Below, one piece after another: positions 1 to 34,273 of a DNA stretch of 34,273 nt. The first letter of the stretch is position 1, and every line of letters begins with the position of its first letter. The position numbers were made by a program, and so were the translations under genes. The notes under the pieces were generated by a model. That model did no database searches. It was not told where the DNA came from and saw nothing but the letters and a program-made list of their open reading frames with translations. Where the stretch lies: assembly GCA_947463105.1 (NCBI GenBank), contig CANHSD010000001.1, positions 1 to 34,273 on the forward strand. The letters are read 5' to 3'. This DNA comes from Chitinophagaceae bacterium. GTDB taxonomy: Bacteria; Bacteroidota; Bacteroidia; Chitinophagales; Chitinophagaceae.

Positions 1-41
1 AAAAACGGAGAGAGTCTACTTTTTATACAACCTAATTTGAG

Positions 42-49
42 TATATTTG
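42..49 (+). promoter_or_regulatory. Bacteroidota housekeeping -7 promoter box (TATATTTG)
   Basis: Exact TAnnTTTG match 27 nt upstream of the ATG at 77, followed by an A-rich leader. Confidence 0.65.
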
Positions 50-76
50 ATGTTCAAACATTAAAAATACAAAATT

Positions 77-706
77 ATGAACTTGATTGAATCATTGGAA
101 TGGCGTTATGCCACCAAGCGCATGAATGGCGAACAGATACCTGAAGAAAAAATGAACAATATCCTTGACGCGGTTCAGCTGGCACCAAGCTCTTACGGTT
201 TAACTCCTTACACTGTAATTGTGGTACAAGACCCAACAGTGAAGGAAAAACTGTCCCCGCAATGCTACAACCAGCCACAAATAAAAGAATCTTCTGCCCT
301 ATTGATTTTTGCTCCATGGAAAAACATCAATGATGGCCATGTTGACACCTATATGCAGGAAATTGCCACAACAAGGGGTATTCCTGTTGAAGCACTTGTA
401 GATCTAGCCAATAGCATCAAAGGAAAAATAAAGAGCAGTACTCCGGAAGAATTGCATGTTTGGGCTTCAAAGCAGGCCTATATCGCTCTCGGCTTTGGAC
501 TTGCAGCAGCAGCGGTTGAAGCCATTGATTCCACGCCAATGGAAGGATTTAACCCAGCAGGTGTAAATGAGGCATTGGGATTGGAAGCAAAAGGTTTGAG
601 TGCAGTATGTATGCTGGCACTTGGATACAGGGATGCGCCACAAGACTACCTCGCCAATGCTAAAAAGGTAAGAAGAGACAAGGAGAAACTATTCATCACG
701 TTTTAA
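77..706 (+). CDS. Nitroreductase family NAD(P)H-dependent oxidoreductase (NfsB-like)
   Basis: N-terminal WRYATKR, LAPSSYGLTP, DSTPMEGF and C-terminal LALGYR...KVRR motifs typical of the FMN nitroreductase fold. Confidence 0.9.
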   Translation: MNLIESLEWRYATKRMNGEQIPEEKMNNILDAVQLAPSSYGLTPYTVIVVQDPTVKEKLSPQCYNQPQIKESSALLIFAPWKNINDGHVDTYMQEIATTRGIPVEALVDLANSIKGKIKSSTPEELHVWASKQAYIALGFGLAAAAVEAIDSTPMEGFNPAGVNEALGLEAKGLSAVCMLALGYRDAPQDYLANAKKVRRDKEKLFITF

Positions 707-751
707 TGAAGTCGAATTTTACCTTTTGTTGAAAATATCAACCAAAAACTG

Positions 752-783
752 AACCATCTTTCTACAAGATGGTTTAGTTTTTT
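752..783 (+). terminator. Putative intrinsic terminator after the nitroreductase
   Basis: Perfect 9-bp stem AACCATCTT/AAGATGGTT (752-760/766-774) followed by TAGTTTTTT. Confidence 0.55.
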
Positions 784-801
784 AGACCATTAACAACTGA
801 C

Positions 802-3252
802 ATGAAATTCAAACTCTTCTCTGTTCTTTCCCTTTCATTTTTTTTCATTTCTGCATTGAAAGCACAAAATATCCCCCAGGCGCGCATCAGCGGATATGCA
901 ATCGATAAAAATACCCTGAAGCCGATTCCTGGGATATCCATTAAATTGGAATCAACCAATAAAGGAACGACTACAGACTCCACCGGTTTTTTTAGGATTA
1001 CCAATATCACCCCTGGCTCCTACAACATCAGTTTCAGTATCCTTAACTACAATGCCAAAACCATCAACAATGTGGTACTGACTTCTGGTAATGAAACCAC
1101 CCTTTCCATTGAATTGGAGATGGCTGCGAAAAAACTGGATGAGATTGTCATTACGAACAGAAGAAACTCTGCCAGGGCCACAAGCCTGGAGTCTCCTCTG
1201 AGTGTTCAACGCATGACCACCGAAGAAATCAAAAGAAACCCTGGTGGAAACTTCGACATCAGCAAAGTGATCCAATCCCTTCCCGGTGTGGGCGGTGGCG
1301 TTGGTGGAGGTGGCTTCAGAAATGACATCATCATCCGTGGCGGAGCACCCAGTGAAAATGTCTACTACCTTGATGGGATTGAAATCCCCGTCATCAACCA
1401 TTTTGGTACCCAGGGAAGCGGAGGAGGGCCTCAGGGCATCCTCAACGCCAACTTCATTGAGGAAGTCAAGATGAATACCAGTGCATTTGATGCCAGGTAC
1501 GACAATGCACTCAGCAGTGTATTGCAGTTCAAACAAAAATCCGGAAACAATTACAAGACCCAGGGAAATGTCATCCTCAGTGCCACTGAATTGGCCATTA
1601 CCCTGGATGGCCCGCTTTCTAAAAAAACAACTTACCTGGCTTCCATCCGCAGGAGTTACCTTCAACTGTTGTTTGAAGCCATTGATCTTCCGATCAGGCC
1701 CAATTACTGGGATTACCAGTTCAAAACAACCACAAGAATCAATGACAAAACAACCCTGAGCTTCTTGGGCATTGGTGCCATCGATGAATTTAAGTTTGCA
1801 GCACCCAAAGAGGCCAGTGATGAAAAACTCTATGTCATCAACTCCAACCCCATGATCAACCAGTGGAACTATACGGTTGGGGCCAGCCTTAAAAAACTTA
1901 CTACAAATGGGTACTGGAACCTCGCATTGAGCAGGAATACCCTGAACAACCAGGCCGACAAATACGAAGACAACGACAACCCCAGCGATGCCACCAGAAC
2001 CCTGATGACCAACAGTACTGAAACTGAGAACAAGCTCCGATTCGATGCCAGTACAACCGTCAATGGGATAAAACTCAGTTATGGCGCCAGTGCGCAGTAT
2101 GTTGACTTTGACAACAGCTATTTCAATGTTTACAGAAAAGCGGTCAAAAATACAGCAGGTACCACCATTCAGCCAGCCGTGATCATCAACAGTGTCAACA
2201 AAGTTGATTTCCTTAAATATGGTGCTTTTGTGCAACTGAGCAAAAGAATCATGAACGAAAGGATGGCCATCAGCCTTGGAACCCGCATCGATGGAAACTC
2301 CCTGGGCAACAGTGAGGCCAACCCGTTCAAACAATTCTCCCCTCGCCTTTCCTTGAGTTATGCAGCCACAAGCAAGACCAACCTGAATGCCAGCATTGGC
2401 CAATACCATAAACTTCCTGCTTACACCCAACTGGCTTTCAGCAATCCGCTGATCTCAACGGTCAGCTCAAATCCTGGCCAATACATCAGCAGTACCCATT
2501 ATGTTGCTGGCATTGAACACATGCCCAGCAGTTCTCTCCGGTTCACGCTGGAAGGATTCTACAAAGGATATGCCAACTATCCCATCAGTTTGCTGGATGG
2601 CGTGAGCCTCGCCAACAAGGGCACAGAGTTTGGCAGCATTGGCAATGAGCCGATCAGCCAGGCTGGAAAAGGCAAGGCCTACGGTATTGAATTCCTGGCA
2701 CAAAAGAAATTGACCAAGCGTTTCTTTGGTATCCTGAGCTATACTTTCTACCATTCAACGTTCACCAACCAAAAGAACGAATACATCCCTGCCAGCTGGG
2801 ACAACCGCCATCTGGTCAGCCTTACCTGGGGCTACAAGTTCAAAAGGAACTGGGAACTTGGCCTGAAGTTCAGGTACCAGGGTGCTGCTCCCTATACTCC
2901 TTTCGACATGACCGCATCCCGGTTGAATTATCTCACACAAGGAACGGGCTTACTGGACAACAGAAACTACAACTCACTCAGGCTGGATGCTTTCCATGCC
3001 AGCGATGTGAGGATAGACAAAAAATGGAATTTCAACTCCTTTACACTCGATCTTTATCTTGATGTCACCAATTGGTATGTAGCCAAAACACCTGGTACAG
3101 CACAATATACTTTCAAAAGGAATGGTACTGCAGGGTTCGCAACCACCGATGGAAATCCAATCAGGATGGATGGAAGCAACGCCATACCCTTGCTGCTGGA
3201 AAACAATGATGCCTTCTCCACACCAAGTTTTGGCTTTATTGTTGAGTTCTAG
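802..3252 (+). CDS. TonB-dependent outer membrane receptor with N-terminal carboxypeptidase-regulatory-like domain
   Basis: Signal peptide ending ALKA|Q; GTTTDSTGFF domain; LDEIVIT; plug motifs SLPGV, IIIRGG, YYLDGIEIP; beta-barrel with C-terminal Phe (FIVEF). Substrate unknown. Confidence 0.9.
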   Translation: MKFKLFSVLSLSFFFISALKAQNIPQARISGYAIDKNTLKPIPGISIKLESTNKGTTTDSTGFFRITNITPGSYNISFSILNYNAKTINNVVLTSGNETTLSIELEMAAKKLDEIVITNRRNSARATSLESPLSVQRMTTEEIKRNPGGNFDISKVIQSLPGVGGGVGGGGFRNDIIIRGGAPSENVYYLDGIEIPVINHFGTQGSGGGPQGILNANFIEEVKMNTSAFDARYDNALSSVLQFKQKSGNNYKTQGNVILSATELAITLDGPLSKKTTYLASIRRSYLQLLFEAIDLPIRPNYWDYQFKTTTRINDKTTLSFLGIGAIDEFKFAAPKEASDEKLYVINSNPMINQWNYTVGASLKKLTTNGYWNLALSRNTLNNQADKYEDNDNPSDATRTLMTNSTETENKLRFDASTTVNGIKLSYGASAQYVDFDNSYFNVYRKAVKNTAGTTIQPAVIINSVNKVDFLKYGAFVQLSKRIMNERMAISLGTRIDGNSLGNSEANPFKQFSPRLSLSYAATSKTNLNASIGQYHKLPAYTQLAFSNPLISTVSSNPGQYISSTHYVAGIEHMPSSSLRFTLEGFYKGYANYPISLLDGVSLANKGTEFGSIGNEPISQAGKGKAYGIEFLAQKKLTKRFFGILSYTFYHSTFTNQKNEYIPASWDNRHLVSLTWGYKFKRNWELGLKFRYQGAAPYTPFDMTASRLNYLTQGTGLLDNRNYNSLRLDAFHASDVRIDKKWNFNSFTLDLYLDVTNWYVAKTPGTAQYTFKRNGTAGFATTDGNPIRMDGSNAIPLLLENNDAFSTPSFGFIVEF

Positions 3253-6038
3253 TTGGAAAGCAGATCGATGGGCATGATGAATTCCCATCGGTTTGGATTC
3301 GGAGGTTTTACAAACATTTTTGTATCCAGCAACCTGCTGTACCGCAGTCCGAAGGTCACGTTCTGTTGATTCCACCATTTGGTATCAAAGTAAATCTCCG
3401 TTCCTGCACTCCTGAAGTTGATGGTCTTTCCTGTTCTCAGACTCTTCAGGTGCATGTCGTCAAAAAAGAAATTGCTCCTGGCCCTCAAGAAATAGACAAT
3501 GTTGCCGATACCGAGGTCGGGATAGAGCAAAGGCATGTGGTAATTGAAGGATGTTCGCCACATGCGGGGATAATCAATGGCATCATAACCCCTGGCCATA
3601 GCAAACCCATTCGAAAATGAATACTGCCTTAGCGTGTCCCGCATCTGGTAATTGAAACCCAGTACCAGTGAATGGTTGCGCCCAACACCTGGCAAATACA
3701 ATTGTGAACCCCAAAACAACTGGTTGGCACTGGTGTTTCCAAGGGCCATCCTGCTCTGCAACCGGGTCATAAATGCGAAACGGGGATAGATTTGCTGGAC
3801 AGCCTGCTGGGTTTGCATGGACCAGCTGACCTGGTGCTGCAGATAGGGAATGAACCTGTCTTTGAGTGAAACAGTATTTTTATTATCATAGTCAACTGAT
3901 ACAGCATGGATTCTTGTAGAAAGGTCGAGCTGCTTGTACAACTTTCCAGCAGTGAAATTAAGGGGTAACCTCAAGCCAATATTACCGGTCCACTCATTCC
4001 AGCGAGTCAACCTGCTGCTGTCCTTGAAAGTTCTGTTCATGGTATAATTGGTTCCTCCGGTAATCCAGGGATAAAGCCCTCCATACGCCAAGTTCACACC
4101 CACCCGATGAGACCCCTCGTTTTCATTGTAAAGGTATTCGTAGGAGGAAACCATCGTATTCAGCAGGTTCTGCCCATAGAGGGAAAAGCTCCATTCGGGT
4201 TGCTCATAAAAAGGCCTCCAGGAATGAATCCGGAACAGACCCTCAGCCTTTTTATAATCAGAAATGGGATCAGTGGAAGCTTTGACACCGGCCATCAGGT
4301 CAGCTTCACTTGCTTTTTTCAGTGGATGGATATTGGCCTCCGTAAAGTGATAATCAGCACTATACACCTGCTCACCCTCTGCTGAAGGACTGCTGTAAAC
4401 AATTTTTCTACCATCCTCATGGATGTCTCCGGCATAAGATCCTGTAACCCCTTCTGCCAGGACGCCGGTTTTTCCAGACACCAGATCATGCTCCCAAAAC
4501 TGGTTGGTCTGACCCTGGGAAACAGTAAACACAAGCTTGTTTCCCCTGAGCCGGAGGAAAGACATGGGTGCATTGGTATACGGCAATACTTCCGAAAAGG
4601 AACCACTGTTCAAATCCAATCGCATCAGGGCCGATGTACCATTGTCTTTTCTAGAAATAACATAAACAATTGAATCCGAATGATTAAAAATAGGATAGCT
4701 AAAGTATAAACCGGAAACATTTTCAAATCTTTTCACCCTTTCACCGGTTTCCCGTTTGATCAAATCTAGGCTGGTTTTACCCCCCGGCGCAATATCTACC
4801 GCAATCAACTGCTGCCCATCATTGGACAAATCCGGAGAAAAATACCTCTTGCCCTTGGTAACACGCTGCGATGTTCGGTCATGAATATTGTACAGGGTGA
4901 TGTCACTGCTTTCCTTCCATTGCCACCTGGGATCAGGTGAATATGCGGCATAGACAATAATCCCCCTTTTATAGGTATAATAATCATCCACACCGATGTT
5001 CTTGACCCCCAATCTTGACAATTTACCTTGGTTAAAAATCACCCAATGGGGCAATTGGTTGTAGGCCTTGCGGAGGGCAAGGATAGAATCCCCTCCGAGC
5101 CAAATGGGAAAATGATGATCAACCACCCTTTTGGTATCCAACTTATTGATCATTAGAACCGAGGGATGATTTGCCACTACAGGCATTTTTGACTGAAACG
5201 AATCGATCGCATGCTTTACAAAAGCATTGAATTTGAGACCAGTATGCCTTTTGATGGCAGATTGGAGTGGATAAATCAGCCCCTTGAACCTGGCAGCATC
5301 ATCCGTAACCTTTGCCCAAAAGCCATCCCCATGCCTGCCATACCCATAGGCAACCAGCAGATAACCCAATGCATAATGATTGGGAACCAGGTCTTTCATC
5401 GAACCACTTCTCAGCTTCTGATAGCCATATTTCTTATTGGCCAGCCAAAGACTGCGGAAAGGATCATAAAAACCAGGGAGCCTGCCCCGACCCTGGCTGA
5501 GGTATTTTGTTTCAGTATAAACAGCATCACCTTCAAAAAACCAGTCCGGAACAGATGCGGAGTTGGCCAAGGTCTGACCTTCCTGCCCTGCAATCAGGTA
5601 GGCAAATTTTGAAAGGCCTTTACGGAAATTGGCATATTGATGCACATGCCTGTATTCATGAACGCTCAAATTGTCAAGCCAACTGGTTGAACCCAGGTTC
5701 AGGGCATCCTGAGGAGGAAACAAAAAGAATTCACTCCTCCAGGGGCCTAGTCCAACATAGGCATTTGAAACAGTGGGAAGTGTTTGTAGCACAATGGGTA
5801 TCCGCAAACTGGCATTTCCCAACCGACCAGAAGACTGGTTTTCCAACATCCGGGTAATTGCATTGACACGCATAGCAGCACTATCCGATCCATGGGGAAA
5901 GACTATTTCTGCAGCAGCTCCCCTAATTTTTTTCCATTTAACTGAAGAGGGATTGGCCCCGAATCGTTGACCATAGGTAGAAATGGAAACAGAAAAGATA
6001 AAAACTATTGATAAAGTCAATTTATAAATAAAACCCAT
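3249..6038 (-). CDS. Secreted/outer-membrane protein: HExxH zinc-metallopeptidase-like domain + TolB-like propeller + predicted C-terminal beta-barrel
   Basis: Signal peptide TYG|Q; HEYRH followed by WFFEGDAV (gluzincin-type third ligand); YFSPDLSNDGQQL PD40-like repeat; aromatic alternating strands in the last ~330 aa. Confidence 0.65.
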   Translation of the reverse strand: MGFIYKLTLSIVFIFSVSISTYGQRFGANPSSVKWKKIRGAAAEIVFPHGSDSAAMRVNAITRMLENQSSGRLGNASLRIPIVLQTLPTVSNAYVGLGPWRSEFFLFPPQDALNLGSTSWLDNLSVHEYRHVHQYANFRKGLSKFAYLIAGQEGQTLANSASVPDWFFEGDAVYTETKYLSQGRGRLPGFYDPFRSLWLANKKYGYQKLRSGSMKDLVPNHYALGYLLVAYGYGRHGDGFWAKVTDDAARFKGLIYPLQSAIKRHTGLKFNAFVKHAIDSFQSKMPVVANHPSVLMINKLDTKRVVDHHFPIWLGGDSILALRKAYNQLPHWVIFNQGKLSRLGVKNIGVDDYYTYKRGIIVYAAYSPDPRWQWKESSDITLYNIHDRTSQRVTKGKRYFSPDLSNDGQQLIAVDIAPGGKTSLDLIKRETGERVKRFENVSGLYFSYPIFNHSDSIVYVISRKDNGTSALMRLDLNSGSFSEVLPYTNAPMSFLRLRGNKLVFTVSQGQTNQFWEHDLVSGKTGVLAEGVTGSYAGDIHEDGRKIVYSSPSAEGEQVYSADYHFTEANIHPLKKASEADLMAGVKASTDPISDYKKAEGLFRIHSWRPFYEQPEWSFSLYGQNLLNTMVSSYEYLYNENEGSHRVGVNLAYGGLYPWITGGTNYTMNRTFKDSSRLTRWNEWTGNIGLRLPLNFTAGKLYKQLDLSTRIHAVSVDYDNKNTVSLKDRFIPYLQHQVSWSMQTQQAVQQIYPRFAFMTRLQSRMALGNTSANQLFWGSQLYLPGVGRNHSLVLGFNYQMRDTLRQYSFSNGFAMARGYDAIDYPRMWRTSFNYHMPLLYPDLGIGNIVYFLRARSNFFFDDMHLKSLRTGKTINFRSAGTEIYFDTKWWNQQNVTFGLRYSRLLDTKMFVKPPNPNRWEFIMPIDLLSN

Positions 6039-6178
6039 AATAAATTGATTTATATATAGTTAATTGATTTAATTATTAAAAATAAATAAGTAATTCTATC
6101 TCAACCTTCACTAACGCATCAAGTTTGCCTAAACTAAATTATAGAACAATCTGGTTCCAAAAGCAATAAGTTTTTAAC

Positions 6179-6200
6179 TTCATGAAAATCATTTCATGAA
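6179..6200. promoter_or_regulatory. Perfect 9-4-9 palindrome over the prsW start (operator-like)
   Basis: TTCATGAAA-ATCA-TTTCATGAA; overlaps a variant -7 box TAACTTCA (6175-6182) and the ATG at 6196. Confidence 0.35.
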
Positions 6201-6942
6201 CTGGCTCATTTTGGCCATTGCCCCCGGAGTGGCAATTTCAGCATATATCATTTTCAAGGATCAGTACAACAGAGAGCCCAGAAGACATCTCATCATCAGC
6301 TTCCTGCTTGGAATGCTCAGCGTTTTGCCAGCTTTAGGCATGGAAATCGCTGCGGCCTTCTTCCCATCAATTTTCCCTGCTTTCTTCAAAACTACCACCG
6401 GAATAGCCATAAATGCCTATTTTTTTGTGGCATTACCCGAAGAAATGTGCAAGTTTTTGATGCTGCTATGGTATGCGTACCGAAAAAGGGAGTTTGACGA
6501 GCCTTTTGATGGAATCGTATATGCCGTAATGGTGGGGATGGGATTTGCTACTGTTGAAAACATCGCTTATGTCAGCCAAAATGGATTGATGACCGGCATC
6601 ATGCGCATGTTTCTGGCTGTTCCCGCCCACGCCAGTTTTGCCATAATTATGGGTTATTTCATGGGAAAAGCACGTTTTTCAGTCCAAAAAGAACGTTTTT
6701 TACTGTTTTTTGGTGTTTTTTGGGCGATTGTCTTTCATGGTAGTTATGATTTTTTCCTGTTCCTGCAAGAAAGCCATAGAACTAGCACCGACAATGCCAG
6801 CTTGCTGATGTTCTTTGGAGCAATGGTTTCGCTGGTAACTGGCATAATTCTGTCCAAAAAAGCTATCAAAGAACATCTAAAAATATCAGCCTTACAAAAT
6901 ATAAACCAATATCATGTTGAAGATAACCAAAGTATCACTTGA
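6196..6942 (+). CDS. prsW: PrsW family intramembrane glutamic/metalloprotease
   Basis: Multi-TM protein with EExxK (EEMCK), GFATVEN, PAH and FHGSYD family motifs. Confidence 0.88.
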   Translation: MNWLILAIAPGVAISAYIIFKDQYNREPRRHLIISFLLGMLSVLPALGMEIAAAFFPSIFPAFFKTTTGIAINAYFFVALPEEMCKFLMLLWYAYRKREFDEPFDGIVYAVMVGMGFATVENIAYVSQNGLMTGIMRMFLAVPAHASFAIIMGYFMGKARFSVQKERFLLFFGVFWAIVFHGSYDFFLFLQESHRTSTDNASLLMFFGAMVSLVTGIILSKKAIKEHLKISALQNINQYHVEDNQSIT

Positions 6943-7429
6943 GTCAATTCCAACAATCAGAAGACTGAGCGAAGAGATATGGTACCAAGTCTATCCCTCG
7001 GTTGTTCCCATGGCTCAAATTGAATTCTTGCTTAACACCTGGTACAGCTCAGAAGCCCTTGCCCAACAAATCGAAATTTCAGGCCACCACTTTATTTTGG
7101 TTGAATGGAATGACCAAACTGTTGGCTATGCCTCCTACTCCATGAAAATAGCCAATCAGCCTGAACGGTTCAGGGTGCACAAGCTCTATCTGCAACCCGC
7201 CATGCATGGAAAAGGCATTGGCAGGGCCATGTTAAAATTCATCGCAGCAGAAAGCATGCCCCTGGGATGCAAAGAACTTGAGTTGAATGTGCACAAAAGA
7301 AATCCAGCCGTTGGGTTCTACCAGCATGTGGGGTTTGCCATTGAACAGGATATAGTCACTGTCATAGAACATGGTCATGTTCTGGATGATTATATCATGA
7401 CGCTTGACCTCACGAAAAATCCTCTCTGA
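6914..7429 (+). CDS. GNAT family N-acetyltransferase
   Basis: [14 protein letters not shown] acetyl-CoA motif A; [13 protein letters not shown] motif B; overlaps prsW by 29 bp. Confidence 0.88.
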
Positions 7430-7453
7430 TGAAGGTTTTTATCCAATAAAAGT

Positions 7454-7461
7454 TAACTTTG
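7454..7461 (+). promoter_or_regulatory. -7 promoter box for ahcY (TAACTTTG)
   Basis: Exact TAnnTTTG 17 nt upstream of ATG 7479. Confidence 0.7.
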
Positions 7462-7478
7462 CGCAAAATTTACATTAC

Positions 7479-8801
7479 ATGTCAACTACCGCACAACTCG
7501 ACTTTGCATTACCGTACAAGGTTAAGGATATTACCCTCGCAGAATGGGGAAGAAAAGAAATCAGGCTCGCTGAGGCAGAAATGCCCGGTTTGATGGCCCT
7601 TCGGGAAGAGTATGGCGCCTCTCAGCCATTGAAAGGCGCGAGGGTTGCGGGTTGTCTGCACATGACCATTCAAACTGCCGTATTGATCGAGACCTTGGTT
7701 GCCCTGGGCGCTGAGGTGAAATGGAGCTCTTGTAATATCTTCTCTACCCAAGACCATGCCGCTGCTGCGATTGCTGCTGCAGGTATCGGTGTTTTTGCCT
7801 GGAAAGGACAAAGCATCGAGGAAGCGGATTGGTGTATCGAACAAACCCTGTTTTTTGGCAGCAGCGACAAGCCATTGAACATGATCCTAGATGATGGCGG
7901 AGACCTGACCAACATGGTACTGGACCAGTTCCCTGATCTGATTCCTCATGTCAAAGGAATCTCTGAAGAAACCACTACCGGTGTTCACAGGTTGTATGAG
8001 CGCGTAGCAAAAGGCACATTGCCGATGCCCGCGATCAACGTCAATGACTCAGTTACCAAATCAAAGTTTGACAACAAATACGGCTGTAAGGAATCATTGG
8101 TGGATGCCATCAGAAGGGCAACTGACGTGATGATGGCGGGTAAGGTAGCCGTTGTTGGAGGTTATGGTGATGTGGGTAAAGGTTCAGCGGCTTCTCTTTT
8201 AGGAGCCGGATGCCGGGTAATTGTTACCGAGATTGATCCGATTTGTGCTCTTCAGGCCGCCATGGATGGCTTTGAAGTGAAAAAAATGATCGATGCGGTC
8301 AAAGAAGCTGACATCGTGGTTACCGCCTCTGGCTGTCGCGACCTGATCACAGGCGCCCATTTCAAGGCCATGAAAGACAAGGTCATTGTTTGTAACATTG
8401 GACATTTTGACATTGAAATTGATGTTGCCTGGTTGAATACCAACTATGGTGATACAAAAGATACCATCAAGCCACAGGTTGATATTTACAATGTGGACGG
8501 AAAAGACATCATTCTGTTGGCAGAAGGCCGCCTGGTCAACCTTGGTTGTGCCACAGGTCATCCAAGCTTTGTGATGAGCAACTCATTCACCAACCAGACC
8601 CTGGCACAGATCGAACTTTGGACAAACAATGCCCAGTACGATAAAAACGTTTATGTTTTGCCCAAGCACCTGGACGAGAAAGTTGCCATGTTGCATCTTT
8701 CTAAAATTGGTGTGGTCCTGGATGAACTGACTACCGAGCAGGCGGACTATCTTGGTATCGCCAAGAGCGGTCCGTTTAAGGCGGAGCACTATAGGTACTA
8801 A
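7479..8801 (+). CDS. ahcY: Adenosylhomocysteinase (SAH hydrolase)
   Basis: [59 protein letters not shown]-terminal HYRY; start moved to ATG 7479, downstream of the -7 box. Confidence 0.97.
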
Positions 8802-8806
8802 TATTT

Positions 8807-8959
8807 GTTTAGAGCGGTTGAGAGAATTTGAGCTTGCCAACCGGAGGTTGGGGAGGTTGAACCTGTTTTTCTAAAGGCAGATGGGTTCAGCCTCTTTCAC
8901 TTTCTCTATACATCCCTAAACCTCCCTCAACCACTTCACCCCCCTCAACCCCTTCAACC
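8807..8959. repeat. Composite intergenic repeat, copy 1 (inverted 9-mer arrays around a palindromic core)
   Basis: GGTTGA-type 9-mers on the left; CCCTCAACC/CCTTCAACC 9-mers at 8914-8959; core 8828-8851 is 22/24 identical to 30624-30647; stem 8853-8866/8881-8894 may terminate ahcY. Confidence 0.75.
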
Positions 8960-8963
8960 TCAT

Positions 8964-9683
8964 ATGCCCCGCCTTTCCGTCAACATCAACAAAATAGCCA
9001 CCATCAGGAACAGCAGGGGCGGAAACAACCCAGACCTGATCAAGGTTGCTTTGGATGCTGAGCAGTTTGGCGCTGAGGGTATCACGGTTCATCCAAGACC
9101 AGACGAAAGACATATCCGCTACGCGGATGTAAGGGAGCTCAAGAAGGTGCTCACCACAGAGTTCAACATTGAAGGGAATTGCAGAGAGGAGAAATTTGTT
9201 CAGCTGGTACTTGAGGTAAAGCCAGATCAGGTTACCCTGGTTCCCGATGCGGAAGGCCAGTTGACATCAGATCATGGATGGGATACGGTCAGACACCGGG
9301 ATTACCTCACAGCAATGATTGGTATTTTCAAGTCAGCCGGCATCAGGACCAGTATTTTCTGTGATCCCGACCCAGCCATGGTAACAGGTGCTGCACTCAC
9401 TGGCACAGACAGGATCGAGCTCTACACTGAATCCTATGCCCATCATTTCAAAACCGACAGGGTATCCGCCATCGCCCCTTATGTTACAGCAGCCGAAACA
9501 GCAAAGGCGTTGGGCATGGGAATCAATGCCGGCCATGACCTCGACCTTGACAACCTTCATTACCTGGTCCAGGAGATTCCTTTTATCGATGAAGTAAGCA
9601 TTGGGCATGCACTTGTCTGCGATGCACTATATTTGGGTCTTGAAAATACCATCCAACTGTACCGACGGCAGTTGATCCATTGA
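8964..9683 (+). CDS. pdxJ: Pyridoxine 5'-phosphate synthase
   Basis: [54 protein letters not shown]. Confidence 0.96.
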
Positions 9684-9721
9684 ACCAATCAAATTTCAAA
9701 ACGTTATTAAAAAAAAAGCAC

Positions 9722-10228
9722 ATGAAACATCTACTCTACGCAACAATGTTCCTCTTGTTTTCTTCCTTCAGCATTTCCTTGCTGGCGCAAAATGCAAAAC
9801 CCAGCCCAGCTGTAACAGCTACAGGAAAAGCGGGCGATGCTAAAGTCACCATCAATTATGGCGCTCCTTCTGTCAAAGGCAGAAAGATTTGGGGAGAATT
9901 GGTTCCTTTCGGAAAAGTTTGGAGAACTGGCGCCAATGACGCCACCACATTTGAAATTGATGCAGATGTTAAGATAGAAGGACAGGCCCTGGCCAAAGGA
10001 AAGTATGCCTTGTTCACGATTCCTGAAGAAAACGAGTGGACCATCATTTTCAACAAAAACCCAAAGCAATGGGGTTCATACAGCTACAAGCAAGACGAGG
10101 ATGTACTGAGGGTAAAAGTGAAGCCTGGTAAATCATCTTCCTTCAATGAAAAACTGGCTTTTGAAGTTGCCGGAAACAAGGTTTTCATCCGTTGGGAAAA
10201 TGCAGAAGTTGCGTTCAAAGTGAAATAA
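9722..10228 (+). CDS. DUF2911 domain secreted protein
   Basis: Signal peptide LLA|Q; PSP...YGAPSVKGRKIWGELVPFGKVWRTGAN signature; ATG 9722 preferred over TTG 9680. Confidence 0.85.
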   Translation: MKHLLYATMFLLFSSFSISLLAQNAKPSPAVTATGKAGDAKVTINYGAPSVKGRKIWGELVPFGKVWRTGANDATTFEIDADVKIEGQALAKGKYALFTIPEENEWTIIFNKNPKQWGSYSYKQDEDVLRVKVKPGKSSSFNEKLAFEVAGNKVFIRWENAEVAFKVK

Positions 10229-10249
10229 GCAATCTGCCAATATCATTTG

Positions 10250-10280
10250 AGGCATTCCAATCTTTTGGAATGCCTTTTTT
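10250..10280 (+). terminator. Intrinsic terminator between the convergent DUF2911 and esterase genes
   Basis: Perfect 11-bp stem AGGCATTCCAA/TTGGAATGCCT with 4-nt loop and a T-run. Confidence 0.85.
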
Positions 10281-11064
10281 ATTTCAGGTCGCTCAACCAA
10301 CTGAGAAAAGCAGGCATGGCCCTGCCCCAGGTTGTAATATCATGTCGGCCATCCGCGATTTCGAGGTACTCGATGTCTGTTCCTTTTTTGTATCCGATGT
10401 CTTCGAGTTCTTCAATGATTCCCAGGGTATCATCAATGGAATCGATGATCCCATTTTTGTTCCTGTCCTCCTTTTCATCCAAGGCGCCCACCTGTAAAAA
10501 AAACTTCCTGTTTTCATGATAGGCAGCCTTCCTGACCTTGGCGTGCATGATCCTGTCGCGCTCTTCCACATAGCCATCTTCCAAAGATTTGGATCGCCAC
10601 CAGAAGGATCCGCTGAAAACGCCAACAGCACTGAAGTCCAGCGGATGATCAATGGCCATATCAAAAGCCATCAGTCCACCCAGGGAAAACCCAGCCAGGT
10701 ATTTTTTATCGAACTGGCCTGCATTTGTTTTTTGGTGAAGCAGGGGCATCAACTCTTTTAATATGAATGATGCGTAAGCTCCGGCACTTGCTCCCCTTTG
10801 CATAAAATCTGGAAAGCCCGCAACACCATACTCCTGTTTCCTTTCAGGACCAGCATGTATCCCAACGCAAATCAGCCTGCAGAATGAATGGACATGCTTT
10901 TCAAGCACACTAGCAAAGCCCATTGATGGGAGATCTTGGCCATCGTTGATGAGCAACAGTGCTACAGGCGATGAAGGGCAAGCGGCTTTTTTTTCATAGA
11001 CATCAACCTTTACTTGCCTGGAAAGAAAACTGGATTGAACCTGGAAACTAGAAACATCGCCCAT
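10279..11064 (-). CDS. Alpha/beta hydrolase, Fes/putative esterase family
   Basis: LINDGQD, nucleophile elbow GFSLGG, FSGSFWW, catalytic His in GRHDITTW. Confidence 0.85.
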   Translation of the reverse strand: MGDVSSFQVQSSFLSRQVKVDVYEKKAACPSSPVALLLINDGQDLPSMGFASVLEKHVHSFCRLICVGIHAGPERKQEYGVAGFPDFMQRGASAGAYASFILKELMPLLHQKTNAGQFDKKYLAGFSLGGLMAFDMAIDHPLDFSAVGVFSGSFWWRSKSLEDGYVEERDRIMHAKVRKAAYHENRKFFLQVGALDEKEDRNKNGIIDSIDDTLGIIEELEDIGYKKGTDIEYLEIADGRHDITTWGRAMPAFLSWLSDLK

Positions 11065-11092
11065 CGTATGCTTTTACTGCTTTGAGTGGCGA

Positions 11093-11100
11093 CAAAAATA
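11093..11100 (-). promoter_or_regulatory. -7 promoter box for the esterase (TATTTTTG)
   Basis: Exact TAnnTTTG on the minus strand, 28 nt upstream of ATG 11064. Confidence 0.6.
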
Positions 11101-11183
11101 GGAAAAGGAATCTAGTATTGGGTTGAAGTACAAACGGAGCTGCATAAATAAAAATCATTAACTTAGGTCAACAAGTAAACAAC

Positions 11184-12143
11184 ATGGCGAAAATAATTGG
11201 TGTCCTGCATGGCAAGGAAAGATCTTTCCCAGAAGCATTGATCACAAGGATCAATGAAAAGAATATCAAAGGCATTTCAGCAGCACAGGTAAAAATTGAC
11301 AAGGTCATCCAGGGCGACCCTTCAGGGTATGCTGTAATCATTGACAGGATATCCCAGGATGTTCCGTTTTACAGGGCATTCCTCAAAAATGCTGCCATCT
11401 CTGGTACGGCTGTCATCAACAATCCTTTCTGGTGGAGCGCCGATGAAAAGTTTTTCAACAATGCCTTGGCCACCAAAATTGGTGTGCCGGTCCCAAAAAC
11501 AGTTATCCTTCCTTCAAGGGAACTCCCAGACGATACCTCAGCGGAGTCATTTTCCAACCTGGCCTATCCACTGGATTGGAAGGGTATCTTTGATTATGTT
11601 GGGTTTCCAGCATACATGAAACCTTTTGCGGGGGGTGGCTGGAAAAATGTTTACCGACTGAACGACATGAATGAGTTTTTTGAAAGACATGCTGAAACCG
11701 GCCAACTGGTCATGCTCTTGCAGGAAGAGATTGTGTTTGAGGAATATTACCGTTGTTATTGCATCGGCAGAAAGCATGTCCGCATCATGCCATACGAACC
11801 ACGCAACCCCCATCATCTGCGGTATGTTGCCAACTTCAAACCCTCAGCCAAAATGCTGAAGACCATGGAAGATATTGTGTTGAACATCAACAATCATCTT
11901 GGTTATGATTTCAACACTGTTGAATTGGCCATCCGGGATGGCATTCCATACGCGATTGATTTTTGCAACCCTGCCCCAGATGCTGACCTGAAAAGTGTTG
12001 GTCAAGAAAATTTTGACTGGGTTGTTGAGACTTCGGCCAATTATGCGATTGAAGTTGCAGAAAACCTGAAAGAAGGAGCAAACAACCTCGCATGGGGAGA
12101 GTATATCAAAAAAAGCGCAACAGGCAAACCGCTAACCAAATAA
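11184..12143 (+). CDS. ATP-grasp amide ligase (RimK/glutathione synthetase-like)
   Basis: VINNPF...DEKF, VPKTV, FPAYMKPFAGGGWKNV, LLQEEI, AIDFCNPAPD ATP-grasp motifs. Confidence 0.82.
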   Translation: MAKIIGVLHGKERSFPEALITRINEKNIKGISAAQVKIDKVIQGDPSGYAVIIDRISQDVPFYRAFLKNAAISGTAVINNPFWWSADEKFFNNALATKIGVPVPKTVILPSRELPDDTSAESFSNLAYPLDWKGIFDYVGFPAYMKPFAGGGWKNVYRLNDMNEFFERHAETGQLVMLLQEEIVFEEYYRCYCIGRKHVRIMPYEPRNPHHLRYVANFKPSAKMLKTMEDIVLNINNHLGYDFNTVELAIRDGIPYAIDFCNPAPDADLKSVGQENFDWVVETSANYAIEVAENLKEGANNLAWGEYIKKSATGKPLTK

Positions 12144-12156
12144 ACCACCATTCAAG

Positions 12157-13263
12157 ATGATCAACTATAAACAATTTACGGTCGGCATCGAGGAAGAATA
12201 CATGGTCATTGACCCTTCAACCAAAGCGCTGATCAGCCATGAGCAGAAAATAGTTGCTGAAGGTCAAAAAATCATCAGCGAAAAAGTAAAGGCAGAAATG
12301 CACCAGGCGGTGGTAGAAGTGGGCACTGATGTTTGCGACAACATTGAAGATGCCAGGCATGATATCTACAACCTTAGAAAAACAATCCATGGCATCGCTG
12401 AATCGCTGGGATTCAGTGTTGGTGCGGCAGGAACACACCCTTTCAGCACCTGGCGCCAACAGCTGATCACAGACCATATCCGGTACCAGGAAATTGTCAA
12501 TGAGATGCAGGATGCCGCAAGATCCAACCTGATCTTTGGACTGCATGTCCATGTTGGCATGCCCTCCAAGGAAATGGCCATTCACATTGCCAACTCTGCA
12601 AGGTACTTCCTACCCCATGTGTTTGCCCTTAGCGCCAACTCCCCCTTTTGGGAAGGGCGGGTAACTGGGTTTAAATCATATAGAACCAAGGTTTTCGATA
12701 AGTTTCCAAGAACAGGAATACCAGATTATTTTGACAGTTACAGCGCTTACGAGAATTATGTGAACCTGCTCATCAAAACCAACTGCATCGATAATGCCAA
12801 AAAAATCTGGTGGGATCTTCGGGTGCATCCATTTTATGGTACAGTTGAATTCAGGGTATGCGATGTACCCCTTACCGTTGATGAAACGGTGGGCTTTGCA
12901 GCCTTGTTCCAGTGCATTTGTGCCAAGCTGTTCAAACTCAGGGAAGCCAACCTGAACTTCATGATTTATCCCAGGGCCCTGGTGAATGAAAACAAGTGGC
13001 GCGCGTCCCGCTACGGGATTGATGACAAGCTGATCGACTTTGGAAAAGAGCAGGAGGTGAATACCAGGGCTTTGATCCTTGAACTCCTTGATTTTATTGA
13101 TGATGTGGTGGATGAACTGGGCTGCAGGGAAGCCCTTAAAAGCATCACCACCATTTTAGAAAAAGGGACCGGAGCAGACAGACAACTGGAAATCTACAAA
13201 CAAACCAAGAGTTTTCCAGCGGTTGCTGCTTATATCGAATCCAAGTTTCTTGGCAGCCTTTGA
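12157..13263 (+). CDS. ybdK: Carboxylate-amine ligase, YbdK/GCS2 (glutamate--cysteine ligase 2) family
   Basis: FTVGIEEEY, AAGTHPF, FGLHVHVG, ALSANSPFWEG, WWDLRVHPFYGTVEFRVCD, ENKWRASRYG. Confidence 0.92.
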   Translation: MINYKQFTVGIEEEYMVIDPSTKALISHEQKIVAEGQKIISEKVKAEMHQAVVEVGTDVCDNIEDARHDIYNLRKTIHGIAESLGFSVGAAGTHPFSTWRQQLITDHIRYQEIVNEMQDAARSNLIFGLHVHVGMPSKEMAIHIANSARYFLPHVFALSANSPFWEGRVTGFKSYRTKVFDKFPRTGIPDYFDSYSAYENYVNLLIKTNCIDNAKKIWWDLRVHPFYGTVEFRVCDVPLTVDETVGFAALFQCICAKLFKLREANLNFMIYPRALVNENKWRASRYGIDDKLIDFGKEQEVNTRALILELLDFIDDVVDELGCREALKSITTILEKGTGADRQLEIYKQTKSFPAVAAYIESKFLGSL

Positions 13264-13265
13264 TG

Positions 13266-13273
13266 TACCTTTG
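13266..13273 (+). promoter_or_regulatory. Internal -7 promoter box before the GATase gene (TACCTTTG)
   Basis: Exact TAnnTTTG in the 18-bp gap between ybdK and the GATase gene. Confidence 0.5.
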
Positions 13274-13281
13274 TAGGCGAA

Positions 13282-14106
13282 ATGAAGAAGATCAGGATTG
13301 CCATACTGGACCTCTATGATGGTCAACAAAATGAGGGGATGCGGTGCATCAGGGAAATGTTGGTGAGCATGAATACTGCACATCATCAGTCGCTTGAATG
13401 GAAGGAATTTGAAGTGCGCAACAAAGCGGAATTACCTTCATTGGAATTCGATATTTATCTTTCCACCGGTGGGCCCGGAAGTCCTTTGGAAAGTGAGGGA
13501 ACGGCTTGGGACAATGCCTATTTCAAATGGCTCTCAGACTTGGTTGCATGGAACAATGCAGCCAACAACATCAACAAAAAATACGCTTTTTTCATCTGCC
13601 ACTCTTACCAGCTGGCCTGCCGCTATTTTGAATTGGGACATGTAACCAAACGCAAGTCTACTGCATTTGGCGTCTTCCCCATGCACAGGATGGATGCAGG
13701 TCTGGATGAACCTGTTTTCAATGGACTCAACGATCCTATATATGGTGTTGACAGCCGCGACTTTCAGGTAGTCCAGCCCCAACTGGACAGGATGAGGGAA
13801 TTGGGAGCGAAAATGCTTTGCATTGAAAAAGAGCGGCCCCATATTGACCTGGAAAGAGCCGTCATGGCCATCCGGTTCAATGCCTATATGGTAGGAACAC
13901 AGTTTCATCCAGAGGCCGATGCCCAGGGAATGAGCATGTATCTGAAGCGGGAAGACAAGAAAAAAACCGTGATCGAAAACCATGGACAGGAAAAATGGGA
14001 GTCCATGATTGAGCAACTCAATGATCCTGAAAAAATCAGCATGACCAACAGCCATGTCTTGCCCAATTTTATTGTGCAGGCCATTGCCAAGATCAACAAC
14101 CCTTAA
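13282..14106 (+). CDS. Class I glutamine amidotransferase-like protein (possible gamma-glutamyl hydrolase)
   Basis: TGGPGSP oxyanion loop, ICHSYQ nucleophile Cys, QFHPE His-Glu; triad intact. Confidence 0.85.
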   Translation: MKKIRIAILDLYDGQQNEGMRCIREMLVSMNTAHHQSLEWKEFEVRNKAELPSLEFDIYLSTGGPGSPLESEGTAWDNAYFKWLSDLVAWNNAANNINKKYAFFICHSYQLACRYFELGHVTKRKSTAFGVFPMHRMDAGLDEPVFNGLNDPIYGVDSRDFQVVQPQLDRMRELGAKMLCIEKERPHIDLERAVMAIRFNAYMVGTQFHPEADAQGMSMYLKREDKKKTVIENHGQEKWESMIEQLNDPEKISMTNSHVLPNFIVQAIAKINNP

Positions 14107-14128
14107 AGCCTTTCATAAAACACAGGAG

Positions 14129-15322
14129 ATGATCCAAACGATCAGGGAACAATTCAATGCATCATTCAGTCAGGAGAAATATGAAAATTTCCTCAAGGAC
14201 CTGAACAGTGCTTACCCTGGTGCCATTGATTTTCGGGTTGCAGAGACCCCTGTATTCATTGACCGAAAGCTTGGGCAGGAAATGATCCAAACCTGTGAAT
14301 CGATCATCGATTTCATTATCCATCCTGACTTCAATACACTTACCCAAAGGGCCATCCCTGCTGATGAGATGGTTCAGGCGCAAAACAACATATCCCATTT
14401 TATTGCATTCGATTTCGGGATCTGCGAAAACGAAACAGGTGGTTTTTTTCCTGCCCTCATCGAAATGCAGGGCTTCCCCACCCTGTTTGGCATGCAGGCC
14501 TATTATCCGGAGGTATTGGAGAGGCATTTCAAGATTCCTGATGGATTTTCCCACTACTTCAATGGATTGAACAAATTAAGTTATATAGCGCTTCTCAAAC
14601 GTGTAATCCTTGGAGAACACAAGCCAGAAGAAGTAATTCTGCTTGAAATAAAACCGCATCAACAAAAAACAAGGATTGATTTTTATTGCACAGAAGAGTA
14701 CCTGGGCATTGCGCCGGTTTGCATCACTGCATTAACAAAAGAAGGAAGAGAATTGTACTATGACAACAATGGCGTAAAAACAAGGATCAAAAGAATCTAT
14801 AACAGGATCATTGCGGATGAATTGAATGCTGTAAAGGATTCCCTTGGGCCAATTGTGGACCTGAGGGCAGACCTTGATGTGGAGTGGGTGCCCCACCCCA
14901 ACTGGTTTTACAGGATTTCAAAATTCACCCTGCCTTTTCTTCATCACCCATTCATTCCGGAAACTTTTTTCCTCAATGAAGTGAAAAGCATCCCGGAAGA
15001 CCTGCACAATTATGTACTGAAACCCTTGTTTTCATTTGCCGGGCAAGGTGTGGTGATTGATGTAAACAAAGAAGACATTGAGGCCATCCAGCAACCTGAG
15101 CACTGGATTCTGCAACGCAAGGTCAAGTACGCTTCCTGCATCCAAACACCCAATGAACCTGCAAAAGCAGAAATCAGGCTGATGTATGTCTGGGAAGAAG
15201 GAAAAGAAAGACCCACCCTGGCCACTAACCTGGCAAGGCTCAGCAAAGGGAAAATGATTGGCGTAAGGTACAACAAGGACAAAGACTGGGTTGGAGGTTC
15301 TGTAGCCTATTTTGAACAATAA
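14129..15322 (+). CDS. Circularly permuted ATP-grasp-like ligase (glutathionylspermidine synthase-like)
   Basis: FDF...LIEMQ metal-binding segment placed N-terminally, IKRIYNR, HPNWFYRISK, YVLKPLFSFAGQGV, WILQRKV; start set to ATG 14129. Confidence 0.65.
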   Translation: MIQTIREQFNASFSQEKYENFLKDLNSAYPGAIDFRVAETPVFIDRKLGQEMIQTCESIIDFIIHPDFNTLTQRAIPADEMVQAQNNISHFIAFDFGICENETGGFFPALIEMQGFPTLFGMQAYYPEVLERHFKIPDGFSHYFNGLNKLSYIALLKRVILGEHKPEEVILLEIKPHQQKTRIDFYCTEEYLGIAPVCITALTKEGRELYYDNNGVKTRIKRIYNRIIADELNAVKDSLGPIVDLRADLDVEWVPHPNWFYRISKFTLPFLHHPFIPETFFLNEVKSIPEDLHNYVLKPLFSFAGQGVVIDVNKEDIEAIQQPEHWILQRKVKYASCIQTPNEPAKAEIRLMYVWEEGKERPTLATNLARLSKGKMIGVRYNKDKDWVGGSVAYFEQ

Positions 15323-15332
15323 ACATCATCGC

Positions 15333-15650
15333 ATGCCACATCTCAATGAAGTAAACAAGAAATTATTGACAGAAGGAATCATGGGCCAATACGTGCATGG
15401 AGAAAGCACCACCTTAGGATGGGTGACCATCCAGGCAGGCAGCAAACTGCCTGCCCACCATCATCCCCATGAACAAATAACCCTGATGCTCGAAGGGAAA
15501 ATGGAAATGCAAATCGGAGATGAAACGGTTATGCTTGAGCCAGGTGTGGTGAAGGTCATTCCCTCTAATACACCCCACTCAGCCATCGCACATACCGATT
15601 GTATACTGATTGATGTATTCAGTCCTGTAAGGGAAGACTACCGCGACTAG
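15333..15650 (+). CDS. Cupin domain protein
   Basis: PAHHHPHEQ...LEG and IPSNTPHSA cupin motifs, DVFSPVREDY; ATG 15333 preferred. Confidence 0.88.
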   Translation: MPHLNEVNKKLLTEGIMGQYVHGESTTLGWVTIQAGSKLPAHHHPHEQITLMLEGKMEMQIGDETVMLEPGVVKVIPSNTPHSAIAHTDCILIDVFSPVREDYRD

Positions 15651-15652
15651 GA

Positions 15653-16789
15653 TTACTCTTCCCCGCTGTTTTTAAGAATCCCCATCAATTTGTAGGCATT
15701 GTTCAACACTATGGATCCGGCAGGAATTCCCTCATTGCCACTGATCAATGCTGTTTTTCCATCTTTGGAGAGTCCGGTAACGACTGCTTTCATTTCAACC
15801 ACATTCTCGGATTTCCTGACAAAAATATATTGCTTGTTGCCCAGTCTTACCACAGCCTCATCAGGAACGGCATCCACCATCTTGCTGCTTACAGACAACT
15901 CACCCTCCACAAACATACCCGGCAATAGGTTTTTGGGATGAACCTTAAAATGACAATGGGCAGTGGCGGTTCGGTCATCATCAAGGCCCTTGTTGACCAG
16001 AATCACCTCTGCAGCATAAGTCTTTTCCGGTTCATCCATGAAATGAATACTGACCTGGTTTCCTTTCTGCACATAAGGAAGATCCTTTTCAAAAAGGGTG
16101 AGTGCCACATGAATGTCTTCCGGATCAATCAACTCAAACATGGTTTCAGTGGGCTGAACATATTTACCTGTATTTACATTCACCTTAGACACATACCCAT
16201 TGATGGTTGACCGAACAGATGCCTGCCCAGAAATGTTGGATTCATTCAACGCGTTTACATCAATGCCAATCAACTTCAGTTTTTCCTGCAAAGACCTGAC
16301 CGCAACAGCCTGTAGCTTTTGCTCTGCCTGGGCCTGCTGCATGGCCCTTGAAGTTCCTGCACGGGCCTCCACAAGGGCCTTTTGCCTTTCCAGTTCAAGT
16401 CCTGCCAATTCAAGCCGTGCAGCAGCGGAAAGATAGTCCTGCTGCAGCTGAACAATGGCCTGGTCCTCCATGATGGCAATCTCCTCCCCTTTTGATACGT
16501 GCATGCCAGGAATGAGTTTTGTACTCCTCAGGTATCCTCCCAATGGAAAGTTGACAGAGATGAGGTTTTGTGGTGGAAGGTCTATTTTACCTTGCACCGT
16601 AATGATGCTGCTCATGCTGGTTTTAACAGGATCTCCATATTGAAGACCAAGCGCCTTCAATTGATTTTGGGTAAGGTTGATTTCATTGGTTTCTTCAACA
16701 GCTGCTTCTTCGGCAGGTGCGGTTTTACTTCCTGAACAACTTTGAATGAACAAGCAAACGAGGATGAATAAATACATTGAATATCTCAT
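15653..16789 (-). CDS. czcB: RND efflux periplasmic adaptor (CzcB/CusB-like), lipoprotein
   Basis: Lipobox-like FIQSC; coiled-coil hairpin; VRSTINGYV, LLPGMFV, VPDEAVV membrane-fusion-protein motifs; 3 nt downstream of czcA. Confidence 0.88.
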   Translation of the reverse strand: MRYSMYLFILVCLFIQSCSGSKTAPAEEAAVEETNEINLTQNQLKALGLQYGDPVKTSMSSIITVQGKIDLPPQNLISVNFPLGGYLRSTKLIPGMHVSKGEEIAIMEDQAIVQLQQDYLSAAARLELAGLELERQKALVEARAGTSRAMQQAQAEQKLQAVAVRSLQEKLKLIGIDVNALNESNISGQASVRSTINGYVSKVNVNTGKYVQPTETMFELIDPEDIHVALTLFEKDLPYVQKGNQVSIHFMDEPEKTYAAEVILVNKGLDDDRTATAHCHFKVHPKNLLPGMFVEGELSVSSKMVDAVPDEAVVRLGNKQYIFVRKSENVVEMKAVVTGLSKDGKTALISGNEGIPAGSIVLNNAYKLMGILKNSGEE

Positions 16790-16792
16790 GAA

Positions 16793-19700
16793 TTATTTTT
16801 TTTCTGTTAGAAATTGAAACGCTGCAGATGCCATTTGCAATTGATGAATGGTCTCAGCGTGAGCAATCAACACTTGTAAATGCTGCGACTGCAAGAGGCT
16901 GTATTCTGAATAAGATATATCGCCCAAATCCAGCCTTTTCCTGGCCTGGCTCCAGTTATCCGCCGACAACCGCAATCCCTCTGAAACATAGTATTCATGG
17001 GCCTCTTTGGCTGTATTGAAACGTGAAACCACATCAGCCAATCTTCTGTTCAGGTTTTCAAGCTGCTGTTGCTTTTGTATGGCAGCAATCTCTTCTTTGA
17101 TTTTGGCGGCATTGATTTTGGCCTTGGCAGCACCATTGAAAACAGGAATGGAAACCCCTGCCTGAACAATGCCAAAGCGATAGGAAGGTGCATAATACTT
17201 TTGCGAAATCCCGTCTGGTGTTTGCCATCCTGTAATAGAAAGATTGCTGTAGCCCAGGTTGAAATCGGGGGCAAGCCTGTTCTTCTCCAGGGCTGTTTGT
17301 GCAACCTGTTCCTTGACCGCTGCCTCTGCCATTTGGATAGAAGGATGATTTTCAAATGAGGCAATGAGTGCAGGGATATTTTTATCGACCACATTTTCTA
17401 ATGATGGTGTAAAGTTGTTACCCGACATGATCATCCCATTCAACTCCTGTATCAATGCATACCGGTCTGCTTCCAACTGTTTTTTCTGGAAGAGGTACTG
17501 CTTTGTTTGCAACGCAATGGCATTCAAGGCTGCTCCATTGATGTCACCTGCTTTTTGCTGTGCCTCTGCTTTTTTCTGCCACTCAGAAAAAACCCTTAAA
17601 AACCGGTATAAAATTTCATCCCTTCTATCAAGATCCATGATCCTGTAACAGAGTTGCCTGATGGCATGATGAAGCTCCGCCTGCTCAAGATATTTCTTCG
17701 CCTCCTGCAGACCTTCTGTCTTCTGGTATGCTTCTTTTTGTCTTGCATAGACCTTGGGCAATTGGAACTGCTGGTTCAGAAAAAACCGGGTATCATTGGA
17801 GGCGCTGTTGATGTTACCATATTCAGCACCAAAAGAAGTCTTGGGAATCTCTGCTGATTTTTTCTTTAGCCCTGCATAATATTCTACCTGTTTTTGAGCC
17901 ATTTTGAGGGTTAATGCATTCCTGTCTGCCATGGCGATGATGGAGTCAAGTGGCAATGAAGCTGCAGGCCTGGTATTGGGAACATGCCCACTCAATGGCG
18001 ACTCCATTGTCTGGCTGCTTGCAACAAGGGAAAAGAATCCCAGCAGCAGGGTAAGTGCCGGTGCCTTGATAGAACCTTTTCTTTTTTCTACCCAAACATA
18101 GAGCACTGGTAACACAAATAAGGTAAGCAAGGTGGCTGAAATCAATCCACCAATCACCACCGTAGCCAGTGGGCGCTGCACCTCAGCGCCAGAGCTTGTG
18201 CTCAATGCCATGGGCAGAAATCCCAGCGAAGCAACAGCAGCAGTCATCAATACAGGCCTTAGCCTGGTAGCGGTGCCTTTCAACACAAGATCCTTCATGT
18301 TCATTTGGGTTTCATTCTTCAGTCTGTTGAATTCATTGATCAATACAATTCCGTTCAAAACCGCCACGCCAAAAAGCGCGATGAACCCTACCCCAGCTGA
18401 GATACTGAATGGCATGTCGCGCATCCACAACAATAAAATGCCTCCAATGGCAGAAAGCGGAATGGCTGTGTAAATCAACAACCCGTATCTCAGTGAGCCA
18501 AAAGAAAAATACAGGATCAACAGGATCAACAACAAGGCAATAGGTACAGCAATCATCAACCGATCTTTTGCCTCGACGAGGTTCTCAAATTGCCCACCAT
18601 ATTTCACATAATATCCAGCAGGCAATGCAATGGTTTTCTCTGCCTTGGATTGAACCTCCTCAACAACAGATTGAACATCCCTGTCCCTGACATTGAAAGC
18701 CACTGTAATTCTTCGCTTGGCATCCTCCCGCTGAACCTGGTTGGGACCTTCCTGAATACCAATTTCCGCTACCTGTTCAAGGGGAACCGAAATCCCATCG
18801 GGATTGGTAATCATGAGGGTTTTGATGTCTGTCAGATCATTTCGCCTGTTTTCCTTCAAGCGCAAAACAAGGTCGAAGCGCCTTTCATTTTCATAGACCT
18901 GACCGGCAGATTCTCCTGCGAAAGAGGCCCTGAGCACCCTGTTGACATCCGCAATGCTCAAGCCATAAGCAGCGATGGCATTGGGTTTGTACTTGATGAC
19001 AATCTGGGGAAGGCCTGTTACCCTTTCAGTAAAAACATCCTTTGCTCCTTCCACCTTGTGAATGACCTCTTCGTATTGTGCGGCATAAAAAGCAAGGGTA
19101 TCCAGGTCTTCACCAAATATCTTGCAAACAACGTCTTGTTTCGCACCCGCGATCAATTCATTGAAACGCATCTGCACAGGGTACTGAAAACCACCAGTCA
19201 ATCCAGGTACCTTTCCAATGGCAACGCTCATCTTGTTCGCCAGTTCATCATAAGTGGATGCACTGGTCCATTCGTTTTTGGGTTTCAGGTTGACGATGAT
19301 ATCGGTCATTTCAATGGGCATGGGGTCAGTGGGAATTTCACTGGCGCCTATCCGGGTGACCACTTTTTGTACTTCAGGAAACTTTTTCAATTCATGAACG
19401 GCTTTGGTGGTGGCATCAACGGTTTCTCCCAATGAGCTCCCAGTCATCAACCTGGCATCAATGGCAAAATCACCCTCTTCCAATTCAGGAATGAATTCAC
19501 CACCCAAGGTTGAAGCAACATAAAATGAAAGAACCAAAAGAGCAACGGAAGCAGCCACCACTTTCCTCGGATGCTGCAGCAACCTGTCCAAGGCCCTTTG
19601 AAAACCATGTTGAAGCTTCAACATCATTCGATCAGAAATATTTTCCTTATGGTTGAGTTTTTTGCTCAACACAACACTTGTCATCATCGGCACATAGGTA

Positions 19701-21181
19701 AGGGAGAGGATAAAGGCCCCTACCAGTGCAAATGCGACAGTCTGTGCCATGGGCTTGAACATCTTGCCTTCGATGCCGGTTAGGCTAAGGATGGGGATAT
19801 AAACGATAAGGATGATGATTTGTCCAAACACTGCAGCTCCCATCATTCTTCCTGCAGATTGTTCAACGGTATGGTCCATCTGGCCCTGTCTCAGTTGCAG
19901 GCCCATGTGCTTATTGGAGTGCAGCCTGTGGAGTACTGCCTCCACTATAATTACTGCACCATCAACAATCAATCCAAAATCGAGCGCTCCTAAACTCATC
20001 AGGTTTCCTGTCACACCAAAAAGGTTCATCATGCCCACAGCAAACAGCATGGCCAGTGGGATTACTGAAGCTACAATCAGCCCTGCCCGGAGGTTTCCCA
20101 GGAAAAAAACCAGGATCAGTAAAACAATCATCGCCCCCTCCAGCAAATTGGTCTTTACAGTCCCCAATGTGCGGTTGACCATTTTGGTGCGATCCAGAAA
20201 AGTATTGATTTCTACCCCCTCTGGCAAGCTCTTTTCAATTTGCTTCATGCGCTCCTCAATATGCCCTATCACATCAGCAGCATTTTCTCCTTTCAACATG
20301 AGCACCACGGCCCCAGACACTTCTCCTTCATCCATGTAGGTAAGAGCGCCATACCGCACTGGGCTGCCAATTCTTGCTTCTGCAATATCCCTGATGTAAA
20401 TAGGGGTGCCAGCAGCAGATTTGGCCACATAGATATTTTGAATCTCTTCAATTGATTTGACAAGCCCTTCTGACCTTACAAACAAAAGTGAAGGACCTTT
20501 CTCAATATAGGCAGCCCCTGAATTCTGGTTATTGTTCTGGATGGCATTGAATACCTGGTCAAATGTCACCCCTGCCCCTTTCAATTTCACAGGATCAATG
20601 GCTACTTCGTATTGTTTTAGCTTACCACCAAAACTGCTCACATCGGCAACACCAGGAGTTCCCAACAATTGCCTCCTGATGATCCAGTCCTGGATGGTGC
20701 GCAATTCAGTGAGGTCATATTTATCCTCATATCCTTTCTTAGGTCGAACGATATACTGATAAATTTCACCCAGTCCTGTGGTGACAGGGGCTAGCTCAGG
20801 GGTACCTGCTTCTTTGGGGATTTCGTCCCTGACCAGCAGCATCCGCTCACTCACCTGTTGCCTGGCCCAATAAATGTCTTTGTCATCATCAAATACAACC
20901 GTAACTACAGAGAGACCAAATCTAGAAATAGACCTTATCTCTTTGATATCCGGTATGTTGGATGATGCCTGCTCGATGGGGAAAGTAATCAATCGTTCCA
21001 CCTCAAGCGAACCGAGGGTGGGTGAAACTGTAATGACCTGAACCTGATTGGAAGTGATGTCTGGAAGGGCGTCAACCGGAAGTTTAAACAACTCTATTGC
21101 GCCCCAAATGATCCATCCCAATGTAAATAATCCTATGATGAGCTTGTTCCTGATGGAAAAGCGGATGATTGCATTCAACAT
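16793..21181 (-). CDS. czcA: CusA/CzcA heavy-metal RND transporter fused to a C-terminal TolC-like outer membrane factor (1462 aa)
   Basis: LPVDALPDIT, GNLMSLGALDFGLIVDGAVIIVE, GFIALFGVAVLNG, RLRPVLMTA, EVQRPLATVVIGG, then ~406 aa helical OEP-like region; start set to ATG 21181. Confidence 0.92.
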   Translation of the reverse strand: MLNAIIRFSIRNKLIIGLFTLGWIIWGAIELFKLPVDALPDITSNQVQVITVSPTLGSLEVERLITFPIEQASSNIPDIKEIRSISRFGLSVVTVVFDDDKDIYWARQQVSERMLLVRDEIPKEAGTPELAPVTTGLGEIYQYIVRPKKGYEDKYDLTELRTIQDWIIRRQLLGTPGVADVSSFGGKLKQYEVAIDPVKLKGAGVTFDQVFNAIQNNNQNSGAAYIEKGPSLLFVRSEGLVKSIEEIQNIYVAKSAAGTPIYIRDIAEARIGSPVRYGALTYMDEGEVSGAVVLMLKGENAADVIGHIEERMKQIEKSLPEGVEINTFLDRTKMVNRTLGTVKTNLLEGAMIVLLILVFFLGNLRAGLIVASVIPLAMLFAVGMMNLFGVTGNLMSLGALDFGLIVDGAVIIVEAVLHRLHSNKHMGLQLRQGQMDHTVEQSAGRMMGAAVFGQIIILIVYIPILSLTGIEGKMFKPMAQTVAFALVGAFILSLTYVPMMTSVVLSKKLNHKENISDRMMLKLQHGFQRALDRLLQHPRKVVAASVALLVLSFYVASTLGGEFIPELEEGDFAIDARLMTGSSLGETVDATTKAVHELKKFPEVQKVVTRIGASEIPTDPMPIEMTDIIVNLKPKNEWTSASTYDELANKMSVAIGKVPGLTGGFQYPVQMRFNELIAGAKQDVVCKIFGEDLDTLAFYAAQYEEVIHKVEGAKDVFTERVTGLPQIVIKYKPNAIAAYGLSIADVNRVLRASFAGESAGQVYENERRFDLVLRLKENRRNDLTDIKTLMITNPDGISVPLEQVAEIGIQEGPNQVQREDAKRRITVAFNVRDRDVQSVVEEVQSKAEKTIALPAGYYVKYGGQFENLVEAKDRLMIAVPIALLLILLILYFSFGSLRYGLLIYTAIPLSAIGGILLLWMRDMPFSISAGVGFIALFGVAVLNGIVLINEFNRLKNETQMNMKDLVLKGTATRLRPVLMTAAVASLGFLPMALSTSSGAEVQRPLATVVIGGLISATLLTLFVLPVLYVWVEKRKGSIKAPALTLLLGFFSLVASSQTMESPLSGHVPNTRPAASLPLDSIIAMADRNALTLKMAQKQVEYYAGLKKKSAEIPKTSFGAEYGNINSASNDTRFFLNQQFQLPKVYARQKEAYQKTEGLQEAKKYLEQAELHHAIRQLCYRIMDLDRRDEILYRFLRVFSEWQKKAEAQQKAGDINGAALNAIALQTKQYLFQKKQLEADRYALIQELNGMIMSGNNFTPSLENVVDKNIPALIASFENHPSIQMAEAAVKEQVAQTALEKNRLAPDFNLGYSNLSITGWQTPDGISQKYYAPSYRFGIVQAGVSIPVFNGAAKAKINAAKIKEEIAAIQKQQQLENLNRRLADVVSRFNTAKEAHEYYVSEGLRLSADNWSQARKRLDLGDISYSEYSLLQSQHLQVLIAHAETIHQLQMASAAFQFLTEKK

Positions 21182-21186
21182 GATTT

Positions 21187-21223
21187 CTGATTTTTTTTGT
21201 GAACGGGTACCTAAAAAAATCAG
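21187..21223 (-). promoter_or_regulatory. Hairpin joining the leader ORF stop codon to the czcA initiation region
   Basis: Perfect 11-bp inverted repeat CTGATTTTTTT/AAAAAAATCAG; 3' arm covers -16..-6 of the czcA ATG. Confidence 0.6.
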
Positions 21224-21597
21224 CTGCATTTTGGAGGCTGAAAAACAGAAAACTGATGACACTGTGGCATCATACCCTTGCTGATCGGATTAAAATTGGA
21301 CATGTCCGACTGCCACAATGGTGCTAAATGAAAAGACTCCACTGGTGGATGGTATACCTGGGTGAACGAAATTCCTGTATTCCTCAAAGGAAGGGTTGCA
21401 TGCCTAACAGGATCTGAATTTTCATGGTTGCTGTCAAAATAATGGAATTGAATGAACTCAATGGCGGACAAGGGCTGACTGCTGTTTTTGTGCTCATAGA
21501 AATGGTCCACGAGATTGTCAAACTTAACCAACTCATCCATAAAATGCCCAGAGCTGATGATCTGAATGGCAACAATAAAAAAGATTACCTTTTTCAC
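21220..21597 (-). CDS. His-rich small protein ending FQPPK; candidate metal-responsive arrest leader peptide
   Basis: GTG start, N-terminal hydrophobic segment, HFYEH, HYFDSNH, HATLP, C-terminal VFQPPKCS; directly upstream of czcA. Confidence 0.7.
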   Translation of the reverse strand: MKKVIFFIVAIQIISSGHFMDELVKFDNLVDHFYEHKNSSQPLSAIEFIQFHYFDSNHENSDPVRHATLPLRNTGISFTQVYHPPVESFHLAPLWQSDMSNFNPISKGMMPQCHQFSVFQPPKCS

Positions 21598-21601
21598 TAT
21601 C

Positions 21602-21609
21602 TGAAGATA
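21602..21609 (-). promoter_or_regulatory. Variant -7 box (TATCTTCA) 4 nt before the GTG start
   Basis: TAnnTTCA variant with the same 4-nt spacing as the exact boxes at 24118 and 28723. Confidence 0.4.
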
Positions 21610-21702
21610 GGATTTTCGGCGTAATTCAAATGCACTATTTGCAGCATTGCCGCTTGGTAAACACTATCCGCAAGCACCTGATACAGATTTTGATGATATT
21701 TC

Positions 21703-22569
21703 TCATTTCTTCTTCCGCTTGATCACATTGAGGAAACTGCGCTCATAACTGATGGACAGAGAGGAGGTACCCATCCGGTAAGCCCCTCCACTGATCTGGA
21801 AGCGATAACCTGCATTGATTTTCGCATTGCTGTTCACAATCAGCTGTATGGCTGGGGCCAGGTCCATAAAGGAATAATCCCTGTCGAGACCCCTTGAGCC
21901 AATCAGTTCCAGATAAATGTTGAAGTTCGTCTGTTCATAGCTTGTATATTTTCTGGGGAGAAGTAAATACCCTGTGGAAAGACTGTAGTTAAACGACCGG
22001 TAACCATAAAAAGTTTGCCCACCAAAGTCTTTCCACCGGTCTGGATGCATTACCTCCACCAGGGAACCCGTGCCAGAGATGGCAAGCTTGTGCAGGAGTT
22101 GTGTCAGAATCAATCCTCCCTGAATGGCTGTCTGGTCTCCATCCCCGGTAATTTCCTCGTATTGCAAATCGTTCTTACTGATGATCCCCTTAACAAATGC
22201 AGCTGCCCTGAAATGGCGGTGAACATCATCAACAGACAATAACCTCAGTTTTGCATAAATGGAGGCAGATTCAAACCTCAGCTTTTGGTCTGGATATGTA
22301 TTGTACATATTACCAAAGCTTATTGCCGGCCTGAGCATAAGGAATTTACCCAATCCTATAGATGATTCCGCCATTTGCCTGGATGTTGTATGTTTATGTC
22401 CGAGTGCAGATTCCCCCATCCACTTGCCTGCATATTTAAAAGACAAAGACTTTGCTGGAACGTTGGAAGCAGGCTCACTATAAACATAAAGTTCCTGGGC
22501 AGTAAGGCTAAAGCAAAACAATACCAGGAAACCAAAAATCAGCGGTAAACGCAATTTGTAAGGGATCAT
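21703..22569 (-). CDS. Hypothetical exported protein, probable outer-membrane beta-barrel (288 aa)
   Basis: Signal peptide LTA|Q; amphipathic aromatic strands; ATG 22569 overlaps the upstream stop (ATGA). Confidence 0.65.
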   Translation of the reverse strand: MIPYKLRLPLIFGFLVLFCFSLTAQELYVYSEPASNVPAKSLSFKYAGKWMGESALGHKHTTSRQMAESSIGLGKFLMLRPAISFGNMYNTYPDQKLRFESASIYAKLRLLSVDDVHRHFRAAAFVKGIISKNDLQYEEITGDGDQTAIQGGLILTQLLHKLAISGTGSLVEVMHPDRWKDFGGQTFYGYRSFNYSLSTGYLLLPRKYTSYEQTNFNIYLELIGSRGLDRDYSFMDLAPAIQLIVNSNAKINAGYRFQISGGAYRMGTSSLSISYERSFLNVIKRKKK

Positions 22570-23114
22570 AACGTAACATGAAAAATTCCCACTGCTCCCC
22601 CAATTCCTTCGGGCATGACGCAGGGAGTGGATTTGGTGAATTGATAACAAGGAACTTTTGATCCTGTGGTCTGTTTCTTAAACGCTTTGGCTGATAAAAA
22701 CTTTTGGTCAATCACCCTTATCTCAAAACTGGATGGAGATTGCTGGGCTTTGACATCAATGAAGTGGAAAACATTGTCCCCTATTTTGACCTTTTTATCA
22801 TGCCCAATAGCTAAACCGGCCTGATTCACTTTCAACAAAAGTTTTGAAACAGAGAAACCGGCATCTTCCACTTTCTTCCGTATTGCTTCGATGTCCAGTT
22901 TAGCTCCAGGCCTGAAAACAATCAAGAAAGATGATGTTTCAAGATCTGTATCCACGCTATCAATAAAATCAAGGGAAGTAAGGTTGGTATAAATGGATTT
23001 TGCACAAAGAGCACAGGTCAGGCCGCTGGCCTGCAGACTGGCCTTGCTGATTTGTGAAAATGAAATAGTTGACCACAGGAGCATACCCATGATCAGGCTT
23101 AAAATTTTAGTCAT
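22566..23114 (-). CDS. Exported heavy-metal-associated (HMA) domain protein
   Basis: Signal peptide SFS|Q; GLTCALC metal loop; VEDAGF HMA C-terminal motif. Confidence 0.85.
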   Translation of the reverse strand: MTKILSLIMGMLLWSTISFSQISKASLQASGLTCALCAKSIYTNLTSLDFIDSVDTDLETSSFLIVFRPGAKLDIEAIRKKVEDAGFSVSKLLLKVNQAGLAIGHDKKVKIGDNVFHFIDVKAQQSPSSFEIRVIDQKFLSAKAFKKQTTGSKVPCYQFTKSTPCVMPEGIGGAVGIFHVTL

Positions 23115-23127
23115 GATGGTTGAAATG

Positions 23128-23154
23128 AGGGCCCATCTGTTGAGATCGGGCCCT
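23128..23154 (-). other. GC-rich intercistronic hairpin between the two HMA genes
   Basis: AGGGCCC-ATCT/AGAT-C-GGGCCCT stem; no U-tract on the coding strand, so more likely a stability element than a terminator. Confidence 0.5.
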
Positions 23155-23165
23155 TTGGTGATTGA

Positions 23166-23654
23166 TTATTTCTTACAACATTCCTTGCCCTTCTCACATT
23201 TTCCATCCTTGCAGCAAGCCTTGTCTTTTTCACATTTTCCGTCTTTGCAGCAGTCCATCTTGTGGTCACAGTTTTCCATGCCGCAGCATTCTTTTTTTGC
23301 ACCATCTTTGACCACAACAGCTGCAGCTTTTCTTTCATATTGGCAGCAACCATGGAGCTTGTTGTAAACTTCAGTTGGTGCGGTAACATCCTGTGTATCG
23401 TAACCGGATGCTGCAACGGCCTCCTGAATGGCCTTGGCATCAGTCTTCTTTGGCTTGTAAGAAACATTGAGTATTTTGGTTTCCTCACTCCAGCTTGCGG
23501 TTGAAGCACCGGCCTTTATTGCAGCAGTTTCAATGACTTTTTTACACATGCCGCAGTTTCCCCAAACCTTGATTTCCTCTGATTTTTGGGCAAACATTGA
23601 GGTGGAGAACAATAACGCGAACAGGAGTATTGAAAATGATATTTTAGTATTCAT
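23166..23654 (-). CDS. Exported HMA domain protein (CopZ/MerP-like) with Cys-rich repeat tail
   Basis: Signal peptide MFA|Q; GNCGMC; VAASGYD; LHGCCQYER; tail with 11 Cys. Confidence 0.87.
   Translation of the reverse strand: MNTKISFSILLFALLFSTSMFAQKSEEIKVWGNCGMCKKVIETAAIKAGASTASWSEETKILNVSYKPKKTDAKAIQEAVAASGYDTQDVTAPTEVYNKLHGCCQYERKAAAVVVKDGAKKECCGMENCDHKMDCCKDGKCEKDKACCKDGKCEKGKECCKK
23169..23288 (-). repeat. 36-bp (12-aa) coding tandem repeat CC-x4-C-x5, three units plus terminal CCKK
   Basis: CCGMENCDHKMD / CCKDGKCEKDKA / CCKDGKCEKGKE / CCKK. Confidence 0.85.
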
Positions 23655-23697
23655 TTTGATTGATTTTTGATAGATAAGAGTAAAGTAAGATGACCAA

Positions 23698-23738
23698 TGA
23701 AGTTGTTGAGCAGTGAAATACTACTCAAAAACAACTCA
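23698..23738 (-). promoter_or_regulatory. Hairpin starting at the stop codon of the HYC-CC-PP ORF
   Basis: mRNA UGAGUUG-UUU-UUGAGUAGU/AUUUC/ACUGCUCAA-CAACUUCA: 9-bp inner stem plus outer stem, then a G-poor pyrimidine-rich tract. Confidence 0.5.
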
Positions 23739-24113
23739 AATCCTGAAATTGCAGTTCAGGAGATAGGGCGGAGGCTTAATAAACTGCCTATGGAAAAAGC
23801 TTTTTGTATTGGGCGTTTTACAAGTAAACGAACTGTTATAATGGTCAAAAAAGAGGACTGATGAAAATGCTGGACTGAAATCAAAACCAGCAATCACTTG
23901 GCTCTCAAGAACAGAATTGTCAATTTTAATTACCTGTGGAAGATCGTGACAACATCCCTCATCCTCCATTCCACAAAATTCACATCCATGGCTGTCGCGC
24001 TCTCCAAAAGATACTGCAGCCAAATCTCCCATACAATAATGTGCACTGATTACAGTTCCACTGCTGGCGGCAGTGTAAACCATGAGCAACAGTATGGAGA
24101 GGATTTTTTTCAC
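23736..24113 (-). CDS. HYC_CC_PP-type small protein; candidate metal-responsive arrest leader peptide
   Basis: GTG start, hydrophobic N-terminus, HYC (25-27), CEFC (44-47), CCH (54-56), PPP (114-116), ends LNCNFRI; family name recalled from annotations, not searched. Confidence 0.8.
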   Translation of the reverse strand: MKKILSILLLMVYTAASSGTVISAHYCMGDLAAVSFGERDSHGCEFCGMEDEGCCHDLPQVIKIDNSVLESQVIAGFDFSPAFSSVLFFDHYNSSFTCKTPNTKSFFHRQFIKPPPYLLNCNFRI

Positions 24114-24117
24114 TCTA

Positions 24118-24125
24118 CAAAATTA
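24118..24125 (-). promoter_or_regulatory. -7 promoter box (TAATTTTG) 4 nt before the GTG start
   Basis: Exact TAnnTTTG; spacing suggests a leaderless mRNA. Confidence 0.65.
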
Positions 24126-24177
24126 ACAACAAAAACCTATTGAGGTTGAAAAAAGTAGCATTTTAACAGAAAAATGA

Positions 24178-26262
24178 TTAATTCACAAAATTCCAAAAAA
24201 TCCCCAACCGGAATACCATGCCGGGATTGGGATAATTGGGCGCCGAAAGGTTATTTTCTTTGAACCCAAAGCCATATTTCAGCGTTGCCGTATTCAGGTT
24301 CTCTAACCTGAGATAGGCTGTGAAACTTCTGATCCTGAAATGGGTGAAGCCAGTAATCTCTGGCCTTGGAGACAATTTACGCTGGTCCTGATAAAAGAAC
24401 TGCCCTGTCAGGGGTGAATACCCATCTGCAAAATATGCACTGACATACCGCAAATCAATACCAGAGGCAATCACGAGATTGCGAAAAGGTCTTGCCTCAT
24501 AAGACAACCTATTCCTGGTATAAAGCAGTGGCAAATGAATGGGGGCAGCACCTGCCTTGGTTTGAACATGAAGATCAAGGTACCATTTCCATTTTTTACC
24601 CAACGCAGTTTCCCGGCTGATGCCAGCCCGAACAAAATTGAACAATGGTGCGTACTGCGCCACTGTTTTGTAATCCTTGAAATAAGTGTAATTGGACTGC
24701 AGAAAATAACTGAAGCTCAGCCTTGCCTTTACACCATTCAGAAAGAGGCCAGCATTGATGGCTGTTACATTTTCATCATTGAAACTGGATGTTCTGAAAA
24801 CAGGAAAAGCAGTTTTTCTGGCATAGAGGTAAGAAGGAGAACGGTTGATGTTGTTAAACCCAAGTTCCAACGATCCCAATGGGCCAAGTTTTGTCTGGAG
24901 GTTGGCCTGCACATTGTAATTGCCCGCATCCCTGCCAGCAGCATAAAACTCACCATACAAGAGCATGTCCCATTTTTTATTACGGGTCCGGTTCCTGTAT
25001 TCCCCATGCAACATGAGGTTACCAAAAACATCCCTCAATGAATCAGGAGAGGAGGAAAATTGCTGCAGGGTTATGCCAGCTTTTAAAAACTGCAATGGGT
25101 TTTTTGAATCGGGAAATTGAATGATGGAAAAATCATTTTTCAAGACCGACCAATTGCTATTGAGGTCCACTGTATCTGGAACATTGGCAAACCCATAATT
25201 GGACTTGTAAAAATTTTCTGCATTGCGTGCCTGCACATCCAGAAAATGATAGGCATAACCATTGGATTGAACCGTATGTTCCAAGCGGAGCTTGGGATAG
25301 AAAAAACGCACAACAGTTGAATCTGTCACTACAGAATCTTTGATACCAAAATCATACTGTTGCCTCAGCAAGAGGTGTTTATCTGTGTACCTGTTACCAG
25401 TGATCAATTTGACATTGAAAAAATTCCTGGAAGAATAGGCAGCAGATGCAAGATTGGTTGGGATGTTGAACCTGTCGTCGTAAGCAGGATTTTGATTCAC
25501 CAGCAAGGATTCATCTGTAATACCACCGTTTTCTGCGGTTTGCAATGCATTCGAAAGCAGGATCAGGTAGGCATGATACCGCTTGCTTTTTGAGGTATAA
25601 TCTGAATTGAACCGGATGTTGTTGTGGTTGGTGTTTTGGGAATTGAATGTCCCAGGTGCATTGACCAGCCTGTATTCCAGCACGAAGTTCCAATCGGGCA
25701 TCACATTCTGTGTATGCAAAATACTGATCTGCTGCTCAGCCTTGCTCCCCACCAGATAGCCTAATTCAGTAAAGGGCTTGGTGGTATTCATGAACCGCGT
25801 ATCTGAAATCTTCAGGGCAAATGGATCGAGTGCATGAAAACCGGCATCCCAGCCAGGCATTCTCATCGGAGAGAATAGAATAGGCCTTGTCGCATTGCCA
25901 TTGTGCCCAATGTTGATGAGGTCTGCCTTGAGGGGAACCCTGCGAAAAAAATCGTTGATGGAGGAATCGAAGACATTGTATCGGGCTGTATCAAGATAGC
26001 GAAAACGGACATTGACAGAATCATCTGAGAACTTGCGTTTTTCAAAACTAAGGGAATCACTTCCTCCTCCACCTGCACTTCCCCCACCCGATCCACTACC
26101 TCCCATCCTGGAACCCATCCCCTGCATGCTACGCATCATCCCGCGCATTTGTGCAGCAGCAGAAAAAGTTGAGAGCATAGCCATCACCAACAAAAACAAG
26201 AGAAGCATCCCTGTTCTTGGAGGCTTCTGCGCTTGTATTGATTTGATGAAATTGCCGTTCAT
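24178..26262 (-). CDS. Putative beta-barrel porin (Bacteroidota putative porin family)
   Basis: Signal peptide AAA|Q; NTTKPFTELGY, LHTQNV, ENGGI, YFADGYSPLTGQF, C-terminal FRLGIFWNFVN; start may instead be 26208. Confidence 0.75.
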   Translation of the reverse strand: MNGNFIKSIQAQKPPRTGMLLLFLLVMAMLSTFSAAAQMRGMMRSMQGMGSRMGGSGSGGGSAGGGGSDSLSFEKRKFSDDSVNVRFRYLDTARYNVFDSSINDFFRRVPLKADLINIGHNGNATRPILFSPMRMPGWDAGFHALDPFALKISDTRFMNTTKPFTELGYLVGSKAEQQISILHTQNVMPDWNFVLEYRLVNAPGTFNSQNTNHNNIRFNSDYTSKSKRYHAYLILLSNALQTAENGGITDESLLVNQNPAYDDRFNIPTNLASAAYSSRNFFNVKLITGNRYTDKHLLLRQQYDFGIKDSVVTDSTVVRFFYPKLRLEHTVQSNGYAYHFLDVQARNAENFYKSNYGFANVPDTVDLNSNWSVLKNDFSIIQFPDSKNPLQFLKAGITLQQFSSSPDSLRDVFGNLMLHGEYRNRTRNKKWDMLLYGEFYAAGRDAGNYNVQANLQTKLGPLGSLELGFNNINRSPSYLYARKTAFPVFRTSSFNDENVTAINAGLFLNGVKARLSFSYFLQSNYTYFKDYKTVAQYAPLFNFVRAGISRETALGKKWKWYLDLHVQTKAGAAPIHLPLLYTRNRLSYEARPFRNLVIASGIDLRYVSAYFADGYSPLTGQFFYQDQRKLSPRPEITGFTHFRIRSFTAYLRLENLNTATLKYGFGFKENNLSAPNYPNPGMVFRLGIFWNFVN

Positions 26263-26276
26263 GAATAGGTGATGAA

Positions 26277-27113
26277 TCAGTTTGTAGAAACAAGATCCAG
26301 GGTCTCGATCATTGTTTTGAAAATGGATGTCAGTTTTGGTGCTGCGATATTGGCTGCATCCAGCACTTCCTGGTGGGTGATGATATTGTCCTCCTCGCGG
26401 ATGCCAAGATCAGTAATCACGCTCATGGCAAATACCGTCATGCCACAATGGATGGCGGCAATTACTTCCTGTACGGTGCTCATCCCAACGGCATCAGCAC
26501 CCAACAGGTGAATCATCTTGTACTCTGCCCTGGTTTCAAAAGTTGGACCTGTAACACCGTAGTAAATACCTTCCCTCAGGGAATGTCCAAGCGTTGAGGC
26601 CACTGCATGGGCCTTGCTAACCAGTGCTTTTGAATAAGGCTCACTCATGTCTGGGAAACGAGGACCCAGTGCAGCAATATTTTTTCCCAGCAAAGGATTG
26701 ACAATGGAAAAACTGATATGGTCTTTGATGATCATGAGGTCACCGACCTTGAATCCTGGATTGACGCCACCTGCCGCATTGGAAACAAAAAGAAACTGCG
26801 CACCCAATGCCTGCATCACCCTCACCGGAAAAACCACCTCTTGTGCGGTGTACCCTTCGTAATAATGGAACCTGCCGGCCATGACCACCACAGCCTTGTC
26901 TCCTACCTTGCCCAGGATCAGTTTTCCACTATGACCCTCAACGGTTGAAACCGGGAAATGGGGAATTTCAGTATAGGAAATCTCAGTATATACTTCGACA
27001 TGCTCAATAAATCCGCCCAACCCACTTCCTAGAATGACCCCCACCTCAAGAGGATTGGCATGCCTATTCTTTATAAAGCCAACCGCCTCGATTATCTTAC
27101 TGATTTCATCCAT
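26277..27113 (-). CDS. punA: Purine-nucleoside phosphorylase (trimeric PNP-I/XapA type)
   Basis: ILGSGLG, STVEGHSG, GRFHYYEG, NAAGG, GPTFET, GADAVGMSTV; start set to ATG 27113. Confidence 0.93.
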   Translation of the reverse strand: MDEISKIIEAVGFIKNRHANPLEVGVILGSGLGGFIEHVEVYTEISYTEIPHFPVSTVEGHSGKLILGKVGDKAVVVMAGRFHYYEGYTAQEVVFPVRVMQALGAQFLFVSNAAGGVNPGFKVGDLMIIKDHISFSIVNPLLGKNIAALGPRFPDMSEPYSKALVSKAHAVASTLGHSLREGIYYGVTGPTFETRAEYKMIHLLGADAVGMSTVQEVIAAIHCGMTVFAMSVITDLGIREEDNIITHQEVLDAANIAAPKLTSIFKTMIETLDLVSTN

Positions 27114-27128
27114 GATAGCCAATTTGCA

Positions 27129-27136
27129 CAAAGATA
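27129..27136 (-). promoter_or_regulatory. -7 promoter box for the PNP-porin unit (TATCTTTG)
   Basis: Exact TAnnTTTG 15 nt upstream of ATG 27113. Confidence 0.65.
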
Positions 27137-27212
27137 ATGCCTTTAGGCTTTTGCAAGGAATCTGTCAGGGCCGATAGGGCGTATCGCCTGAAGCTGAAAG
27201 GGAGAGCATCAA

Positions 27213-27995
27213 TCAATAGTCAGAATAAGGCCTGGCGCGGAGAAACAGTGTTACATTCTTGCTCACTGTCTTTTCATATTCCTTTTTGGCAGAAAGCGTT
27301 TTCCATTGGGCATCGTCTTTGAATGACTGCCAATGGGCATCACGGTCTGCCTTGCTTTCAAAGCTGGTCATGTACATGAGGTTGGGCATGGTTGGTCCGC
27401 TGATGACCTCTGCATAAAAAACAGGGTTGAAATTCAACCTTGAAAAAATATCGATTTCGCCTCCTTCATTGAACATTTCCACTTTCTTCCAGTACTTCTT
27501 TTCAGAAGCACCTTCATAGCTCCTGAGTTCATAGACCTTGTCGGCAACATTACCCTTTAGTTTAGGCAACATCAGGCCCGGAGCAAGCCTGAAGCCTTCC
27601 AGGATATAGGAAACAATTCTGTTGTATGCAGGAGACTCGCTGGTGGCATCAAGATAGGCAGCACCTTTTTCAGCCACTTCCTTGTCCTTGAACATGGCCT
27701 TATTGATGGTCGGGATCTCACCAAGTTTCGTATAGGGAACCAATACATAAAGCTTTTTGACAGCAGCGGTATCATTGGCAATACCCGTGAAAACGCCAAC
27801 ATGCTGAATGCCTTTTCTGTGCAAGTAAGGCAGATAGGCATCTGACAGAAACTGGTCAATCACGGCCTGTTGTTCAGCTGTCTTGAATTCATATACCTTC
27901 AACTCAAAGAAATTTTTTGCTTTGGATGTTGTTGAAGTTTGGGCATTTACCAACGCAGAAACACCAATAAGCAGAAACAAGAATATTTTTTTCAT
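27213..27995 (-). CDS. Exported NIPSNAP family protein (two domains)
   Basis: Signal peptide VNA|Q; FFELKVY and VYELRSY repeats; PNLMYMTSF...RDAHWQSF; start set to ATG 27995. Confidence 0.82.
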   Translation of the reverse strand: MKKIFLFLLIGVSALVNAQTSTTSKAKNFFELKVYEFKTAEQQAVIDQFLSDAYLPYLHRKGIQHVGVFTGIANDTAAVKKLYVLVPYTKLGEIPTINKAMFKDKEVAEKGAAYLDATSESPAYNRIVSYILEGFRLAPGLMLPKLKGNVADKVYELRSYEGASEKKYWKKVEMFNEGGEIDIFSRLNFNPVFYAEVISGPTMPNLMYMTSFESKADRDAHWQSFKDDAQWKTLSAKKEYEKTVSKNVTLFLRARPYSDY

Positions 27996-28012
27996 AATAA
28001 AATTGATATGAA

Positions 28013-28020
28013 CAAATATA
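28013..28020 (-). promoter_or_regulatory. -7 promoter box for the NIPSNAP gene (TATATTTG)
   Basis: Exact TAnnTTTG on the minus strand, 17 nt upstream of ATG 27995. Confidence 0.65.
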
Positions 28021-28029
28021 TCCAATTAA

Positions 28030-28037
28030 TAACTTTG
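28030..28037 (+). promoter_or_regulatory. -7 promoter box for the J-domain gene (TAACTTTG)
   Basis: Exact TAnnTTTG 5 nt upstream of ATG 28043. Confidence 0.65.
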
Positions 28038-28042
28038 TAGGA

Positions 28043-28690
28043 ATGCCAGTCAAAGATTATTATGCCACCTTGCGCATCCCACAAGGGGCTGATGCCTTAA
28101 GCATCAAAAAAGCATTCCGGACCCTGGCCATGGAATACCATCCAGACAAAAGAGGAGAAAATACAGAAAATGATCATTATTTCAGGGAGATCAAGGAAGC
28201 CTATGGCGTCTTATCCGACCCAAAATTGCGTGAAGAATACCACTATCAACGGTGGCTGGAAAAATCGATGGGGCATCAGTTGGATACCTTTGTTCAACCT
28301 GCTCAAATCCTTCAGCTTTTCATCAAAGCTGAGCAATATATTTCAACAACAGATGGTTTCAAAACGGACAAGATGATCCTTTTCAACCATGTATTCAAAC
28401 TCTTCAGCCATGCCAGGCTCGAGGCCATCCTCAGCGAAAACAGCCCCACCATGGAAGCCACCACTTTGCAAACGGCCTTACGCATGTCTTCCCACCTCAA
28501 CCTTGATGGATGTTTGTTCATGGCAGACCATTTCAAGAAAATGCTGAAAAATTATCCGCTTGAAGTGATCGCCTGGGAAAAATTGCTGAGAAAAAAGAAG
28601 CAGGAACAACGCATGGATCAGTTGAAAATACCGCTGGTATTGGTGTTGACCCTGCTGATCTGTTTTCTCATCTTCTTGTTGGGCAAATAA
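28043..28690 (+). CDS. DnaJ (J-domain) protein with C-terminal membrane anchor
   Basis: KDYYATL, IKKAFR, YHPDK, EIKEAYGVLSDP; hydrophobic C-terminal helix. Confidence 0.87.
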   Translation: MPVKDYYATLRIPQGADALSIKKAFRTLAMEYHPDKRGENTENDHYFREIKEAYGVLSDPKLREEYHYQRWLEKSMGHQLDTFVQPAQILQLFIKAEQYISTTDGFKTDKMILFNHVFKLFSHARLEAILSENSPTMEATTLQTALRMSSHLNLDGCLFMADHFKKMLKNYPLEVIAWEKLLRKKKQEQRMDQLKIPLVLVLTLLICFLIFLLGK

Positions 28691-28722
28691 TCTTCGGGGC
28701 ATTTATCCCCTGCCGATTGTTG

Positions 28723-28730
28723 TATCTTTG
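28723..28730 (+). promoter_or_regulatory. -7 promoter box for the ABC-F gene (TATCTTTG)
   Basis: Exact TAnnTTTG 4 nt upstream of ATG 28735. Confidence 0.65.
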
Positions 28731-28734
28731 CACG

Positions 28735-30618
28735 ATGCATTATGTAACAGTTGAGGGCCTTGGCAAATCATACGGAATCAAACCACTTTTTAGTAATATT
28801 TCCTTTCACATCAACGAAGGGGATAAAATAGCCCTGATTGCCAGGAACGGATCAGGCAAATCAACCCTTTTGAGGATTCTTTCCGGGACAGAAACGGCAG
28901 AGGAAGGAAAGGTATGGATCAACAAGGATGTCAACACGGTGCTGTTTGAGCAGGATCCTCAGTTCAGTGAAAGCTCCAGCATTCTTGACAATATATTTGC
29001 CCACAACCATCCTGTGATCAATGCCATCAAAAAATATGAGGCGGCAGAAGACTCCAATGATCCAGACAAGATTTCAGAAGCCCTGATTGCGATGGATGAC
29101 CATGATGCCTGGGATTTTGATTCAAAAGTCAAGCAGATCTTAAGCAAACTCAACATCCACCACCTCGACCAGAAAGTGGGAAGCCTGAGCGGCGGACAAA
29201 GAAAAAGGGTTGCCCTGGCCAGAACACTCATCGATATAGGCTTCAATAACAACCATTGCTTGCTGATCATGGATGAACCGACCAACCACCTGGATGTGGA
29301 AATGGTAGAGTGGCTGGAACATTACCTGGACAAAGAAAATATCACCCTGTTGCTGGTTACCCACGACAGGTATTTTCTTGACATGGTTTGCACTGAAATA
29401 TGGGAGCTGGACAACAGCAAAATCTATGTCTACAAAGGTGACTACCAGAACTATGTAGAGAAAAAAGCCGCCAGGATTGAGAGTGAAATGGCTACCATAG
29501 ACAAAGCCAAAAACACGTTCAGGAAAGAACTGGAGTGGATGCGCAAACAGCCCAGGGCAAGAACCACCAAATCCAAAAGCAGGCAGGATAATTTCTACGA
29601 AATCGAAAAAGTTGCCAAGCGAAAAATAGAAGACAAGCAACTCGATCTTCAGATGAAGATGAGCAGGCTCGGAGGCAAGATTGCCGAGCTTAAAAAAGTA
29701 TACAAAAAATTCGGAGAGAAGATCATCCTGAATGGTCTGGACTATACCTTCAAAAAAGGCGAAAGGGTTGGTATCATTGGAAGAAATGGTGCTGGCAAAA
29801 CCACTTTTATTAACATGTTGCAGGGTCTGGAAGAACCAGATAGTGGCAAGATCAATATTGGTGACACCATTGTCTTTGGAAACTTTTCACAAAAAGGGCT
29901 TGAGATCAAGCAAGATTCAAGGGTCATTGAATTTGTAAAAAACATTGCAGAGAATTTCCCCCTTGCCAATGGTGGATCATTGAGTGCAGCCCAATTCCTG
30001 GAACTGTTTCTTTTTACCCCTGATCAGCAATATGGCTATGTAAGCAAGTTGAGCGGTGGAGAAAAAAGAAGGCTTCACCTGCTGAGTATTCTTTTCAAGA
30101 ACCCGAACTTCCTCATATTGGATGAGCCCACCAATGACCTTGATCTTCCAACACTGTCTGTACTGGAGAACTTCTTGCTCGATTTCCCTGGATGCCTGAT
30201 CATCATCAGCCATGACCGATATTTCATGGACCGGATCGTTGACCATCTCTTTGTTTTTGAAGGGGAAGGTGTGATCAGGGATTTCCCTGGCAACTATGGA
30301 GAGTACCGTTTGGAGGTGGCTGAAAAGTCTGCTGACCCTGAAAAAGTGAAGGCACAGATCATTGTCAACCGTGAACCTGAAAAAGAAATCAAGCCCGAAA
30401 AAAGGAAACCCAGCTTCAATGAAAAAAGGGAGTTTGAACTGCTTGAAAAAGAAATCAAGCAACTGACTGAAGAGAAGGCCAGCATCACTGAAAAATTGCA
30501 AGATGCTTCCCTGGCCTATGCAGCAATAGAAAAGCTATCCAACAGATTCAGCGAAATAACTACCCTGATGGATGATAAAGAATTGCGTTGGTTGGAGTTG
30601 AGTGAAGTAATGAGTTGA
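28735..30618 (+). CDS. ABC-F family ATP-binding protein (Uup/YfmR-like)
   Basis: Two ABC domains (RNGSGKST/LSGGQ/DEPTNH; GRNGAGKT/LSGGE/DEPTND), linker ELEWMRKQPRARTTKSKSR, C-terminal coiled coil ending RWLEL; no TM segments. Confidence 0.92.
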   Translation: MHYVTVEGLGKSYGIKPLFSNISFHINEGDKIALIARNGSGKSTLLRILSGTETAEEGKVWINKDVNTVLFEQDPQFSESSSILDNIFAHNHPVINAIKKYEAAEDSNDPDKISEALIAMDDHDAWDFDSKVKQILSKLNIHHLDQKVGSLSGGQRKRVALARTLIDIGFNNNHCLLIMDEPTNHLDVEMVEWLEHYLDKENITLLLVTHDRYFLDMVCTEIWELDNSKIYVYKGDYQNYVEKKAARIESEMATIDKAKNTFRKELEWMRKQPRARTTKSKSRQDNFYEIEKVAKRKIEDKQLDLQMKMSRLGGKIAELKKVYKKFGEKIILNGLDYTFKKGERVGIIGRNGAGKTTFINMLQGLEEPDSGKINIGDTIVFGNFSQKGLEIKQDSRVIEFVKNIAENFPLANGGSLSAAQFLELFLFTPDQQYGYVSKLSGGEKRRLHLLSILFKNPNFLILDEPTNDLDLPTLSVLENFLLDFPGCLIIISHDRYFMDRIVDHLFVFEGEGVIRDFPGNYGEYRLEVAEKSADPEKVKAQIIVNREPEKEIKPEKRKPSFNEKREFELLEKEIKQLTEEKASITEKLQDASLAYAAIEKLSNRFSEITTLMDDKELRWLELSEVMS

Positions 30619-30721
30619 GGAGGTTGAGCCTGCCAACCAGAGGTTGGTAAACCTGCCGAAGGCAGGAGAAGTTGAATGGGTTGAAGCAGTTGAAGTAAAG
30701 TGTTCTTCAACCTCTTCAACT
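30613..30721. repeat. Composite intergenic repeat, copy 2
   Basis: Five RGTTGA-type 9-mers, palindromes CCAACC-AGA-GGTTGG and CCTGCC-GAA-GGCAGG, two inverted TCTTCAACY units; probably also a bidirectional terminator. Confidence 0.8.
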
Positions 30722-31678
30722 TTTATAAGCGGCCCTTTCCAACCTATCATTGATGGCCCTGCCGATGCCGGTATCGGGAAAACGCTGCGCAATAATTACA
30801 TCAAGATCAGATTGATCCAACAAGCGCATGGCCCTGAAAAGCCCTGCAGCAGCCTCTCCCAGGCTTCCTGATGGTGAAAGCAAAATTTCTTTTTCAACCA
30901 CCAATCCGGCTGATTGATTAAACATCAGCAAGCCAATTTTCTTTCCCGGAAATGCATTGATCAATTGCTGGACATTTCCTATCAACAATGGCTTTGTTGT
31001 AGCATAATGGCTTTTCAATTGCCCTGGCGCAGTGGGTGAAGCATGTGCCAGGGATGTTTTCACTTCAGCTCCGGTGATGGTGCTGATCTGTTCTGCCGTG
31101 ATGCCCCCCAAGCGGTGTATGACCACTTCATCCTCCTCAAATCCTACAATGGTAGATTCCAACCCTATGGTACAACTGCCGCCATCAAGGATATACCGAA
31201 TTTTTCCCTGCAGCCCTTCAAATACGTGCATGGCTGAAACAGGGCTTACATAGCCAGAAGGATTTGCACTGGGCGCCGCCAATGGAAAGTCCAACATTGT
31301 CAACAGCTCCAATGCCATGGGGTGAGCAGGAATCCTGATGGCCACCCTTGCACTTCCGGCTGTAACCATGTCAGGCACAAGTGTTGATTTGGGCAAAAGA
31401 TAGGTGATGGGGCCTGGGGATAAAGATTGCATCAGGCGTTTACATGCATCTGGCATTTCCGTCACCAACCTTTCTGCCTGCGCAAGATTGGCCACATGAA
31501 GAATCAGGGGATTGAACTGAGGACGATTCTTGGCCTCGTATATCTTGGCAATGGCAACTTCATTAAAACCATTGGCGGCAAGTCCATAAACGGTTTCCGT
31601 GGGAATGGACACCAATTCCCCTCTTTCGAGAAGTGCTTTTGCCTGATCAAGTTCTTTTCCTATGGTTGTTTGGTACAT
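30716..31678 (-). CDS. tsaC: L-threonylcarbamoyladenylate synthase (Sua5-type, with C-terminal Sua5 domain)
   Basis: IPTETVYGLAA, KNRPQFNPLILH, AAPSANPSG, GLESTIV, APGQLKSHYA, AINDRLERAA. Confidence 0.95.
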   Translation of the reverse strand: MYQTTIGKELDQAKALLERGELVSIPTETVYGLAANGFNEVAIAKIYEAKNRPQFNPLILHVANLAQAERLVTEMPDACKRLMQSLSPGPITYLLPKSTLVPDMVTAGSARVAIRIPAHPMALELLTMLDFPLAAPSANPSGYVSPVSAMHVFEGLQGKIRYILDGGSCTIGLESTIVGFEEDEVVIHRLGGITAEQISTITGAEVKTSLAHASPTAPGQLKSHYATTKPLLIGNVQQLINAFPGKKIGLLMFNQSAGLVVEKEILLSPSGSLGEAAAGLFRAMRLLDQSDLDVIIAQRFPDTGIGRAINDRLERAAYKS

Positions 31679-31703
31679 AAAAAAATCCCGGCCGAAGCCG
31701 GGA
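31679..31703 (-). terminator. Intrinsic terminator of clpC
   Basis: TCCCGGC-TTCG-GCCGGGA followed by T7 on the minus strand; C(UUCG)G tetraloop; 24 nt after the clpC stop. Confidence 0.85.
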
Positions 31704-31711
31704 CAAAGTTA
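31704..31711 (-). promoter_or_regulatory. -7 promoter box for tsaC abutting the terminator stem (TAACTTTG)
   Basis: Exact TAnnTTTG immediately 5' of the hairpin. Confidence 0.6.
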
Positions 31712-31727
31712 ATGCGTATTCAATTCA

Positions 31728-34265
31728 TCAGGCTTTTGATTTCTCTTTCTTGCCTGGAAGCAAAGGCTTGATGGTAAAGAAAATTTTCTGGTTTTCTTTG
31801 TCAAGATCTGCGACCATAACATCTCCAGCTTTAATGCTCATGCTGAGAATCTCTTCTGCCAGTGGATCTTCCAGGTATTTCTGGATGGCCCTGTGCAAAG
31901 GCCTTGCACCAAATTGTTGATCATATCCCTTGTCTGCAATGAACTCTTTGGCCTCAGGACTGAGCTCCATAGAGAATCCCAGGTTGGCAAGGCGCTTCAT
32001 TACACTTTTCATGAGGATGTCAATAATTTCGAAGATATGCGTCTTCTCAAGAGAATTGAAAATGATGACGTCATCTACCCTGTTCAGGAACTCTGGAGAG
32101 AAGGTACGCTTCAATGCCTTTTCGATGACAGCCTTGTTGGCCTCTTCAGCATTGGCCTGACGGGCACTGGTGGCAAAACCAACGCCTTCACCAAAATCCT
32201 TGAGCTGGCGGACACCAATATTGGAAGTCATGATGATGAGGGTATTCTTGAAATCCACTTTTCTTCCCAGACCATCTGTCAATTGACCATCATCCAATAC
32301 CTGTAACAAAATATTGTAAATATCTGGATGGGCTTTTTCAATTTCATCCAGCAAAATCACTGAGTATGGCTTCCTTCTTACTCTTTCTGTTAGTTGTCCG
32401 CCTTCTTCGTATCCCACATAACCGGGAGGTGCACCAATCAAACGGCTAACGGTAAACTTCTCCATGTATTCACTCATGTCAATCCTGATCAGGGAATCTT
32501 CGGAGTCAAACATTTGCCTCGAAAGTGCACGGGCAAGCTCGGTTTTACCCACACCCGTTGGTCCGAGGAAAATGAAGGTTCCGATGGGCTTCTTTGGATC
32601 TTTTAAACCAACACGGTTTCGTTGAATGGCTTTCACCACTTTGCTGATGGCATCATCCTGTCCAACAACCATGCCCTTCATTTCGATGGACATATTCCTC
32701 AGCTTGTCCGTTTCAGCCTGTACCATCCGCTTAACAGGGATTCCTGTCATCATGCTCACCACTTCTGCAATATCATCTTCACTGATGGGGAATCGTTTGT
32801 GTTTGGATTCTTCTTCCCATTTGTTCTTGGCGGCTTCAAGCTCTTCCTGCAAACGCTTTTCAGTATCACGCAAACTGGCGGCTTCTTCAAAGCGCTGGCT
32901 TTTTACAACCCGGTTTTTTTCAAGCTTGATGTCTTCAATCTTTTTTTCAAGTTCTATGATGTCTTCAGGAACATTGATATTTTTAAGATGAACCCTTGCC
33001 CCCACTTCATCCAATACATCGATGGCTTTGTCGGGCAGCAGCCTATCTGTCATGTAACGATCACTCAACTTCACACAAGCATCAAGCGCATCCTGGGAAT
33101 AATCGACATTGTGGAACTCCTCATACCTTGATTTGATGTTGTTGAGGATTTGAATGGTTTCCTCTACGGAAGGTGGCTCAACCAATACTTTCTGAAAACG
33201 CCTGTCCAGAGCACCATCCTTTTCAATGTGCATCCGGTATTCATCCAAAGTGGATGCACCAATGCATTGAAGCTCTCCGCGAGACAGAGCAGGCTTGAAA
33301 ATATTGGAAGCATCCAATGATCCACTGGCTCCACCAGCACCAACAATGGTATGAATCTCATCGATGAATAGGATGACATCGCGGTTCTTTTCCAACTCCG
33401 TCATGATGGCCTTCATCCTTTCCTCAAACTGACCCCTGTATTTTGTTCCAGCAACAAGGGCAGCCAGATCAAGGGATACAACCCTTTTATCAAACAAAAC
33501 CCTTGATACCTTGCGCTGCACTATTCTCAATGCCAGACCTTCAACTATGGCCGTCTTGCCCACACCTGGCTCACCGATAAGAATAGGATTGTTCTTTTTC
33601 CTTCTCGACAGAATCTGTGAAACCCGCTCAATTTCAGCCTCGCGGCCTACAATTGGATCGAGAGACCCTGATTCTGCCAGTTTGGTGATATCCCTTCCAA
33701 AATTATCCAGTACCGGCGTTTTGCTTTTACCTCCTGCTGGTGGGGCTTTTGCTTTTTGCTGGCTCCCTTTTCTCTCTTCATCAAATTCCTCTTCTGGCTC
33801 GTCAGAGAATTCGCTTTTGATGTCATTGCTTTTTACCGTTCCCAGCTCATTGCGAAACAGGTCGTAATCCACATCAAACTGATTGAGGATCTGGGTGGCA
33901 ATGTTTTCCTTGTTCTTTAAGATGGACAGCAACAGGTGCTCAGTTTCCACCATGGGGCTTTTCAAGGCTTTTGCTTCAAGCACCGTAACCCGGATGACTT
34001 TTTCAGCCTGACGGGTAAGGGGTAAGCTATTGATGTTCTGGATATTCTTTCCTGTCTTGTCTTTCACGGCCATCTCCACCTCTTTGCGCAATTCATAGAG
34101 GTCTACATTCAGGTTCTGAAGCACCTTCAGGGCAGTGTTCTCGCCTTCACGGATAACACCCAAGAGCAGGTGTTCTGTACCTATAAAATCATTTCCCAAG
34201 CGCAGGGCTTCTTCCCTGCTGTAGGAGATGATTTCTTTAACCTGTGCTGAAAAATTATTATCCAT
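31728..34265 (-). CDS. clpC: ATP-dependent Clp protease ATP-binding subunit ClpC
   Basis: Clp-N repeats (GTEHLLL, ETEHLLL), AAA1 GEPGVGKT, UVR-type middle FEEAASLRD, AAA2 GPTGVGKT, GVGF ClpP loop, FGARPL. Confidence 0.95.
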   Translation of the reverse strand: MDNNFSAQVKEIISYSREEALRLGNDFIGTEHLLLGVIREGENTALKVLQNLNVDLYELRKEVEMAVKDKTGKNIQNINSLPLTRQAEKVIRVTVLEAKALKSPMVETEHLLLSILKNKENIATQILNQFDVDYDLFRNELGTVKSNDIKSEFSDEPEEEFDEERKGSQQKAKAPPAGGKSKTPVLDNFGRDITKLAESGSLDPIVGREAEIERVSQILSRRKKNNPILIGEPGVGKTAIVEGLALRIVQRKVSRVLFDKRVVSLDLAALVAGTKYRGQFEERMKAIMTELEKNRDVILFIDEIHTIVGAGGASGSLDASNIFKPALSRGELQCIGASTLDEYRMHIEKDGALDRRFQKVLVEPPSVEETIQILNNIKSRYEEFHNVDYSQDALDACVKLSDRYMTDRLLPDKAIDVLDEVGARVHLKNINVPEDIIELEKKIEDIKLEKNRVVKSQRFEEAASLRDTEKRLQEELEAAKNKWEEESKHKRFPISEDDIAEVVSMMTGIPVKRMVQAETDKLRNMSIEMKGMVVGQDDAISKVVKAIQRNRVGLKDPKKPIGTFIFLGPTGVGKTELARALSRQMFDSEDSLIRIDMSEYMEKFTVSRLIGAPPGYVGYEEGGQLTERVRRKPYSVILLDEIEKAHPDIYNILLQVLDDGQLTDGLGRKVDFKNTLIIMTSNIGVRQLKDFGEGVGFATSARQANAEEANKAVIEKALKRTFSPEFLNRVDDVIIFNSLEKTHIFEIIDILMKSVMKRLANLGFSMELSPEAKEFIADKGYDQQFGARPLHRAIQKYLEDPLAEEILSMSIKAGDVMVADLDKENQKIFFTIKPLLPGKKEKSKA

Positions 34266-34273
34266 AGAAGGGT

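Follow-up and report, generated by a model that had tools for sequence, protein, structure and literature searches.

The window is a 34,273-nt stretch of DNA from a Chitinophagaceae bacterium, and it carries on its reverse strand a cluster of metal-related genes that includes two small ORFs, A and B. The features of this cluster are listed below in the order of transcription.

24118..24125, minus strand: -7 promoter box TAATTTTG, an exact match to the Bacteroidota box, 4 nt before the GTG of ORF A
23736..24113, minus strand: ORF A, a putative 125-aa leader of the HYC_CC_PP/DUF8199 family with a GTG-AAA start and a TGA stop
23741..23761, minus strand: 7-bp hairpin within the final ORF A codons, present also in the five closest relatives
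23655..23740, minus strand: intergenic switch region 3' of ORF A, with two alternative predicted pairings of the stop strand
23166..23654, minus strand: signal-bearing HMA (CxxC) protein with a Cys/Lys-rich tail (PF00403 at E 4.6e-5, just under the cut-off; MerP/CopZ below cut-off)
22566..23114, minus strand: second HMA protein with a signal (PF00403, E 3.9e-10)
21703..22569, minus strand: exported 288-aa protein whose family is unnamed, without a Pfam or NCBIfam match
21602..21609, minus strand: -7-like box TATCTTCA 4 nt 5' of ORF B, with 4/6 fixed positions matched
21220..21597, minus strand: ORF B, 125 aa, of an unnamed His-rich family, with a GTG-AAA start and a TGA stop
21187..21223, minus strand: predicted 11-bp helix (21213-21223/21187-21197) that joins the ORF B stop to the A-rich czcA start region
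16793..21181, minus strand: RND pump of the ZneA/CzcA type with a fused outer-membrane efflux domain and D/M/E at the CusA Met-triad positions
15653..16789, minus strand: CzcB/CusB-type periplasmic adaptor (profile match)

In the alignment to CusA the RND pump has D/M/E in place of the Met triad of CusA-type (Cu/Ag) pumps, and its best PDB match is ZneA. The 288-aa protein has 1319 homologues, and none of the 120 listed carries a Pfam domain. The absence of a DNA-binding regulator, remarked on in the earlier note, holds for the 20 ORFs scanned between 10279 and 34265 (the ORFs at 77-10228 lie outside the scan), none of which has an HTH or response-regulator domain. Genome-wide, two MerR-type, one Fur and two ArsR-type genes were found, along with 15 response-regulator matches that fall short of the CusR/CzcR cut-off, and no CsoR; the genome is 86% complete. 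There was no Rfam match within 15000-26500 and no operator-like palindrome upstream of ORF B; near ORF A one 8-nt T/A pair was seen. The sigma-70 promoter scan models the wrong promoter type for this host. No terminator-like site lies between the 288-aa gene and ORF B, so the division into two sub-operons, as proposed earlier, is presumptive; terminator-like sites numbered 3, against 3.3 expected. A processed 5' end at 23762, considered on the basis of six RNA contigs from three studies, was rejected: an X3 contig joins 23733-23765 to the upstream part of ORF A, and its 30-nt overlap points to an assembly branch between strains rather than an RNA end. The RNA runs consist of contigs and small shares only, from which neither start site nor expression level can be read, and the absence of cover above 24120 carries no weight.

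The common design that had been described for the two ORFs was borne out: both have 125 codons, start with GTG-AAA, stop with TGA, lie 4 nt from their box, carry a Cys set (A) or a His set (B) and have a PP close to the C-terminus. The equal length is a coincidence, the family medians being 132 (A) and 127 (B). The two families, called unrelated in the earlier note, align by hhalign over no more than 23 columns, in the signal-like N-terminus, which is basic and then hydrophobic throughout both and helical in both AF2 models; in these models the N-domain is folded and the spacer unstructured in ORF A and ORF B alike. The terminal PP exceeds chance expectation: only 21 of the 1532 long ORFs of the genome have a PP in the last 15 residues, and of 88 small signal-like ORFs only 6, with ORF A and ORF B among these six, carry one in the last 22. 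The Bacteroidota -7 box sits at -12..-5 relative to the transcription start in PMC9723704, and the box-to-start gap predicts a leaderless mRNA for ORF A. An exact box was found 3-8 nt 5' of the start in 50/130 family-A and 42/87 family-B ORFs, and in 23/583 operon-leading ORFs of the genome.

ORF A belongs to NCBIfam NF047658 (HYC_CC_PP; 33.3 bits, cut-off 28), which corresponds to Pfam DUF8199, where its Atlas cluster also places it. The AF2 model and the alignment give a hydrophobic helix, a three-strand Cys/His domain with the candidate ligands C27, C44, C47, C54, C55 and H25, a low-confidence spacer, a PPP at residues 114-116 (codons 23774-23766) and a conserved nine-residue tail that terminates in F-R-I; the best fold match (Z 2.6) is uninformative. 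ORF B comprises a hydrophobic helix, a helical HxxEH...FxxFLxxHY...LP domain with the candidate ligands H32, H36 and H52 (H58, H66), a spacer and an [IV][FW]QPP tail (AF2 model and alignment), with PP at residues 121-122 (codons 21237-21232) followed by three residues. Its family numbers 772 representatives at 50% identity, and H32, H52, Y53, P70, P121 and P122 are invariant in a 101-row alignment. The C-terminal half and WQPP tail of ORF B are common to Pfam DUF6660: all seven weak C-half hits of family B that were tested are DUF6660 proteins, and the DUF6660 profile (PF20365) matches 0/101 family-B members. Foldseek gave no match for ORF B, and its best fold comparison (Z 3.3) is uninformative. 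The spacer, put at 50-58 aa in the earlier note, measures 59 in A (C55-P114) and 55 (H66-P121) or 51 (P70-P121) in B.

Conservation was assessed across both families in the automatically collected loci and 140 further regions, a sample of the genome matches whose loci are akin to each other, so that the counts are not independent. Family A was found in 82/301 genomes of the phylum and 105/151 of the order, and family B in 48/151 of the order. Position directly 5' of other genes, one of the features expected of leaders, was confirmed: a same-strand gene follows within 500 nt in 129/130 family-A and 88/88 family-B loci, at a median gap of ~90 nt (81 nt for ORF A, 38 nt for ORF B). Judged by cluster representatives, RND, HMA/CxxC, HMBD or MbnP domains occur in about 92/129 family-A neighbours, a further 20 being TonB receptors, and 69/88 family-B neighbours are RND, CusB or VIT1. 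The expected retention of PP was tested with N-terminal-only profiles, which makes it non-circular, and was found in 52/56 family-A and 41/41 family-B homologues; PP is absent from 11/130 family-A ORFs and lies within the last 15 residues in 87/88 family-B and 25/130 family-A ORFs. The ligand-to-PP distance is likewise conserved, as anticipated, at 55 (sd 2.0) from CC to PP in A and 53 from LP to PP in B. From CC to the end, family A measures 71 (sd 2.2, 68-78, n=125), and its inter-ligand loop 33 (sd 6.6, 25-56, n=125). Codon changes among five close relatives of ORF A were 91 synonymous to 24 non-synonymous in the core and 30 to 91 in the spacer. On these alignments, the ligand-to-end length is fixed while the spacer sequence drifts.

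The end of the leader differs between the families. In family A the final 10 residues carry an information content of 1.45 bits, against 0.49 for the eight that precede PP; in family B it is 1.53 bits before PP. The Phe at -3 in family A is encoded by both TTC (54) and TTT (41), which indicates conservation at the protein level. The last Ile codon in family A is ATT in 75/88, and TGA is the stop in 68/130 vs 34/173 in the comparison set; this bias and excess may act at the RNA level. The non-polar C-terminal tail could serve as a protease signal, a role that PMC9426467 ascribes to that of CruR.

The pumps encoded after the two leaders are of different types. In the pump tree, 36 family-A pumps and 76 pumps following family B or DUF6660 divide at the midpoint root; the former are Met-triad CusA-type (36/36 in one clade) and those after family B are ZneA/CzcA-type. 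The first Met site, with motifs read by regular expression, is M in 10/11 family-A pumps and in 0/38 others. One fragment of a family-A pump had no match in the PDB, and a long fragment matched CusA only. These neighbours suggest that family A would answer to Cu(I)/Ag(I), and that the metal of family B would be divalent, for example Zn. The earlier equation of Cys with Cu and His with Zn holds for families A and B but not in general, since Cys-rich DUF6660 leaders head the ZneA-type pumps typical of B.

A predicted helix begins at the stop codon in both ORFs, as the earlier note had observed (23730-23736/23701-23707 in A; 21213-21223/21187-21197 in B). The folding tests covered loci with gaps of 35-200 nt, less five in which the leader was broken or the start wrong. 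The duplex between the stop strand and the next start was stronger for native than for swapped partners in family A (-9.9/-5.5 kcal; 92/118 stronger), family B (-7.5/-5.2 kcal; 51/79) and DUF6660 (-8.9/-6.0 kcal; 11/12), and control junctions from the same loci gave -6.9/-6.6 kcal (12/25); the native excess was greatest at the stop codon. A ribosome placed at the stop opens the next start by at least 3 kcal in 47/61 family-A loci vs 0 at PP. In an independent set without loci lacking PP, the start was opened in 30/43 family-A loci at the stop vs 3/43 at PP (control 13/80). With the ribosome at PP, relief was seen in only 11/42 and 11/34 family-B loci (two sets) and in 8/11 DUF6660 loci. For ORF B itself, opening the czcA start is predicted to cost 7.7 kcal in the free RNA, 8.4 when the P site holds the first Pro, and thus no relief, and 3.5 with the ribosome at the stop. 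A stem-loop over the next start is accordingly predicted for ORF B and family-wide, and is not in the predicted minimum for ORF A. There the stop strand forms the local helix, the alternative pairing of 23725-23740 with the HMA gene start region (23655-23670) is ~10 kcal less stable, and the prediction leaves the next start open, at 1.4 kcal (0.9-5.7 across the six-member clade of ORF A, which keeps two local hairpins). The ORF A stop-to-start duplex is weaker than 23/117 swapped partners. Alignment folding of close relatives yielded no two-sided compensatory pairs, nor did the ORF B helix emerge from it.

We favour, with moderate confidence, the reading that ORF A and ORF B are cis-acting leaders that sense metal as nascent chains and activate the next gene when a pause at the end of the leader melts the stop-to-start helix. 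The N-terminal signal would send the ligand domain through Sec, and a tether of 55-71 residues would exceed the ~50 needed to reach the periplasm. Metal binding would prolong the pause, as in CutF; a lingering ribosome would melt the helix between the stop region and the next start and so turn the next gene on. B would pause at [FW]QPP, with three codons left to the stop. The earlier proposal of a pause at PP is probably wrong for family A, where conservation lies after PP and the helix, ~15 codons downstream, is out of reach of a ribosome at PP; A would more likely pause at or next to the stop codon, with PP 10-16 residues up the tunnel. On the predicted energies, ORF B fits the helix model. 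The local hairpin of the ORF A sub-clade leaves the next start free, and its output may differ accordingly (mRNA stability or termination). A point against the favoured reading is that the His-type B needs metal to lengthen, not release, the pause.

The opposite sign, in which a PP stall without metal keeps the helix closed (OFF) and metal-driven folding of the exported domain pulls the chain, letting the ribosome move on to the stop codon and open the helix, with the next gene then translated by coupling (ON), is unlikely but retains an appreciable chance. It has the correct sign for efflux genes, suits the energetics of ORF B (8.4 kcal at PP, 3.5 at the stop), and has a parallel in CruR, whose stall is released by metal according to PMC9426467; the ~55 residues from last ligand to PP in both families are also near the ~50 from PTC to periplasm given in PMC7513700. 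Little is conserved before the family-A PP, however, unlike known elongation-arrest motifs, the conserved family-A tail would need a separate role, and in DUF6660, which has the tail of B, the helix is already opened from PP in 8/11 loci. Stable or short-lived periplasmic proteins that bind metal in trans (CzcI-like quenchers or chaperones), with the helix as ordinary coupling and sensing by transcription factors elsewhere, are improbable. The compact conserved N-domains of both AF2 models would suit them, CzcI is the nearest named Atlas cluster to ORF B (0.92, with only 111/256 features in common), and the genome does hold MerR-type, Fur, ArsR-type and sub-cut-off response-regulator matches; yet a released protein has no cause to fix a variable spacer within two residues or to keep a terminal PP, the ORFs almost always come first before a same-strand gene, and CsoR was not found.

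Control of transcription in the manner of CruR, with a paused ribosome shielding a Rho-loading or cleavage site and read-through or mRNA stability rather than start melting as the output, is more improbable still. It is most plausible for the ORF A sub-clade with its open start and two kept hairpins, and intergenic C/G ratios are raised (1.28 in A and 1.19 in B vs 0.99 in controls), but this excess is small, the gaps of ~90 nt compare with 162 in cruR-bfrG, and the family-wide stop-to-start pairing suggests control of initiation.

Position, fixed spacer, PP, stop-anchored helix and pump split all agree with a class of metal-sensing leaders like CutF and CruR, as first proposed. CutF-like proteins were already defined by these features in Oeztuerk 2023 (PMC9973294), whose list D assigns 19% of 5,334 to Bacteroidota, so the class is less new than first thought. 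In the literature searched, this was the only paper found to combine Bacteroidota, upstream ORFs, stalling and copper; no published function was found there for HYC_CC_PP, nor for DUF6660 or DUF8199 among the matches listed, and the searches gave neither a useful Flavobacterium metal transcriptome nor any termination arrest that is under the control of a ligand and read across the inner membrane. We advance only tentatively the wider proposal that HYC_CC_PP/DUF8199 proteins are trans-envelope copper sensors that arrest at termination, with a 71-residue ruler from a periplasmic Cys cluster to a tail that abuts the stop codon, where the mRNA strand would mask the next start, and that together with the His family and DUF6660 (swappable QPP tail) such leaderless nascent-peptide sensors run much of Bacteroidota Cu/Zn resistance instead of CusRS/CzcRS-type regulators. 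Given how often family A occurs in the phylum and families A and B in the order, metal-resistance switching in this large phylum may rest on leader peptides, and A and B offer a natural His/Cys pair for metal biosensors.

ORFs A and B resemble CutF of Rhodobacter capsulatus and CutF-like proteins (PMC9973294; bioRxiv 10.1101/2025.02.05.636593) in size (<150 aa), Cys or His motif and C-terminal PP, and CutF-like proteins in standing at the head of metal genes (ACR_tran, TonB, chaperones). Their signal-like N-terminus would correspond to the export signal of these proteins, and the stem-loop over the next start has a predicted counterpart in ORF B and across the families, though not in the predicted minimum for ORF A. 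Both have the list D features of <150 aa, PP in the last 15 residues and a same-strand gene within <1000 nt. Unlike CutF as described there, they have no DUF2946 match (0/108 family-A and 0/101 family-B members; DUF6769 weak in 2/108 A), their mRNA would be near-leaderless, and an A-rich start takes the place of a Shine-Dalgarno to hide. Family A further differs from CutF-like proteins in its 10-16 conserved residues after PP, so that only 25/130 pass 'PP within 15'. His-only variants were already noted in that paper, where their clusters precede HupE/UreJ; ORF B, in contrast, precedes CzcA. CruR (Bp2923 of Bordetella pertussis, DUF2946) likewise heads metal operons with a metal motif at a set distance from a proline motif, and its arrest is reported in PMC12992588. 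PMC9426467 describes CruR as a cytoplasmic sensor with CxxC-45 aa-RAPP that requires no signal and acts through Rho, switching import off; here the spacing is 55-71, the RAPP/RGPP motif is absent (tails [FW]QPP[KR] in B, x-PP in A) and the targets are mostly efflux and chaperone genes. The CxxC of ORF A (44-47) lies 67 residues before KPPP, and ORF B has FQPP and no CxxC. CliM of Clostridioides difficile, likened here by description alone (PMC13183943), monitors YidC rather than a ligand, unlike the proposed action of A and B; as a membrane-targeted leader that arrests at termination, it is a precedent for our reading of family A.

All features of the metal cluster that the earlier note had listed were present in the window, contig C1 of the host genome (2.68 Mb, 44% GC, 86% complete), in the following order:

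before ORF A, minus strand: porin gene
24113-23736, minus strand: ORF A, the Cys-bearing 125-aa leader
between ORF A and the 288-aa gene, minus strand: two HMA genes
21703-22569, minus strand: unnamed 288-aa protein, the putative barrel
21597-21220, minus strand: ORF B, the His-bearing 125-aa leader
16793-21181, minus strand: CzcA-OEP fusion, start ATG at 21181
after the CzcA-OEP fusion, minus strand: adaptor gene

The first HMA protein carries metallothionein-like C-terminal Cys/Lys-rich repeats with several CC pairs (23166-23300, minus strand). The 288-aa exported protein (1319 homologues; without a Pfam domain among the 120 matches listed) has an ATG that overlaps the stop of an HMA gene, and CzcA and OEP are fused in frame via a basic-then-hydrophobic, signal-like linker near 18020-18110. 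The plus-strand genes at 11184-15322 (RimK-like ATP-grasp, YbdK carboxylate-amine ligase, glutamine amidotransferase-like protein and one of 422 aa that faintly matches GSP_synth) form a putative peptide-ligase cluster. As had been claimed, no regulator was found in the metal cluster. The metal genes may be controlled in trans; outside the cluster the host genome holds two MerR-type, one Fur and two ArsR-type genes, and neither CsoR nor anything above the CusR/CzcR cut-off was found in its 86% complete sequence.

ORF A passed the cut-off of the HYC_CC_PP profile (NF047658) and clustered with DUF8199; its profile matched 82 of 301 phylum genomes and 16/16 in the host's own family. The profile search gave ORF B no Pfam or NCBIfam name; a 93% identical homologue is labelled Chitinophagaceae. 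Its family comprises 772 representatives, and its profile matched 52/301 phylum genomes, where weak matches to the C-terminal half include the Cys-rich leader family DUF6660 (7/7 tested). The two ORFs, each present once in the host genome, have only a signal-like start in common. AF2 predicted an unstructured spacer after a small beta domain in ORF A (pTM 0.45) and after a helical domain in ORF B (pTM 0.57).

Conservation of the Pro-Pro pair (PP) near the C-terminus was assessed non-circularly in 151 order genomes using N-terminal profiles cut before the spacer, which matched 105 (A) and 48 (B) of them. PP lay near the C-terminal end in 52/56 new A and 41/41 new B ORFs; among 1532 long ORFs of the host genome it occurred in the last 25 residues of 47 and the last 15 of 21. 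The proposed fixed ligand spacing was likewise borne out, with a CC-to-end distance of 71 (sd 2.2, n=125) in family A and an H52-to-PP distance of 71 (sd 1.6, new set) in family B, and the loop between the A ligands varies (33, sd 6.6, n=125). In ungapped comparison with five close relatives, the ORF A core is constrained (91 synonymous, 24 non-synonymous changes) and the spacer is drifting (30 and 91, respectively). ORFs A and B are real and conserved. Since ~50 residues span the distance from the PTC to the periplasm (PMC7513700), the ligands could lie outside with the ribosome still positioned on the last codons of the leader.

A same-strand gene follows 129/130 A and 88/88 B ORFs. According to labels from 33 representatives of neighbour-protein clusters, family A heads HMA or TonB proteins (64), RND pumps (36), HMBD (8), MbnP (3) and others, and family B heads RND pumps in 66/88. 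A tree of 112 pump fragments separated the 36 A pumps from 63 B and 13 DUF6660 pumps. The CusA Met sites are kept in A pumps (first site Met in 10/11); B/DUF6660 pumps have Met at the first site in 0/38 and Glu at the third in 24/24 where the motif was found, and the window pump, closest to ZneA, has D/M/E. As leader and pump are inherited together, these patterns suggest, rather than show, that A answers Cu/Ag and B a divalent ion. The proposed rule of Cys for Cu/Ag and His for Zn-type metals suits both families but not DUF6660, which is Cys-rich yet heads divalent-type pumps; therefore, ligand type alone does not set the metal.

Eight of 88 B loci (L089:921-1436, L090, L103, L104, L177, L182, L249, L256) continue with an unnamed ~170-aa hydrophobic protein that starts with His-x-x-x-(Asn/Thr)-His-x-Pro and has no Pfam match. 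Internal stops interrupt the B leaders of L095 (G186:C2), L101 (G090:C10) and L107 (G154:C15); L095 and L107, with czcA open over the fetched stretch, are natural leader mutants. Locus L123 (G094:C9:118600-123500) has tandem DUF6660-like leaders ahead of a single czcA.

The promoter boxes noted earlier are present, although that of ORF B matches at 4/6 positions only. Exact TAnnTTTG occurs 3-8 nt upstream of the start in 50/130 A and 42/87 B ORFs, compared with 23/583 operon-leading host ORFs (starts guessed as first ATG). Because the Bacteroidota box occupies -12 to -5 of the transcription start (PMC9723704), both window ORFs are predicted to be leaderless; in F. psychrophilum, leaderless transcripts make up 5.5% of mRNAs (PMC9723704).

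Bacteroidota translation starts are A-rich and structure-tuned (PMC6847099). The leader stop-codon strand pairs more strongly with its own next start than with relatives' starts in family A (-9.9 vs -5.5 kcal; 92/118) and family B (-7.5 vs -5.2 kcal; 51/79); other junctions of the same loci showed no preference (12/25), and alignment folding found no two-sided compensatory pairs. The pairing excess is maximal at the stop and absent where A's PP lies. With the ribosome modelled as an unpaired block and relief counted at 3 kcal or more, the A helix was relieved at the stop in 47/61 loci and at PP in 0 (independent set: 30/43 and 3/43), the B helix in 20/42 and 11/42 (independent set: 15/34 and 11/34) and the control in 13/80. 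For the window's own ORF B, a predicted 11-bp helix runs into the czcA start; a modelled ribosome relieves it when placed at the stop, whereas one at the first Pro gives no relief. The pairing rank of ORF B (6/78 swapped partners better) is soft because the two test segments share 7 nt. ORF A is an exception, belonging to a six-member clade that is predicted to fold a local hairpin and leave the next start open. Thirty bases around its last codons and stop (23733-23762) are identical among the RNA-run strains differing by at most 10% nearby. TGA ends 68/130 A leaders vs 34/173 long ORFs of the same loci, mostly as ATT-TGA-T, which may reflect RNA pairing or release-factor choice.

In family B, conserved residues (I, W/F, Q; 1.53 bits) precede PP, as in elongation-arrest motifs. 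Family A has 1.45 bits over the last ten residues vs 0.49 before PP (n=106 after thinning), in a tail flush with the stop codon whose Phe -3 varies synonymously. This conservation after PP and the helix geometry favour the stop codon or its immediate neighbour over PP as the A pause site; CliM of C. difficile offers a precedent of termination arrest (PMC13183943). A less likely alternative, in which a PP stall keeps the operon off until metal-driven folding frees the ribosome, fits a ligand-to-PP distance of ~55 residues; the conserved A tail is possibly a protease signal.

Our literature search, which covered mainly papers outside subscription, turned up neither a publication that treats HYC_CC_PP, DUF8199 or DUF6660 nor any experimental study of such leaders in Bacteroidota. 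In contrast to CruR, which is arrested at RAPP and released by Cu (PMC9426467, PMC12992588), ORFs A and B have neither a DUF2946 match nor RAPP. CutF-like proteins were defined by features like those of the two leaders, with Bacteroidota contributing 19% of 5,334 and neighbours including ACR_tran and TonB (Oeztuerk 2023, PMC9973294); in CutF, a Cu-dependent stall at PPP opens a stem-loop (PMC9973294; bioRxiv 10.1101/2025.02.05.636593). ORFs A and B most likely both sense metal as nascent chains in the manner of CutF-like proteins; what the present analysis adds is the spacer ruler, the stop-anchored helix and the case for HYC_CC_PP pausing at termination.

What the first reader, a model, noticed from the sequence alone, without database searches (positions are those of the whole stretch)
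21181..21609. His-rich QPP leader whose stop codon pairs with the czcA initiation region
Seen: the mRNA reads ...CAG CCU CCA AAA UGC AGC UGA UUUUUUU-15 nt-AAAAAAAUCAG AAAUC AUG. The perfect 11-bp stem starts 8 nt after the second Pro codon and its 3' arm covers -16..-6 of czcA. Known: Bacteroidota mostly lack Shine-Dalgarno pairing and depend on unstructured A-rich upstream sequence. Inference: czcA translation is off unless a ribosome on the leader (paused at QPP, or released and reaching UGA) melts the stem, a secM-secA-like switch. The sequence alone cannot say whether metal promotes or relieves the stall. The stem is AU-rich and weak.
Basis: partly seen in the sequence, partly recalled or inferred. 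Interest (0 to 1): 0.8.

Follow-up and report, generated by a model that had tools for sequence, protein, structure and literature searches.

The report
Histidine leader switch for metal pump
A small gene just ahead of a heavy-metal export pump encodes a histidine-bearing peptide that ends in two prolines, and across more than a hundred related bacteria the RNA at its end is complementary to the pump's start region, so it is likely a metal sensor that would switch the pump on by pausing a ribosome, a design proven for copper in other bacteria but untested in this group.

Summary
The leader (21597-21220, minus strand, 125 aa) has no Pfam or NCBIfam match, yet heads a large Bacteroidota family (3,046 clusters at 50% identity). 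Members share a hydrophobic N-terminus, three near-invariant histidines, a linker of about 52 residues and [WF]QPP[KR]; 163 of 198 loci precede czcA. The stem is weak alone but conserved as pairing: in 120 non-redundant junctions the 30 nt from the first Pro codon pair with their own czcA start region far better than with others (z -15; ordinary junctions z -0.9). New: a Bacteroidota -7 promoter box ends 3-6 nt before the leader's start in 127 of 179 loci, so its mRNA is probably leaderless. Best reading: a CutF-like exported metal sensor whose stalled ribosome opens the stem. CutF-cutO is a closer precedent than secM-secA. Against: at this locus a Pro-Pro-stalled ribosome would open the stem only partly; 30 of 120 junctions show no pairing advantage; one relative keeps stem and pump without the leader. 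Stalling, metal binding and direction are untested. The scan noted similar RAPP/RGPP leaders on other DNA. New variant of a known kind.

The parts
21602..21609 (-). Candidate Bacteroidota -7 promoter box (TATCTTCA, 2 mismatches to TAnnTTTG), ending 4 nt before the leader's GTG; implies a leaderless mRNA (inferred)
   Evidence: family: box with at most 1 mismatch 3-6 nt before an in-frame start in 127 of 179 leaders vs 2-8 of 179 in four control windows and 48 of 675 ordinary genes; box lies at -12..-5 of the transcription start (PMC9723704)
21220..21597 (-). Leader ORF, 125 aa, GTG start, TGA stop; no Pfam or NCBIfam family
   Evidence: 3,046 relatives at E<=0.001 among 50%-identity representatives
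21547..21597 (-). N-terminal basic plus hydrophobic segment: Sec signal peptide or signal anchor (inferred from hydropathy only; cleavage not tested)
   Evidence: best 11-residue Kyte-Doolittle mean 3.16 here, above 1.8 in 178 of 179 leaders; helix 2-15 in the model
21388..21546 (-). Helical His domain, residues 18-70: H32, H36, H52, Y53, L69, P70; predicted metal site, mostly Cys-free
   Evidence: H32 198 of 198, H52 195, H36 179, P70 198; no Cys in this stretch in 153 of 179; helices 18-37, 45-54, 56-59, 63-66, block pLDDT 78-97
21244..21387 (-). Unstructured linker, variable in sequence, conserved in length
   Evidence: P70 to first Pro: quartiles 51-54 residues, 5th-95th percentile 49-55, n=198; almost no secondary structure in the model
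21229..21243 (-). FQPPK, candidate ribosome-arrest motif ([WF][QHR]PP[KR])
   Evidence: WQPPK 74, FQPPR 30, FQPPK 24, WQPPR 21 of 198; 2-4 codons to the stop in 177 of 198; all four Pro codons used at both positions
21213..21223 (-). 5' arm of the stem: last base of the Ser codon, UGA stop, seven U
21187..21197 (-). 3' arm of the stem, -16..-6 of the czcA start, covering the A-rich -12/-13 region
   Evidence: A fraction peaks at 0.52-0.55 around -12..-10 in czcA starts and 0.46-0.59 in ordinary starts
16793..21181 (-). czcA: CusA/CzcA-family RND pump fused to an outer-membrane factor, 1462 aa; the regulated gene
   Evidence: PF00873 + PF02321; TIGR00914 1151 bits, cut-off 701; best solved relative ZneA 655 bits, CusA 600
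15653..16789 (-). czcB-like periplasmic adaptor, 378 aa, 3 nt after czcA

Best explanation
The leader gene encodes a histidine-bearing peptide ending in FQPPK whose last codons and stop are complementary to the czcA start region; it is likely a cis-acting, co-translationally exported metal sensor, on which metal would prolong a ribosome pause at the two prolines and so hold the stem open and switch on translation of the pump. Steps: (1) a housekeeping promoter starts the mRNA at or next to the leader's start codon (inferred from the -7 box spacing). Many of these starts are GTG or TTG, which would keep ribosome traffic low so that the stem refolds between ribosomes (inferred). (2) The hydrophobic N-terminus takes the nascent chain into the Sec channel (inferred). 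(3) When the prolines reach the peptidyl-transferase centre, about 52 linker residues span the exit tunnel and the membrane, so the His domain has just reached the periplasm (spacing shown; geometry by analogy with CutF). (4) A divalent metal bound by H32, H36 and H52 lengthens the pause (untested; direction inferred from the target being an exporter). (5) The paused ribosome, and more fully one that goes on to the stop, sits on the 5' arm and frees the A-rich, Shine-Dalgarno-free start region of czcA (pairing shown statistically; opening computed).
For: Architecture matches CutF: export signal, metal ligands, fixed spacing, C-terminal prolines, stem over the next start. Pairing is locus-specific: z -15.4, 38 of 120 loci in the best 5% where 6 are expected; z -12.4 GC-stratified; z -6.7 on 21 cluster representatives; coding part (z -7.8) and stop-plus-12-nt part (z -7.0) each covary. 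It is position-specific: neighbouring leader windows z -1.3 to -2.2, neighbouring czcA windows -3.6, -1.6, -1.4; ordinary junctions z -0.9, 6 of 120. Pairing probability peaks at +8..+23 from the first Pro base (0.47 vs 0.09 in chimeric controls) and on -24..-6 of the start. The helix's 5' edge has median +9 (n=80), inside the 11 nt that the mRNA channel holds beyond the P-site base (PMC7282821). Of 59 loci with more than 2 kcal/mol total opening, 34 gain at least half with cover to +13 and 50 with cover to +16. Other targets include metal exporters: VIT1 twice, a cation-efflux protein, an outer-membrane factor. The pump does without the peptide in relatives: 35 of 38 readable genus loci, picked mostly for lacking a leader match, have none upstream, and in one clade of 14 the czcA start sits where the leader's start is (4 of them aligned). 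This fits a removable cis module.
Against: No stalling, metal binding, export or expression was measured. QPP is not a demonstrated arrest motif: PMC12992588 has 0 occurrences, and EF-P is present in this genome. At this locus the stem begins at +15, so a ribosome with the first Pro in the P site leaves it nearly intact (11.3 to 11.1 kcal/mol) and one with the second Pro gains 2.4 of 7.6. Whether the helix follows the prolines or the stop is undecided (slopes 0.44 +- 0.21 and 0.63 +- 0.25). 30 of 120 junctions pair no better than the median mismatch and 61 of 120 gain under 2 kcal/mol even at termination. G014 keeps a 9-bp stem and a full 1462-aa czcA with the leader deleted. Leader-less loci do not show clearly more open starts (mean 8.5 vs 9.1 kcal/mol, n=35 vs 3). 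Several other targets (DUF2231-like, YceI, thioredoxin-like, cytochrome c, TonB receptors) are not exporters.
Confidence: 0.58

Rival explanations
1. Inverse timing: without metal the ribosome arrests at the prolines short of the stem and blocks traffic to the stop (pump off); metal-induced folding pulls the chain free, and the ribosome that reaches the stop melts the stem and couples into czcA (pump on). Same parts and same output, but metal relieves the arrest, as in CruR.
For: This locus: opening cost 11.1 at cover +13, 8.9 at +16, 4.6 at +19 and 3.7 at termination. Helix edges partly follow the stop codon. Metal relieves arrest in CruR (PMC9426467).
Against: Family-wide a stalled ribosome already gains a median 58% (+13) to 82% (+16) of the full opening; only 4 of 59 loci gain under a quarter at +16. 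A long arrest would therefore switch most members on, not off.
Confidence: 0.17
2. Plain translational coupling: the peptide is a small exported metal-binding helper, and the stem only ties czcA translation to termination on the helper gene, with no metal-controlled pause.
For: A terminating ribosome removes the stem in every model. The stop codon is part of the stem. The His domain is predicted to fold well.
Against: It does not explain two prolines kept in 196 of 198 alignment rows with free codon choice, nor a linker of fixed length and free sequence. Ordinary junctions show no such pairing. The gene is lost in many relatives that keep czcA.
Confidence: 0.12
3. The ribosome position on the leader controls transcription (Rho-dependent or intrinsic termination before czcA), as for CruR, and the pairing is secondary.
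For: The first half of the spacer is U-rich (0.41 vs 0.34) and the median spacer is 85 nt. CruR works through Rho.
Against: No terminator-like site at this locus. Terminator-like hairpins in 19 of 120 spacers vs 26 of 120 ordinary ones; C over G in 89 vs 82 of 120. The spacer here is only 38 nt. The pairing targets the start region itself.
Confidence: 0.07
4. A SecM-type monitor of export capacity or envelope state, not of metal; the histidines are structural.
For: Same design as SecM; the targets are mostly membrane or exported proteins.
Against: Three near-invariant His in a short helical domain; 163 of 198 targets are a heavy-metal pump, none of the 35 others was identified as a sec or yidC gene.
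Confidence: 0.05
5. The stem is a chance match of a U-rich spacer with an A-rich start region.
For: z only -0.8 on 101 nt; 7 of its 11 pairs are A-U from homopolymer runs.
Against:: mismatched, GC-stratified, flanking-window and ordinary-junction controls all fall far short of the native pairing.
Confidence: 0.01

Closest known systems
CutF-cutO of Rhodobacter capsulatus (PMC9973294; bioRxiv 10.1101/2025.02.05.636593)
   Same: Small upstream gene with export signal, metal ligands, a spacer of similar length (45 residues there), C-terminal prolines and a stem over the start of a metal-detoxifying gene. The mBio survey lists CutF-like genes in Bacteroidota (19% of 5,334 entries) and CusA/CzcA among the neighbour classes.
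   Different: Three His and mostly no Cys instead of CxxxC; [WF]QPP[KR] instead of PPP; the stem hides an A-rich start region without Shine-Dalgarno and includes the leader's own last codons and stop; likely leaderless mRNA; likely divalent-metal target. The survey's two His-only clusters lie beside HupE/UreJ genes, not czcA. Its member list and logos could not be seen, so the family may be inside it.
CruR (Bp2923, DUF2946/PF11162) of Bordetella pertussis (PMC9426467)
   Same: Metal-responsive upstream ORF with conserved spacing between ligand and C-terminal diproline motif.
   Different: CXXC and RAPP; copper relieves arrest and triggers Rho termination of an import operon; 162-nt spacer. Only 2 of 72 members touch PF11162, best E 0.018.
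SecM-secA and RAPP-type arrest peptides (ApdA, ApdP; PMC10951233, PMC12992588)
   Same: Exported nascent chain, C-terminal proline motif, stalled ribosome acting on the next gene's start.
   Different: They monitor protein export and need Arg-Ala/Gly before the prolines; here the -2 residue is Trp or Phe and -1 mostly Gln, and the target is a metal pump.
CzcI of Cupriavidus metallidurans
   Same: Small gene ahead of czcCBA, suggested metal-sensing regulator; nearest named cluster by language-model features (0.92, 111 of 256 shared).
   Different: Lacks the C-terminal proline motif; the feature overlap is in the range of chance or distant hits.
HYC_CC_PP family (NF047658)
   Same: Bacteroidota small exported proteins with a late PP; one heads the metal-chaperone genes upstream in this window and has the same box-4 nt-GTG start.
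   Different: Cys-rich; similarity to the His family is limited to 17 N-terminal columns.

Membership tests
CutF-like proteins (rule-based class of PMC9973294) | Under 150 aa | tested here: met
   125 aa
CutF-like proteins (rule-based class of PMC9973294) | PP within the last 15 residues | tested here: met
   PP at 121-122 of 125; family
CutF-like proteins (rule-based class of PMC9973294) | N-terminal signal peptide | tested here: inconclusive
   Basic start and hydrophobic stretch; no signal-peptide predictor available; could be an uncleaved anchor
CutF-like proteins (rule-based class of PMC9973294) | Same-strand metal-homeostasis gene within 1,000 nt | tested here: met
   czcA 38 nt downstream
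CutF-like proteins (rule-based class of PMC9973294) | Found by iterative profile search from CutF seeds (lists B-D) | not testable with these tools
   File S1 not held; Fig. S6 is a picture
CutF-like proteins (rule-based class of PMC9973294) | Metal-dependent stalling that opens a stem and acts only in cis | not testable with these tools
   Needs toeprinting and reporters; only the stem's conservation was tested
DUF2946 / PF11162 (CutF, CruR) | Match to the Pfam profile | tested here: not met
   No match for this protein; 2 of 72 members at best E 0.018
DUF2946 / PF11162 (CutF, CruR) | CXXC-type motif and RAPP | tested here: not met
   No conserved Cys column; motif [WF]QPP[KR]
RAPP/RGPP arrest peptides | Arg-Ala/Gly-Pro-Pro near the C-terminus | tested here: not met
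   None of the 37 motif types in 198 loci is RAPP or RGPP
SecM/MifM/VemP monitoring substrates | Downstream gene is part of the Sec/YidC machinery | tested here: not met
   163 czcA; 35 others scanned with Pfam, none identified as sec or yidC, 13 without a match
HYC_CC_PP (NF047658) | Match to the NCBIfam profile | tested here: not met
   0 of 72 members
Known RNA families (Rfam 15) | Covariance-model match over the junction | tested here: not met
   Window 20900-24300: one chance row (snoRNA, E 0.32, 24.9 of 50 bits) away from the junction

The most novel reading that the evidence does not exclude
Bacteroidota control their main heavy-metal pump with a phylum-wide, unnamed class of leaderless, cysteine-free nascent-chain sensors: a three-histidine domain reads periplasmic divalent metal through the Sec channel, a new arrest code ([WF]QPP[KR]) converts it to ribosome dwell time, and the ribosome gates initiation by freeing an A-rich enhancer instead of a Shine-Dalgarno sequence. 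This would be the first non-copper transmembrane stalling sensor and a natural on/off switch for Shine-Dalgarno-free initiation.
Probability: 0.4. Interest if true: 0.8.

Novelty: new variant of a known kind. Interest (0 to 1): 0.6.

Why it matters
Only two metal-sensing nascent peptides turned up as tested in my searches, CutF and CruR, both for copper, both cysteine-based, both in Proteobacteria. This family extends the design to a histidine site, a probable divalent metal, a different proline motif and a phylum that initiates translation without Shine-Dalgarno pairing. It gives a compact test of whether hiding the A-rich -12/-13 region is enough to gate initiation in Bacteroidota, and of how ribosome dwell time is turned into an on/off signal. 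With about 3,000 sequence clusters, covarying stems and natural deletion variants, the mutants to build are already pointed out by the data. The principle itself is known, which caps the surprise.

Tried and rejected
1. Family names: Pfam and NCBIfam gave nothing credible for 72 members; the protein atlas gave unnamed Bacteroidota clusters. 2. Fold searches: no PDB match at E<=0.001; best Z 3.7 among 48,161 chains; this says nothing either way about a new fold. 3. A named-genome scan with the 13-row alignment could not run, so organism names are lacking; the only name is a database label, Chitinophagaceae, on one close protein. 4. RNA data: 8 runs hold 5-6% of the words; 4 of them were laid as contigs and none covers the leader body. 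They cannot show starts, strand or level; three of them carry the same leader deletion as G014. 5. Terminator and sigma-70 promoter scans at the locus: none; that promoter model does not fit this phylum. 6. The 132-aa frame at 23111-23509 was first taken for a second leader joined to czcA in relatives; it overlaps the real 162-aa chaperone gene, and its near relatives mostly carry internal stops. Rejected. 7. The longer czcA frame (1489 aa from a GTG at 21262; in-frame ATG at 21229) is not the likely start: that ATG is absent from the 10 closest homologues. 8. Whether the helix is anchored to the prolines or to the stop: undecided. 9. Best-duplex scans and opening energies of leader-less czcA loci did not separate them from leader-bearing ones. 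10. A 16S 3'-end motif search in the assembly found nothing, so the anti-SD was not checked. 11. Paper searches for this family listed no study of it; the motif search returned 119 papers, of which the 20 listed are unrelated. Subscription papers are mostly outside this library.
Full report
Observation. The leader runs 21597-21220 on the minus strand, 125 aa from GTG, with 9 His and the end FQPPKCS. The 11-bp stem joins 21223-21213 (last sense base, UGA, seven U) to 21197-21187, which is -16..-6 of the czcA AUG. It folds at -9.5 kcal/mol; 1 of 200 shuffles of the 47-nt piece does as well, but 45 and 57 of 200 do on 101 and 141 nt. One locus alone therefore proves little. The next gene is a 1462-aa CusA/CzcA pump fused to an outer-membrane factor, followed by an adaptor. 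Its best solved relative is the zinc pump ZneA (655 bits), ahead of CusA (600), a modest lean to divalent metals.

The protein family. The leader has no Pfam or NCBIfam match; among 72 members only chance-level rows appear, including 2 at E 0.018 or worse to DUF2946. A profile finds 3,046 clusters at 50% identity; most of the best 150 are 120-135 aa long. Matches occur in 54 of 401 genomes of the phylum with a 13-row profile and 165 of 401 of the class with a 72-row profile. From 205 fetched loci, 198 rows had a leader with a late PP and a readable next gene; 5 were dropped (3 no next gene, 2 no PP) and a few rows are duplicates. H32 and P70 are invariant, H52 is in 195, H36 in 179. The His stretch has no Cys in 153 of 179 non-redundant members, and 178 of 179 have a hydrophobic N-terminus. 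The model (mean pLDDT 81) shows an N-terminal helix, a helical domain over 18-66 and an unstructured tail; H32 and H36 are one turn apart on one helix. That they bind metal with H52 is inference. From P70 to the first Pro the length is 51-54 residues (quartiles) with free sequence. The motif is [WF][QHR]PP[KR], with all Pro codons in use, so selection acts on the peptide. The next gene is czcA in 163 of 198; the other 35 include 2 VIT1, 1 cation-efflux, 1 outer-membrane factor, 9 with a DUF2231 row (mostly below cut-off), 3 YceI, 2 TonB-plug proteins, 1 thioredoxin-like and 1 cytochrome c, plus 2 VIT1-unrelated weak extra rows; 13 had no match.

The stem across the family. I kept 150 of 198 junctions after removing near-duplicates, spacers over 200 nt and tails over 8 residues: 120 czcA and 30 others. 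The 30 nt from the first Pro base pair with their own start region (-22..+5) at -8.42 kcal/mol, against -5.43 for mismatched partners (z -15.4; 0 of 20,000 permutations; 38 of 120 in the best 5%). Neighbouring windows give z -1.3 to -3.6. The 30 other targets give z -4.5. This locus ranks in the best 2%. GC-stratified permutation gives z -12.4; 21 loci, one per czcA cluster, give z -6.7; the coding part and the stop-plus-12 part each hold (z -7.8, -7.0); 30 of 120 are no better than the median mismatch. 120 of 160 crudely called ordinary junctions of this genome give z -0.9. Pairing probability peaks at +8..+23 from the first Pro base and over -24..-6 of the start, about five and three times the chimeric controls. 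In the 11 closest loci the 9-bp core is 98% paired around a loop that changes freely, with one U-A to C-G change in 2 related loci; 7 of 9 pairs never vary and so say little.

Ribosome geometry. The mRNA channel holds 11 nt beyond the first P-site base (PMC7282821, passages). RAPP peptides stall with the first Pro in the P site (PMC10951233, passages); XPP/Y motifs stall after the last Pro (PMC4176338, passages). I removed the covered RNA and computed the cost of opening -20..+13. Family mean: 9.1 kcal/mol with the ribosome upstream, 7.5 at cover +13, 6.8 at +16, 6.4 at +19, 6.2 at termination; ordinary junctions barely move (7.7 to 7.4 at +16). A drop above 2 kcal/mol at +16 occurs in 50 of 120 vs 10 of 120. 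Among the 59 loci with a total drop above 2, 34 gain half at +13 and 50 at +16. This locus is an exception: 11.3, 11.1, 8.9, 4.6, 3.7, so full opening needs one more codon or termination. A regression could not tell whether the helix follows the prolines or the stop. These are equilibrium models with an assumed footprint.

A probably leaderless start. A TAnnTTTG-like box (at most 1 mismatch) ends 3-6 nt before an in-frame start in 127 of 179 leaders (95 perfect), against 2, 3, 7 and 8 of 179 in control windows, 5 of 148 czcA starts and 48 of 675 ordinary genes. The box occupies -12..-5 of the transcription start, and leaderless mRNAs are 5.5% in Flavobacterium psychrophilum (PMC9723704, passages). 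The starts are GTG 54, ATG 47, TTG 22, CTG 4. Here the box has 2 mismatches and 4 nt to the GTG, so read-through from upstream may also feed the operon. Bacteroidota initiation depends on low structure and upstream adenines (PMC6847099, passages), which is what the 3' arm covers.

Natural deletions. In the genus 75 of 81 genomes match czcA but 29 of 81 match the leader with a single-protein query. I read 41 upstream regions, picked mostly for lacking a leader match: 3 had no recognisable start, 3 had a leader, 35 had none; the 35 fall into 14 sequence groups, so they are not independent. In one group of 14 the czcA start lies where the leader's start lies in relatives (4 aligned with 3 leader-bearing loci). 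7 of 35 have a box with at most 1 mismatch 3-7 nt before czcA, against 3 of 120 leader-bearing loci. So the pump is often kept while leader and spacer go together. Three loci keep spacer remnants. G014 lost the leader by a deletion but keeps a 9-bp stem and a full czcA, with no start codon in the remnant frame; contigs of three RNA runs show the same joint. That argues against a strict off state, or marks a silenced pump. G835 and G017 carry altered stems. Leader-less starts were not clearly more open.

Mechanism and rivals. The best reading is a CutF-like sensor with metal-prolonged pausing (0.58). Shown: family, conserved residues and spacing, gene order, locus-specific complementarity, promoter spacing. 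Inferred: export, metal binding, pausing, direction, leaderless start. The inverse timing (0.17) fits this locus's geometry but not most members. Plain coupling (0.12) leaves the prolines and linker unexplained. Transcription termination (0.07) finds no excess of terminators or C-rich spacers. An export monitor (0.05) does not fit the targets.

Comparison with what is known. CutF: copper bound in the periplasm delays a Pro-rich stall and unfolds a stem over the cutO ribosome-binding site (PMC9973294: abstract, last part of Results, first part of Discussion, passages; bioRxiv 10.1101/2025.02.05.636593: abstract and Discussion). That paper's survey includes Bacteroidota and CusA/CzcA neighbours; its His-only clusters lie beside HupE/UreJ. 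Its member file was not held and its logos are a picture, so this family may already be listed there. CruR uses CXXC, RAPP and Rho (PMC9426467, passages). A 2025 RAPP/RGPP survey has no mention of QPP, CusA or efflux (PMC12992588, passages). The leader works like CutF and meets the testable rule-based criteria, but is not a DUF2946 or RAPP member. Searches listed no study of the family. Two earlier notes of this scan describe His-rich RAPP or RGPP leaders before the same kind of pump in other genomes; I did not test whether they are the same family, and my reading was fixed before seeing them.

Verdict. A real, widespread and probably regulatory element; new variant of a known kind; interest 0.6.

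Noticed in passing
window 23736-24113 (-): A second candidate metal-sensing leader: HYC_CC_PP family protein (NF047658, 33.3 bits, cut-off 28) heading two CopZ/MerP-like genes; a perfect -7 box ends 4 nt before its GTG, so it too looks leaderless.
   Followed up: partly
window 16793-21181 (-): czcA is fused in frame to its outer-membrane factor through a hydrophobic linker that resembles an internal signal sequence; earlier notes of the scan report the same in other genomes.
   Followed up: no
L248 (G014:C33) 430-515; window 21218/23148 joint in runs X1-X3: A deletion, apparently at a short shared sequence, removes the 182-aa chaperone gene, the 315-aa gene and nearly all of the leader, leaving the last leader codons, the stem and an intact czcA.
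   Followed up: yes
L249 (G026:C96) 3236-3532: Another deletion joins leader codon 99 out of frame to czcA codon 18, removing the proline motif, the stem and the czcA start.
   Followed up: partly
L250 (G835) and L251 (G017), 100 nt before czcA: The leader is cut down to its first codons; in G835 a 14-codon mini-frame stops on the old 5' arm, and both stems carry changes.
   Followed up: partly
window 23128-23156 (-): Strong GC hairpin between the two CopZ-like genes, kept in G014; possible terminator or stabiliser.
   Followed up: no
window 21625-21660 (-): A conserved block about 35-55 nt upstream of the leader start is shared with leader-less czcA loci of the genus; it may be a promoter or operator element.
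   Followed up: no
window 21703-22650 (-): A conserved exported-looking protein with no Pfam or NCBIfam match sits between the chaperone genes and the leader in many genus members.
   Followed up: no
whole genome G000: Among 675 long genes, perfect -7 boxes pile up 4 nt before the ATG (14 genes), pointing to a small set of other leaderless genes.
   Followed up: no
L016, L022, L048, L049, L056, L057, L092, L094, L098, L112 and others: The commonest non-czcA target is an N-terminally His-rich DUF2231-like membrane protein; in L016 and L022 the stop region again pairs with its start region.
   Followed up: partly
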